A stretch of 63,513 nucleotides of DNA, filler included. It is 4 parts of 4 records of this genome, joined end to end, with 100 filler letters (N's around TTAATTAATTAA, not from the genome) between each part and the next. Parts side by side here need not be neighbours in the genome. Positions count along the whole stretch, not along the records: positions 50,356 to 63,513 come from DRR378314_886; 3 more parts are not named here. One strand, written 5' to 3'. The first letter of the stretch is position 1. Every line of letters starts with the position of its first letter. The notes beneath the pieces are model-generated. The model worked only from the letters and a program-made list of their open reading frames with translations. It was not told where the DNA came from and made no database searches. Shown piece by piece: positions 1-63,513 of this stretch. A program made the translations under genes and the position numbers.

Positions 1-733
<733 letters not shown>

Positions 734-900
734 GAATTGTTGTTTCCGGGAAGCGCTATGCGAAACCTGTCTTGTCGACCCCTTTGGTCGCACAGGCCCT
801 GCAAGGATGCCTTGGCAAAGGGAAACCCGGAAACATCCTAGAACACCGCCGGTGCCTGCGGCCTTCCTTATGAAGGTTGCCTAGATAGGCACTCACCTTA

Positions 901-928
901 GCCCCGCCCTTGTGGCGGGGCCTTTTTT
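901..928 (+). terminator. Rho-independent terminator downstream of ccrM
   Basis: GCCCCGCC-cttgt-GGCGGGGC hairpin followed by CTTTTTT. Confidence 0.8.
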
Positions 929-1023
929 GTTTGCGGTCCAAGCAGGTTGAACTGCGTAAAAAAGCCACATCGACCCCGTGCAACAACCGCGTGATGGTTG
1001 GAAGGTCAGTGGAGCGTCAATCT

Positions 1024-1395
1024 ATGGATTTTAGAACAATAAGCCGTGCAACCGCCGCGATCTTTGGCACGCTTTGCCTCACTCTAATTATGTTCCCCGA
1101 ATTGATCTATTGGTTGTTTTCGCTGAAGCAAGCGGAGGTTGGCGATATTTTAGCCAAACGTGCTGGCGTGTTGTTTCTGGGGTTTTCGGTGCTTTGTTTT
1201 ATGGCGCGAGATGCCATGATACCTGACGTGCAACGGGTGGTGGTGGTGACCGTCATGACCGCAATGGGTGCGATGGCCGCGCTTGGGATCTATGAGTTTT
1301 GGCGGGGATCCGTCGGCCCGGGTATCTGGATTGCGATTCTGGTTGAGTTGTTGATATCGGGGCTATTCTATCGCGCATGGCGGCAGGGCGCATAG
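1024..1395 (+). CDS. Small 4-TM membrane protein of unknown function
   Basis: ATG at 1024 (MDFRTISRATAAIFG...); four hydrophobic segments; the upstream ORF extension overlaps the terminator and is unlikely. Confidence 0.7.
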   Translation: MDFRTISRATAAIFGTLCLTLIMFPELIYWLFSLKQAEVGDILAKRAGVLFLGFSVLCFMARDAMIPDVQRVVVVTVMTAMGAMAALGIYEFWRGSVGPGIWIAILVELLISGLFYRAWRQGA

Positions 1396-1402
1396 GCGCA
1401 CC

Positions 1403-1825
1403 TCAATTTACCAGATCTGACCGGTTCTTTTGCAGGACTGCCTGCACATAGCGCCCGTCAAATTCTGTTTTACTTAACACAAAGGCCACCCCGGCAGAGG
1501 ATGCTTTTTCCCACATAAAGGGCGAGGGCCAGTCACTGACGATGATCACCGGAATATCCGAAAAATTCGGATCACGGGCCAGTTCAAGAGCGAAATCCGC
1601 ACCCAACCCATCCGGCAGATTATTGTCCAGCAGGATCAGGGAGACCGGTCCCTTCTCCATCGCGCGGCGCGCTGATTTCAGGGTTGCCGCCGCTTCGATA
1701 TGAAAGGGCTGGCGCGATTTATTCATGATCCGTGTCAGTTTCTGGCGGTCGAATTCGCTGTCCTCTACAATCAGACAGGTCTGATGGGGCTGATACTTCG
1801 ATGATTGATGCGCGCCCGTTTGCAT
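1403..1825 (-). CDS. Single-domain response regulator (receiver)
   Basis: CLIVEDS, LILLDNNLPDGLG, IPVIIVS and conserved Lys; start codon uncertain (1825 vs 1852). Confidence 0.85.
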   Translation of the reverse strand: MQTGAHQSSKYQPHQTCLIVEDSEFDRQKLTRIMNKSRQPFHIEAAATLKSARRAMEKGPVSLILLDNNLPDGLGADFALELARDPNFSDIPVIIVSDWPSPFMWEKASSAGVAFVLSKTEFDGRYVQAVLQKNRSDLVN

Positions 1826-1887
1826 GAATTGACACCTTTCTTTTGTCGCCAAAGAGGTGCCATGGAAGCGTTAAGATACCATGAGCG

Positions 1888-3039
1888 TCAGCGCGGCATC
1901 GGCGTTTGCCGCTTGTTGTACGCGCTCCAGTCAGTGATCTCGGGATAATAGGTTCGGCGCCACTGGCGCACCCGCGGGTTCATGATGCGCCGCCATAGCG
2001 GCGGGAACATCGCGGCCATTGTCATCACCGGATAGCCAAAGGGCAGTTGCGGTGCCTCATCCGCACCGTAATTCTGCAACACGGGAAACCGGCGGTCGGG
2101 TTTATAGTGATGATCAGAATGGCGTTGCAGGTTGATCAACAGCCAGTTTGACGCCTTATGCGCCGCGTTCCACGAATGATGCGGTTTGACGTGTTCATAT
2201 TTGCCATCCCCAAGATGTTCGCGGGTCAGTCCGTAATGTTCGATGTAATTGACCAGCTCCAGCTGCCAGATCGCGACCCCAGCCTGCACCAGAAACAGCA
2301 GCAGGCCAAGCCAGCCACCAAGGATCAATGCAAGGGCGAGGAAGGCAATTTGCATACCCCAATATTTCCAGAACGGGTTGCTGCGGTTATGCCAAGGCAG
2401 GCGTTTGCGGGCCAGCATATCAGCCTCGGCCTTGAAGGCAGAGTGAAAGCTCTGGCGCAAAACGCGTGGATAAAACCGGTGAAACCCTTCGTTATACCGC
2501 GCCGTCACCGGATCGCGGGGCGTGCCGACATAGCGGTGATGCACCAGCAGGTGTTCGGAACGAAAATGCGAATACAGCACCATCGCCAGCAATACATCTG
2601 CCAGAAACCGCTCTAGCCGGTTCTTCTGGTGCATTAACTCATGGCTGTAGTTGATGCCGATGGTGCCGGTGATCACGCCAATGCCAAAGAACAGGGCAAT
2701 GCGTTCAAACTGGCTCAGATGTTCCGCCTGCGGCACATACCAGATCAGGCCGAAGAGTGTCAGGAATTGCGCCGGGACCCAAATCAGGGTGACCAAACGA
2801 TACCAGAACAGATCCTCTTCGCTTGCCTCCAGATCGGCATTATCAAGATTCAGCCCCAGCACCGCATCCAACAGTGAAAACAGGCACCAGGTGACCAGTG
2901 GCAATAGTGCGATGCTCCAGCCGCCATGCGCCGCGCAGATCCATGTTAGCGGAATAAGACCCAGCGACAGCCAGAACGGCAGGGCGCGGGACAGGCGGCG
3001 CAGATCGCGCGGAGGAATCGGGGCGGGTTGTTGTGACAT
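1888..3039 (-). CDS. alkB: Alkane 1-monooxygenase (membrane di-iron hydroxylase)
   Basis: His boxes HELMH, EHLLVHH, NYIEHYG and LQRHSDHH diagnostic for AlkB. Confidence 0.93.
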   Translation of the reverse strand: MSQQPAPIPPRDLRRLSRALPFWLSLGLIPLTWICAAHGGWSIALLPLVTWCLFSLLDAVLGLNLDNADLEASEEDLFWYRLVTLIWVPAQFLTLFGLIWYVPQAEHLSQFERIALFFGIGVITGTIGINYSHELMHQKNRLERFLADVLLAMVLYSHFRSEHLLVHHRYVGTPRDPVTARYNEGFHRFYPRVLRQSFHSAFKAEADMLARKRLPWHNRSNPFWKYWGMQIAFLALALILGGWLGLLLFLVQAGVAIWQLELVNYIEHYGLTREHLGDGKYEHVKPHHSWNAAHKASNWLLINLQRHSDHHYKPDRRFPVLQNYGADEAPQLPFGYPVMTMAAMFPPLWRRIMNPRVRQWRRTYYPEITDWSAYNKRQTPMPR

Positions 3040-3112
3040 GGCTGGACCTTTGACGGTGTGTCTTGGCTATCTTTATCGCAGATCGCCAAACGGGCAAAGC
3101 GGTGACACAGCC

Positions 3113-4171
3113 CTAGGTCTGCGACAAATCGTATGCCTTGCGCATCACTGTGGGCAGGTCCGAGGGGCGGAACTGCGCGCGCGTGACGAAGCTGCCCGCG
3201 GTGTCATTAGGGACTTTTGCCAGCTTAACGGTCAGGATCAGGTGGAAATGCGTGAATGTATGGCGCACCTCGCCTGCAAGGGTTTGCCAATTGGCCTTCA
3301 GCGGTGGTGTGCCCTCGGGCAAGGGTTCGCTGATATCCAGCCAGTCCGAACCGGGCCAGCCCAACATCCCGCCAAGCAGTCCTTTCTCTGGCCGAGTCTC
3401 TAACATCCACGCACCATCATCCCGTTGGACTAGGTATACTGTTCCGTGGCGCACGGGTTTGGGTTTCTTCGGTGTCTTTTTGGGCAGCAGGTTCTGTGTT
3501 CCTGCGTCGCGTGCAGCACAGGGATCGCGCCACGGGCAAATCCCGCAAGCGGGTGATTTCGGCGAACAGATGGTTGCGCCCAGATCCATCACCGCCTGAG
3601 CATAGTCGCCGGGGCGCTGTGCAGGGGTCAACGCCTGCGCCTGCGCCATCAGCAAAGGTTTTGCCGCAGGCAGGGGGGTGTGAATATCATAAAGCCGCGC
3701 CATCACCCGCTCGACATTGCCGTCCAGCACCGTGTGGGGCAGATCAAATGCAATCGAGGAAACGGCGGCAGCGGTATAGGGCCCGATGCCGGGCAATTTC
3801 AGCAATGCGTCATGATCCGCCGGAAACACGCCACCATGTTCATCCACAACTGCGCGGGCGCATTTCAGCAGATTGCGGGCACGCGCATAATATCCCAATC
3901 CAGCCCATTCGCCCATCACATCGGCATCCTGTGCCGCTGCCAGATCACGCACCGTCGGCCAGCGGGTCACAAACCGCTGGAAATAGTCACGCACGGTTGC
4001 AACGGTGGTTTGCTGCAACATGATTTCGCTCATCCAGATGCGATAGGGATCGGGCAAAACCCCGGCCTTGCGTTGGGCAGGCCCCACACGCCAGGGCATT
4101 TCGCGGGCATGCACATCGTACCAATCCAGCAAAAGACCGGGCAGGGTGTTTATGTCGGGCGTATCACGCAA
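3113..4171 (-). CDS. mutY: A/G-specific adenine glycosylase
   Basis: SEIMLQQT, WAGLGYYARARNL, HhH LPGIGPYTA, Fe-S C-x6-C-x2-C-x5-C, NUDIX-like tail HTFTHF. Confidence 0.96.
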   Translation of the reverse strand: MRDTPDINTLPGLLLDWYDVHAREMPWRVGPAQRKAGVLPDPYRIWMSEIMLQQTTVATVRDYFQRFVTRWPTVRDLAAAQDADVMGEWAGLGYYARARNLLKCARAVVDEHGGVFPADHDALLKLPGIGPYTAAAVSSIAFDLPHTVLDGNVERVMARLYDIHTPLPAAKPLLMAQAQALTPAQRPGDYAQAVMDLGATICSPKSPACGICPWRDPCAARDAGTQNLLPKKTPKKPKPVRHGTVYLVQRDDGAWMLETRPEKGLLGGMLGWPGSDWLDISEPLPEGTPPLKANWQTLAGEVRHTFTHFHLILTVKLAKVPNDTAGSFVTRAQFRPSDLPTVMRKAYDLSQT

Positions 4172-4256
4172 TGTTTATGACTTCCGATGCTTGCTTTGGT
4201 TGGTGCTGGAGCGCTGGCAGACTATTGTATAGATAGAGCCCAGAGGGAACATAGCC

Positions 4257-4763
4257 ATGCCGCCAAGGCGCACCAGTACAAAAGGGTTCAAACGCACCGA
4301 CAGCCTGCTGTCGGGGCAGATTCGGCGCGCGTCGGAAACGCGCGGTTTTGCCCAATCGCGGCTGTTGACCCAATGGGGCGAAATCGCCGGTCAGGACATT
4401 GCCGGCATCGCCCGGCCTGTTGAAATCAGCTATGGCCGGGGCGGTATGGGGGCGACCCTGACTTTGCTGACCAACGGGGCAAATGCGCCTATGCTGGAAA
4501 TGCAAAAGGAACAGCTGCGCGCCAAGGTGAACGCGGTCTACGGCTATAACGCGATTGCCCGTGTGCGGATCACGCAAACAGCTTCTACCGGGTTTGCCGA
4601 TGGCAAGGTCGCCTTTAGCCCCAAGAAGCCGGCTGCAAAACCTGCTCCCGATCCGGCCCTGCGACAAATGGCGGCAGCGGCAGCACAGCCCGTTTCAGAT
4701 CAAGGTCTGCGCGATGCACTTGCACGTCTGGGCGAGAACATATTGAACAAAACAAAACGCTGA
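4257..4763 (+). CDS. DUF721/DciA family protein
   Basis: LLTQWGEIAG..IA..ARP and NAVYGYNAIARVRITQ motifs; conserved mutY-DUF721-DsbA synteny. Confidence 0.82.
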   Translation: MPPRRTSTKGFKRTDSLLSGQIRRASETRGFAQSRLLTQWGEIAGQDIAGIARPVEISYGRGGMGATLTLLTNGANAPMLEMQKEQLRAKVNAVYGYNAIARVRITQTASTGFADGKVAFSPKKPAAKPAPDPALRQMAAAAAQPVSDQGLRDALARLGENILNKTKR

Positions 4764-4782
4764 ACAGCAGCAAAGGAACGAC

Positions 4783-5469
4783 ATGATGCAACGCAGAAAT
4801 ATGATACTTGGTGGCTTTGCCGTGCTTGGCCTTGGCGGCTGGGCGCTGTCCAACAACATGGGCGGCGGCAGCGGCTCAACAGAGCTGTCAAATCTGGCAG
4901 GTGCCGCAAATGCGCAGACAACTTCGGGCGATTTCGATACGTCCAGCATCACCGAGATGGTCCTTGGCAACCCCGATGCGGCAGTGACTGTTGTTGAATA
5001 TGCCTCCTTCACCTGCCCGCATTGCGCGGCCTTCCATAGCGGCGCATTCAAACAGCTTAAGGCTGATTTCATCGACACTGGTAAGATCAAATTTGTCTAC
5101 CGCGAAGTCTATTTTGACCGTCCGGGTCTGTGGGCGTCGATGATTGCGCGTTGCGGCGGTCAGGAGAGGTTTTTTGGAATCGTTGATTTGATCTACAAAG
5201 GTCAATCCAACTGGGCCCGCGCGGGCGAGCCTGCCGCGATTGTTGACGAGCTGCGCAAGATTGCGCGGCTGGCGGGGATGGACAACGATACTATTGAGGC
5301 CTGCCTGCAAGATGCGGAGAAAGCCCAGACATTGGTGGCCTGGTTCGAGGAAAACAAGAACCGTGATGATGTCACCTCGACACCCAGCTTTCTGATCAAC
5401 GGGAATAAACATTCCAACATGGCGTACGGCGAAATGAAGGAACTGATCGACGCAGAGTTGGGCAGCTGA
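4783..5469 (+). CDS. DsbA family thiol-disulfide oxidoreductase
   Basis: EYASFTCPHC active site, cis-Pro STPSF, twin-Arg-like N-terminus. Confidence 0.9.
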   Translation: MMQRRNMILGGFAVLGLGGWALSNNMGGGSGSTELSNLAGAANAQTTSGDFDTSSITEMVLGNPDAAVTVVEYASFTCPHCAAFHSGAFKQLKADFIDTGKIKFVYREVYFDRPGLWASMIARCGGQERFFGIVDLIYKGQSNWARAGEPAAIVDELRKIARLAGMDNDTIEACLQDAEKAQTLVAWFEENKNRDDVTSTPSFLINGNKHSNMAYGEMKELIDAELGS

Positions 5470-6593
5470 TGGGCAATGGGAACGCGGGCCCTCTTGCCGG
5501 TCTGAAGGTCGTTGAGATGGCGCGTGTTCTGGCTGGCCCCTGGGCCGGCCAAACCCTGTCCGATCTGGGCTGCGAAGTGATCAAGGTCGAAAGCCCCGCA
5601 GGTGATGATACGCGCCAATGGGGGCCTCCCTTTGTGACACGGGATGAGGATGTTTCGGCGTCTTATTTCCATTCGACAAACCGCGGCAAGGCCAGCGTGA
5701 CCATCGATTTTCGCACCGACGCAGGTCAGGCGCAGTTGAAAGAGCTGCTGCGCGACGCGGATATCGTGATTGAGAATTTCAAAACCGGCGGACTTGCGAA
5801 ATACGGGTTGGACTATGAAAGCCTGCGCGAGGAGTTTCCCCAGCTGATCTATTGCTCCATCACTGGATTTGGCCACACCGGCCCTTATGCCCACCGTGCG
5901 GGATACGATTTCATCATTCAGGGCATGTCCGGTCTGATGTCGATCACCGGCGAACCAGACCGCCAGCCGCAGAAATCCGGCATGGCGATCACCGATGTGT
6001 TTACCGGCATATACGCCACCACTGCCATTCTGGCTGCTGTGCATCAGCGCAGCCAGACCGGGCGTGGCCAACATATCGATATGGCGCTGCTGGATTGCGC
6101 GGTAGCAATAATGGGCAATCAGGCGATGAACTATATGACCACGGGGATTGCGCCGACCCGTATGGGCAATGCGCACCCCAACCTGACACCCTATGAGGTA
6201 TTTGAAACTTCAGACGGGCACATCATCATCGCCACCGGCAATGATGGGCAGTTTCAGCGCCTGTGCCGTTTGCTCGGGCTGGACGATATGGCGACCGCGC
6301 CGGAATATGCCAAAAACGCCGACCGCGTGGCGAACCGCCCGGAAATGAACCGCCGGATCGAGGGGGCCACGTCACAACGCACCCGCGATGATTTGCTGGC
6401 CGCCTGCGAGGCGCATAATGTGCCAGCCGGTCCGATCAATAATCTGGATGATGTGATGGTTGATCCGCAAGTGGTTGCCCGTGGCATGCAGATCGAATTG
6501 GATGGTGTGCCGGGGTTACGCTCACCCTTCCGGTTCTCTGATGCTGAACTGGCGTTGCACCGCCCGGCCCCGAAACTGGGCGAAGACAACTGA
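5469..6593 (+). CDS. CaiB/BaiF family (class III) CoA transferase
   Basis: LAGPW, IKVESPAGDDTR, NRGKAS, ENFK, GYDFIIQGMSGLM. Confidence 0.93.
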   Translation: MGNGNAGPLAGLKVVEMARVLAGPWAGQTLSDLGCEVIKVESPAGDDTRQWGPPFVTRDEDVSASYFHSTNRGKASVTIDFRTDAGQAQLKELLRDADIVIENFKTGGLAKYGLDYESLREEFPQLIYCSITGFGHTGPYAHRAGYDFIIQGMSGLMSITGEPDRQPQKSGMAITDVFTGIYATTAILAAVHQRSQTGRGQHIDMALLDCAVAIMGNQAMNYMTTGIAPTRMGNAHPNLTPYEVFETSDGHIIIATGNDGQFQRLCRLLGLDDMATAPEYAKNADRVANRPEMNRRIEGATSQRTRDDLLAACEAHNVPAGPINNLDDVMVDPQVVARGMQIELDGVPGLRSPFRFSDAELALHRPAPKLGEDN

Positions 6594-6602
6594 GGCAAAC
6601 GA

Positions 6603-6624
6603 CCGGAGACTTTAAAAGTTTCCG
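6603..6624. terminator. Hairpin between convergent genes, possible bidirectional terminator
   Basis: CGGAGACTTT / AAAGTTTCCG inverted repeat between the CoA transferase and lpxK stops. Confidence 0.4.
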
Positions 6625-6626
6625 CG

Positions 6627-7622
6627 TTATGCCGGTTTGGGCAGCGCGTCCAACGCCTTGAACAGCGGGTTATCCTCTGCCAGCGCCAGCCGCACCGGCA
6701 GGGTGATCACCTTGCTGCGGAAACTGGCAGGCAGGCGCACGGCATCCTTCTCTGTGGTCACAAGCTGCGCGCCACGTGCCGCCGCATCCGCTTCCAACCG
6801 TGCCATCAAGGCCGAGGTGAGCGGCTGGTGATCATCCAGCGCCTCTGCATGGACAATCTGTGCCCCTAGATCGCGTAGGGTGGCAAAGAACTTCTCTGGG
6901 TGACCGATACCGGCAAAAGCCAGAACGCGGCTGTCTGACCAATCCATACCGGTTTGCAATGGGGCGAGTTTGGCCCGTGCATGTGGCAGGTCGCTGGGCA
7001 GGGATGTGCGGCTGGTAAAACTGTCCTGTGCGCTATCCTCACCAATGGACAGCAGCAGATCAGCGCGGGCCAGCCCGATTGCCGCCGGTTCGCGCAGCGG
7101 CCCTGCTGGCAGGCACAAGCCGTTGCCAAATCCGCGCGCTGCATCCACAACAACCACGGATAGATCATAGGCCAATGCGGGGTTCTGAAACCCGTCATCC
7201 AAGACGACCACGCTGGCCCCGGCCGCCTGTGCCGCCCTGGCCCCGGCTGCGCGGTCTTTCGCCACCCAGACTTCTGCAAAGGCGGCCAGCAGCAGCGGCT
7301 CGTCCCCTACATCGGCTGCCTTGTGGCGCGCGGGGTCAACCTGCACCGGTCCTTCCAAAGTGCCGCCATACCCGCGCGAAACGATATGTGGTTCGTGAAA
7401 CAGCCCGCGTAAATGCTCAACGACGGCCATCACTGTAGGGGTTTTGCCAGTACCACCTGCATTGATGTTCCCGATGCAGACCACCGGAATATCCAGCTGA
7501 TGGTGTGGCCCCTGTTTCAGACGTCGGGCTGTGGCGGCGGCATAGATCGCGCCAAGGGGGCGTAACGCGGTTGCACGCCAATCCGGGTCGGACAGGTGCC
7601 AGAAGGCGGGAGGGCGGATCAT
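6627..7622 (-). CDS. lpxK: Tetraacyldisaccharide 4'-kinase
   Basis: [13 protein letters not shown]-loop, [35 protein letters not shown]. Confidence 0.96.
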
Positions 7623-8860
7623 GTGCGGCTCAACTCCCTGTCCAGCGCATCCTGTATCAGGTCGATAATGCGGTCGGTCAACTCGGCCCCCTGGCTGATC
7701 ACATCCCAGCCTGCATGGGCCATGGTTGCGGCCTGATCGGGGGCAATAAGGCGCGACACGGCGGTGCCCAATGCATCCACATCATTGACGATCCGCGCAG
7801 CACCGGCAGCGGCAAGACGGGAATAGGAGGGCATGAATTGGCGCAACCGTGGACCATAAAGGATGGCAGAGCCCAAGGCGGCGGCCTCCAACGGATCACA
7901 CCCGCCGCTGCGGCCCTGTATCAGCGTGCCGCCCAGAAAGGAGACAGAGGCCAGACGGAAAAACAGCCCTCGTTCAGCGGCATCACTGGAGATCAGCAAT
8001 TGTGTGGTGTCATCGGGAAACTGCCCGTCGTCCCATTGCGCGGTGGTAATGTTACGGCTTGCCGCTTGGCTTAACACCTCGTTTACTTTCTCGGGCACAT
8101 CCGGTTGCAGGATCAGCAACAACCGGTGCGACAGGCGCAGCGCCTGTTTATGGGCACCAAGGACCATACCGATTTCCCGTTCCGTCACACCCGCAGCAAA
8201 CCATGTGGGGCGCCCGCCCACGGCGGCGGAAAGATCATTCAGGTCACTGTCGACACAGGGCAACACCTGCCCCCCGGCCAGAAGGGGGCCTGTCTGGTTC
8301 AGGGGGGATGAAGGCAAGTCTAGACGGCTAAGTCGTTTGTAATCATTGGCGGATCTTGCAAACACCGCATCGAATTTCGACAGTAATCGGCGCGCCAAGG
8401 CGGGCAGCCAGCGGTCACGGCGTCCGTCAAAACCACGGGCATCCGCATCAATCAGGAACATGGGACAGCCCCGATCAGCCGCTTCTAGAACAAGATTGGG
8501 CCGCAGGTTTCCCCAGATCCAGATGCAGCTGTCCGGCTGCCAATGGTCGAGGAAGGCACTTACAACCTCGGGGTGTTCGCCGGGCACATTCATCTGAATC
8601 AAAGAGGTGTCGGCGCGGGCGGGCAGGGGGCGCTGTGCCCCTGCCTGCTCTGGCAGGGTGATCAGAACATGCAAACCTTCACGCGACGAAATCAACCGCA
8701 TTGCAAAATCCTGTACCGCCAGAAGATTGCCGGGTTCACCTGCATGTATCCAGACCAGCTCTCCTTTGGGGCGGGCACACAGCGGCGTGTCCTTGGGCAG
8801 CATTGTGGAATGCCGTGTCAACGCACGGTAGGCCGTCAACCCCAAAGACGACCGCGCCAT
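7619..8860 (-). CDS. Kdo transferase (WaaA/KdtA)-like glycosyltransferase with degenerate motifs
   Basis: Upstream of lpx[37 protein letters not shown]; several canonical residues replaced. Confidence 0.8.
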
Positions 8861-8866
8861 AGGAGT

Positions 8867-9109
8867 TTAGCCCAGTTCTTCGGTAGAGGATGCCGCAGCC
8901 TCTTCATCCCGCAGGCGGTGCAAATGCGCGATGAAATAGCGCATATGTGCATTGTCTACGGTGCGCTGCGCTTCGTTTTTCCAAGCATCAAAAGCGCTGG
9001 CGTAATTTGGGAAGATGCCGACGACATGAATGTCATCGACGTTCTTAAAGACGTTTTCGCTGGGGTTAACCAGTTCGCCACCAAAGACGAGGTGCAAGCG
9101 TTGGGTCAT
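8867..9109 (-). CDS. DUF4170 family small protein
   Basis: LHLVFGGEL...VGIFPNY...AQRTVDNAHMRYFIAHLHRL; typical position upstream of kdtA in alphaproteobacteria. Confidence 0.85.
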   Translation of the reverse strand: MTQRLHLVFGGELVNPSENVFKNVDDIHVVGIFPNYASAFDAWKNEAQRTVDNAHMRYFIAHLHRLRDEEAAASSTEELG

Positions 9110-9166
9110 ATCAGGATCCTTGTTAATGCGGGCAAGCGTTACAGCTGCGTACCCAGATGAGAGTTC

Positions 9167-9943
9167 TCACGCAAGTGCGTCGATCAAAGCGGCGCAGGCC
9201 GGTGTGCCCCCCGCCACCACACCGTTCAGGCGCGGGTCGGGGTTGTTAAACCGCAAGGATGCACCGGTTCGGTCAAGGGCGATGCCGCCCGCTTCGGCAA
9301 CGATCAGCGCGCCGGCGGCGATGTCCCATTCCCAGCTTTTGCGCAGGGTGAGCATCGCCTCGAACCGGCCTTCGCCGACAAGGGCAAGACGGTAGGCGAG
9401 TGAGGGGCGAAAGCTGCGTTTGAAGCCGGGGCAGATGTTGGTTTTCCAATGATCTCCTTGCATCGCGGGCTTTGCCACCAGCACCGAAGATGTCTCAAGC
9501 TGCGCCTTTTCGGATGCCACGATCGGTACCCCGTTACAGGTGGCCCCCCCGCCTTTGGCCGCTGCATAAAGCTTGTTCCTTAGCGGAAGGTAAACAACTG
9601 CCGCCGTGATCACCCCGTGTTCCGCCACTGCAATGGAATGCGCCCAGGTGTTGGAGCCTTCGACAAAGCTACGGGTGCCATCAATTGGGTCCACGATGAA
9701 CACGCGGTCTTGTGACAGGCGGTCGGCGTTGTCCTCGGTTTCTTCTGACAGCCAGCCATAGTTGGGCCGCGCCAGCCGCAGGGTCGATAAAAGCTGTGCG
9801 TTGACTGCCAGATCAGCTTCGGTCACCGGCCCCGCGTCATCGGCCTTGTCCCAACGCTGCGCCGTGGGTCCGGTGAAGCTGGTCGCAACCCGTCCCGCCA
9901 TGCGCGCGGCGTCGATCAGCAAGGGCAGGTCATGCGCCGGCAA
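9167..9943 (-). CDS. Inositol monophosphatase / CysQ family protein
   Basis: PVTEAD, WLSEE, VDPIDGTRSF, WDIAAG. Confidence 0.9.
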   Translation of the reverse strand: MPAHDLPLLIDAARMAGRVATSFTGPTAQRWDKADDAGPVTEADLAVNAQLLSTLRLARPNYGWLSEETEDNADRLSQDRVFIVDPIDGTRSFVEGSNTWAHSIAVAEHGVITAAVVYLPLRNKLYAAAKGGGATCNGVPIVASEKAQLETSSVLVAKPAMQGDHWKTNICPGFKRSFRPSLAYRLALVGEGRFEAMLTLRKSWEWDIAAGALIVAEAGGIALDRTGASLRFNNPDPRLNGVVAGGTPACAALIDALA

Positions 9944-11276
9944 GTGTCATCCCTTCGACCAGCAGCGAGGGCACTACCCGGCTGAGGTGGGTGCGGGCGT
10001 CATTGGCAGGGACCATCACCCGCAACATGTCACGCAGATTGCCCGCGATGGTGCATTCGTTGATCGTATGTGTGATTTCGCCGTTCTCGATCCAGAACCC
10101 GGCAGCCCCGCGTGAATAATCACCGGTATTGGGGTTGATGGTTGATCCGATCATCGAGGTGACCAGCAGGCCGGTGCCCATCTCGCGGATCAGCTCGGCC
10201 CGGGTTCGGCTGCCTTGGGTCAGGGCCACATTCCAGTTCGTCGGGGTCGGTGCAGAGGAGGTGCCACGCGCCGCGTTGCCGGTGGCCTGCAGCCCCAGTT
10301 TGCGGGCATTGGCCAGATCAAGTGTCCAGCCTTGCAGCACACCGTTTTCCACTATCAGCCGTTTCTGTGTTGGCAGACCTTCGGCGTCAAAGGGCCGTGA
10401 GCCGCTGGTGCGCGGACGGTGCGGGTCTTCGATCAGGGACAGGTGGTCGGGCAGGACTGCCTCGCCCATGGCATCCCGCAGAAAGGATGCGCCCCGCGCC
10501 ACCGCGCTGCCGTTTACGGCAGAGAGCAAGTGACCGATCAGGCTGGAGGAAATGCGTTCGTCAAACAATACCGGATAGGCACCGGTTGGCGGTTTGCGTG
10601 CATCCAGCCGCTCCACCGCACGGTTTCCGGCGGATTGCCCGATATCTTCGGCGCTGCGCAGGTCACTTTGAAAGATGCGCCCGTCACCATCATAATCACG
10701 CTCCATCCCGGTGCCAGTGCCGGCAATGGCCACACAGGAAAGCCCACGGTCCGTGCGCGAATACCCGCCTTCAAACCCGTTGCTCATGGCGGTGAAAACC
10801 TCTTGTGCGCCATAGGCCGCACTGGCGGATTGCACCTGTGTCACCCCTTTGATGCCAAGGGCGGCTGCCTCTGCGCGGGCGGCATCGTCTTGCAAGTCTT
10901 CGGGCGACGGTTCGGGCGTGGGGTCATAAAGTTCCAGCGCGTCGATGTCCCAAGTCTGTGCCAGCTGGTCCGGCGTGGCCAACCCGGCATAGGGATCTTC
11001 CGGGGCCTCGCGCGCCATGGCAACCGCCCGCACCGCCATCTCTTCAATGGTGCGGCTTGAGGTATCAGAGGCCGACACGGTCGCCGCGCGTTGCCCGACA
11101 AAAACCCGCAAGCCGATGTCGACACCTTCCGCGCGTTCCGCCTGTTCCAAGGTACCGCCACGCACGTCGACAGAAACCGATGTCGCCTGCACCGCCTTGG
11201 CTTCGGCGCTGTCGGCACCGGCTTTGGTGGCGGCCTGCAAAAGCGATTTGGTCAGCGCGTCCAGGGGCAGTGACAT
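9930..11276 (-). CDS. pmbA: TldD/PmbA family protein (PmbA/TldE type)
   Basis: SRPFDAEGLP, NTGDYSRGAAGFWIENGE, TIAGNL; ATG at 11276. Confidence 0.85.
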   Translation of the reverse strand: MSLPLDALTKSLLQAATKAGADSAEAKAVQATSVSVDVRGGTLEQAERAEGVDIGLRVFVGQRAATVSASDTSSRTIEEMAVRAVAMAREAPEDPYAGLATPDQLAQTWDIDALELYDPTPEPSPEDLQDDAARAEAAALGIKGVTQVQSASAAYGAQEVFTAMSNGFEGGYSRTDRGLSCVAIAGTGTGMERDYDGDGRIFQSDLRSAEDIGQSAGNRAVERLDARKPPTGAYPVLFDERISSSLIGHLLSAVNGSAVARGASFLRDAMGEAVLPDHLSLIEDPHRPRTSGSRPFDAEGLPTQKRLIVENGVLQGWTLDLANARKLGLQATGNAARGTSSAPTPTNWNVALTQGSRTRAELIREMGTGLLVTSMIGSTINPNTGDYSRGAAGFWIENGEITHTINECTIAGNLRDMLRVMVPANDARTHLSRVVPSLLVEGMTLAGA

Positions 11277-11350
11277 AAGGGAAAGCTCCGGTTTGGGTCC
11301 TGTGCCTAAGGAGGTAACCTGCGCCCCCTCAAAGGACAAGGGAGGCATGT

Positions 11351-11379
11351 AAAAAGGGCGCAGCCTATGCCGCGCCCCT
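11351..11379 (-). terminator. Rho-independent terminator of the DUF2125 gene
   Basis: Minus strand GGGCGCGGC-atag-GCTGCGCCC followed by TTTTT. Confidence 0.75.
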
Positions 11380-11414
11380 GTAGCAAATGCAAAGTTTTGC
11401 AGCTGCCGCGCTGG

Positions 11415-12947
11415 TTAACGCAGGCGCTGCCCGTTTGCCAGAATTTGACCGTCGGGGGTAAATTCGATCTTGGATTTCAACGTGTCGGGCGCATCACCGG
11501 GCACGGTGAACAGCCCCATCATCATCCGCGCACCCATCGCCTGATCCTGCGGCAGCAAGCCCATTGCGACCAGTTTGTCCAACAAGGTGTTGCCTCCTGC
11601 CAGCGCAAGATCCACATCCCCAATGGGATTGCCTGCACCGGGCACCAGACCGCCAGCGGCCCCGTCAAAGGTGATGTCGCCTGCACCTTCCAGTTTCGCA
11701 CCGGCGGCACTGACCAGCAATGTGCCAAGGTTCACGGCTTTCACCTCGCCGGGAGAGCCTGTCATCTGTGCCGCCGCCTCTGGGTTCATCCAATCGACCA
11801 GCATTTTTACCTTACCGGTCAGATCCAATACAACTGTCGCCGGATCGCGCGGCAATTGTGCGGCGGGGTCAAACATGCTCCAGATGATATCGGACATGGT
11901 AAAATCGCTGAGGTTCAGACCGAATGCAAAATCCTGCGCCTCGTCGGATTTACTGACGGGCATGGCAAGGTTGAAGCCGCTTTCGGCCATTTTGATCTCA
12001 AACGGGAAGGGCATCATTTCCATGGTGATCCCAATGTTCACGTCACGCTGGTCTACATCATAGGCCAGCCCGTTTGCGCTCATCTTGAAGCCGAAATCGC
12101 CGCCCTGTGATGTGGTGTTCATCACATAGTTGCCATTCTCCGGATCCTTGATGTCAAATTCGGAACTCCCCGACGCATAGCTCAGGCTACCAGTGGCATC
12201 AAAACCCTCCGCCATCAGCGTGGACATATCGGCACCTTTGGCCACTTCAAGCGGCAGCTCACCCTGACCCGTGAAGGTGACGCCGCCCATGGTGCCCTTG
12301 ATTGCGCCTTGGGCATCCGCCTTGTCGGGGTCGTTTACAAACATATCAAACGCCATGCTTTCAATGCTGCCGTTTTGATCATACCCGCGCATGTCACCGA
12401 TGGTCATGGATGTTGTGCTGCTTAGGTTGGTGCCAGAAAAGTTTATCCGTGCGTCGTCACCGGACATTTCTTTGTCACCGACCTTCATCCGGGTCATGTC
12501 CATCGCAAAGTTTTGCGCGGTGTAAAGATAGGTCATATCCTCGGGATCGCCACTGACCGTGATTGCGTGATCATTTTGGGTAAAGTTGACCGTTACCGTA
12601 AAAGGTTCACCGCCGTTTGCCGCATCTTCGCCCGTCACGGTGATTGGCACCGTGTCGGGCATGACAATTGCAACCGTGCCGTCGCGGTTCTGGTTAAAGG
12701 CGAGGGACCCCAAAGACATCGACATCGCCCCATCGCTTTCAGGGATGGCAAAGCTAAAGCTGAGATCACTGACCGTCAGATCATCGCCATTGGCGGTTTC
12801 GGTTGCTGTGATCTCATATCCCATGCCTTCCATATAGGCCCGCCAGTCGCCCCAGACTTCCTGCGGTGTCAGGTCCGCCCAAGCGGCTTGTGTGGCAAGG
12901 GAAAAGGGCAGCGCGAGGCCAAGTGCAATCGGCGTGAAACGGGACAT
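11415..12947 (-). CDS. DUF2125 domain exported protein
   Basis: Signal peptide MSRFTPIALGLALPFSLATQAAWA then DLTPQEVW; C-terminal LLDKLVAMGL...ILANGQRL; true start 12947, the longer ORF is antisense to the SDR. Confidence 0.8.
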   Translation of the reverse strand: MSRFTPIALGLALPFSLATQAAWADLTPQEVWGDWRAYMEGMGYEITATETANGDDLTVSDLSFSFAIPESDGAMSMSLGSLAFNQNRDGTVAIVMPDTVPITVTGEDAANGGEPFTVTVNFTQNDHAITVSGDPEDMTYLYTAQNFAMDMTRMKVGDKEMSGDDARINFSGTNLSSTTSMTIGDMRGYDQNGSIESMAFDMFVNDPDKADAQGAIKGTMGGVTFTGQGELPLEVAKGADMSTLMAEGFDATGSLSYASGSSEFDIKDPENGNYVMNTTSQGGDFGFKMSANGLAYDVDQRDVNIGITMEMMPFPFEIKMAESGFNLAMPVSKSDEAQDFAFGLNLSDFTMSDIIWSMFDPAAQLPRDPATVVLDLTGKVKMLVDWMNPEAAAQMTGSPGEVKAVNLGTLLVSAAGAKLEGAGDITFDGAAGGLVPGAGNPIGDVDLALAGGNTLLDKLVAMGLLPQDQAMGARMMMGLFTVPGDAPDTLKSKIEFTPDGQILANGQRLR

Positions 12948-13103
12948 GGGTAATTCCTTTTGGCAATGTCTGCGCAAAGTCTTTGAAAGGCTGGACAAGG
13001 TCAAGCCATGTGGTCGGGGGTGGACCAATCTTCGGCAGAACACTACCACATAGGTCAAGGAAATTGCAAAAAGCTGCACAGGCAATAAAGGAAATACCGC
13101 ACC

Positions 13104-13853
13104 ATGGATATGCAGAACAAGACCGTCATGATCACTGGCGCAAGCCGGGGCATCGGAGCCGAGGCCGCGCGGATTTTTGCCGAGGCAGGGGCGAATGTGG
13201 CCTTGCTGGCCCGCTCCGAAGGGGCGTTGAAAGAATTGACCGCAGAGATCGGCAAAGCCGCCATCGCGATTCCCTGTGACGTGGCCAATTACGCCGATAT
13301 GGCAGCGGCGGTGGAAAAGACCGTGCAGACCTTTGACGGTCTGGACGTGCTGATCAACAACGCCGGTGTGATCGAACCTGTGGCGCATCTGGGGGATGCT
13401 GACCCTGATGCATGGGGGCAAGTGATCGACATTAACCTCAAGGGCGTGTTCAACGGCATGCATGCCGCTTTGCCGGTGATGAAGGCCAAGGGGGGTGGAT
13501 CAATCCTGACCATTTCATCCGGTGCCGCGCATGGGCCGGTAGAGGCATGGAGCCATTATTGTGCGTCCAAGGCGGCGGTGCATATGCTGACCAAATGTGT
13601 GGATCTGGAAGAGGCCGAAAACGGTATCCGCGCCATCGGCCTGTCACCGGGCACGGTCGCCACCCAGATGCAGCGCGAGATCAAGGCATCGGGCATCAAC
13701 CCGGTCAGCAAGCTGGCGTGGGAGGATCACGTGCCTGCGGACTGGCCTGCCAAATGCCTGCTGTGGATGTGCAGCCCTGAGGCAGACGGTTTCAAAGGCC
13801 AGGAAATCTCGCTGCGCGATGAAGGCATCCGCCGTGCGGTGGGCCTGACGTGA
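13104..13853 (+). CDS. Short-chain dehydrogenase/reductase
   Basis: TGASRGIG, NNAG, YCASK. Confidence 0.93.
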   Translation: MDMQNKTVMITGASRGIGAEAARIFAEAGANVALLARSEGALKELTAEIGKAAIAIPCDVANYADMAAAVEKTVQTFDGLDVLINNAGVIEPVAHLGDADPDAWGQVIDINLKGVFNGMHAALPVMKAKGGGSILTISSGAAHGPVEAWSHYCASKAAVHMLTKCVDLEEAENGIRAIGLSPGTVATQMQREIKASGINPVSKLAWEDHVPADWPAKCLLWMCSPEADGFKGQEISLRDEGIRRAVGLT

Positions 13854-14461
13854 TCGAGCTGCATAAGGACGCGGATGTCTGGACGGTAACAATCAATCGG
13901 CCCGACAAGGCCAATTCGTTGACCCATGCGATGCTGGCCGAACTGGCCGAGATTATGGAAAGTGCCGGATCCGCCCGTGCTGTGATCCTGACCGCTCGCG
14001 GTAAGGTATTCAGCGCCGGTGCTGATCTGGAAGAAGCAGTGGCGGGGCTTGCAACCTCTGACGTCTGGGAACGCCTATCCGGGGCTATCGCCGCCTTGCC
14101 GGGGCTGAGCATCGCCGCACTGAATGGCACCTTGGCAGGCGGGGCCATGGGCATGGCGCTGGCCTGCGATCTGCGTATCGCTGTGCCGGGTGCAAAGTTC
14201 TTTTATCCGGTGATGAAGCTGGGTTTTCTGCCGCAACCCTCTGACCCCAAACGCATGGCGGCGCTGATTGGCCCGGCGCGGACCAAGCTGATCCTGATGG
14301 GCGGGCAAAAGATTGAAGCCCCAGAGGCGCTGACCTTTGGGTTGATTGACCGGATTGTTGACGGGGCGGATTTGCTTGCCCATGCACAGGAGATCAGCGC
14401 CCTGACCGTTGCGGCCAAACCGGAGATTGCTGCCGAAATTAAACGGATGTGTAACCCCTAG
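13850..14461 (+). CDS. Enoyl-CoA hydratase/isomerase family protein
   Basis: INRPDKANSL, FSAGADL, GGAMGMALACDLRIA; GTG start overlaps the SDR stop. Confidence 0.9.
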   Translation: MIELHKDADVWTVTINRPDKANSLTHAMLAELAEIMESAGSARAVILTARGKVFSAGADLEEAVAGLATSDVWERLSGAIAALPGLSIAALNGTLAGGAMGMALACDLRIAVPGAKFFYPVMKLGFLPQPSDPKRMAALIGPARTKLILMGGQKIEAPEALTFGLIDRIVDGADLLAHAQEISALTVAAKPEIAAEIKRMCNP

Positions 14462-14532
14462 ATCAGCGGCACAAATGGCACGTCACAAGCGGCAAGGACC
14501 AGCAGGGCGGAAAGGGTCAGGAGAATACGCAT
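14458..14532 (-). CDS. Putative 24-aa micro-lipoprotein MRILLTLSALLVLAACDVPFVPLI
   Basis: GAGG RBS 6 nt before ATG; basic N-region, hydrophobic core and LAAC lipobox; TTGACG -35-like hexamer upstream; too short for the ORF track. Confidence 0.7.
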   Translation of the reverse strand: MRILLTLSALLVLAACDVPFVPLI

Positions 14533-14685
14533 CGATTGCCTCTTTTTTGTTTTTCGCCACTCTCTGCTCTGGGGCAAGGCGCGTCAAGACATCGCCCGGC
14601 CACAACTTGCGCGGTTTTTCGGGCAAAACCGTCGGTATATCGCAAAAAACTTGAACCTTGGGCCCAAGGCAGGCAAGAGCATTGC

Positions 14686-14785
14686 NNNNNNNNNNNNNNN
14701 NNNNNNNNNNNNNNNNNNNNNNNNNNNNNTTAATTAATTAANNNNNNNNNNNNNNNNNNNNNNNNNNNNNNNNNNNNNNNNNNNN
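14686..14785. other. Artificial contig linker
   Basis: N44-TTAATTAATTAA-N44 (stops in all frames). Confidence 0.99.
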
Positions 14786-15170
14786 TCAGGCGCACACAGC
14801 GTTCCTGATCGCACAAATTTTCCGAATGCATCATCGGCAGATAAAAGAACTGCCGCGCTGGTTCATCGATCTTTAAATCCCAGCCCTTGTCGACTGCACA
14901 TTTGGCTGCTGCCAGCGCTGCCCTGTCCGATGCGAATGCCTGTTTGCTGCCCCGGAACATGTTACGAGGTAACTGATCCATAAGGATAATATAGGCCAGC
15001 GATCCGCTGGGATAGGTCAGCCAAAGCGAGAACTTCCCCTCGCCTGCATCCTTCCACATTGTAAGGAATTTATCCCGGATTCGCGCATCCAGCGCTTCAT
15101 CCTGTAGGTACCACCCCTCGGGGCCAACCTCATCTAACCAAAAACTCAATACTTCTTCAGGACCTGCCAT
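14786..15170 (-). CDS. DUF924 family protein (3'-truncated)
   Basis: EVLSFW, IILMDQLPRNMFRG, RQFFYLPMMHSE. Confidence 0.9.
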
Positions 15171-15277
15171 TGCCCTAGACTCCGTAATTGCCCTCCCCAG
15201 GACGTAACGTCATTAAAATCTCTTTTACAGATTTGTGACAGTAACATATTGCAACACAAAAGTCACAATTGCGTCGC

Positions 15278-16549
15278 TTAGGTGAGTTCTTGCGCATCCT
15301 GCTCATCCTGCGCGGCCTCAATCGCGACTTCTTGCGCGACTTCAAGCGCGACCAGCGAAGATGTCGGATAGAGCGGCGCAATTGTCCCGGTCTCATCCAC
15401 AGGTGCGTAAACGCGCTGGGTCATCCGATACGCGGCATACAGGGCCATGATGAACATCAGTACGGCAATGAACAGGAAAAAGCCCCATGGACCGATAACC
15501 CCGGACCCCATCAGCCATCCAGTGATAATCGGCCCTGCGATCGCGCCAAGACCATTGATGAAAACCAGCCCCCCTGACGCCGCCGACATATCGTCATACT
15601 CCAGATAGTCATTTGTATATGCGATCAGCAGCGAATAAAGCGGGCTCGTCATACCGCCAATAATAAAAGCCGACACCAACAGCATGGGAAACGTGACACC
15701 CAGCACAATGCCAATCACGGCCCCAACGCCGCCAACAGCGGCAACCGACATAATCAGCAGGCGGCGATCCATTCTATCGGACATCCAGCCGAGCGGATAT
15801 TGCAGCACGACTGCGCCGATATAAAACGCGGCAACAAAGGTAGAAATTTCAACCAGGCTCAGCCCAACCTGGGCGCCATAGACGGCGCTCATACCGAATT
15901 GCGCCGAGAATATTCCGCCTAACAAAAACATGCCAACACAGCCCAACGGTGATGTCTCCAACAATTTGCGCAGGGTCATCGGCTTGGTGGTGTCGAATGC
16001 GGGTGTGGGAGAGATCGACAGCAAAATGGGTCCGAACGAAATCGAGACCAGGATCGATGCGATAACAAACGTCTCATACCCGGCAGGGTCACCGACCAGC
16101 AAAAGGGCCTGCGCGCTCACGACACCCGCCATCTGCACTATCATGTAGAGCGACAGCGCCTGCCCTCGGTTCTCGTTGTTGGCCGCGTTGTTCAGCCAGC
16201 TTTCGGCTGTCACATACACGCCCGAGAAGCAGAAACCGATAATCACGCGGCCCAGCGACCACGCGATTGGGTCGGTCAGCATCGGATACATGATCATAAC
16301 GGCCGAGATAAACGAAGCCAAAGCCGCGAACACGCGCACGTGGCCCACGCGCCGGATCATCTCGGGTGCCAAACGCGAGCCGCCGAGAAAACCCAAAAAA
16401 TAAGCCGACATGACAAAGGACATCTCGAGGGTCGAGAAGCCCTCGATCTCGCCGCGCACGCCCAGCAACGTGCCTTGAAGGCCGTTGCCGACCATCAGCA
16501 ATCCCATTCCCAGAAGAAGCGCCCAAGCGCTGGAAAGAACCTGAAGCAT
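15278..16549 (-). CDS. MFS transporter (YcaD-like)
   Basis: 12 hydrophobic segments; IRRVGHVR, ESWLN, NRGQALSLY, GWMSDRMDRR. Confidence 0.92.
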   Translation of the reverse strand: MLQVLSSAWALLLGMGLLMVGNGLQGTLLGVRGEIEGFSTLEMSFVMSAYFLGFLGGSRLAPEMIRRVGHVRVFAALASFISAVMIMYPMLTDPIAWSLGRVIIGFCFSGVYVTAESWLNNAANNENRGQALSLYMIVQMAGVVSAQALLLVGDPAGYETFVIASILVSISFGPILLSISPTPAFDTTKPMTLRKLLETSPLGCVGMFLLGGIFSAQFGMSAVYGAQVGLSLVEISTFVAAFYIGAVVLQYPLGWMSDRMDRRLLIMSVAAVGGVGAVIGIVLGVTFPMLLVSAFIIGGMTSPLYSLLIAYTNDYLEYDDMSAASGGLVFINGLGAIAGPIITGWLMGSGVIGPWGFFLFIAVLMFIMALYAAYRMTQRVYAPVDETGTIAPLYPTSSLVALEVAQEVAIEAAQDEQDAQELT

Positions 16550-16654
16550 AATGCCTATCCAAGTTGCCGACGTGTTTTGTTCGCTTTGCGATCAATTCCT
16601 TCCCGCGTCGCGCCTGTCTACGACATTGTCGGGGCGCGGATGAAACAGATGCGA

Positions 16655-17701
16655 CTAAGGGATCAACAAAGACGCATCGCCATATGAGAAAAAGCGATAT
16701 TCACCCGCGATGGCATGATCATAAATTGTATTGACCTGATCCTGCCCCATCAGTGCCGAAACCAGCATCAGCAAAGTGGACTTCGGCAAATGAAAGTTGG
16801 TCATCAGCGCATCGGTGACGTGAAATTCGAAACCGGGATAGATGAATATGTCGGTCTCACCTTCCCACGGTTCGATCCGTCCCCCACGCGCCGCGCTTTC
16901 GATCAGGCGCAGCGCTGTCGTTCCCACCGGGATGATCCGCCTGCCCTTCGCCCGGGTCGCCGCGATCTCAGCTGCGGCCTGCGCGCTGACGCGACCCCAT
17001 TCGGCGTGCATCTTATGTGTGGTTACGTCTTCGACTTTGACCGGAAGAAACGTGCCAGCACCTACATGCAGGGTTACATGAGTGAATTCGACGCCGCGTT
17101 CCGCCAGCGCGTTCAACAATGCATCGTCGAAATGCAGCGACGCCGTAGGCGCCGCAACAGCACCGGAGTTCCGCGCCCAAACGGTTTGGTAATCGGTCTT
17201 ATCCTGCTCATCCACCGCGCGTTTTGCAGCAATATAGGGTGGCAACGGCATTGCGCCTGCCCGCTCCAATGCGCGGTCAAAATCCTCTCCGGTCAGATTG
17301 AAACGCAAATAGGCCTGACCATCGGCGACACGATCCAAGGTCGCGCTCAGATCATCCGAAAACACGATCGCCTCTCCGGGTTTGACCTTTTTCAGGGGCT
17401 TGATCAGCGCAGCCCAGCAACCATCGGATTGCGGGTCAAGCAGCGTTGCTTCTATCGCAGCGGAAACAGGGCCCTGCGCACTGTCGCGATGGCGGCGGCC
17501 ACTCAGCCGCGCAGGGATTACGCGGGTGTCGTTCAACACCAGACGATCACCTGGCTGCAGTATGCCCGGCAGATCGAACACATGCTGATCCCGAATGGTA
17601 TTTCCTTGCGCAACCAACAGCCGCGCTGACGAGCGTGGATTGGCAGGCCGCGTGGCAATCAAGTGTTCGGGCAGGTGGAAATCAAAATCGCTAAGTTTCA
17701 T
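16655..17701 (-). CDS. queA: S-adenosylmethionine:tRNA ribosyltransferase-isomerase
   Basis: [58 protein letters not shown]. Confidence 0.97.
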
Positions 17702-17745
17702 GGCCGCGCCATACATCGGCCCGACAGATTCGGCCACAGCCCAGA

Positions 17746-20700
17746 TCAGCGATCTTCACCCCGCGATTGCACGGCCGGATGCGGTTGGCCAGATCGGTCG
17801 GGCGTGGCATTGGGGCCATCTGAAACGGTTGGCGCCGGTTCACGCAGCAGGTTGCGCAGAAACAGGGGGGCGAGGCCCGACAGCGGATTGACCGACACCC
17901 GCGGGTCCGCCAACGGCCCGGTCAGTGTGTAGTTGAAGGAAAAAATCCCTTCGCCTTTCTTGGTTATCACACTGCCAATCGCATTCAAAAGATAGATCGG
18001 TGAGATCGCGCCGCGCAGATTTAACATCCCCGCGACCGTATCGACCGTGCCATCAAACGACAGGCCCATCGAGGGGCCAACCGCGCTGCCGCTCAGCACC
18101 TTCACCTCGGTCGGAGTAATGCGCATTTTGCTGTCGATGGCTGAAAAGAAAATACCCTGCCCCGCCATTTCATCCAGCAACCCAACCAGACTGATCGCGT
18201 TCAGCAACGCCGCCATGGCTGGTGCGTCCGTAATCCGCGTATTCTTGATCTTCAGGTCGACATCGTAATTTCCGGGCTCGGCAATGGGATCAAGTTGCAA
18301 CTGCATGGAACCGCCTCGCGCTTGTGTCAACACTCCGGCTGAACGCAGAACAGCCCCCGCATCGTCCGAAGTCAGTCCAACTGCGGTGCGACCATCGCGC
18401 GGCGTCACCTGTCCGTTTATGCGCGCGCCACCATTCACCTGTGCGGCGAAGGGGCCCGTCAATCCGCCTGTGGTTTGGAATGACCCGGTCAGCCCTGTTA
18501 GCGCCACAGTCTCGGTAACCTGCAACCGGTCCAACGCAACGTCGAGTTTCGGCCCTGGTCCACCCCCCCCACCACTGTCGCCACCGCCCTCGCCCAGCGT
18601 AGATTTGCCAAGATCAAGGACGCCGCCCAGCACCCGAATATCTGGTAAAGCCGAACCGCGCCCGATCAGTTCGGCAGGAACAGCCAGCCAATTGCCTAGT
18701 TCGAATGAACTGAACCGCACACGATCAAACGCACCATCGCGGAAGGAAATGGAGGCCGAGGTACGCAAACCAGCCGTATCAATCCGCAGCGCATCGACGC
18801 TAAGCTGCGCGCCCAGCGTCGCCTCAGCCGTCAGGGTACCGCTGCTGTTACCACCTTTGCGCCACCCAAGCTCCGGGATAGCCAACGCAACCCCCACCAG
18901 GTCTGATTGCGCGTTCAGGCGCGGCGGCTCACCCGCACCGATGCCTAACGTGAAATCTGCCAGCCCCTGCCCGGTTAGCATGCCGTTGGGCAGTCCGGCA
19001 TTTATCTGTTCCATCAGTCGTGGCGAAAGTTCGATCTGGCCAGTTAGCTCACTACGTTGCGGCGTGTCGCCCCCGATCGGCTGGCGCCACGAGGCCTGAA
19101 CCGGGACGACCCCAAACAGCCCTTCACCTTCAATGGCGACCTGCGTCTGATCTCCGCTCAGGTCCAACTGGTCGGCACTGACTTCGAACCCCGGCACCAG
19201 TTTGTCGCTGTCCAAATTGGACAGCTTGCCTGAAAAGTGAAACTGCGTGTCTTCAAGTTTTAGCCCCTTGATCAAGGGCAATGACAAAGTACCGCCCAGG
19301 CTAACCTGACCGTCTGCGAGTTCGACCGGAAGATTGGCCTTGGTCAGCAATTGCAGGGGTGGTCGGTCCAGAAGAGACAATGCAGCGGTCACGCTGCCCT
19401 TTGCCTGCACCCGGGCAATACCCGGCGTAGATTTCTTGATTCGAGTGTCCGGAATGATAAACGAGGTACCCGAAGCATCGACTGCCCCGCCTTCATCCGC
19501 GATCACAATTCCCTTTTGCGCCGAGACCGTAAATCGCCCGTTCAGCAGGCTGGCCTGCCCCTGCGCATTTTCAATGGGCGGCAGGGTCTTTGCAAACCGG
19601 ACCTTGGTGTCTTCAAAATCGAAATCCACATAGATGTCGGGCTTTTCACCGGGTCGCAGGCGCAGGGCGAAATCCAGATCTGACATTTCACCATGGTAGA
19701 GGTTCTCGGTCACCCAAAGGCGCGGTTTCGGGGCTAGCCGTTCGGGCCAGTAGTTCAACAGTTGATCAGATTTCATCTGATCAATCTGCGCATCAATTTC
19801 GGCGACCCAGCCTTCGGACAACCCGGCCAGAGACCCGCTCAGACGTGCACGATGCGAGCCATCTTCGACCGTCATCTGCCCCAATTGCATCCGAAACGGT
19901 GCCAGTTTCATCTGGAAGTCCACATCAGCCCGCGTCAGGTTCAGCGCTTCTGGGAACAGATTGGCCGGATTGACCTCGATCCCGCTCAGGCGAAACTGTC
20001 CAGACATGCTGTCCAACGCGCCAGCTTTGATCCCCTGAAGGAAAGCCTTGCCATCGGCCTGCACCCTGCCCCAGGCGGAACTGATTGAGACCTCGTTGAA
20101 ATCCAGCGCCTGCTGTATTGGGTCGTAGGTGAAATAGGTGCGCGCTGAATCAAACTTGATGGGCGTTGTCTCGGGCGTCGGCTGTACCGCACCTGCGCCA
20201 AGGTTTAGCGTGGCGAAGACCGGCCCCAGCGCTCCGTCGGCGTCAATGCTTCCGCGCAACGCACCAGAGATGGGCGTTCGCAGCACCTGCATCCATGCCA
20301 GTACCGGGCTGTGACCGGCAATATCTTCCGCCGGTAGATCAGTGATCGACACACCAAACCGAGCGGCAAGGCTGCCCAGCGAACTGGTATAGTTGGCCTC
20401 GATTGTGCTGACGAAATCCCGCCCGGCCAGAACCGAGAAGTTGGTGGCCAGGCGAACCTCGCCCGCGCTGCGAGTGGCCTGAATGCGACCGCCGTCCAAA
20501 ACCCAGGATCGGCCCAAGCGCAAGTCCTGATAATCCAGAGTGATTGCGTCCAGTTCGACAGAACTCAGCGCCGACAAAGCCGGTGATTGAAATACCTCAT
20601 CCGATCTTTCGATAAGCTGCGCAAAGTTCGGGGCCTGGCCAACCGGCGCACTGCCGGCACCAACGGTCAGTGTCAAAACCCCGTCCAGGCCCCTGGTCAG

Positions 20701-21141
20701 CGCTATTTGCGCCCCTTGCAGGATAATGCGTTTTGGTCGCACATGACCACGCAGCAGTGGCCGCATCGACAGGCTGGCGCGCAGGTCCGACACTTCGGCA
20801 ATCTGCTGACCCGCAGCGTCACTGATGCGGACATCCGTCAGGCGCATTCGTGGGCGCCAGCCTTCGTGCACGATAAAACTGACGTCGCCGAACCGCACTT
20901 TCACGCCGCCCAAAGCTTCGTCAAGGCGCGTCTCAACGCGGTCACGCAGCCATGCTGGCGCGTGCATCCGCTGACCAATCACCATGAAACCGGTTAGCAG
21001 CGCCAGAAAGACCAGCACAAAGACACCGCGCATGGCCCACAACCCAGCTGTCCGGCGGCGCGATCGTCGGCGGGGCTTCTTGCCCGTCTCTTCGTCATCC
21101 TGCTGTTGTTGCTGGACCAATTTGCGTCCCACGCCTTTCAA
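17746..21141 (-). CDS. AsmA-like / YhdP (DUF3971) envelope protein
   Basis: 1131 aa; N-terminal TM, beta-rich body, AsmA-type C-terminus [26 protein letters not shown]; start uncertain. Confidence 0.85.
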
Positions 21142-21201
21142 CCTGCTATTGGCGCCCTATGATAAGCGGCAACCTTCAATCTTCTCAATCGGAGTAGGAA
21201 T

Positions 21202-21627
21202 ATGCCCGAAATCTCAGACATCGCACCCGACTTTACTCTGCCCCGCGACGGCGGCGGCGAGGTGTCCCTTTCGGAACAACGCGGCCACGCTGTCGTCCTG
21301 TTTTTCTATCCCCGCGATGATACGCCGGGCTGCACCAAGGAATCCATCGGATTCTCAGAGCAACTGCAGGCATTTGCGGATGCTGGCGCTCACGTCTTCG
21401 GCATCTCACGCGATACCGTCGCCAAGCACGACAAGTTCGTTGCCAAGCACGGACTGACCACACCGCTACTGTCAGATGATGGCCAGACCGTGTGCGAGGA
21501 ATATGGCGTTTGGGTCGAAAAGAACATGTACGGGCGTAAATCAATGGGTATTGAGCGTTCGACCTTTCTGATCGACACAGATGGCAAAATCGCCCGTGTC
21601 TGGCGCAAGGTGAAAGTCCCCGGTCAT
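21202..21627 (+). CDS. bcp: Peroxiredoxin Bcp/PrxQ (3'-truncated)
   Basis: APDFTLP, FFYPRDDTPGCTKE, GIERSTFLID. Confidence 0.93.
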
Positions 21628-21727
21628 NNNNNNNNNNNNNNNNNNNNNNNNNNNNNNNNNNNNNNNNNNNNTTAATTAATTAANNNNNNNNNNNNNNNNN
21701 NNNNNNNNNNNNNNNNNNNNNNNNNNN
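21628..21727. other. Artificial contig linker
   Basis: N44-TTAATTAATTAA-N44. Confidence 0.99.
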
Positions 21728-21859
21728 AGCTTGCACAGTATCCTCCAGGCGACAGGGTCGCAGTCGCAAATTATATGGCTCACCTTTGAGACTAGTGTGC
21801 TACTGGTGATTTCGCTATGCAGACCCAGCCTCAGTGCCAGTCTATTGATCCAACGCAGT

Positions 21860-23290
21860 TTATTTGCTGGTTTTCTCTACACTTTCCTCAGCGACTTTCT
21901 CGACATCGACAATCCCAGAACGGCTCACAACCACTTTCCAGCGAGCTAGGTAGGTTGTGTCCTCACTACCGGTCTCACGAATGACCAAGTTAAACAGGTG
22001 ACGTCTCTCGACACTTTCTCTAACGGCCTGACCTTCCTTCAGACGGTAAATGAAGTGCTTCTCTTTGCTCATTAAACGCGTCAGCATGGAAAGATCGATA
22101 TGCAGCGTTTCACGGGTATGCTCATAACCGCTTAAAAAACGGGTGGGCGACATACGCGAGCTGGAACGATAATGAAGTACTTCTTCTTCACGCTGAGCGA
22201 CCGTGCGACGGCGCATTTGCTGAATATCAGCATCTAGTGCGGCATAGCGCTTATAGTCGAACCACTCTAACTGCCGGCCCACCGATTGATTGCGTGTGGG
22301 GTCGATATATTGCCGCCGCCACTTTGGCCTTCCACGCCGAAGCCAGCGCCATAACGTGTTACGCAGGTCGTCTTTAAACACTTCCCGCATCGCATAAAGC
22401 AGCGCCAACGCCAATACAAACAGCGCAGTGACATCGCCCAACACACTACGCAAGTGGAGCACACCAAGCGATACAAACGCCATTACCACAGCCGTCGCCA
22501 ACGCTTTTACTGCCTTCTGCTCGCCGCTCCCAAGCTCTAGAGCACGCTGTTTGAGCGTAATGGGATGCTCAATAAGCCGCCTTAGCAAGCGCATTTTATT
22601 CGACATCCGAGTGGGATCTTCCATCACCCGTTCAGCGTTATACTCTTGCTCTTTTCGATAGTCGCTCTCACGCTGGCAGACGATGATAAAGCGACGCTTT
22701 ATCTCACTAAACTCGCCGCCACGAGGCATATGCGCTACCAATGCCAACAGTTGCTGCTCGGTAAACCAGGAAAGGTAATTATCGATGTTGGCAAAGTATT
22801 TATAGAGCCTCTCGTCGGTGGGCGAATTGCGCCGCAACCGTTTAAGAATGCCGTCACTCAAATCGCTCATTTCATACAGTTGATCACGGAGCGCATCGGC
22901 AAGCTCTTGAAGCTCGCCGCTCTCCTGGCGCTGATCACTAGTTGCATGGCGTAGTTTTCGGGCGCTGACTAGCATTGCCTGAGTCGTTCGTTCTAACGCC
23001 CCAACGTATTGATAAGCGTACAAGCTTAAACTTAACCGATAGGAATCACTGCCTAACTGATTACGGCTCGCTAAACGGCTATGGACCAACGGTAAATGGT
23101 ACTCGTCACTGTAGTAAGTGCGTGAAACGCTGATCGCGCCGTGGTAAAACGCCTCTTCTGAAATGACATGGGTGCTAAGCCCAAGCTCTTTGGGCACAAA
23201 TAGGTAAACATCGAGCGTGTGCGACGTTTCTTCCTTGAGCCGTCGAGTGAGCCTCAGTTGGAAGCTATTTTTACGCTCAACATTGATCAC
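21860..23290 (-). CDS. Hypothetical 476-aa protein with a central 2-TM hairpin
   Basis: Long ORF with AGGAG RBS; two adjacent hydrophobic helices around aa 262-302; no motif recognised. Confidence 0.8.
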   Translation of the reverse strand: MINVERKNSFQLRLTRRLKEETSHTLDVYLFVPKELGLSTHVISEEAFYHGAISVSRTYYSDEYHLPLVHSRLASRNQLGSDSYRLSLSLYAYQYVGALERTTQAMLVSARKLRHATSDQRQESGELQELADALRDQLYEMSDLSDGILKRLRRNSPTDERLYKYFANIDNYLSWFTEQQLLALVAHMPRGGEFSEIKRRFIIVCQRESDYRKEQEYNAERVMEDPTRMSNKMRLLRRLIEHPITLKQRALELGSGEQKAVKALATAVVMAFVSLGVLHLRSVLGDVTALFVLALALLYAMREVFKDDLRNTLWRWLRRGRPKWRRQYIDPTRNQSVGRQLEWFDYKRYAALDADIQQMRRRTVAQREEEVLHYRSSSRMSPTRFLSGYEHTRETLHIDLSMLTRLMSKEKHFIYRLKEGQAVRESVERRHLFNLVIRETGSEDTTYLARWKVVVSRSGIVDVEKVAEESVEKTSK

Positions 23291-23402
23291 CTAACGAATC
23301 TCCTACTTCATTGCGTAACGCGATGATATACCATGGCCAATCATCATCAGGATGGCCGTTAAAGTACTTCTGCGGTTAACCTCTTTGCCTTGGAGCCAGG
23401 GA

Positions 23403-24401
23403 ATGTCCATTGCCCGTTTTTCACCCTTTGAGCTGTTGCTGCTAAAGAGCCGCAGCCAAGTGGATACGGCAACACTACTACTGTTAGCCTGGGTGCTTGT
23501 GCATCGCCAGCAGGTCTCTGAAGGCCAGCGGCGACGCCGACTGGCTCAGGTCACTGCGCAATTTCGTCACGGGCACGAACTTGGGCCGGTGATGAGCATT
23601 GCTCATAGTCAAGACCTCCAAGCCATTCAGTTAGCGGCCGAGGTTGTGCGCAAAGAGTGCTCCAATGAGCGCAGTCTCAGCATACTTTACCAAGCGATCA
23701 CGGTAGCCACCGATGATGGCGAGCTATCTCTGAATAACCATTACATTCTGGGCTTTCTCGCTGATTTGCTAAATGTCACACCTGCCACATTCAGCACTCT
23801 CTTTCATGAGTTAACGGGCAAACCACTGCAATCAGCAGAGGACCCCAGTCGAGATGCTTATTGGCAGGTGCACGATCCAGAATATCACGCGCGCAAGGCA
23901 CGTGATGCACACGCGGCTGAGCAGAAAGCAAAAGAGGCCGAAGAGCGCCAGCGTGCTAATAAAGAACAACAGCAACAAAAGCAGCAGAATAAACAACGCC
24001 AACAGGAAGAAGCACACCGCGAGAAGGCAAAACAGCAGCAGGCCAAGCGGGAACAGAGCAAGCGAGAACAGGACAAACAAAAAGAGCACCGCAAACGACA
24101 GGAACAGACTCAACAGCAAGAGCGTCAGCGCTGGCAACAAGAGCAGAAGCGTCAGGAAGAAGCCCGTCGCCAACAGCGGGAGCGCCCCTCTTCACCACCC
24201 GATCGCCACACACGGGCGCTGGCAGTATTAGGACTAACACCAGGGGCTAATCGTGCCGATATCCGCCGTGCCTATCGCCGCATGGCGCAGCTGCACCACC
24301 CTGACCGTTTCTATTCGGGTAGTGAACATCAAGTAGCACTGGCATCAACCCGTTTTCAGCGCATCAAAAGTGCCTACGATTATTTGATGCAGAACACCTG
24401 A
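23403..24401 (+). CDS. TerB-like + Q/E/K/R-rich coil + C-terminal J-domain co-chaperone (DjlA-like architecture)
   Basis: VATDDGELS...LADLLNV TerB-like motif; ALAVLGL...IRRAYRRMAQLHHPD...RIKSAYDYL J domain. Confidence 0.85.
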   Translation: MSIARFSPFELLLLKSRSQVDTATLLLLAWVLVHRQQVSEGQRRRRLAQVTAQFRHGHELGPVMSIAHSQDLQAIQLAAEVVRKECSNERSLSILYQAITVATDDGELSLNNHYILGFLADLLNVTPATFSTLFHELTGKPLQSAEDPSRDAYWQVHDPEYHARKARDAHAAEQKAKEAEERQRANKEQQQQKQQNKQRQQEEAHREKAKQQQAKREQSKREQDKQKEHRKRQEQTQQQERQRWQQEQKRQEEARRQQRERPSSPPDRHTRALAVLGLTPGANRADIRRAYRRMAQLHHPDRFYSGSEHQVALASTRFQRIKSAYDYLMQNT

Positions 24402-24466
24402 TCAGCCTACTGTTAACGATTAAGAGCCAGGCACCCAAACCGACAGTGAGTATCGACTCGAACATT

Positions 24467-24898
24467 ATGCGCGATTTGTATCAACGACTGACACTAACCC
24501 CCGATGCGAGCGATCAAGAAATCAATAGCGCGGTGGCTCGCTGCCCAAACAGCGCGTTGCGCCAGGATGCTGAATCCGTACTTGGTGTTGCAGAACATCG
24601 CGACGCTTATAACAAGCTCCACAAAACCGTCAGCGACATAGGACAACTGCGGGCAAGGCTTGGACTCACCCACGCTGCTCATTGGCAAGGCGATGTGGCC
24701 AACGACTTTTCCCTACCACCCGATCATGCTATTTCGCGCCATGACGAGCTGATTGACCGCGTTAGCCTTGCGGTATCGCTTTATAACCGCTGGCGGCGCT
24801 TCAAAGGCCCGTGGCTACTCGCTGCCCTGCTCACCATTGGTGCTAGCATAGGTCTCGCCTTTGGGCTCGCCTTGGGCCTTGGGCTTAGCATAGGATGA
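24467..24898 (+). CDS. Small protein with HPD-less J-like N-terminus and C-terminal TM anchor
   Basis: RDLYQRLTLTPDASDQEI...AESVLG..EHRDAYN resembles J helices I, II and IV; hydrophobic tail. Confidence 0.7.
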   Translation: MRDLYQRLTLTPDASDQEINSAVARCPNSALRQDAESVLGVAEHRDAYNKLHKTVSDIGQLRARLGLTHAAHWQGDVANDFSLPPDHAISRHDELIDRVSLAVSLYNRWRRFKGPWLLAALLTIGASIGLAFGLALGLGLSIG

Positions 24899-27340
24899 TG
24901 CCTCTGCTCGCTCGCGCTCATCTCGGCGGGTTTCAGCTTCTGTCGGGCGCGGAGCTGGTTTTGGCGGCGCTGGCCGCTTTCGCGGGCTATCGCCGTCTTC
25001 ATCACTGATATTTCTTCCCTTGCTCTTGCCACCCGGCTCATCGAGCGTGAAATCCGTGCCGGCGCGCTCTTTTCCCGTAGGCTCTGCTCTCGCAGTCTCA
25101 TCGGGCATACGATCTTGCCGACGATCTTCTGAACGCGCCTCCATGCTGACACTGAGACGCGGTACGCCCAGATCGATTTCCTGCGCTTCCATGCGTTGCT
25201 TCAATAGCAAGTTAAAGGCACGCGATACGTCCCACTGCATTTCGGGTGCTGTGCGAAAACGCATGCGCAAAATAGGGCAACCATCTTCAAAGCCCTGCAC
25301 ACCCTGCATTTCTAAAGGTGACCAAATATAGTGACGCATCATAGGGTCTTTGCGTAACTCTTGTGCTGTCTCTTGCATCAGCGTAATTGCATCATCGATT
25401 TTCATCGCATAAGGGATACGAATCCGCATTAGCGCAATGCCGAATTGGCGCGACATGTTATGAATCGACTCAATACGGCTAAAGGTAATGATATGGACAA
25501 CCCCATCTAAATCACGCAGCTTCACAGTACGTAGTGTTAAGCCCTCAACGGTCCCCATATGGCCATTAATTTGCACGAAATCATCCACCGCCAGGGAGTC
25601 TTCAATCAGAATAAAGATCCCGGTGATTAAATCCTGCACCAACGTTTGGGCACCAAAACCAATCGCCAGACCGATGACACCCGCACCCGCGAGTAGTGGT
25701 GTGACGTTAACGCCAAGATTTGCTAGCCCGGCAATCACCGCGATAATCAAAATCGTCACAAAAATAACATTACGAATCATCGGCGTAATGGTTTGCGCCC
25801 GAGCTTGATTCACTCGCCTTCCGCGAGAGCGCGCGGATGACGTTAGCGCCCGCTGAATAGCCGTATCAGCAAAGATCCAGACCAGCCAAGCCAGCAGAAT
25901 AGTTGACCCCAGACTTATTAAGGCTTGACCAATACGGGCACTGGCTACCGCTTGCTGACCAAGGCCAAACAGCGAACCGCCCCAAACCTGCATAAACAGT
26001 TCGGCGAATACCATCCAGGCGCAAAGGTGGGCAAGTACAAAGCCGAAGCGCTCTAAACGCTTACGATATTGGCTGTAACGACGGCGATGACGGCGCTTAC
26101 CCAAGCGCTCTGACTGACGTCTTAACAAGCCCGTCACCACTAACGTCAACACCAATAAGCTTGCCGAGATAATCGAGCGCGCAAGCGCTGTACCCACATC
26201 ACCCACGGTGATAAAGATCGCCAATAATGAGCCACCCACCATCAGCAGCGCAGGAATATGCCAGAGGCCGCCCAGCGCACGGATCATCTCAACGGCGGCA
26301 CTAGCATCACGGCGCTGCTTGTAAGGGCGGTTACAGATCAAATGGCGAACAGGCCGTTTAAATTTAAAGATAAAGCGTGCTGAAAGCAGCGCAGCCAACA
26401 TATTCGCAAGCACAGACACTAAGCTGGAAAGCTCACTACCCAGTAGCTCAACCAAGCGGGTAGAGTTCACCGCATCGCCCAAGGCGATTAATGCGCCAAT
26501 GACAAACAGACCACGCAAGGCTTTTTGCTGCAGCACCTGTACCGCTGTAAAACGATGACCGCGGCTGAAAAACGCAATGACCGTTTCAATCACCACCGAC
26601 AACGCGCGACCGCACACACAAACGTAAGCCACAACCAGTACAACCGCTCGGCCTGGGCTGTAAGGTAATATCTGCCCAATCCCTAGGGTAATCGCGAATG
26701 ACAGTGCCCAAGGCAACATGCGGCGTAAAAAGTGCACTGCCAATAACCAGGCTTTCGGGTCACGAGGCAAATCAAGCGGCCATTCTCGTCGTGTGGCGAT
26801 CAAACGCCCAAACGCAATCATAACGACCAGCAGCGTCCCCCAAATAACACCAAGGACGGCGCCTTCAGCCACTGCGCGTAGCGCCTCCCCCTGGTCAGCA
26901 TCATCATTTAATGCGCGTAAGTCGGCAGCTCCTTGAACCAATTGTCGTGACCATTCATCAACCGGCGAATCGCCAGCCTGAGCCTGCTCGCCAATATCGG
27001 TCAGCGTATCGGCTAATGCGCCCAGCAGGCCTTGATGAACGATTTTGTCCTCTTCGCCAGCCTCGGTGGCAAGCTGCAACTCACGCAGGGAGTCGAGCAG
27101 CGCTCTACGCTGCTCTTCATTCTCCAGCATTGCGATCACATCGCTAAGCGAGCTTTGGAAGCGTTCACTACTGACACTCTGCTCTTCTGATGCATCATTG
27201 CCTCCCCCCAGGCTTGGCAGAGAAACGCTCTGCGCCTGTGCGAAGGTCATCACACCTAGGAGTAGCGTCAAAAAAACGCCTAACACGATATTGATTGTCC
27301 AGTGCTGTCGCACGCTTAACTCCCGAAAATGAACTGACAT
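24815..27340 (-). CDS. Large MscS-family mechanosensitive channel (YbiO-like)
   Basis: LGVNVTPLLAGAGVIGLAIGFGAQTLVQDLITG, GTVEGLTLRTVKLRD; multiple TMs. Confidence 0.92.
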   Translation of the reverse strand: MSVHFRELSVRQHWTINIVLGVFLTLLLGVMTFAQAQSVSLPSLGGGNDASEEQSVSSERFQSSLSDVIAMLENEEQRRALLDSLRELQLATEAGEEDKIVHQGLLGALADTLTDIGEQAQAGDSPVDEWSRQLVQGAADLRALNDDADQGEALRAVAEGAVLGVIWGTLLVVMIAFGRLIATRREWPLDLPRDPKAWLLAVHFLRRMLPWALSFAITLGIGQILPYSPGRAVVLVVAYVCVCGRALSVVIETVIAFFSRGHRFTAVQVLQQKALRGLFVIGALIALGDAVNSTRLVELLGSELSSLVSVLANMLAALLSARFIFKFKRPVRHLICNRPYKQRRDASAAVEMIRALGGLWHIPALLMVGGSLLAIFITVGDVGTALARSIISASLLVLTLVVTGLLRRQSERLGKRRHRRRYSQYRKRLERFGFVLAHLCAWMVFAELFMQVWGGSLFGLGQQAVASARIGQALISLGSTILLAWLVWIFADTAIQRALTSSARSRGRRVNQARAQTITPMIRNVIFVTILIIAVIAGLANLGVNVTPLLAGAGVIGLAIGFGAQTLVQDLITGIFILIEDSLAVDDFVQINGHMGTVEGLTLRTVKLRDLDGVVHIITFSRIESIHNMSRQFGIALMRIRIPYAMKIDDAITLMQETAQELRKDPMMRHYIWSPLEMQGVQGFEDGCPILRMRFRTAPEMQWDVSRAFNLLLKQRMEAQEIDLGVPRLSVSMEARSEDRRQDRMPDETARAEPTGKERAGTDFTLDEPGGKSKGRNISDEDGDSPRKRPAPPKPAPRPTEAETRRDERERAEASSYAKPKAQGEPKGETYASTNGEQGSE

Positions 27341-27441
27341 AACACGCCACTTAGTTAGCGTTTACTTAACTTTGTACGCTCAGCCTTAATGCGTGACTGT
27401 GATAGGCTGTTGGCTTAAACGTTCACCTCAAGGATACCGAG

Positions 27442-28449
27442 ATGACGCTGCACGCTCCTCCTAACCGCACCAATAGTGATGGAAAAACAAGGCGTGTCGG
27501 TGTGGAAATCGAATTCGCCGGACTCCCGCCGCATGATACCGCTGAGCTGGTACGCGAGCTATTTGGGGGTGAGCTTAACGTGGTCAGTCCCCATCGGCTA
27601 CTCGTTGAAGCGACTCGATGGGGCGAATTCGGTATTGAGCTGGATACCCAGTATGCTCATCCTGATAAGACGTTACTGGAAGAACACCATGAAAGCGACA
27701 GTGAATGGGCACGCCAGCAGCGCCATCGGCGAATAGAGTTCCATCAAAAAACCCGCGAACTGATTGGTGACATGGTGACGGGCCTAGTGCCTACGGAAAT
27801 TGTCTGCCCGCCGATTCCCTGGGATGAGTTAGGTGAACTAGACCAGCTATTTAGTGCCCTACGCGACAAAGGCGCGAAAGGCACGGATGCCAGCTTACTC
27901 TACGGATTTGGCTTGCATCTAAACCCTGAAGTAGAACGGTTTGAAGTTGATTACCTTCTAGCCATGATGCAAGCGTATCTGCTTCTCGCCAGCTGGCTGC
28001 GCGATGAAATCAAAGTCGACATTACCCGTGAAGTACTGCCTCACGCCAATCCATTTCATAAAGAGTACGCTCTTAAAGTCCTGGATTCTGGTTATCAGCC
28101 TGATTTAGATACGTTTATCGATGACTATCTGCACTACAATCCAACGCGTAATCGAGAGTTAGATCTACTGCCGCTGTTTGCGCACCTGCGTCCTGACCAT
28201 CCCCATGAGCTGCTGCATAGCCAGCTCACTAAACCACGCCCGACGTTTCATTATCGGCTACCCAATGCGCAGCTTTCTCAGCCCGGCTGGGGGTCAGTTG
28301 TGGAGTGGAATCGCTGGGTTGAGGTAGAAAAGCTAGCCGCAAACAGTGACGTGCTGCGCGCTCGCTGCGATGAGTATATTGCTGAACACAGCCAACCTTG
28401 GTGGAAACGCTGTAAAACGAAGCTGCTTGGCCTATTGAAGTCATCCTAA
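27442..28449 (+). CDS. Putative amidoligase (COOH-NH2 ligase, Amidoligase_2-like)
   Basis: RRVGVEIEF, EIVCPP, FGLHLN, TFHYRLPN. Confidence 0.85.
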   Translation: MTLHAPPNRTNSDGKTRRVGVEIEFAGLPPHDTAELVRELFGGELNVVSPHRLLVEATRWGEFGIELDTQYAHPDKTLLEEHHESDSEWARQQRHRRIEFHQKTRELIGDMVTGLVPTEIVCPPIPWDELGELDQLFSALRDKGAKGTDASLLYGFGLHLNPEVERFEVDYLLAMMQAYLLLASWLRDEIKVDITREVLPHANPFHKEYALKVLDSGYQPDLDTFIDDYLHYNPTRNRELDLLPLFAHLRPDHPHELLHSQLTKPRPTFHYRLPNAQLSQPGWGSVVEWNRWVEVEKLAANSDVLRARCDEYIAEHSQPWWKRCKTKLLGLLKSS

Positions 28450-28478
28450 ACACACTGCCTGAGTGAGAACGTGCCAGC

Positions 28479-29150
28479 ATGTCTCGACCACTTATTGGGA
28501 TTACAACCTCTGATCAAAAAAGCCACCTAGCGTGGTGGTTTGACTGGTTCGCCGTATGGCGACATGGCGGCAAACCGCTTCGCTTGTCCCCATCACGCCC
28601 CTTGCCTGCCCACCTTGACGGGCTAATTATTGGTGGCGGCGATGACATCCAAGCACACCTTTACGGCGGCGAAGTACAGCTGGATGTGCGGCTAGACCCA
28701 GCCCGCGATGAACTGGAGCTCAATCTACTCGGCCGATTTATTCCACAAAACACTCCTGTATTGGGAATTTGCCGGGGAGCTCAGCTAATTAACGTCCATT
28801 TAGGAGGCACTCTCGACCCTGATATTTATACCACCCACGAAGGCCTGAAACGACGGCGCACTGTGCTACCGCGCAAAACAGTGGATATTGTCGGAGGAAG
28901 CAAGCTTTATCAGCTGTTAGGCGTCACGTGGTGTCGCGTGAATAGCCTGCACCATCAGGCGGTCAATCAAGCAGGTGACGGTATCAATATTGTCGCCCGC
29001 GACCGGGACGGGCTAGTCCAGGGAATTGAGTCGACAAAACATGATTTTCTGATTGGCGTGCAGTGGCATCCCGAATGGCTTATTTTCAACCGCCCCCAGC
29101 AGCGTTTAATTAGTGCACTGGTGGCGGCAGCGAAGCAAGGCGCAGGTTAG
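28479..29150 (+). CDS. Gamma-glutamyl-gamma-aminobutyrate hydrolase family (peptidase C26, class I GATase)
   Basis: RPLIGIT, GGGDDI, LGICRGAQ, VNSLHHQAV, GVQWHPE. Confidence 0.92.
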   Translation: MSRPLIGITTSDQKSHLAWWFDWFAVWRHGGKPLRLSPSRPLPAHLDGLIIGGGDDIQAHLYGGEVQLDVRLDPARDELELNLLGRFIPQNTPVLGICRGAQLINVHLGGTLDPDIYTTHEGLKRRRTVLPRKTVDIVGGSKLYQLLGVTWCRVNSLHHQAVNQAGDGINIVARDRDGLVQGIESTKHDFLIGVQWHPEWLIFNRPQQRLISALVAAAKQGAG

Positions 29151-29171
29151 AAACCTGCGTACTGCCTCTGG

Positions 29172-29675
29172 CTAGCCTTTTAGGGCTGCCAGCGCGGCCT
29201 CATAATCAGGCTCATTTTTCAGCTCGCTTACCAGCTCACTGTGCAACACGCGGTTGTCTGCATCGAGCACTACCACGGCACGTGCGCATAACCCTTCCAT
29301 TGCACTATTAGCCAATGCGACACCCCAAGCTTCTTGGAACTCTCGATGGCGGAAGGTAGACAAGGTTTCAACGTTATCCAACCCTTCTGCGCCGCAAAAG
29401 CGCTTGGCTGCAAATGGCAGGTCAGCAGACACCACCAGTACAACGGTATTCTCCAATTGCGAGGCCAGTTCATTGAACCGTCGAGTAGACACCGCACAAG
29501 TGGGCGTATCCACACTGGGGATAATATTCAGTACTTTGCGCTTGCCCGAATAAGTATCAAGGGTGACATCATTTAAATCGGCATTGGTGAGCGTCATCAG
29601 CGGAGCAGTTTGGCCTGGAGCAGGTAGCGTTCCCGCCACATCCATGGGCTCGCCAGCACGGGTTATCTGTTGCAT
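29172..29675 (-). CDS. tpx: Thiol peroxidase
   Basis: [35 protein letters not shown]. Confidence 0.95.
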
Positions 29676-29811
29676 ATTAGGCTCCTAATATAAAGCGAAA
29701 AAGGTGTATGGTGAGAACTACCACCTTACAGGGCAATGCCCTGATTGGGCTAACTTTTCCTCTCTAACCTTTCTTCGCTAACCTTGCCTCTGACAGGACA
29801 ACGAGAACGCC

Positions 29812-30528
29812 ATGACCTCTTTAGTCATTATCAAAACCGGTGACGCCTTCCCTGAAGTGGTTGACCAATACGGTGATTTCGAGCAACTCTTTATCAATCA
29901 GCTTTCGACGGTACTGCCGACACATCTGTCACTCAGGGTTTGGGATGCGCGCAAACAAGGTGTTCCACCTACTCCTACCTCATTCGCTGGCATTATGCTC
30001 ACGGGTTCCCACAGTATGGTGAGCGAACAGGAGCCATGGAGCGAGGCGCTAAAACCTTGGCTTGAGCAAGCGCTAGCCGAGAACGTCCCTATGCTTGGCG
30101 TGTGCTATGGTCACCAGTTGATGGCGTCAGCCTTCGGTGGCATTAGCGATTACCACCCTGCAGGAAGAGAATCAGGAACGCGCAAGGTACGGCTGACCCA
30201 AGCAGGCCATCAAGACCCCCTGTTTAGCAAGCTGCCCACACACTTCTCGGCTCACCTGACCCACGCCCAGTCGGTCATGCAGTTGCCACCCAACGCCACG
30301 GTGTTGGCGCATAACAACCACGATGCTCATCAAGCATTACGTTATGGCCCCCGCCAATGGAGCGTGCAGTTTCACCCAGAGTTCACCCGACCAGTGATGC
30401 ATGCTTATATCGAGCGCCAGAAAGCCGCATTGCGCGACCAAGGTGAAAATCCCGACGCACTCATTGACGCGATCACCGACACTCAAGCGGCCTCTAGCCT
30501 ACTGCGCCATTTCCTACGCTTTACGTAA
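29812..30528 (+). CDS. Class I glutamine amidotransferase (GMP-synthase-like, YfeJ type)
   Basis: LTGS, LGVCYGHQL, VQFHPE catalytic triad. Confidence 0.9.
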   Translation: MTSLVIIKTGDAFPEVVDQYGDFEQLFINQLSTVLPTHLSLRVWDARKQGVPPTPTSFAGIMLTGSHSMVSEQEPWSEALKPWLEQALAENVPMLGVCYGHQLMASAFGGISDYHPAGRESGTRKVRLTQAGHQDPLFSKLPTHFSAHLTHAQSVMQLPPNATVLAHNNHDAHQALRYGPRQWSVQFHPEFTRPVMHAYIERQKAALRDQGENPDALIDAITDTQAASSLLRHFLRFT

Positions 30529-31213
30529 GCCGCTTTTGGTCGCGTCTTGATGCAAGCCGATCTGCTAATCGCGTGGGTTCTGGTAACTTGGTGCGTCCTA
30601 AACAGCGCACCACCCAGTCAAGCGATGTTTCAAGGGATAATCGATGCCCAGGCGATACGAACACCGGTTTCACATTTTCCCGCGAGCGTAGCACGGCACC
30701 AATAACGTCGTTACCTGATGTTAGAGGCACCCAATCCCCCCGCGTGTTTCCCACTTCTGCATGCTGCCCCGTTAAGCGCGACTTAGCGATGCCGATCGTC
30801 GGTAAATTCAGCCATAGCCCCAGGTGGGCAGCGACACCAAGCCGCCGAGGATGCGCAATCCCCTGCCCGTCGACCATTACCAGTTCGGGTGTGATCGCAA
30901 GCTTAGCGAACGCTTCCAGAGCGGCAGGGATCTCGCGAAAAGAGAGCAGCCCGGGAATATAAGGCATCCGCGTTGGCTCACGATGAACCACCTGCTCTAC
31001 CATCGTTAGGTGTTGCGTGGTGTCAGGCTGCCATTTTAGGACAACGACCGCCGCCCGAGTGATATCACCACCCGCTTCAAACCCAATATCGACCCCAGCA
31101 ATGTGGTGCACAGAACCGATACGATCAGTGGTTTCAAGTCGTTTCGCCAGCACTGTTTGCAGCGCTACGGCCTCTTTTGGAGCTAAATTCCAGTCATGTA
31201 GCGGTGCGTCCAT
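30521..31213 (-). CDS. nfi: Endonuclease V
   Basis: AGVD, PYIPGLLSFRE, DGQGIAHPRRLG.A.H, IGIAKS, SPGHR, LPEPTR.AD. Confidence 0.96.
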   Translation of the reverse strand: MDAPLHDWNLAPKEAVALQTVLAKRLETTDRIGSVHHIAGVDIGFEAGGDITRAAVVVLKWQPDTTQHLTMVEQVVHREPTRMPYIPGLLSFREIPAALEAFAKLAITPELVMVDGQGIAHPRRLGVAAHLGLWLNLPTIGIAKSRLTGQHAEVGNTRGDWVPLTSGNDVIGAVLRSRENVKPVFVSPGHRLSLETSLDWVVRCLGRTKLPEPTRLADRLASRRDQKRLT

Positions 31214-31279
31214 GCAGCCTCCTTTTACTGAACCATAACCATACTAACGTAGCTCAACTTCCCAACTGCAATGACAGGC

Positions 31280-31316
31280 AAAAAAAATCCCCTTAAGCCG
31301 CTGGGCGTAAGGGGAT
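31280..31316 (-). terminator. Rho-independent terminator of deaD
   Basis: Minus strand ATCCCCTTA...TAAGGGGAT stem followed by a T-tract. Confidence 0.8.
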
Positions 31317-31371
31317 AGAACGATCGTTAAACGTCGTTTTAAAGCACCATTATATGGCGCTATACATTAAC

Positions 31372-33084
31372 TTAAGCGCGTTCGCGGCGACGAACGGGTG
31401 CATCACCGTCATCACGGCGACGACGTGGAGCACGCTCAGGTGCACTGTCTTCACTAATTTCTAACGGGCGACCAGCAACGCGGGCACGCGCCATTTTCGC
31501 CAGAATAGTGGAAGGCAGGCCACTGGGTAGCTCAACTACCGAGAAAGCGTTGCGGATATCGATACGACCGATACGCGCGCCTTCGATGCCACCTTCGTTC
31601 GCCAGTGCACCCACCAGTTGACCAGGCTTAACGCCATCTTTATGGCCAACAGAAACACGGTAACGAATCATACCTTCGCTAGGTGCGCTTGAGCGCTCGC
31701 GACGGCCACCGGGCTTGCCACCAGGCGCGCTATCACGCGGAGCACGCTCTTTACGCGGGGCTTGCAAGCGTCCAATCGGCGCTTCGTCAGCACGTGCCAT
31801 CGCGGCAAAAGCACAAGCTAGCTCAACGGCATCATGGCCTTCTTCTACCAGGCGCTCAACCAGTGCACGCTGCTCTTCAGCACCTTTGGTCAGGGCTGCC
31901 ACAACGCGATGATGGAATACGTCATCACGGTGAGCGCGAATAGCGGCTTCGTCTGGCAGCGGCATTTCAGTCATTTTCTGACCGGTAGCCTGCTCCATCC
32001 AGCCCACTTTACGGCCTTCACGGAAACCAGCGAACGTAATCGCGATACCGCTACGGCCCGCACGACCGGTACGACCGATACGGTGGGTATAGGCTTCTGC
32101 GTCTTGCGGCAGATCGTAGTTGATAACGTGCGTAATACGCGGAACGTCAAGACCACGAGCAGCGACGTCGGTCGCAATCAACACATCAACCTTGCCACGC
32201 TTGAGGCGTGTAATGGTGCGCTCACGCAGGCTTTGGTCTAGATCGCCAGACAGGCCAGCGGCATTAACGCCACGAGCTGTCAGCTGTTCAACCAGCGTGG
32301 TACAAGCAGCACGAGTACGCACGAAGACAATAGCGGCATCAACCGGCTCAACTTCAAGGATGCGTGCCACTGCTTCAAGCTTAGCGCCACCATCGACGCG
32401 TACAATACGCTGTTCAATGTTTTCACCGGTCGTCGTGCGCGACTCAATCGCAACTTTTACCGGATTAACCAGATAGCGGTTAACAATGCGCTCAATTTCA
32501 GTCGGCAGCGTTGCCGAGAAGAACACACGCTGAGCATCTTTAGGGGTATCGGCAACCACGCGTTTTACGTCGTCGATAAAGCCCATGCGCAGCATTTCGT
32601 CAGCTTCATCCAGCACGAGTGCCGAAAGACCGTCGAGTTTCAGACTACCGCGATCAAGGTGATCGATAATACGGCCAGGGGTGCCAACAATAACCTGGGC
32701 ACCGCGCTTTAGCGCGCCTAACTGTTCACGGTACTCTTGGCCACCACAAAGGATAGCGACTTCAAGACCCTTGAGGTTTTGGCCATATTTACTGAACGAA
32801 GCCGCAACCTGCTGAGCAAGTTCACGGGTCGGAGCCATAACCAGTACTTGAGGCTCGCGACGGGTAAGTTCTAAACGCGATAACAATGGCAATGCAAATG
32901 CAGCGGTTTTACCGGTGCCGGTTTGTGCTTGGCCCAGCATATCGCGGCCTTCCAGCAACGCAGGAATTGTCTGCGCCTGGATCGGCGAGGGAATTTCGTA
33001 GCCTTGTGCTTCAACAGCAGAGAGAACGGCAGGCAACAGAGCAAGATCGCCGAAGCTCGGCGAAGCGACAGAAGTCGAGGTCAT
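31372..33084 (-). CDS. deaD: Cold-shock DEAD-box RNA helicase DeaD/CsdA
   Basis: AQTGTGKT, PTRELA, DEAD, SAT, HRIGRTGRAG; DbpA-type RNA-binding C-terminus (KPGQLVGALANE). Confidence 0.95.
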   Translation of the reverse strand: MTSTSVASPSFGDLALLPAVLSAVEAQGYEIPSPIQAQTIPALLEGRDMLGQAQTGTGKTAAFALPLLSRLELTRREPQVLVMAPTRELAQQVAASFSKYGQNLKGLEVAILCGGQEYREQLGALKRGAQVIVGTPGRIIDHLDRGSLKLDGLSALVLDEADEMLRMGFIDDVKRVVADTPKDAQRVFFSATLPTEIERIVNRYLVNPVKVAIESRTTTGENIEQRIVRVDGGAKLEAVARILEVEPVDAAIVFVRTRAACTTLVEQLTARGVNAAGLSGDLDQSLRERTITRLKRGKVDVLIATDVAARGLDVPRITHVINYDLPQDAEAYTHRIGRTGRAGRSGIAITFAGFREGRKVGWMEQATGQKMTEMPLPDEAAIRAHRDDVFHHRVVAALTKGAEEQRALVERLVEEGHDAVELACAFAAMARADEAPIGRLQAPRKERAPRDSAPGGKPGGRRERSSAPSEGMIRYRVSVGHKDGVKPGQLVGALANEGGIEGARIGRIDIRNAFSVVELPSGLPSTILAKMARARVAGRPLEISEDSAPERAPRRRRDDGDAPVRRRERA

Positions 33085-33451
33085 TAATCACACCTTGGTA
33101 GGCCGGTTTTTCCGGCAAAAAACATCGTAAGCGTCTCTGACTCTGCTCGTTAATACGCGTGACAATGCATATTAATAAACAAGGATCCGCAAGGCGGATA
33201 TCATCATCAATGGAGTCGGAGACGCCGGTCGCACCTAGCATTCGGTTAGCAAACACCGCATAAGCGGGCTAACCGCTGTGGCGACCTTCTGCGCCGATTT
33301 CACCCGTTTGGTGAAATACTGGAGGCGCGCCATCTTCACAGCAATGAACATCTGCAGTTGGCAAGATGTTCCAGCAAGCATTTCACTTCGTAGTCAACGC
33401 TACCTAGGAAATTGCTTATCGTCGTGATGGAGGGGTCAACACATGCGAGGA

Positions 33452-33494
33452 GGGCGCATCCTAACACCGCCAGTCGCTTATGACCAGTTTTTTT
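33452..33494 (-). promoter_or_regulatory. Putative sigma70 promoter of deaD with GC-rich discriminator
   Basis: Minus strand TGGTCA-N17-TAGGAT preceded by TG, then GCGCCC; upstream A-tract. Confidence 0.55.
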
Positions 33495-33591
33495 GCTTTA
33501 ACCGTTATTAATACTCCGACTTGCACATATTCACTGTTTGTCTAACCTGAGAAGTGCCTGACGATGTTCACTAACTTCAAGGAGTGATGCT

Positions 33592-33789
33592 ATGAACTGG
33601 GATCAAATTGAAGGCAGCTGGAAAGAAATGAAAGGAAAAGCTCGCGCAAGCTGGGGTGAATTAACTGACGATGAGCTTACCCAGATTGGCGGCAAAAAAG
33701 ATCAACTTGTTGGCAAGCTACAGCAGAAATATGGTTTAGAGCGGGAAGAAGCCGAACGCCGCGCTGATGAATGGGCGAACGATCTTTAA
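33592..33789 (+). CDS. CsbD family stress protein (YjbJ-like)
   Basis: MNWDQIEGSWKEMKGK...WGELTDD...GKLQQKYG; AAGGAG RBS. Confidence 0.93.
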   Translation: MNWDQIEGSWKEMKGKARASWGELTDDELTQIGGKKDQLVGKLQQKYGLEREEAERRADEWANDL

Positions 33790-33838
33790 CGTTTGTCGTC
33801 TAATTAACCGCACATTAATAGCTACATGGAGAGATGCT

Positions 33839-34321
33839 ATGCGCAAGACAATGCTTACCACTGCTATCAGTACCGCCCTTTTAGGCAGCTTAGCCTTTGG
33901 TGCTCAGGCCTCAACTGAACCCCAAGGCATGTATTCTGCAGATGACATCATGGATGCAGAGGTGTTTTTTGTTGGTGGTTCTGGTGAAGAAATAGGTGAA
34001 GTGGAAGATATTCTTTTTGATGAAGAAATGCGCATTTCAGCGTTAGTCGTTGAAAGCGGCGCAGTTCTGGGCCTGGGTGGTCGTGAAATTGTGATTAATA
34101 CCGATCAGTTTACCCTGGAAACCCATACCGAGAGTGATGGTGGTACCGAGCACCGTATTATGCTCGAGGCTTCCCAAGAGGAAGTCGAATCCTTCCCTAC
34201 CTATAATCGTGATTGGTGGGAGCAGACTAAAAACAGTGCTCGCGATGCGTGGCAAACGACCAAAGAAGGTGCCCAAAGCGCTTGGCAGACTACTCGCGAA
34301 GCCGTTAATGACAACCAGTAA
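33839..34321 (+). CDS. Exported PRC-barrel domain protein
   Basis: Signal peptide; GEEIGEVEDILFD...GAVLGLGGREI; GGAG RBS before ATG 33839. Confidence 0.85.
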   Translation: MRKTMLTTAISTALLGSLAFGAQASTEPQGMYSADDIMDAEVFFVGGSGEEIGEVEDILFDEEMRISALVVESGAVLGLGGREIVINTDQFTLETHTESDGGTEHRIMLEASQEEVESFPTYNRDWWEQTKNSARDAWQTTKEGAQSAWQTTREAVNDNQ

Positions 34322-34352
34322 CTTAAATCGCTCAAGCTAGCGCTTAACTAGC

Positions 34353-34387
34353 CAAATGGGCCACCCAGCAACTGGGTGGCCCATTTG
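34353..34387. terminator. Bidirectional terminator hairpin
   Basis: CAAATGGGCCACCCAG-caa-CTGGGTGGCCCATTTG perfect stem between convergent genes. Confidence 0.8.
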
Positions 34388-34440
34388 TTAGTAACGAGAT
34401 TTGAGATGCAATTTCTGAGAAGCTCTCTGCTTATCAACTA

Positions 34441-35463
34441 TTATGAAGCTCGACGACGGATGCCCTGCCCTGGCAAGCGTTCACGATCATGAGGGCGCTC
34501 TAAATCCAATAGCGGTCCGGCAGGAACAATGCGCGTTGGATTAATCGTGTCATGGCTGTAGTAGTAATGGCGTTTTATCTGGTCCATATTGATGGTCTCT
34601 GCAATGCCCGGCCACTGATACAGCTCGCGAACGTAATTTGCTAGATTGGGGTAATCTTCAATACGTTTTAAATTGCACTTAAAATGACCGAAGTAGACAG
34701 CATCAAAACGGATCAGCGTGGTGAAAAGCCGAATATCCGCCTCTGTTAACCACTCCCCCGCCAGATAACGATGCTCGCTCAAGCGTTTTTCCATTCGATC
34801 TAAAGCATCGAACAGAGCCAGCACATGTTTTTCATACACCTGCTGATCCGTCGCAAAACCCGACTTATAAACACCGTTATTAATGTGCTCGTACACATCG
34901 TCGTTGATGTCATCAATAGTGCGACGCAGGTCATCAGGGTAAAAATCTAAATCGTTACCGGTCAACTCATCAAACGCGTGATTAAAAATGCGTATCAAAT
35001 CAGCTGACTCATTATTGATTATTGCGCTACGTTGCTTATCCCAAAGCAGCGGTACCGTGACCCGTCCCGTATAAGCAGAATCACTCATCGTATAGAGTTG
35101 ATGGTGATAGTCGACGTGGTTAACCGGATCCCCACTGGAGCCCTCACTTTGGTCATACGTCCAGCCCTTATCCTGCATCAACGGGCTGACATGGGAAGTG
35201 CCAATGAGTGATTCCAGCCCTTTTAATTTGCGCATAATCAGAACTCGATGCGCCCAAGGGCAGGCTAGCGATACATAAAGATGGTAACGGTCTGCTTGCG
35301 CAGGGTAGCTCTGTCCTGCCCATTCTTTGCCTGACGGTGCGCCCATCATGGCATCGTCGCCCACCCAGTCGCGCAGTTGAGCAGACTCACGGACAAATTC
35401 TCCACCATGCTTCTTAGTGTCGTACCACTGATCAACCCATTCGCCGTTAACAAGCAGTCCCAT
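34441..35463 (-). CDS. yqjG: Glutathionyl-hydroquinone reductase (omega-like GST)
   Basis: RYHLYVSLACPWAHR, GRVTVPLLWD, NNESA, NNGVYKSGFA, HFKCN. Confidence 0.92.
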   Translation of the reverse strand: MGLLVNGEWVDQWYDTKKHGGEFVRESAQLRDWVGDDAMMGAPSGKEWAGQSYPAQADRYHLYVSLACPWAHRVLIMRKLKGLESLIGTSHVSPLMQDKGWTYDQSEGSSGDPVNHVDYHHQLYTMSDSAYTGRVTVPLLWDKQRSAIINNESADLIRIFNHAFDELTGNDLDFYPDDLRRTIDDINDDVYEHINNGVYKSGFATDQQVYEKHVLALFDALDRMEKRLSEHRYLAGEWLTEADIRLFTTLIRFDAVYFGHFKCNLKRIEDYPNLANYVRELYQWPGIAETINMDQIKRHYYYSHDTINPTRIVPAGPLLDLERPHDRERLPGQGIRRRAS

Positions 35464-35525
35464 CGGGCGGTCTCCTGTTGTAATAATCGTATGTAGTAAA
35501 CGTATTAATAGTGCTGATGACGTTT

Positions 35526-35590
35526 AGCATACGCCCGCTTCCCCGATGCTCAAGCGGATGTTTTACGGCGATTCATTCGATGAAATCGAA
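35526..35590 (-). promoter_or_regulatory. Putative LysR-dependent promoter of yqjG
   Basis: TTCGATTTCATCGAA dyad, ATCCGCTT 31 nt downstream, TTGAGC-N16-TATGCT; same architecture repeated at 36484-36547. Confidence 0.6.
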
Positions 35591-36483
35591 TCCTTAGGGC
35601 AGAGCTCGCTCACTCCCTGCTTCAATGCCTGTGCCATGGCATGGGCTGCAGGGCCAGCGCGATCTCGGTCTCTGAATATCAACTGCATAGGCACCATTCG
35701 TATGCCACCAGCACTGAGCGGCAAAGGTTTGAGTTGCCCACTTGAAAGTTCATCAGCAATACGAGTTTCTGGCATCCAGGCAAACCCTAACCCACGCTTC
35801 AGCATATCTAATGACGTGTTTAAGTGACTCACCGTCCATCGTTGCTCCGCTTTCAACCAGCCGGAATTAGTCGACTGGCGTATCGCTGAATCACGCACGA
35901 CCAACTGACGGTGTTGGGTTAGATCCCGAAGGTCTAGCGAGCGGCTAAGCTGGTGTAACTCGTGGCTTGGGTGTGCAACGGCGATAAACCGCACGTTCAC
36001 CAGCGGTTCACCTAAATACCCTTGAGCCGCAATCCCTGAGACGACGAGGTCCGCACGACCATCGTGGAGCATTTCCGTGCCACCATTGAGCACGCTTTCA
36101 TGCAACTGCACTCTGACCTGAGGATACGTTTCCGAGAAACGTTCAAGCGCTTTCGCTTGAGCAGCAGCTGGAAAAATCTGGTCAATAGCGACCACGATTT
36201 CAGCTTCCAGGCCTGCAGCCAAACGGGTAGCAACATCTTCTAAAGAGGCAGCACTCTCAATTAACTGACGGGCTCGGCGCAATAAGAGTTCGCCCGCCTC
36301 AGTCAGGCGCACCTGCCTGCCCACCGGTTCCAGCACCTGAACACCCAATTGCTCTTCTAGCTTGTGCACGGCATGGTTAAGCGTAGATGGGCTTTTGTGA
36401 ATAGCCTCGGCCGCCCGCGCAAACCCACCATGGTCAACAACGGCTGCCAGCATCTGCCACTGTGCAAGAGTTACTCGAGACAT
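35563..36483 (-). CDS. LysR family transcriptional regulator
   Basis: HTH GGFARAAEAIHKSPSTLNHAVHKLEEQLG, LTEAG, GLGFAWMP; ATG at 36483. Confidence 0.95.
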   Translation of the reverse strand: MSRVTLAQWQMLAAVVDHGGFARAAEAIHKSPSTLNHAVHKLEEQLGVQVLEPVGRQVRLTEAGELLLRRARQLIESAASLEDVATRLAAGLEAEIVVAIDQIFPAAAQAKALERFSETYPQVRVQLHESVLNGGTEMLHDGRADLVVSGIAAQGYLGEPLVNVRFIAVAHPSHELHQLSRSLDLRDLTQHRQLVVRDSAIRQSTNSGWLKAEQRWTVSHLNTSLDMLKRGLGFAWMPETRIADELSSGQLKPLPLSAGGIRMVPMQLIFRDRDRAGPAAHAMAQALKQGVSELCPKDSISSNESP

Positions 36484-36547
36484 TTCGATTCCCTCGACGC
36501 TAAACAGCGAAATAATCCGCTTTATGTTCGAAAAACCCTTATAGAAT
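36484..36547 (+). promoter_or_regulatory. Putative LysR operator and divergent promoter
   Basis: TTCGATTCCCTCGA at 36484, ATCCGCTT at 36515, TAGAAT at 36542. Confidence 0.55.
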
Positions 36548-36550
36548 GCC

Positions 36551-36630
36551 AGGAAAAAGCGCGGAGTACTTGCTTGCAAACAATTATTCCTAGGTATCAG
36601 GCTGCCAAGGGGAGCTACCTGACACTTTTT
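36551..36630 (+). ncRNA. Candidate ~80-nt small RNA divergent from LysR
   Basis: Follows the -10 TAGAAT; no convincing ORF; ends in GTATCAGG...CCTGACAC hairpin plus TTTTT. Confidence 0.4.
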
Positions 36631-37119
36631 CCCTTAAATCACGGCTAATCGGCACTAAAATTGCCAAACACGACAAAAGAAACAATTTTTTACAAAAAAG
36701 ACAGCATCTAACACCAGCCAATCACTAAGTCTTCTTAATAAATCTACTGGAGACTGCCTCATGATGAGTAATTGGCTTTCGAGCAGCCTTAATTTTTTGA
36801 CAAAAATAATACAGATCTAATACAAAAGCATTATGAAATTAATTTAACTTTTAAATTTGGTGGAAAATATTGCTAAGCATCACCTCCCTATGGTTAATTA
36901 CTCTGCCCACTTAGCCCTAACGCGGCTATCAAGAAGTTACTTTTTTTAGCGAACGGTGTTCACAAATAGATTTACTTACTTATTACTTCCGTATTTCAAT
37001 GAAGTACATTTAGTGTACAGGCATACAGTCTGTTCACTCTTACCCTCATGGGGTATGGTTCTTGGGTTTACTTTCTTTCATGTTATTCATTTACCACGAA
37101 CTCGGCGGCCCATTTACCC

Positions 37120-38805
37120 ATGTTGCGAATTCTTCATTCGCTGCCCCGCACACATAAATTGTTACTGTTACCCGTGGCTACAATGGTCACTGTGCTGGGC
37201 ACACAAAAGTTAATTACGACCTACCACGACTTAAATCAATCTCATACACCACTGGAAAGCGTGCTTGTACCGCTTCCCAGCGACTCTGCTCCAGGGGTTC
37301 CTTCATTGCGTCAAGAACGCACCCCCGTTGCTGAAGCCATTGATCGCGCTTCTCGCGCTATTGATGCCACGCGAGATAATATTCCGCTGAACGACCTCGC
37401 GGCTACCGAAATTGTCGATCTAGACGTCATCACTAGCGCCGAAGCCTCGATGGCTAGCGTCACGACGCAACCTCCCACTAATGCCCAGCTGGATGACGGC
37501 GCGCTTCACATGGCCGTGGTATTAGGGACCCTCTCAAGCGGTATGCTCGATGCTGATAAAACGGCTTCCGTCGAAGTGGATAACACGGCTCCCGTGGAAA
37601 TTGCCGATGCCACTTCATATGAAGATTATGGCAATGAGCTATTTGGTGATATTTCGTTTCTCGAGCTGGAACTTGCTGCGGATGAGCCCTACGTCCCTAG
37701 GTGGAAAACACATATTGTTGAATCGGGTGAGACCTTTGCATTGCTGGCACAGAACAAGCTAGGCCTTGGCTACAGCGAAGTAATGGCGTTGCTAGAGGAT
37801 CTCCCGGATCCACGTATGCTTACTCATTGGCGTGCTGGCCACAGTTTCGATTACAAGTTAGATGAAAGTGGTCGTTTACTGTCGTTGCGTATGATGAAAA
37901 ACACCCGTGACGGTATCTTGCTGGAGCGCGATGAAGAGCACTTTGCCGCAACCGTTATTGAGCGCCAGGGTGAAGCGGTACAGCGTCTTTACGCGGGTAG
38001 CGTAAGCGGTAGTTTTGCACGCTCAGCCCAGGCAACGGGGCTAAGTAGCAGCGCCGTTACTGAACTCACTCACCTACTTGAGCAAAAACTCGATTTTCGG
38101 CGCGACAGCCGCCGCGGAGATCGCTTTCAAGTGCTAGTTGAGTCAGACATGATTGATGGAGAAGCGTTTGACTCTCGCGTGCTTGCTGTTAAGTACGATG
38201 GCGAACGCATGGACTTAACGCTTCTTCGCAATGCTACTGATAGCAATTTCTATACGCCCGAGGGGAGTAGCTTAGACCCTGCTTTCTCGCGCTATCCGTT
38301 TGAAGGCAATTACCGTCTAAGTTCCAATTTTAACCCGCGCCGCAAACACCCAGTGACTGGCCGGATAAGCCCGCATAATGGAACCGATTTTGCGATGCCT
38401 ATTGGCACACCTGTCGTTGCTCCCGCCAATGGCCGCGTGGAAAAAGTGGGCAACCATCATGCCGCGGGACGCTACATTGTCGTTCGTCATGATAATGGCT
38501 ATCAAACCCGCTATCTTCACCTCTCTCGTCCGCTAGTCACCGAAGGTGCGCGTATTGAAATGGGTGAGCGCATTGCGCTTTCGGGCAATACAGGGCGGAG
38601 TACGGGGCCTCATCTGCACTATGAAGTCATCGTCAACAACTCGCCTGTCAACGCGATGAACGTAGAGCTGCCTGAAAACACCAGCCTAAGCGGAGATACT
38701 TTGATTGCTTTCCAGCGCCAGGCTGAGCCCATGATGGCAGCATTGGATAGCGGTGAGACAGGTACTATCAGCGTTGCAAACTACGAGCGCCAAGAAGAGC
38801 AGTAA
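37120..38805 (+). CDS. M23 family peptidoglycan DD-endopeptidase (MepM/YebA-like)
   Basis: OapA-like N-terminus LPRTHK, HNGTDFA, YLHL, STGPHLHYE. Confidence 0.92.
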   Translation: MLRILHSLPRTHKLLLLPVATMVTVLGTQKLITTYHDLNQSHTPLESVLVPLPSDSAPGVPSLRQERTPVAEAIDRASRAIDATRDNIPLNDLAATEIVDLDVITSAEASMASVTTQPPTNAQLDDGALHMAVVLGTLSSGMLDADKTASVEVDNTAPVEIADATSYEDYGNELFGDISFLELELAADEPYVPRWKTHIVESGETFALLAQNKLGLGYSEVMALLEDLPDPRMLTHWRAGHSFDYKLDESGRLLSLRMMKNTRDGILLERDEEHFAATVIERQGEAVQRLYAGSVSGSFARSAQATGLSSSAVTELTHLLEQKLDFRRDSRRGDRFQVLVESDMIDGEAFDSRVLAVKYDGERMDLTLLRNATDSNFYTPEGSSLDPAFSRYPFEGNYRLSSNFNPRRKHPVTGRISPHNGTDFAMPIGTPVVAPANGRVEKVGNHHAAGRYIVVRHDNGYQTRYLHLSRPLVTEGARIEMGERIALSGNTGRSTGPHLHYEVIVNNSPVNAMNVELPENTSLSGDTLIAFQRQAEPMMAALDSGETGTISVANYERQEEQ

Positions 38806-38826
38806 CCTGCCCTCTCTTTACATTGA

Positions 38827-38860
38827 ACAATAACGCCGCCCTGAAGGGCGGCGTTATTGC
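38827..38860. terminator. Bidirectional terminator hairpin
   Basis: CAATAACGCCGCCC-tgaa-GGGCGGCGTTATTG between convergent genes. Confidence 0.8.
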
Positions 38861-38939
38861 TTTGAAGCAAGTCTACGTTTACAAACCTTGCTTATAAACC
38901 ATTCTTATAGAAAACCTAGCAATCAATCCGCCCTTCACG

Positions 38940-40580
38940 TTATACCGCTCGTGACAATGCAGCCAACAGGTCGGCGTCACGACGGTAAATATCATCGCGG
39001 AATTCTACTTCCCCTTGAGCATTTGGCCAGGCCGTTAAGTAGTGCAGCGCGACAGGAATACGCTGAGGGAGATTAACATTACGATCACTTCCACTACTGT
39101 TAAGCAACGAAGACAGTTGGTAGCGACTGCCACTATCTTGAAGCAGTAACTGCGCAAATTCCGTTACGCCTTCAACGCGCACACAACCAGAGCTGAGCGC
39201 TCGCTGATCGCGCTGAAACAACCCTCTGGCGGGTGTATCGTGAAGATAGATCATTTCGCTGTTGGGAAAACGTACCACCACGCGGCCTAGCGGATTACCG
39301 CCACCTGATACTTGGCGCAACATCACTGCACCTGGCCGTTGCCAGTCAATAGCGTCAGCGTTTAACCGCTCGCCGGAGTGGCTTATCACTTGGATATTAC
39401 GCCGGGCCAAATAGCCTGGATCTCGTCTAACCTGAGGTAAGACGTCCTCGCGCATAATGGTCGGTGGAATCGTCCATGACGGATTGATGGTTAAGTGGCT
39501 AATCGCCGAATGAATAATAGGCGTTTCGCGCCGCGGTGTGCCGACTACCACTCTGGTATCCCAGTGCTCACCATTAGGCCGAGTGTAGTGCAATCGATAC
39601 CCCGCAATGTCAACCCACACGCGCGGTTCATTGGTTTGAATGGGCCTGATCCAACGCGCCCGCTCTAAGTTGACACGCAGTTGATCGATTCGCGACGTGA
39701 CCGGCGTGTTCAATGCAAGCCGCGTGCGCTGACCCACAACACCATCTTCTTGCAACTGATGACGACGTTGAAATTGCTTAACTGCCCCTTCTAACTCAGC
39801 ATCATAGGTACGCTGGTTGCTAACCGCCGATTGAACCTCAATCATTGGGTAGGCATTGCTATCCGCCGCCAGCAAGTTGGTTTCTCCCCAATAGGCCAAG
39901 CGCTGTCGCAATACCAGCACATCCTCATTAGTATCACCTGGGCGTAACGCCTCATCTCGACCGGCCAGATAGGGAACATTGCCTTTTTCAGCCAGCGTAC
40001 GGTATTGACGCAGCGCATCACGTAGCTGAGCGTACTCCGTTGATGAGGGCCTCACATAGTCAAACGCGCCCTGAATATCGTCATTTTCCACCGCATGGGC
40101 AATGCGCAGCAAAGAGTAGCGGCGCTCAGGCCTAGGGATATCCCATTTCGGCTCGACCTCGTTTGGATTCACCTTGCCCCGCGAAAGGTGCTCAAGTGCG
40201 AGTAAAAGTGCTGTCGTGGCCTGAATATCAAAGTCAGCTTGCGCCAACGCACCTGCTTGCTGGCTAGTCTGAAATGCGTTTAGCAGGCTGCCCGCATCGT
40301 AATCACTAGGCGCTAAACCATCATCTTCAAGACTATTTAACGCCTGCACCAGTGCTTCAACACGGCTGATATCTTGCCAGACGGGCCGTTGATTTAGCTG
40401 CTGGTAAAAGTCCTCAACAGGCAGTAACGCACTGGATTGAGTATCTAAACGCTGAGCTAACGCCTGTCCAAGAGCGCCTGTATCAGCTTGCGCGCTGGTA
40501 ACCAACTGAGGCGCTTGGATCAGCGTCAGACATAGAGCCACCCCTATCGCCCATCGTCTAATTAACGTTGTCTCGTTCAT
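38940..40580 (-). CDS. L,D-transpeptidase (YcbB/LdtD-like) with peptidoglycan-binding domain
   Basis: AVKQFQRRHQL..DGVVG, NLERARW, NPSWTIP, IYLHDTP, SSGCVRV. Confidence 0.92.
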   Translation of the reverse strand: MNETTLIRRWAIGVALCLTLIQAPQLVTSAQADTGALGQALAQRLDTQSSALLPVEDFYQQLNQRPVWQDISRVEALVQALNSLEDDGLAPSDYDAGSLLNAFQTSQQAGALAQADFDIQATTALLLALEHLSRGKVNPNEVEPKWDIPRPERRYSLLRIAHAVENDDIQGAFDYVRPSSTEYAQLRDALRQYRTLAEKGNVPYLAGRDEALRPGDTNEDVLVLRQRLAYWGETNLLAADSNAYPMIEVQSAVSNQRTYDAELEGAVKQFQRRHQLQEDGVVGQRTRLALNTPVTSRIDQLRVNLERARWIRPIQTNEPRVWVDIAGYRLHYTRPNGEHWDTRVVVGTPRRETPIIHSAISHLTINPSWTIPPTIMREDVLPQVRRDPGYLARRNIQVISHSGERLNADAIDWQRPGAVMLRQVSGGGNPLGRVVVRFPNSEMIYLHDTPARGLFQRDQRALSSGCVRVEGVTEFAQLLLQDSGSRYQLSSLLNSSGSDRNVNLPQRIPVALHYLTAWPNAQGEVEFRDDIYRRDADLLAALSRAV

Positions 40581-40707
40581 CGCTCCTCCTTGCGTTACTA
40601 TTCATCGTCGCTATTTATCATTGCGATTCATCATTATTACGCTACATCTATTTATCATAGCCGTTTACATGTCTCCTTCGTCGATATCTATTGCAGGATT
40701 GCACTCT

Positions 40708-41433
40708 ATGCCTTTTTACCTACGTGCTTCTACCGCCATTTTGTCGCTTCCACTGTTGTTATTGAGCCTTCCCTTACAAGCCGCTAGCTTTTTCTCACAG
40801 GTCGCTTCTGCAGCACCTCCCGGCGTTTCGCCCTTGCATCATCAACTACTCCAACTAGCCCCATCAGCAACGCCAGAGGCGCTGCGACTCGCCGCTCAAT
40901 CGCTTAGCTGTGCGGACCCAACCGCTGAGCGCTTAGCCGTCATTGATTACTCGCTTCCGTCTACCGAGCCACGGCTTTGGGTCTTCGACCTGCATCGACA
41001 TAAGCTGCTATTTGAAGAGCTGGTTTCTCATGGGCAAGGCTCTGGCGATGCGTTGGCAGAGGTCTTCTCCAATACCCCCGAGAGCCACCAATCCAGCATC
41101 GGGCTCTTTCGCACAATGAATAGTTATTATGGTCGTAATGGCTATTCATTGCGCCTGGATGGCTTAGAGCCAGAGGTTAATGACTTGGCGTTTGAGCGAG
41201 CGATTGTGATCCATGGCGCTGACTATGTTAGCGACGACTTTATTACCCAGACCGGCAGGCTCGGACGTAGCCACGGCTGCCCTGCCGTACGCGAAGACAT
41301 CACGTATCCGCTTATCGACAGTTTGAAAGAGAACCAGTATGTCTTCGCCTACTACCCTGATGAAGAGTGGTTAGCAACGTCGCAGTTTCTGCGCTGCCCA
41401 AATGACAATGCTGCCCACTTAGCCCAACGCTGA
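40708..41433 (+). CDS. Murein L,D-transpeptidase catalytic domain family protein (YkuD_2)
   Basis: IDYSLPSTEPRLWVFDL, VSHGQGSG, RAIVIHGADY, LGRSHGCPA; start 40708 chosen by RBS. Confidence 0.88.
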   Translation: MPFYLRASTAILSLPLLLLSLPLQAASFFSQVASAAPPGVSPLHHQLLQLAPSATPEALRLAAQSLSCADPTAERLAVIDYSLPSTEPRLWVFDLHRHKLLFEELVSHGQGSGDALAEVFSNTPESHQSSIGLFRTMNSYYGRNGYSLRLDGLEPEVNDLAFERAIVIHGADYVSDDFITQTGRLGRSHGCPAVREDITYPLIDSLKENQYVFAYYPDEEWLATSQFLRCPNDNAAHLAQR

Positions 41434-41480
41434 TAATCTTGCTATCAAAATTATCGAGTGGCGACGCTACCCACTTTGTG

Positions 41481-41615
41481 AGACCAGCCTTAAGGCTGGT
41501 CTTTAAACTGGTCTTTAGAATTCGCCGTTGAGACTGGTCTTAGAGACTAATCTTTGAGACTAATCCGGATACATTAAGAAACATAGTCTTCAAAAACTCA
41601 AGAGACTGGTTTTCA
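41481..41615. repeat. Intergenic palindrome plus degenerate GAGACTRRTCTT repeats
   Basis: Perfect 22-bp palindrome AGACCAGCCTTAAGGCTGGTCT; further copies of the motif at about 41504, 41529, 41542, 41555 and 41601. Confidence 0.7.
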
Positions 41616-41712
41616 TCATTAATACAAGGTAAATCCGGCACGCACAGCAACCACCTGCAATACTTTGTGACAAAACATCACAAAGCTATTTACTATTTTG
41701 CAGGTACTGGCC

Positions 41713-42810
41713 ATGTTTGCTTTTATGCATCCGTATCAAACTATCCATCGCCTAGAGCAAGAAGTGGCAGCGTTGAATGCCCAATTAGAGGCTGAAAAAA
41801 AGCGCCACCGCTGTCGCGCGATCAGCTTGATGACGCCGGTTGAGTCGCTCAGCATGCTTCAGGCCAGAGGCGCGGACATGCTTTGTTCATTGAGCAAAGG
41901 CGTAGAAGTGCACGCTCAGCACCTTGCTGCCGAGCAATCGACACTTACTGACACTTTCAGCCGACTCCATAAAGCCGAGCAAAACGCACAAACGTTGCAG
42001 CAACACCGCCAACGCTGCCAGCAAATAGACGCGTATTTATCGTCCCCTTTAGTGACTGAGCAAGCCTTCCACGATATACGTCAGTTGAGTGTCGAATTAG
42101 GGCACAGCGCAGGCCATACACAAGCGTTAGCCATTACTGCGGCCTTGGAAGTCGCTCACTTTCATGAACAACCGGCAGGCATGCCAGCAATAGTCCAGGA
42201 CCTGCAAGAGTTATCAGAACACTCTCGGCAATTAGCGCATCAGCTAGCGCAGTGGATCGAGCGCACCGCATTGCAAGTCAATGAAGATGCAAAGATCCGT
42301 GATTATCAGCAGCAGGAAATAAAGGCCTTAACCAGCGCCGCCCAAGCAGCAGAACAGGTCATTGAGCAGTTGATAGACCAGTCACGCCATATGTATAAGG
42401 TCATACACCACAGTACAACCACGGCTTATTTGCACGCCGCCAAACTCGAGCATGCGGTATGGAAAAGCCGCCTTTATAGGCAACTACTCTCTGCTCATCT
42501 GGAAGAGAATTTAGAAGATCACCAGCACTGCACGCTTGGGCATTGGTACTTTATGGGGGACGGTCATCGCTATAAGCATACGGAGGCTTACAAAGCGCTG
42601 GCGGCACCGCACAAGCGTTTTCATGAAAGCGGTTTAGAAGCACTTAAGTTTGCCCGCCAAGGTGATCATAATGGCCAGCTTGCGGCACTGGCTATGATGG
42701 AAGAAGCCAGCAGTCAGCTAGCGCTCCAGCTTGATAAACTGATGGAGCATGCCGTTTATGAGGTTCCCCTTTCAAATGGGCGCCCTTCACCATTAGCAGA
42801 TTCACCTTGA
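41713..42810 (+). CDS. Soluble chemoreceptor-like protein with degenerate MCP domain and C-terminal CZB zinc-binding domain
   Basis: CZB motif KLEHAVWK...DHQHCTLGHWY...PHKRFHE; coiled-coil region with eroded signalling tip. Confidence 0.8.
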   Translation: MFAFMHPYQTIHRLEQEVAALNAQLEAEKKRHRCRAISLMTPVESLSMLQARGADMLCSLSKGVEVHAQHLAAEQSTLTDTFSRLHKAEQNAQTLQQHRQRCQQIDAYLSSPLVTEQAFHDIRQLSVELGHSAGHTQALAITAALEVAHFHEQPAGMPAIVQDLQELSEHSRQLAHQLAQWIERTALQVNEDAKIRDYQQQEIKALTSAAQAAEQVIEQLIDQSRHMYKVIHHSTTTAYLHAAKLEHAVWKSRLYRQLLSAHLEENLEDHQHCTLGHWYFMGDGHRYKHTEAYKALAAPHKRFHESGLEALKFARQGDHNGQLAALAMMEEASSQLALQLDKLMEHAVYEVPLSNGRPSPLADSP

Positions 42811-42914
42811 TGACGTGCTGTGGGCCTGCCTAGCAGGCGTACACATATCACACCCTTTTATGCCATGCTGAGTGGGTTACTGCGCTTTTAATCACTCACT
42901 CAGCAGGGAAGGCA

Positions 42915-43934
42915 ATGTCGCAGATCAAAAAGCTAGATCTCGCTTTACAGGGCGGTGGAGCCCACGGTGCTTATACATGGGGTGTCATCGACCGCTTACT
43001 TGAAGATGACCGTATCGAAATAGAGGGCATCAGTGGCACAAGCGCTGGCGCAATGAATGGTGTGGTTATGGCAGACGCCCTCACCCGCGGTAACAAAGAG
43101 ACAGCTCGTCAAGCGTTACACCAGTTTTGGAAAGCGGTTAGCCGAGCGGGGATGGCGAGCCCAATTCGCCGCTCACCACTTGATGTACTTACCGGAAACT
43201 GGTCTCTCGATCACTCACCGGGTTATGTGGCTATGGATCTTTTAAGCCGCTTGGTATCCCCCTACCAACTGAACCCTCTGAATATTAATCCATTGCGTGA
43301 CATTGTCGCCGAACATATTGATTTCGAACGTGTAAGACGTTGTGAGCAGCTTAAGCTATTTGTGACGGCCACTAACGTTCGCACTGGAAAACAGCGCGTC
43401 TTTCGCCGCGAAGAGATGACTGTAGATGCGGTGATGGCCTCAGCGTGCCTGCCATTTGTATTTCAAGCCGTTGAGATAGAGGGTGAAGCGTACTGGGATG
43501 GCGGTTATATGGGTAACCCAGCGCTGTTCCCGTTAATGGAGGAGTGCAGCGCACGCGATATTCTGTTGGTGCAGATTAACCCCATCAGTAGAGAAGAAGT
43601 CCCCACGTCTGCCTCAGCCATAATGAATCGACTAAATGAAATTACCTTTAATTCAGCCCTGATTAAAGAAGTACGCATGATTGCGCTGCTTAAGCGCACC
43701 CTGGATGAACAGGGGATCGAAAACTGCTATCAGCAAGCTCTGTTCCACCGTATCAGTGGCGAACAGGCGCTAGAGGATCTCTCGGTATCCAGCAAAATGA
43801 ACTCAGAGTGGGCGTTTCTATGTTATCTGTTTAAGCAAGGGCGCGAAGCCGCCGAACGCTGGCTAGAAACTCACTTTGAAGCGATAGGTGAACGTTCAAC
43901 ACTGGATATTGACGCTGTTTATTTGCACGAATAG
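42915..43934 (+). CDS. Patatin-like phospholipase/esterase
   Basis: LALQGGGAHG, GTSAG, YWDGG. Confidence 0.92.
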   Translation: MSQIKKLDLALQGGGAHGAYTWGVIDRLLEDDRIEIEGISGTSAGAMNGVVMADALTRGNKETARQALHQFWKAVSRAGMASPIRRSPLDVLTGNWSLDHSPGYVAMDLLSRLVSPYQLNPLNINPLRDIVAEHIDFERVRRCEQLKLFVTATNVRTGKQRVFRREEMTVDAVMASACLPFVFQAVEIEGEAYWDGGYMGNPALFPLMEECSARDILLVQINPISREEVPTSASAIMNRLNEITFNSALIKEVRMIALLKRTLDEQGIENCYQQALFHRISGEQALEDLSVSSKMNSEWAFLCYLFKQGREAAERWLETHFEAIGERSTLDIDAVYLHE

Positions 43935-43968
43935 CCAGCACTCAGGTGTCGCACGTCTTCACCGCAGA

Positions 43969-43985
43969 TGCGCCACCTTGGTGCA
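43969..43985. promoter_or_regulatory. NtrC binding site
   Basis: TGCGCCA-cct-TGGTGCA versus consensus TGCACCA-N3-TGGTGCA, about 80 bp upstream of a sigma54 promoter. Confidence 0.7.
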
Positions 43986-44061
43986 TTAGCAGCCTGCTAC
44001 AACTCTCCATCTATCAAACAAACATATATAAGAAACTGATTTTAAAATTAAAATAATTTTA

Positions 44062-44077
44062 TGGCGAACTAATTGCT
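44062..44077 (+). promoter_or_regulatory. Sigma54 (-24/-12) promoter
   Basis: TGGCGA-ACTAA-TTGCT with correct GG-N10-GC spacing; AT-rich tract upstream. Confidence 0.8.
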
Positions 44078-44118
44078 TAACTCTTACTGAATGATGGTAG
44101 GCGTGGACCAGGCCCAAC

Positions 44119-44216
44119 GGGTACGAGTGCGTCGAACCTGCCCTTCAATGGCGAAGGCATGTTCTCGTTAACAACATAGCGCCTTTCCAAGCGCCATGTT
44201 TTGACCCACTCGTATC
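44119..44216 (+). promoter_or_regulatory. Structured leader with ANTAR-type hairpin
   Basis: CCTTC-AATGGC-GAAGG hexaloop (A1,G4) at 44142-44157; alternative stems downstream; NIT-ANTAR gene in the same unit. Confidence 0.65.
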
Positions 44217-44235
44217 GTGCTCTGTGAGGCCATCC

Positions 44236-45588
44236 ATGGACATTCGCAATAAAGCTAACCGCATTCGGCTATTAAACTTCTCCACCCCTCAAATGCGCGC
44301 GTTCCACTTTTCTTGGTTCGCGTTCCATATCTGCTTTTTTGGCTGGTTTGGCATCGCTCCACTGATGGCAGTGGTCCGTGAAGATTTATCACTCACCCAA
44401 ACGCAGATCGGCAATACCATTATTGCCTCCGTTGCTATTACCGTTATTGTCCGCCTGCTCATTGGCGTGCTGTGCGATAAAATTGGGCCTCGTAAAACCT
44501 ATACCGGTTTGTTGATGCTCGGCGCTGTGCCCGTTATGTGCATAGGTTTTGCCAATAGCTTTGAGACCTTCTTACTCGCTCGGCTGGCCATCGGCGCCAT
44601 CGGTGCATCCTTTGTGATCACCCAATATCACACCACGATGATGTTTGCGCCAAATGTTGTGGGCACCGCCAATGCGACCAGTGCTGGCTGGGGGAACTTG
44701 GGCGGCGGTACGACGCAAATTCTGATGCCGTTGATCTTCTCAGGTCTACTAATGCTTGGCGTTAGTGAAACGCTAGGGTGGCGCTTAGCAATGGTGGTGC
44801 CTGGTGTCGTACTGTTTTTTACTGGGATAGGCTATTGGCTGTTTACCCAAGATGCTCCCGATGGCAACTTTAGCGACCTGCGTGCCCGCGGCGAGCTACC
44901 CGAAGCCACAGGTGAAAATAGCGCAGTACAAAGCTTTCTGACCGCAGCAAAAGATATTCGCGTATGGGCGCTGTTTATTGTTTACGGGCTCTGCTTTGGC
45001 GTCGAACTAACCATCAATAATATTGCCGCCATCTACTTCTTCGACAAGTTTGACCTGACGCTGGCAACCGCTGGTTTAATCGCTGGTTTATTTGGCCTAA
45101 TGAATATTTTTGCCCGTACCCTTGGCGGCGTCTTTTCAGACCTGTTCGCCAAACAAGGCGGTTTAAAGGGGCGAGTCCGCTGGCTGTTTATCGCTTTAGT
45201 ATGTGAAGGAATAGCGCTCATTGCCTTCTCACAAATGCACGTCTTAAGCCTCGCAATCGGCATCATGCTGGTCTTTAGCCTGTTTGTTCAAATGGCCGAA
45301 GGAGCAACATTTGGCGTGGTGCCTTTTATCAATAAAAAAGCACTCGGTGCTGTTGCCGGTATCGTGGGAGCAGGTGGAAACGTCGGTGCTGTATCCGCCG
45401 CCTTTCTGTTCCGTAGTGAAAGTCTTGGTTATCAACAAGGGCTTTTTTACCTTGGCATTACCGTATTAGTGCTCGCTTCCTGTGTACTGGTAGTACGCTT
45501 CAGCGATGCCACAGAAGCCGAAGAAGCAACCGCCTACCGTGATGCAGTTGGCGGCGATACGAGCGCAGGCGCACTCTCGCTGCGTTAG
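44236..45588 (+). CDS. Nitrate/nitrite MFS transporter (NarK/NasA/NRT2 family)
   Basis: MRAFHFSWFAF, ANATSAGWGNLGGG nitrate signature, FARTLGG, GIVGAGGNVG. Confidence 0.93.
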   Translation: MDIRNKANRIRLLNFSTPQMRAFHFSWFAFHICFFGWFGIAPLMAVVREDLSLTQTQIGNTIIASVAITVIVRLLIGVLCDKIGPRKTYTGLLMLGAVPVMCIGFANSFETFLLARLAIGAIGASFVITQYHTTMMFAPNVVGTANATSAGWGNLGGGTTQILMPLIFSGLLMLGVSETLGWRLAMVVPGVVLFFTGIGYWLFTQDAPDGNFSDLRARGELPEATGENSAVQSFLTAAKDIRVWALFIVYGLCFGVELTINNIAAIYFFDKFDLTLATAGLIAGLFGLMNIFARTLGGVFSDLFAKQGGLKGRVRWLFIALVCEGIALIAFSQMHVLSLAIGIMLVFSLFVQMAEGATFGVVPFINKKALGAVAGIVGAGGNVGAVSAAFLFRSESLGYQQGLFYLGITVLVLASCVLVVRFSDATEAEEATAYRDAVGGDTSAGALSLR

Positions 45589-45703
45589 CACTCACTTACC
45601 CCTCTGTATACTATATCCGCGACGATTTTTTACGACACGTTTTCGCGACACTTATCGCAGCAGAGGGGATTTCATCTCAGGCGGGGAGTAAAAGGAAACC
45701 ACT

Positions 45704-46990
45704 ATGTCTTCAGCCCAACAACTACTCTTAACCGCCCTTCGATGCGATATCGATAGCCTGCACCACCTAGCCACTACCTCAGAGATCGTTGGCGACATTA
45801 GCGGTTTTATCCATGCGCTCCAACGTGAACGAGGCGCCTCGACGATTTACCTTGTCTCGAAAGGTAAACGGTTTGCTACTCGGCGGAAGGAATTTGTACA
45901 GCATAGCCAAGAAGCCGAGACCGTTATGCGCCAGCGGCTAGAAGCGCTTACCGAAGAAGCACGACCACAGGCAGCGGCACGCTTACTCAGGCGGATCGCG
46001 GCGGTGTGGCTTGCCCTGGATGACCTAAACACGTTACGACAAGCCATTCATTCGTTTGCGATCTCTCCTGATGCGGCAACCCAAGCCTTTAACCACTTAA
46101 TTAGTGGGCTCCTCGCCATTGTATTTGAAGCAGCAGATACCTCGGTAGACCCGGATATCACTCGCGCACTAGTGGCTATTTTCCACCTTATGCAAGGCAA
46201 AGAACTCGCTGGGCAAGAACGTGCCTGTGGTGCCTTTGGCTTTACTCATGGGCATTTCGACGATGCCCATCGCGAATTGATTCACCAATTAGTACGCGAT
46301 CAGCAACGCTGCTTCGACACCTTTGAAGAGTTTGCCTCACCCGAGGCTGAACTTATTTGGCAGCAGACTCTTTCGCCGCGAACACTCGATGGGATTCAGC
46401 AGCTTCGCAATATTGCTTACCAACATGCCGGCCAAGACTCTCATCAAGAGGGCCGCGTAAACAAAACGCTTAGTGAAACATGGTACGACCTAACAACATT
46501 ACGCATTGATAGCATCAAAGCCGTTGAAGACACCCTAAACCACCAATTAACGGCGCTATGTCATCAAAAAATCACTCAGGTGCATGCGACGTTAGAGCAG
46601 GCTAAAACACCTCTTAACCGGCCAACTCTTGCTCCCTGTGAGCAGCTTCTTGCCTTAAGCGATACACAGCCATTAGGAGAGCTGACAGCTAGCGCTTTAA
46701 CCTCTCCATTAGGACGTTCACTGATTGAGCTTGCCCATGCCCAGTCGAGCCACCTTCAAGGTCTCAGTGATGAGCTGGAAAATACCCGTAAAGCTCTGCG
46801 TGAACGTAAGCTCATCGAACGCGCCAAAGGCCTTATCATGGCCCACCAGGAAATGACTGAAGAAGAGGCTTACCGTTTTTTACGTAAAACCTCGATGGAT
46901 CACAGTAAAAGTATGGCCGATATGGCGCAGTCGATACTCGACCTTTCCTCTATGCTCAAGCGCAAAGACGAACACACGCACACAAGCTGA
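45704..46990 (+). CDS. nasR: Nitrate-sensing antiterminator (NIT + ANTAR), NasR-like
   Basis: IHALQRERGAS and KELAGQERA NIT motifs; ERKLIERAKGLIM...EEEAYRFLRKTSM ANTAR domain. Confidence 0.88.
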   Translation: MSSAQQLLLTALRCDIDSLHHLATTSEIVGDISGFIHALQRERGASTIYLVSKGKRFATRRKEFVQHSQEAETVMRQRLEALTEEARPQAAARLLRRIAAVWLALDDLNTLRQAIHSFAISPDAATQAFNHLISGLLAIVFEAADTSVDPDITRALVAIFHLMQGKELAGQERACGAFGFTHGHFDDAHRELIHQLVRDQQRCFDTFEEFASPEAELIWQQTLSPRTLDGIQQLRNIAYQHAGQDSHQEGRVNKTLSETWYDLTTLRIDSIKAVEDTLNHQLTALCHQKITQVHATLEQAKTPLNRPTLAPCEQLLALSDTQPLGELTASALTSPLGRSLIELAHAQSSHLQGLSDELENTRKALRERKLIERAKGLIMAHQEMTEEEAYRFLRKTSMDHSKSMADMAQSILDLSSMLKRKDEHTHTS

Positions 46991-47067
46991 AACAGCTCAT
47001 TTGCAACACTGTGGGCAATTAGCCATTCTTATATCTCCCCTTTCTGAATGAGCTAGGAGCACACGCT

Positions 47068-47754
47068 ATGCAGCACCGTGTCCTAATGATCACTGGCGCC
47101 TCAAGTGGAATTGGTGCCGCCACCGCGCGAGCAGCCTCACGTGAAGGCTATCAGCTGATACTTGCCGCCCGCTCTACCGAAAAACTTACCGCATTGGCTC
47201 AGGAGCTTGGCCCAGAAAACGTGCTGACATGTGCGTTGGATGTCACCGACATGGCGCAACAGCAAGCAATGGTCGATCAAGCGATTGAAACATTTGGGCG
47301 TATCGATGCAGTCTTTGCCAACGCTGGGCGCGGTGGTTCTCCCGGCGGTTTTAGCGGTGCCGATCACGACGCTTGGCGTGAGATGATCCTGACCAATATT
47401 TACGGTGTAGGGCTAACGCTTCAGGCATGCCTTCCCGCGCTAAAGCGAAGCAAAGGGCATGTACTATTAACCGGCTCAGCTGCTGGACGAACGACGATTC
47501 CAGGCTCGATGTACAGCGCCACAAAATGGGCAGTGACCGGTATAGGCTATAACTTGCGTGAAGAGCTACGCGGAACGGGCATGCGCGTCACCTTGATTGA
47601 ACCGGGCATGGTGGATACCCCTTTCTTTGATAAGTCACCAGAGCATGCGCTTGAAGATCGCGATATTGCCAACGCCGTGATTTATGCACTCTCTCAACCA
47701 CCACACGTCGATGTGAACGAGATTTTAATTCGGCCAACGCCACCCACTGATTAA
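47068..47754 (+). CDS. Short-chain dehydrogenase/reductase (NADP-dependent, YdfG-like)
   Basis: TGASSGIG, ANAG, YSATK, IEPGMVDT, VNEILIRP. Confidence 0.92.
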   Translation: MQHRVLMITGASSGIGAATARAASREGYQLILAARSTEKLTALAQELGPENVLTCALDVTDMAQQQAMVDQAIETFGRIDAVFANAGRGGSPGGFSGADHDAWREMILTNIYGVGLTLQACLPALKRSKGHVLLTGSAAGRTTIPGSMYSATKWAVTGIGYNLREELRGTGMRVTLIEPGMVDTPFFDKSPEHALEDRDIANAVIYALSQPPHVDVNEILIRPTPPTD

Positions 47755-47887
47755 GCGACGCTACGAACGGGCAATAATGGCACCTTGCATTTCTTCTTAC
47801 CTGCCCACATAACACTGGAATACCTAGCGTGCTAATAAATAACGCCGTAAATTTAGCCGCCCATACGCTTTTAAATGCAGGTGCCCC

Positions 47888-48880
47888 ATGAGCCAACTCG
47901 CCAATACCGCCCTTTCCGTGCTCGATCTAGCACCGATTCGTCAAGGAGGTAGCGCTGAAGAAACATTTCGCAACAGCGTGTCCCTAGCGCAACGGACAGA
48001 ACAGCTCGGCTATACGCGTTACTGGCTGGCTGAACACCACAACATTGCCGGCATCGCCAGCGCAGCAACGGCCGTATTAATTGGTCATGTTGCTGGGCAA
48101 ACCTCCACGATACGCGTGGGCAGCGGTGGTATCATGCTACCCAACCATCCGCCCCTGGTGATTGCCGAGCAGTTCGGCACCTTAGAAACCCTTTACCCAG
48201 GCCGGATTGATTTAGGACTGGGCCGTGCGCCCGGTTCAGATGGCGCCACCATGCAGGCGATGCGCCGCAATGCACAGGCGGGCGTCGATGACTTTCCACA
48301 GCTGCTAAATGAGCTACAAAGTTACTTAGCAGATGCAGACCCTCAGCAGCGTGTGAAAGCCGTCCCTGGACAAGGCACCCACGTACCTATCTGGCTACTC
48401 GGTTCTAGTGGCTATAGTGCACAACTAGCCGCAAAACTCGGGCTCCCCTTTGCGTTTGCGGCCCAATTTGCACCGGGTTACTTATTTGAAGCATTGCGGC
48501 TTTATCGTGATAACTTCCGAACGTCGGAGCACTTAGACAAACCCCATGCCATGGTAGGGCTACCCGTTATCGCTGCCGAAAATGATGCCATGGCCCATTA
48601 CTTAGCAACGACTTCTCAACAGAAATTTCTTAGCCTTATTCGAGGTAAACCGACTCAGTCGCTGCCCCCGGTTGAACAGATGGACTGGTCACCGATGGAG
48701 CGCTCCCAAGTAAGCCAATTCCTAGGTGCCGCCATCATAGGCGGGCCCGATACGGTCAAAGCTGAGCTAGAGGCCTTTCAGGCGCGGACTGGCGCTGACG
48801 AGTTAATGATCAATAGCGACTTTTATGATCATACCGACCGCATGCGTAGCTATGAAATCGTGGCTGACGTCGCTCGATAA
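47888..48880 (+). CDS. Luciferase-like (LLM class) flavin-dependent oxidoreductase
   Basis: [42 protein letters not shown]. Confidence 0.93.
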
Positions 48881-48903
48881 CCCATTAACTAAACGCCAAA
48901 ACC

Positions 48904-49398
48904 ATGACCACACTTAGCTTTACACCAATGACGCAAGAGGACTTCACGGCCTTCTGGCCTACATTTCAGTCCATCGTTAGCGCTCAAGAAACGTACGCTA
49001 TCGATCCTGATATTACCTTTGCAGCAGCTTATGCATTGTGGTGTCAGCAGCCCAAAGCGTCATTTGCGGTAAAAGATGATCAAGGCGAGTTACTGGGCAC
49101 TTACTATCTAAAAGCCAACGCTGCGGGCCCAGGCCAACACATTTGTAACTGCGGCTATATGGTAACGCCTGCTGCTAGAGGGAAAGGTGTCGCCCGCCAG
49201 ATGTGCGAACACTCGCAGCATGTAGCACGCCAACATGGCTTTGAAGCGATGCAATTTAATGCCGTGGTGGCCACAAACCAAGTAGCCGTCGCCCTGTGGC
49301 AACGGCTAGGGTTCGCGATTGTCGGCACGATTCCTAACGCCTATCGGCACGCATCCCAGGGGTTAGTCGATAGCTACGTGATGTATAAAGCGCTTTAG
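48904..49398 (+). CDS. GNAT family N-acetyltransferase
   Basis: ARGKGVA acetyl-CoA motif, MQFNAVVATN, LWQRLGF. Confidence 0.92.
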   Translation: MTTLSFTPMTQEDFTAFWPTFQSIVSAQETYAIDPDITFAAAYALWCQQPKASFAVKDDQGELLGTYYLKANAAGPGQHICNCGYMVTPAARGKGVARQMCEHSQHVARQHGFEAMQFNAVVATNQVAVALWQRLGFAIVGTIPNAYRHASQGLVDSYVMYKAL

Positions 49399-49456
49399 TG
49401 GCCACTTGATAACCAGGCGCGCTTTATTGATAGGACATCATAGAGAGATCACCGGG

Positions 49457-50008
49457 CTATTTAAGACAGCGCTGCAGAAGCTCTTCAGCGGCGGCGCTGC
49501 CTAACTCGGTTAAGTGGGCAATATTGCGCTCTGGGATTTGTTCCGTATCACCGTAAAAAGCAATTGCTTTTTCGACACTGGCCTCGCGCAACAGATGAAC
49601 CATCGCGTAGGGCGAGCGGTTAGTGTAATTCGCTGCGTCTTCAGGCTCAGCATCGGCAAAACAGTAATCAGGATGGAAGGTTGCTAGCTGATAGACACCT
49701 TCATACCCCAGGTCGACCAGCAGGCTTTCGGCAAGCTCGACATAATCCAGGTAGTGATCGAAGCTTTTAAACAGCGTAGGAAATACCAGCAGTGTGGTTT
49801 CCGTTTCCGGATGCTCGTTCAGCCACTCTACTTCGGCTATTAGTTCTTCCAATGCCACGTCGACTTTTTTCGAGCGCACCACCTCGACCCGAACGTTACC
49901 GCCGTCAAGCTCGCGCTTAGCAAACGGGCATATATTGTGCTCCACAATAAAGCTGCGTACCCACGCTAACGTTTGCTCTGCTATCTGATTATCCGCCTCT
50001 TGCATCAC
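49457..50008 (-). CDS. DUF1415 family protein
   Basis: NICPFA, ETTLLV, YQLATFHPDY.F, NYTNRSPY...HLLRE. Confidence 0.9.
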   Translation of the reverse strand: MMQEADNQIAEQTLAWVRSFIVEHNICPFAKRELDGGNVRVEVVRSKKVDVALEELIAEVEWLNEHPETETTLLVFPTLFKSFDHYLDYVELAESLLVDLGYEGVYQLATFHPDYCFADAEPEDAANYTNRSPYAMVHLLREASVEKAIAFYGDTEQIPERNIAHLTELGSAAAEELLQRCLK

Positions 50009-50102
50009 GCCTACTACCTTACATTAGAGTGGCTATTACCACGGTTAGAACCTGCTCGTGTACCGGTAAGAAAGAGTGTACCTGCAAGAACCAGTAAATG
50101 CT

Positions 50103-50255
50103 TCAGACGTGTTCCTGAAACCGTGCCAACGCCACTTCATAAGACTTATGAATATGATCATCCATTAGGGCCCGAGCCGCTTTTCCATCTCTGTTTAACG
50201 CCAGCTCCACCAGTTGATGGTGTTGCTCGTCCAACTCTTGCCGGATAGAGGGCAT
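50103..50255 (-). CDS. C-terminal fragment of a GntR/FCD regulator
   Basis: Manual translation ...ELDEQHHQLVELALNRDGKAARALMDDHIHKS...* resembles an FCD domain end; 5' part lost at the contig edge. Confidence 0.6.
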   Translation of the reverse strand: MPSIRQELDEQHHQLVELALNRDGKAARALMDDHIHKSYEVALARFQEHV

Positions 50256-50355
50256 NNNNNNNNNNNNNNNNNNNNNNNNNNNNNNNNNNNNNNNNNNNNT
50301 TAATTAATTAANNNNNNNNNNNNNNNNNNNNNNNNNNNNNNNNNNNNNNNNNNNN
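50256..50355. other. Artificial contig linker
   Basis: N44-TTAATTAATTAA-N44. Confidence 0.99.
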
Positions 50356-53300
50356 CACCTGATAATCCTTTGTATACCTCCTTGTCACATCCACACATTC
50401 CTCCGTATTCGTTGCGATGATGTAGGTAAGCTTTTTCCCCCATCCAGCTTCGTATGTGAAGGGACAGTCGTAGATATTTTCGCAGCAGTCCGTGTGCACC
50501 CACGCGTTCTTTTCAGTCGAGAACACCTGGTCGTCAAGCATAGTGATGGGGCAATAAACCTCCAATCAACAAGAATGCCGAGTGAGACAGTGGGAGCCGA
50601 ATAGGACGCGCAGCGCCTTGACCCCAAACACTCACGGTACTCTTGCGCAGACGAAACCGAGAGACGCCGCGCGAAGTGTACTTCTTGCGCCTTGATGAGC
50701 GTTTGTGTGCTCTCCACCGCATTTTCCGTCCCAAGGGGACATATTCAGCAAATAGATTCGTCAGGAAGTGTCCAACCTTTCCCCATCCAATATGCCTAAC
50801 ACCCGTGCAACAGAGCTTCGGCCAGCTCACGCGCACCTCGGTCCACACGTGATCGGTCCAGTCATTCACGAATCGCGCGTCGATTCCGAGTGCGCGGCAG
50901 CAGAGGGTGAACACCTGCGCCCACTCCCCGCAGCGCCCGCGCCGCGTCTCCAGCAAAACCCGAGCATCGTTGTACCGCGGGAAACGGACAATACTACTAC
51001 ACTTCGTGCACTGGTATACTTCAACGCGCGATGCAAGTCCTTGCTGCTCGTGCGGGGTCGGCAGTGCCATTCCGATGGCCTGCGGGACAGTGCAAGCCGG
51101 AAGGAGCGTAGTGGTGTGAGTGATTGTGCGTTGCGCGGCGAGTCCGCGCCATTGACCGCTCGGCCTACTTCCGCGGAGGAGAAAGCTGCTCCTCCATTCT
51201 CTGCTTCCCGAGACGCCCCCCTGTTCAAAAAAAGAGCAACTTCCAAGTGTGCAACCCGATTCTTTTAAGTTTGTACGCATCCGCAACTACGCTGCGCCAA
51301 TGCTGCAAAAAAAGGGTCCGCACGTTTCGCGTGCTCACACACCACATCGCACGCAGCGCAACAGTAGAAGACACTCACGTCTCTACACACATTCCTTCCT
51401 TACAATTTGCGGCAAGGAGAGGCCGCGTGACTACGAAAGTATAGGATTATAAGACTTGCGAAGAAAGACGGCGTTTCTTGCGAGATCTCCTCCATTGTTT
51501 CCACTGCCACGGTCGGACCTTTGTGGCTCCTTCGCAGCTCCAGCAAGGAGGCTCATTGACCCATTGGAAAAAATCCTCCTTGAACCATCGCAGGAGATCC
51601 CGCGTAAGGTCATCACTAGATAAGGAACCCGCGCTGCAATACGGGACGGCGAAATGGGAAAAGAGTGAGATGAACTCATCAACTGTGGCTCCGACGAGTG
51701 CGACAGATCAGCGTGCGTTAGCTGCACTCGAGACGAAGACGTATCAAGGATGCCGAGGCGACACATGGAATGGAACAAGAGAAAGCAAACCAGCTTCAGA
51801 AAGCTATATCATATGTGCACGCATGTGTCATTACCGTACCGAAAAGCGTTACCCTTCTCCACGAGGTCGGCCGGCATAACGGCGCGGGCGGATACGTGCA
51901 GAGTTGGATCCTCGTATTGTCGGAACTGCTGAATCTGCAAGGGCAACAAAAAATAATAATAAAGCGAAACCATGCAAGTACGAAGTGTTACATTAACGGG
52001 TTATTGGACTATGGCCCTCTGGTTTTACTCTAGGAAAGCGGAGGCGCACGTTTGCATCGCGTCGCATTTGCACAGTCTTGGTGCTCTTCCTGTAACGCAC
52101 CGCGCCGTCGATTCGCCGCTGCATTTGGAGTTGCTCCTGCGACTGCAGCTCGCCATGCGGGACGCGCCTGCGGCTGGAACCAGCAGCACTGCGGGCAGCG
52201 TTGCTCTACGGTATGCAAAATACACAGAGAAAACGAGTGATGGAGGTATTGAGTCAATGGTTTTCACGCAGAGTCTCGCGCTGATGCATTGTCCGTCCCA
52301 GAGCCGAGCCGGCAGCGCACGAGCGTGCAACAGTGGTCCCCAGCCCTCTAGCAGCGGTGTTTGTGTTCGACCTGCTGGCTTATCGCGTTTGGCACAAACA
52401 CTGGAAGAGTTCCTAAAACCAATGTATGCGTACATGCGACCATGTCACGCTACTCATGAAACGTACCAAAGCTTGCTGCCGAAGGCGATGCCGAACAGCG
52501 TTGAGAGAGAGGCGAAAAGCTGCCGCCGATATGCGCGTCGCGCGGCGCTCTCCGCTGCGACCGTTCGCGTCCGCTGCGCCGCGCCAATCAGCACAGCGAC
52601 ACAGGGATACATCCCGTTCCAGGAACGCAAAATTTGTCGCTCGTCAGATATATTTTTAATAAAAATATTGTTGGTGTGTATTGGGATCGGAGAGCGAGCT
52701 TGTGTTCCTGCGTGTGCGCGAGGGAATCGGCGACGAGACCGGAGCGCCTCCGAGTGCACAAGCGATCGCAGGCGCGCGCCTTTCATGTTCTACGCAGTGA
52801 CGTACCGCACACTCGCGGAGCGTCCGCTGCCCTTCTGCGCACCCGCACCGTTTGCGACGCCGTGCGCAGCGCGTCCGCAAGAATTGTAGAATCTGTCGCT
52901 TCAAATGACATCCCTGCACAAAAAAAAAATCGTAACGGCACTACGCCTGGGCCTTACAGAGCTTCACAGGGAGCGCGTCTACTCCTCCGCGTTTCTGGTA
53001 GAATGCAGCAGGCATTTCGCTGGTGCTGCTACTGCTGCTCCCAGCGCAGCGCTTGCGTACCCTCAACTTCTTGCTCCGCCACAGGAATACCCGTCAGAGA
53101 CTCGAGCTGGATCTTGAAAATTTCAACGAACCCATCTATTTCGCATTCAATCTCACTGGACTGCGTAATGAGCACCCCGGAGTACAGTAGGGAGACGGCA
53201 ATTGGGGTTTCCGAAGCCACAAAGCGGAGCAGTGTCGGTGCGCCAACGCCAGCGTACGCTGCAGCGGTTCCGCATTGCGAGCATTCTCACACTTCCTTCT

Positions 53301-53370
53301 GCCACTGGGTCTTTCTCTTCAACGCAAGACTATTGTACGAAGAGTTGGTTTGATGAATCAGGAAAGACAT
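50356..53370 (-). CDS. PNG1: Peptide:N-glycanase, multi-exon, 3'-truncated, with N-terminal ubiquitin-like domain
   Basis: Spliced exons give [91 protein letters not shown] introns; 5' exons tentative. Confidence 0.9.
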
Positions 53371-54431
53371 TTGATGATACGAGCGCCTTTTGTTCTCTCT
53401 ACGGCTCGGTAAAGTGCGAGCCACGCAGCACCCAACAAAGCTCATGTACCACTCCTTCCGTGGCGACGATGCAAGGCCTTTGCTTCGCTGTTGCTCCGCC
53501 GAAGCCTCAAACATATTGTGCCAACACACCTCGTCGTCCCATTCAACCCGTACGCGCATTCTGCGGCAATCCTGTTTCGCGACACGGTGGGAAGCGACCG
53601 TTCAGCGCGTGCAGGTTTCTTTCCCCAATGCACCGTGCAGTGGCTCGCAGTACGCCGGGCAAGGCGAGCCCGCAGACTAGGGTGATCGTAATGGGAGCGG
53701 GGACACGAAGAAGGGGAAGGGTATAACGTCTGCCCTGAGCGCCTGGCGATTTCGGACGTGCGCATTGTATTCCAATCACTGGGCACTGCAAGCACACGGC
53801 GCGAAACTGTTGCCCGCAAGGCCAGAGAATTCAGGCACACAAACACGACATCAGATTTTTTTCACCCCCTAAACCCCAGGAATCTAGCACTCCTGGCACG
53901 TACTGCATCGCAACGCGGGGCAGCAGCGCAGAAGTGCTAGAGGAATGCCGTGTGGAAGAAAAAACAACCACGATTGGCCACGCTTTGGAAACACTCACAG
54001 AAAAGAGATTGTTCATACTGAAATACGCAACAGAACAATAGTGGTAGTGAAAAAGTAAAGGAAAGAAACCACCCGCGCGAGCGTTCCCCCCATGTACTTG
54101 CGCAAGCAAATCGCCGGGAGAAAAACGCTGCGCATGCACACAGAAAATAATGTTCATCTATGTGCAAGATTCCCACCCCGCAGAGAAAGCAAAGCAAAGA
54201 AAAGAAAGATCAACACCCACCCCACCCCCCAAGGAAGCGCAACGAAGCACCGCCTTTGAAACGTGCTATGCAAGCACATCTGTCACAATCCTTTTGTTGA
54301 AGCGGAAGGAGCGGCCCGTTGTCGGAGACAGGCAACCTGTTTGCGCTCGACGATGCCAACAGCGTTATCGTTCGTCGGCTGTCCGGCAATGCCGCTGTTC
54401 AAGACAGAAATCCGCTTCGGCAGAAGCCCTC

Positions 54432-56451
54432 CTACTCGTTGAAGGGCGGGAAGAGAATGCCCGAGTCAGGGCAACTCCATCCGTTGGAAGAAGGGCAGTC
54501 CTGCAGCTGCAGATCCGGGGAAACGCAGAGCTGCACAGCGGAAAGCTGCTTCTTGCCATCTTTGGACTCGGTGCACTGAAGCACCGCGGTAGGGAACGCA
54601 GACTGCAGGGGGTTCAGGAAGTCTTCCTGCGAGTATTCCTTCGTCCACGACGGCGTCACACCGGCATCGGAGAGAATCGAAACCAAATCGATCTTCTCGC
54701 GAAGTGAGAGAACAAAGTTGAAGTACTGGCGCTCGCTGCTGAGCGAAGACAGCGCGCAGGTTCCGTGCTTCTCCCACTCGTGCGTCCAGAACGACTCATC
54801 CGGGCCGGACAATGACGGCCAGTACTCGTTCAGCGACGTCCGCAGATCTGCACATGACACAAGCCAATCGCATCCACGCCTCTCTGTCAGCGATTCCGTG
54901 TGAAACATTCCGTCTTACTTCCGCTCTAGTTCCTAGGTGCTCCAAGCAGATGGTTTGTGGCCGAAAAAGGCCCTCGCACGAAGAGCTTTACGCACCGGAG
55001 ATCTTCGAGTAGTCAAACGGCATCGACTTGTTGCAGAACGACGGGTAGCTGCCATCGTTGTAGTTCGGCCACAGCCCGTCTGCGTTTGCAAAAAGTGGCA
55101 CCGCACATTCCGGCGCACAGCAAGTTAGTCCACGTTCTTGTCTGCAGAAACAGCGAAATACATACGCACTACACCGCAAGCCTGCTCCATGGTACCCATC
55201 ACCAAAGGTATGCTGCTGACGATTCAACGATGCATATGGAGGAACAGCGCGCTGCGAACAAGCTGTCGCTTCTGAACGTGAACGTACGGACAAGGAATCC
55301 ATCCACCGGGTGAGGGCTGCACATCGTTGGTTTGTACAAACACAAGCGCAGAAATAAACCTTGTTACAACTTGTGCAGCAGAGAGCACTGGAGCATGCTT
55401 GGAAAGGGAGCAAGCGGGGGGGGGCGTTCCAACGGCGCGGGAAGCGGCGCGAACGCTTTCGCGGGGCCGGCGAGGCTGCACACAGCTTCTTGTCGAGGGT
55501 ACCCTGGATTTCTCCGAGGCCCCGGACAAGGGAGCCAGATACCCGCGGAGCCAAAGGCCGGCGGGTGCGCGACAGGCACGGCCCCGCACAGCAACGAACG
55601 CCGCACGCTAATTATCGCTCAAAATACCACCGCTATCGAATCGCGAATATACGTATGCATTCACGATATACCAAGCATTGGTAGAAAGAGCCTGACGCTG
55701 ATCGGCAACGCGCAAAAGGACGACAGCAGCCACAGGGGGCACCACCGGCTCCTGCCAGTAGCCTGCCGCTCGGCATGCGAGACGCCAAGCGAGAGGAACG
55801 CCAGCTGAACGAAAACACCGTAGTCCCACCTTGCTAGCGCGCATAATAAGTCCCTCAGAGGTGCGAAGCTAGTACGAATAGGATGTCAACACCATTATTC
55901 TGATAGAGCTAATATTCAATCATCACCGGGACTTATTCCGCGCGCAGGGGAACACTGGGCTCGTCCAGCGCAAAGCGGTCGCAGGCACGCATTTGTAGCA
56001 CCATGGCGCCGACTGCCGTCGTCGCCGGACTGCTACTTGGTATTCTACCGTGGCGCGGTTCGCCACATCACATCTCTTATATCCGCCCCGATTACTTGGT
56101 CGGCCTAGCTCCACAAGCGAAAAAAGTACGCAGAATGTAACACAGCTTCGGCGCAAAGGCGGCGACCTTGTCCGCACCGCGCAAGCTTCGCGAGCGTTCG
56201 GCAACGTCCTCCGCCTGTTGAGCGCGCGAAAAAGGGGCCCCTCTTTCGCGTAGGGCGACGCCGAGGCCACGTGAGCAGCGCACGCACCTTGGTACCGTGC
56301 AGCCCTGGCGAGTATTGCAGTACGATCCTGGCCAGCCCTGCACAAAGAGCATGTAATCAAAGTTTCCTTCGAATGCACCGCTCTTATGGTGATAGGCGCT
56401 GGAGGCAGCAAAGACTGCAACAAGAGCAAAGACAACCGCCGTGCGCGACAT
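54432..56451 (-). CDS. Secreted ribonuclease T2; exons 56451-56288, 55316-55288, 55079-54996, 54847-54432
   Basis: Signal peptide, FDY.LFVQGWPGSYC, CAS I FLVHGLWP, CAS II FWTHEWEKHGTC; all introns GT-AG and in phase. Confidence 0.93.
55845..55937 (-). ncRNA. Intronic box C/D snoRNA with two rRNA guides
   Basis: 10-bp terminal stem AATAAGTCCC/GGGACTTATT, C box GTGATGA, D' CAGA, C' GTGTTGA, D CTGA; guide TATTAGCTCTA is complementary to conserved 18S UAGAGCUAAUA. Confidence 0.88.
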
Positions 56452-56893
56452 GGTGGCTTGGGAGGGCCTGGGAAGGCGGAGGAGAGTGGTGTCTCTTTCG
56501 GGCAGGATAATCCTGACACCAAACGCGCGGCGCCACGCGCCGCACGCCATGGCGCGGATTCAACACTAACCCTACACAACGTGGACGGCGAGCGGAAATG
56601 ATACACAGACCCCTACATAGCCTAAACCGCGACGGTAGTTGCACGGCACTATCGATCAGGCTTAGAATGCACGTCTTACAAGTAGAACAGGCCAGATCGT
56701 GACTTGATCACACTTCTTTCTCTTGTGACCAGCAGCGGCCGCAGCTCGTCCAGTGCGTGCGCATTGATTGCTGCGCTAGTCAGGTGGTTGTCACAGAGCG
56801 CCAGCGGAGGCAGCAGCGCCGGCAGCAGGCGTACCGGTTGGGATTCCGTTGCGTGCGCTCACCAAGAGAGCCAGTGCGGCGCCTAGAGGCCCT

Positions 56894-59800
56894 ATGGAGG
56901 TTTCTTATCGTTCTTTCCTTGACTGGTTGAGTCTGTACGCACTGTACGGGATTGAATGGTGCTGCGCCGTGCTCGAAGCCCGGCTCGGCTGGGCGCCGCC
57001 TGACGACGTGCACGCGCGTGCGCAAGGTTTGTTCTTAGCGTCCATGGCACTTCACTGGAACGCTGCCGAGGTTTCGAGCGGTGTGGAAGTCAGCCCATTG
57101 GTTTTTCGTCTTCGAGCGTCAGCTCGCTCTGTTTCAGGCGTAGAAGCATATCATGCATCACGTGCGAAGCTGTGGAGGAAAATAGGTTTCGTATGCCTCC
57201 TTCGCTCGTTTCGTCGTGTCTTGTGCGCGCAGCTTCCGTGCCTTCGAACGACACGTCCAAGTTAGGACGGTCGCGCCGTGGTTGCACGCGTGCAGTACTT
57301 TCGCCATGCACCGCTTTTGCGCGATACCCATTCTTGCTCCCAGTGGCCGTGTGTTCTGGAAGGCACCGCGCTAGAAAACCTCCGTCGCACGTCGTTGCAG
57401 GGTGAAAGAGTGTGTCGTGTTTGTCCTGCCTTGGAGCGAAATGCTCCTCGCTTTCTTTTTCGCTATCGCCCCGCCGCTCCGGCTCGTGCGGAGGAGGAGC
57501 GGCGGGTCGCGGCAGCTGTTGACAGGGCTGCGCAGTGAGGTGGTGCACCGACCTCCGGCGCCTCGGCCTCGCCGCGCTCCGGCAGCGACGAGGCGCGAAA
57601 CCCGCCGTTCACTGCCTCACCAAGGGAAAGCGGAAACCCCAGAGGATATCGTGATACACTGCATGCTCTTTGAGAACGACATGGGCGCATGTAGCGGTCT
57701 CCTTGGCGCCCTTGGCGTTTTCGCGAGGTTGTAACGCACGCGCCTTCGCAGCGAAAGCCTGCGCGTCCTCGTTGCGCGCCTGTATCTCTGTCAAACCGCA
57801 CTACTGCCCGCAGGCTCACTCACTGCTATTGCGCCTAAGAATATTCATGTTTTCCTCGCCAATCTATTTCTATTATGACAATGAGACGAGTTGCGGGGCT
57901 TTTCACCACCTTGTTTCTACCCTCTCCAACGTTGCCCTGACGCTTGTGCGGCATTGTTTTTGGCTTTTCGTGTTCTCCCGTGCGCGCTGGCGTGCAGCTG
58001 AGCTGCATCTTCCTAAGCTCGCGCCTCTTCCGCACGGATCTCGCCGTCTTGTGCGTGGTGTAAAAAAGGTGCGTAGGCAACTCAATCTTTCTTGTCACAT
58101 GAAACGGTATCCTGCGATGTAGCTTTTGAACACTTGCTCCTTGCGAGGCCTCACGTGGAGGAATGGTTGTGGCCGTCGGCAAACTCCCGTTGCCTCCTCA
58201 CTGCCGCAGACGCTCGTGATCGACCTGGACGAGACGCTGGTGCACTCGACACTGCAGCGTCCTGGTACGTACACCTGTGTCGCATGCTCCTAATCTTGCA
58301 CAGTTTCCATCTCTTTGGTTGACAAAACGAGATAAAGAGGAGAAATGTGCAAGGAATAGCTCGTGATCTGACGCGAGGCGCAGCTATGTTGCCAGAGGTT
58401 GTGCTCTTCGTGCAGCTCCGCAAGTCTTTCTTCGTTTCTCCCTCCAGTGTCGGTGCCTGCCTTTGCTGATCCTAACTTTCCTTCCGCGCTACCGTTGACT
58501 GTATATGGAACACCAGGCGGAAGTGACACCACGGGATCCGACTTGACTGTGACACTGCAAATTGACCATGCACACGTGTCGTTTGATGTTCTCAAACGGC
58601 CGATGGTCGCTGATTTTTTGCGGCAGGTACGCAGTCACCGCTTTGCGCCAACCTTCCCCAGCAGCGGGGAGCAGTCCCCAGCGGATTCTCCACGCGCGGC
58701 TATTTGTCCAAGTTGCGTCCCGCCGCATGCGCACTGGATCTGCCTGTTGTGTAAACAGATACTGCACTTAGTGTGCGTAGCGCGAAGCTCGCTCGCTGTT
58801 TTCTTGGCGGACAGTTCGCGATGCGATATATGTCTCGTCGCGCGTGCTCGGCTTCCTATGGTAGCGCGTGGAACCGCACGAACAAAGCTCTTCCCGCCCC
58901 GCCCCGCGCGCACCGACGTTACCGCGGGTGTGATCATCGGGTAGAGTCCCAGTAACTTGGTTTACATCCGCAAGAAACTTGCCATTCTCTGGGTATGGGT
59001 ATCATACCGCTTTGTGCGCGCGCAGGTGTCGCAGTGGTACGTACTTGCGGTCTTTACGGCGAGCTTGAAGCCGTATGCGGAGCCTATCATCGGTACGCTC
59101 GCTGCATGCGGCGCGGTGGAACCAAGCAAGAGCCGCCACACTCCAAGCAATGGTCGTTCCCGCGTTCCCTGAACGTACGAATACTGGATTGGTTTGCTGC
59201 GGCTTTCTTTTGGCAGATTCTCTGGAGGATAGCGTAGGAACACCGCTGAGCTCAAACCCGGTGTTTACGAAACGACTATTCCGTGATGTACGTTGCGCGT
59301 CGCCTGCCGGCGCGCATGCGAATGCTGCTCAGCAGCGCTGTGCGTTTGCATAGAAAGAGAGTGCTGCTCACAAATCTGATGCAAAAGAAATCGTATGCGA
59401 TTTTTGTGTGGTTCTGGATTCGGTTTGGTAGTAAAATCGGGCTCTGTCGGCGGAAAATCTTCTACTGTGTCGCACAAACGCTGGCTCTGCCCGCTAAAGC
59501 AATGCTCCTCGACTGTGCTCATAGTGCTTATATGTGCGGCGCACCTCGCTCTTTGAAACGTTACCGTGGAATCTGTCGCGTGTACGCAGCATTGTACGGG
59601 CATTAAGGGCGCGTATGTCAAGGATCTGAGTGTGCTTCGGCAGGACCTCGCGCGCGTGCTGATCATGGATAACTCGGCGGTTGCTTTCGCAGCGAATCCC
59701 GATAATGCTGTCCCAATGAAAGCGTGGTATGGCAGTGCATCAGACTACACGCTGCGCACTGCGCTGCCATTTTTAGATGCTCTAAGGTTCGTTTGTGTGG

Positions 59801-60137
59801 GCGTGGGCGAGCTCGATGAACTGCACAAGGACGCAATCTCTTCTTGGCATTGGTGTTAGCATCTCCTCTCGGCGCTGGTGAATCTTCTCCTGGACGAGAA
59901 AGGTACATGGCTTTCGGCCCGCGGTTCTCGATACGCTGTACTAAACAAAAACCACGCTGGCGAATAGTGCGTGGCACTACGGACCGGACAAGCGTGCTAT
60001 CTGTTTCGCGAGACAAAAGATTAAGTTACAGACTCGCTTCCGTCCACCTTTTGTTTTCTGTTCCGTACACTTCCGTCTCACTCCGCTGCAGTTTTGTGGA
60101 CGACGTTCGTTCGATCTTGAAGCTGCGTACGACATAG
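56894..60137 (+). CDS. NEM1: NEM1/Dullard (CTDNEP1)-like FCP/SCP HAD phosphatase, multi-exon
   Basis: Exons encode KK|TLVIDLDETLVHS, KRPMVADFL, VFTAS..YA, RLFRD|HC, YVKDL, IMDNS, LPFLDALR|FVDDVRSIL; N-terminal exon structure uncertain. Confidence 0.85.
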
Positions 60138-60932
60138 TTATACCTCTTCCTTTGCACGCCAACGGGCGTCTTCTTCTCAATCTGTGATATAAATATTTGC
60201 GCATTTTATAGTCTCTCAGAAGCTGTGGTGTAGCCTTCGTATAAATCTTCCTATATCTATCGTGCCAGCGCACGGTGTTATTGTTTGCGCTGGGCAGTGT
60301 GTTTTTGCGCGCTTGTCGCGTTTGAATGCTGCTACGCGTCACGCAGCAAGGCAGTGCCGGCAAACGCTATCAGTGTGGCCGCGTAGAGGAAGAGATTCTG
60401 TGGTCTCCTTTTCTTTGAAGAGTCTCTCACGGAGAAAAAGAATAAAGCGCGGTGCTGGGGTTCCCAACAGCGTTGCGCAAGCTGCACGGCACTGCGCTCT
60501 GCGACGCGGCGCGGCGCGACAGGAGCCCAGGTAGCGATGCTCCGCTTAGTGGGGCTGAATTGCTACAACCACACGGATGCACAGAACGAACCAAATGCAG
60601 GTGAAATTGCAATATGTATATCACATAAGTTAAAAGACCATTACCTCTGTACTCCACGCGATATTTTTTGTTTGCCGCTGCACTGCTGCTCCTGCGGCAG
60701 CGGCCGCACTGTGCTGCTTTGCTGCTCGCGTGCACTCGGGCGGACGCGATTCTTTGCGCGTTGCACTGCTGCTTCGCAGTCCACTTCTGCGGCCCCTGCT
60801 GTGCTCCTGGCCCAGCATTTCCGCTTCGTATCCCCGCTCGTGCCTTAGAGGGAATACAAACGCTCCTTTGAGGAGCCCTTTCATTCTCTCTCCGCAAGCG
60901 TCGCATCCCGAGCGGGTCGCGCAAACGCAGCA

Positions 60933-63347
60933 ATGCACTCGTCGCACGTGTCGCAGTTCTTTGTCATCTCCTCGCGCGGCGACACCCTCCTCTCACGAGA
61001 CTGTACGTTTCCAGAGCCACAGCTTCTATTTCGCCATGCACGTTTGCGAGTATCATTGTCCCAGACGCGAGTAGAGCTCAAAGTGGGAACGTGCGATGCT
61101 ACGCGTGGATTTTAGGTCGGGCTGTTCGCTGCGCGTCAGCGGCACGAGCGCGCTTTCGGGCTGCTGGCGCGCGCCGCGCAGCGCGCTTGCCAGTCGCGCG
61201 CCAGGAGCCGCGTCCTGCGCACCCCGCGGCTTCCCTGCGTGCTGCACCCGCGAGCCGCACAGACAAACGAAAGGACTTCGAGCCAACACGAGAAAAACAC
61301 GCTATCATAAAGATAATTTGGTACCATAGACATCTATTGATAATTTGTATGCATGGGTTGCGCTGGAATGGCCGCTCGCGCGGCGTTTTTGGAGCATTGG
61401 GCGGCGCGTTTGGTCGCAGAGGAGGGGTTTCCCCCGTGCGGAACTGGTCCAGCTGTCCCGCGCCAGCTTTGCGCTGCCGTGCAATCGTGTATCCGTGAAT
61501 CTCCAACGTACCAACAACTTCCCCGTGAATGTTATGCGTACATCCGTAAAACAAAAGTTCGTCTGTCATTCACCGCGGCTGCGCCCGTAGAATGCCCATA
61601 TTGGTCCTCTGCGGCCTCGTTCTCCGCCAGCGCGGTCGGTTTCGTGAGTTGTCACAGCGGCGTCGCCGTCGAGCTCGAGCGCTCTCCCTCCTTGTTCGCT
61701 CACGCGCTCCTCTACCCGTTGAACCGGCGTACGCGTGTGCGCACCGCATGAATTGACCTAATCTCTTTTTCTCTCCTGCCTTTGTGATCCATGCCATCCT
61801 TGGCAATTTCGGCGCAGTTCGGGGCGATGTCGTGCGCGGGACGGCGGACATTTTCTTCCGCAAGGTCAAAGAGGACAGCGAGCTGCCTCCCGTATATGTA
61901 CGTCCCTTGCGCGCCTCACGCGTGGCGAACGCTTTTGCCGCTTCGTCGCACCGATCATTCGTTTCTATGGGCAAGCTATCGTCTTTTGAAAGGGCTCCTT
62001 TCTGTGGCCTTCGACGCTTGCACCGGTGCAGAATCTTGACGGACTCACGTTTATCTCGATGAAGCGCGGCGCTCTATACTTTCTCGTGACGACGAACGAC
62101 AACGCTTCCGCGTCGCTCTGCCTCGAGCTCCTTGGGAGAATCGTGAAAGTATTCAAGGACTATTGCGGTGTCTTGTCGGAAGAAGCGATACGCTACAACT
62201 TTGTCCTTCTCTACGAAATTCTGGATGAAATGATTGTACGTGCGCGGGAGATTGAGGCGCGATTCGCCGGTTGCGACGACACTGGGCGTGCGTAGATTCC
62301 CACCTTTTTTCTCTTCTTCTCGCATTGCGCGAGCGCTCAAAGTTGGACGCTGTAGCAGTATTGGGTCCTCTGTGTTCGGTAATTGCAACTGTACAGTGTA
62401 GTCGAGGAGTATCGGATGGAGAAAGCTCTGTATGTTGCGCTTCCTTCCAGCGCGTAACATGGAGTAGAATCGCGCGTCGATCTAGCGCCTGTGCATTTCC
62501 GCATCAACAAGACGCGGCGTTTATCGTTCTCTCTTGCGGCGAGGAAGATCGTCTGCGTTGTCGGTGTCCTGCCTTACATGTGAGAAAGTGTGGCAGTCCG
62601 TTGTGCTTTGTCCGTTGCGACACTGTTCCCCTTTATGCCGCTGACTCGGCTACCGGTTGTCTCCTCTTCACCGGCGCGTATGAACAGGACTTTGGCTATC
62701 CGCAGCTCGTATCCACGGAAATTCTCAAGACTTTCATTCACAATGAGCCTGTTGCTGTGGAAGGTAGTACCGATTCGACCGCCGAGCGGCTGCGGCAGCT
62801 GAAACTCAAGGGCGAACGGAAAACGATTTCGTCCTTGGCCGTCACGAAACCAATCCACACAGGTCCGCGCACAGTGGAATCTAGATGTGATTCATTGGAT
62901 CACCTACGTGTCACCGACTCTCTCAGTCGTTTGTTTTGTTCGCTTTTAGATCCATTGATCCGCGTTGCGTTTGTATTGAAGAATGGCGTTTACCATTGTT
63001 GTTCTTTTCTGAGCGAGAAGTACAGTCGACATATCTGTGTCTCTGCATCGTTCCATGTTGTAATATCAACTTCAGATGTCCTTTGGTGAGTGGAATCCGT
63101 GAAAAACACTCGGGTGATGCAGCTGGCTATTTCTACGAGGATAAAATAGAAGGCGCTGTTTCATTATTGCCTCTCATGCCAATGTCTTTAATGCTTCGGT
63201 TGCCTTGTGTGGTTTTTATTTTTCTATGTGTGCGTTTCCTCTCGCGCAGATCGTGGAAAGAGCCAGACGAACGAGATCTTCTTAGACATCATCGAACGCA
63301 TCAATGTTCTCTTTAGCTCAACTGGATCGTTGCAAAACTACACCATT
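60933..63347 (+). CDS. AP4M1: AP-4 adaptor complex mu subunit, multi-exon, 3'-truncated
   Basis: SQFFVISSRGDTLLSRD|FRGD, FKDYCGVLSEEAIRYNFVLLYEILDEMI|DFGYPQ..STE.LK, NEIFLDIIERINVLF. Confidence 0.88.
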
Positions 63348-63486
63348 GGTTCGTGTGCACCGTGTATAGGCAGAGGAGTATGAAAAGGACTTTAGTGTCT
63401 CATCTCCTTGCGCGATGATCCATCGCGTATTCGGTTTACCTCTATTTTTCTCAGTGATCTGCATCGTTGATCATTTTCTGTCCCAT

Positions 63487-63513
63487 TCTCTCTCTCTCTC
63501 TCTCTCTCTCTCT
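63487..63513. repeat. (CT)n microsatellite at the window end
   Basis: TCTCTC... run to the last base. Confidence 0.9.

Follow-up and report, generated by a model that had tools for sequence, protein, structure and literature searches.

Positions 55937..55845, on the minus strand of the 63,513-nt stretch of DNA analyzed here (the window), very probably encode a genuine and functional box C/D snoRNA of ~85-93 nt, carried within an intron and directed to a target in 18S rRNA. In C/D snoRNAs, fibrillarin 2'-O-methylates the rRNA nucleotide that is paired to position 5 of the guide, and the candidate described below presents a guide ahead of each of its two D-type boxes. Though well formed, it is an unremarkable instance of a kind of gene already known, and neither the snoRNA nor the findings on its host challenge the current understanding of snoRNAs. 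To a eukaryotic contig that was previously unannotated, the analysis adds one well-supported snoRNA gene and two predicted target sites, among them a proposed, possibly lineage-specific methylation site in LSU rRNA.

The provenance of this contig deserves attention at the outset, as the window is a stitched product of bacterial and eukaryotic DNA, a make-up that matters to any reader interpreting the record. Three linkers, each composed of 44 N, a 12-letter spacer with stops in all frames, and a further 44 N, occupy 14686-14785, 21628-21727, and 50256-50355. The piece at 21728-50255 is 97-98% identical to a 4.6-Mb prokaryote (G001), and bacterial genes, those for TldD and YhdP/AsmA among them, lie on the pieces at 1-14685 and 14786-21627; at the DNA level, G001 matches 1-14685 at only ~65%. 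The final 13,158 nt, 50356-63513, constitute a eukaryotic contig with genes for a PNGase/Rad4-type transglutaminase, an RNase T2, and an NIF/FCP1-type phosphatase, together with a fragment of a clathrin-adaptor small chain. A protein cluster search with the transglutaminase exon returned broad eukaryote and archaeal clusters only. Taken piece by piece, the gene content and the comparison with G001 therefore indicate a mixture in which one eukaryote is combined with no fewer than two bacteria. It is the eukaryotic contig that carries the snoRNA, and the G001 genome has no match to the snoRNA region. The preliminary description of this DNA was silent on the joining of bacterial contigs with one eukaryotic contig.

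Read along the minus strand, 55937..55845 follows the canonical layout of a eukaryotic box C/D snoRNA: stem, C box, guide, D' box, C' box, guide, D box, stem. The terminal stem opens with a 5' arm of 10 nt (AATAAGTCCC; 55928..55937), perfectly complementary to 55845-55854, and closes with a 3' arm of equal length (GGGACTTATT; 55845..55854), the exact reverse complement of the first, such that all 10 bp are Watson-Crick. A single G separates the 5' arm from the C box, GUGAUGA (55920..55926; consensus RUGAUGA), which aligns to the C box of SNORD12 and of 12 other C/D models. The spacer after the C box spans 17 nt and ends in the D' guide, TATTAGCTCTAT (55903..55914), which abuts a D' box, CAGA (55899..55902), one base off CUGA and aligned to UCAGA of the SNORD12 model. 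Six nucleotides, ATAATG, then lead to the C' box, GUGUUGA (55886..55892), one base off UGAUGA and aligned to UGuUGA of the same model; both internal boxes are thus present, with CAGA and UGUUGA lying 7 nt apart. A 27-nt spacer follows the C' box and ends in the 13-nt D guide, TAGCTTCGCACCT (55859..55871), ahead of the D box, CUGA (55855..55858), which aligns to CUGA in Rfam models. The C/D boxes and the perfect 10-bp stem had been claimed in the preliminary description, and its letters and coordinates prove correct throughout on the minus strand. When the region is folded as a single strand, the stem is kept and four more outer pairs are gained (MFE -31 kcal/mol, z -2.66), a fold matched by 3 of 200 shuffles.

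The case for an 18S target is made by the D' guide. Positions 2-12 of this guide (55904-55914) form 11 contiguous Watson-Crick pairs with the 18S stretch UAGAGCUAAUA, at a duplex energy of -14.2 kcal/mol, and shuffled D' guides reach at least 11 bp in 57 of 20000 trials. For both guides, pairing was read against the rRNA of eukaryotes other than the source organism. Prokaryote assemblies scanned with an 18-letter version of the stretch yielded at least 52 loci, which are eukaryotic 18S contaminants; among the matches listed, the stretch occurs in 52 of 52 loci, mutually similar and in the same surrounding context, a count that denotes a widespread rather than a universal sequence because the loci were fetched with a pattern containing the target. 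Viral contigs scanned for the same stretch gave three loci, none of them rRNA. In one of the 18S loci, L045, which scores 1800 bits against the SSU_rRNA_eukarya model, the base opposite guide position 5 (U at 55907) is an A at model position 162. The source of this locus, an unrelated eukaryote, provides a complete rDNA unit, and there the 18S stretch is the best match of the D' guide. Across 88 loci (188 kb), it is also the only recurrent all-Watson-Crick match of at least 10 bp to this guide (54 places), and neither guide has any other recurrent rRNA target in that set.

The identity of the target A can be considered in the light of known methylation maps. The human 18S sequence context around A166 agrees with the D' register, and equating the target A with Arabidopsis A162 leans partly on sequence context. 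The character of the DNA might suggest a coccidian source, but coccidian 18S would differ inside the D' target. Table 1 of PMC8053127, in the portion drawn on here, gives Arabidopsis 18S-A162 as an experimentally mapped Nm with SnoR18 as its guide, and a table excerpted from PMC6461891 lists Arabidopsis A162/SnoR18 as the counterpart of human A166/SNORD44. The earlier proposal that the D' guide adopts the register of SNORD44/U44 is upheld by the +5 pairing, which puts an A at SSU position 162, the counterpart of A166. The shared register supports functional equivalence, as distinct from family membership. By this prediction, a guide for the ancient 18S-A162/A166 methylation exists in the source lineage.

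For the D guide, position 5 is the C at 55863. A search of metagenome contigs with the complement of this guide plus five conserved letters returned four loci, of which three are not rRNA. The fourth (L004:183-200) maps to LSU rRNA of a eukaryote, within its 3' end (RF02543, 214 bits, model 2894-3401), where the guide forms 13 of 13 Watson-Crick pairs with L004:183-195. Guide position 5 faces a G at LSU model position ~3093, which belongs to the 3' strand of a helix located ~60 nt beyond the sarcin-ricin loop in the 3' direction. We compared LSUs from eight sources, with L061, L063, and L064 counted once as they share one genome, and with 26 of 36 LSU loci set aside as bacterial or partial, having no stretch from the sarcin-ricin loop to the target. 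The preliminary description had the D guide addressing a G near the 3' end of LSU rRNA, and that much of its claim stands: the target G and the 9-nt core GCGAAGCUA recur across the eight sampled eukaryotic LSUs, the G in all of them; the core sequence after the G is intact in six of the eight, with an N in L068 and one base change in L072. The claim does not extend to the full 13-nt complement, which occurs in L004 only, an environmental LSU retrieved by a search for exactly this sequence. Just 5' of the target G lie four nucleotides that differ among the sampled LSUs together with the helix, and in the seven other than L004 the guide pairs at positions 5-13 only; 9 nt of pairing do not suffice for guidance. 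The duplex has an energy of -23.5 kcal/mol with L004 and of -15.4 kcal/mol with L061.

It is conceivable from such a pattern that the snoRNA is real and expressed, but that only the D' guide functions, the D side being an orphan or aimed instead at an snRNA, a tRNA, an mRNA, or a spacer of the pre-rRNA. Many C/D snoRNAs have a single guide or an orphan guide, which lends this reading some weight, as does the short pairing in seven of the eight LSUs; moreover, no Nm is known at the matching place in yeast or human LSU rRNA. The excerpted portions of PMC8053127 similarly place no mapped Nm in Arabidopsis 25S between C2960 and G3292, which leaves the D-guide site unmatched among the sites known in that species, and an LSU Gm, if true, would be a methylation without a mapped Arabidopsis equivalent. 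Set against these points, however, all 13 nt leading up to the D box pair, in exact register and at a homologous site, with a natural LSU variant, that of L004 (AGGUGCGAAGCUA), and shuffled D guides attain 13 bp in just 2 of 20000 trials. As the four variable positions fall in a helix that covaries between species, a perfect match peculiar to one lineage is plausible.

Weighing both sides, we think it unlikely that the D' guide acts alone, and we lean toward an LSU target for the D guide, which is plausible and specific in register. A bolder proposal, put forward here tentatively, is that the D guide may specify a lineage-specific 2'-O-methyl G just 3' of the sarcin-ricin loop, one that tracks an AGGUG-for-UGCCG variant of the helix; this variant is so far seen in one environmental LSU.

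Beyond the guides themselves, the setting of the snoRNA within its host gene bears on its expression. Splicing was read from the contigs of a single public run (X1, whose kind is uncertain) placed on 53800-57200, and all features of the gene lie on the minus strand. The coding part of exon 1, from the ATG (56288..56451), encodes an N-terminus resembling a signal peptide, along with the first portion of the RNase T2 domain. It is followed by intron 1 (55317..56287; 971 nt, GT..AG), exon 2 (55288..55316; 29 nt), which supplies part of the first catalytic motif, intron 2 (55080-55287; 208 nt, GT..AG), exon 3 (54996..55079), intron 3 (54848-54995; 148 nt, GT..AG), and exon 4 (54432..54847), which runs through the stop codon. 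Three joints in the spliced contigs define these boundaries, each CT..AC on the plus strand and hence GT..AG on the minus strand, at depths of 510-529; the joint across intron 1 links 55316 to 56288 at a depth of 510.7. Parts of introns 2 and 3 are without contig cover.

The spliced CDS of 693 nt yields 230 aa with one stop, which is terminal, and its frame contains both RNase T2 catalytic histidine motifs, HGLWP and HEWEKHGTC, with inclusion of exon 2 making the frame read ...FLVHGLWP. A hand-built gene model, in which exon 2 began from ~55142, put Asp where the catalytic His belongs; the spliced contigs overturned and corrected it, their 29-nt exon restoring the histidine. That second exon was also missed by the preliminary description. 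Among profile matches, PF00445 scores 108.6 bits on exon 4 versus a cut-off of 26 (E 5.4e-31), and falls under the cut-off on exon 3 (24.2 bits, E 4e-5) and on exon 1 (17.8 bits, E 0.0039, profile positions 1-23); compared with proteins, the last exon gave one of 17 candidates at E<=0.001, 36% identical. The assertion that the host is an RNase T2 gene is borne out by the match on this last exon, as is the placement of the snoRNA in the first intron, on the strand that carries the gene, by a spliced joint that skips 55317-56287 between GT..AG ends.

The snoRNA lies 350 nt into the intron, and a further 528 nt separate it from the intron's end. Because the joints are GT..AG and the 230-aa frame is open, transcription of intron 1 has the same sense as the snoRNA, although contigs of this kind cannot reveal a discrete ~90-nt RNA. 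One of them is unspliced and covers the whole of intron 1, snoRNA included (55289-56317, depth 18.5), with two single-base differences that both lie outside the snoRNA. Vertebrate intronic C/D snoRNAs have an optimum at ~70-80 nt from the 3' splice site, whereas the distance here is 528 nt. The sections of PMC9465071 drawn on here describe intronic snoRNAs of apicomplexans and, outside vertebrates, host genes of many kinds.

Comparison with curated families places the element within the C/D class. At gathering thresholds, Rfam has no match anywhere in the window. At E<=10, 55600-56200 returns 16 matches, 13 of which are CD-box families; each of these 13 falls on the minus strand and within 55846-55936. 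The leading model, SNORD12 (RF00581), is aligned over its full length (1-90 of 90) at 29 bits (E 8.5e-4), below its gathering score of 43, and every other Rfam score is likewise sub-gathering; across the 13,158-nt eukaryotic contig, the SNORD12 match is the only one at E<=1 (E 0.019). Since these alignments agree in the boxes and stem and not in the guides, the element resembles the C/D class at large and no one curated family. A check against the SNORD44 family, as the preliminary description had suggested, was negative: RF00287 is missing from the 16 matches at E<=10, and gathering thresholds give no match either. No orthologue of 55937..55845 was found, and a literature search met no text that prints the guide-plus-box strings. 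The literature on Toxoplasma and Plasmodium snoRNAs and on RiboMeth-seq offered nothing specific, and the excerpted text of a Cryptosporidium paper does not mention SNORD44, U44, or snoR18; in both cases supplementary tables may list relevant snoRNAs.

Rfam scores under gathering, degenerate internal boxes (CAGA, UGUUGA), and a location far from the 3' splice site might together suggest a decaying or silent snoRNA-like relic that forms no stable snoRNP. Such a relic would be expected to lose some of its features, but here neither the C box nor the D box is damaged, all 10 bp of the stem pair perfectly, and both guides are unbroken and in register. The host intron is, moreover, transcribed at a high level, and the hallmarks of a retroposon are missing, as the element is single-copy within the window and has neither an A-tail nor a duplication around it. 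We accordingly regard a relic as quite improbable, and a functional snoRNA as the better account of these features.

The arrangement of motifs is likewise one that chance would hardly produce. When the 13,158-nt eukaryotic contig was scanned, on either strand, for RUGAUGA...CUGA at a separation of 45-140 nt and flanked by a terminal stem, 55937..55845 emerged as the sole site, and among 300 dinucleotide-preserving shuffles of the contig, stems of at least 5 bp arose in 15, of at least 6 bp in 7, and of at least 8 bp in none. Although the boxes are just 4-7 nt each and a C...D pair with a 5-bp stem does occur in shuffled DNA at the rate given, a chance constellation of short motifs in intronic sequence is scarcely credible when the real stem of 10 bp exceeds the 8 bp that no shuffle reached, and when C'/D' boxes accompany two rRNA-complementary guides that shuffled guides so rarely equal (57 and 2 of 20000 trials).

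How might a functional snoRNA emerge from this intron? The 10-bp terminal stem would bring the C and D boxes together into a kink-turn, which in turn would recruit Snu13/15.5K, Nop56, Nop58, and fibrillarin, with the snoRNP assembling on the C/D kink-turn either in the pre-mRNA or in the excised intron. Exonucleases would then trim the debranched intron while the C/D proteins protect the ends of the RNA. We infer from this architecture that the product accumulates as a small RNA, is bound by these proteins, and guides methylation at both sites in the source organism. The D' guide would pair with 18S rRNA and direct 2'-O-methylation of the A that corresponds to Arabidopsis 18S-A162 and human 18S-A166, and the D guide would most likely pair with the 3' strand of the LSU helix, leading to methylation of the G just before CGAAGCUA. 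External stems reportedly allow splicing-independent snoRNP assembly in mammalian cells, and the long perfect stem, with its outer pairs, may suit a snoRNA located far from the 3' splice site. The significance that the preliminary description attaches to an RNase T2 host is speculative, and so is the further idea that residence in such a gene might couple the output of a guide for rRNA modification to that of an enzyme degrading rRNA.

Several known snoRNAs provide points of reference for the gene described here. Like it, the box C/D snoRNA SnoR18 of Arabidopsis carries two guides, one of them for 18S position 162, but the second guide of SnoR18 is directed to 25S-A2935 (Am2935), and that of the present snoRNA to a G near LSU model position 3093. 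Plant snoRNAs are found mostly in polycistronic clusters, whereas this one is alone in an intron. Vertebrate SNORD44/U44 (RF00287, 18S-Am166) has the same predicted site in the same +5 register and is also intronic. U44, however, is ~60 nt long with its guide upstream of the D box, in contrast to a snoRNA of ~91 nt whose corresponding guide precedes D' and is joined by a second. The hosts differ too: U44 resides in GAS5, a non-coding snoRNA host gene, and the snoRNA here in a protein-coding RNase T2 gene.

In overall form, the closest Rfam likeness is to SNORD12/SNORD106 (RF00581), in which the stem, C, D', C', and D all align over the full length; the guide regions do not match, and the resemblance is one of generic C/D architecture rather than family membership. 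In the use of its guides, the present snoRNA finds a parallel in the nucleomorph of the cryptophyte Guillardia theta, where GtNM-R11, in the excerpted table of PMC6461891, directs its D' guide to SSU-A162 (equivalent to human A166/SNORD44 and Arabidopsis A162/SNOR18). The two are thus alike in reaching SSU-A162 from a D' guide, and on the entries drawn from that table they part company in that GtNM-R11 is nucleomorph-encoded with further predicted LSU-A targets, whereas the site proposed for the snoRNA here is an LSU-G.

The window holds three artificial linkers (14686-14785, 21628-21727 and 50256-50355), each a 12-letter spacer with stops in all frames set between two runs of 44 N, and it is therefore a concatenation of separate contigs rather than one molecule. 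Several organisms are mixed within the record. Positions 21728-50255 are 97-98% identical to a 4.6-Mb prokaryote genome, whereas positions 1-14685, which have a higher GC content and give matches of only about 65% to that same genome, belong to a different bacterium. The gene content of positions 14786-21627, with YhdP/AsmA genes, is bacterial, and positions 50356-63513 form a eukaryotic contig that has spliceosomal introns. A non-axenic or contaminated assembly is the likely cause of this mixture. In a species-representative collection of prokaryotes, eukaryotic 18S rDNA contigs likewise occur in no fewer than 52 assemblies or MAGs, one of which (G007) carries at least 16 copies of an LSU 3' end.

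On the eukaryotic contig, a Rad4/PNGase-type transglutaminase gene lies on the minus strand at 50356-51286, truncated by the contig start, and the plus strand carries a NIF/FCP1-like phosphatase gene of several exons (about 58123-59856) and a clathrin-adaptor small-chain exon (about 61990-62292). Neither a scan for C/D boxes with a terminal stem nor an Rfam search of this contig revealed further snoRNA-like elements in the introns of these neighboring genes.

The RNase T2 host gene includes a 29-nt micro-exon (55288-55316, minus strand) that was detected through spliced contigs only. An ORF-based model lacking this micro-exon placed Asp at the position of the first catalytic His, a misleading hint of an inactive enzyme that the spliced contigs overturned. 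Relative to the window, the unspliced contig from X1, a public sequencing run covering this locus, has A>G changes on the plus strand at 55670 and 55695, both intronic, with zero differences in the exons or the snoRNA. Editing is the less favored explanation because the change on the RNA strand would be U>C, and the two differences look like strain polymorphism.

In the environmental LSU rRNA 3' end that pairs with all 13 nt of the snoRNA D guide (L004), roughly the first 70 positions (1-70) align poorly to the Rfam model, and in the sarcin-ricin loop stretch AGAACGAGAGGAAC (about 124-137) the consensus U is replaced by A. L004 may come from a lineage that has diverged, or it may be an rDNA copy that has degenerated.
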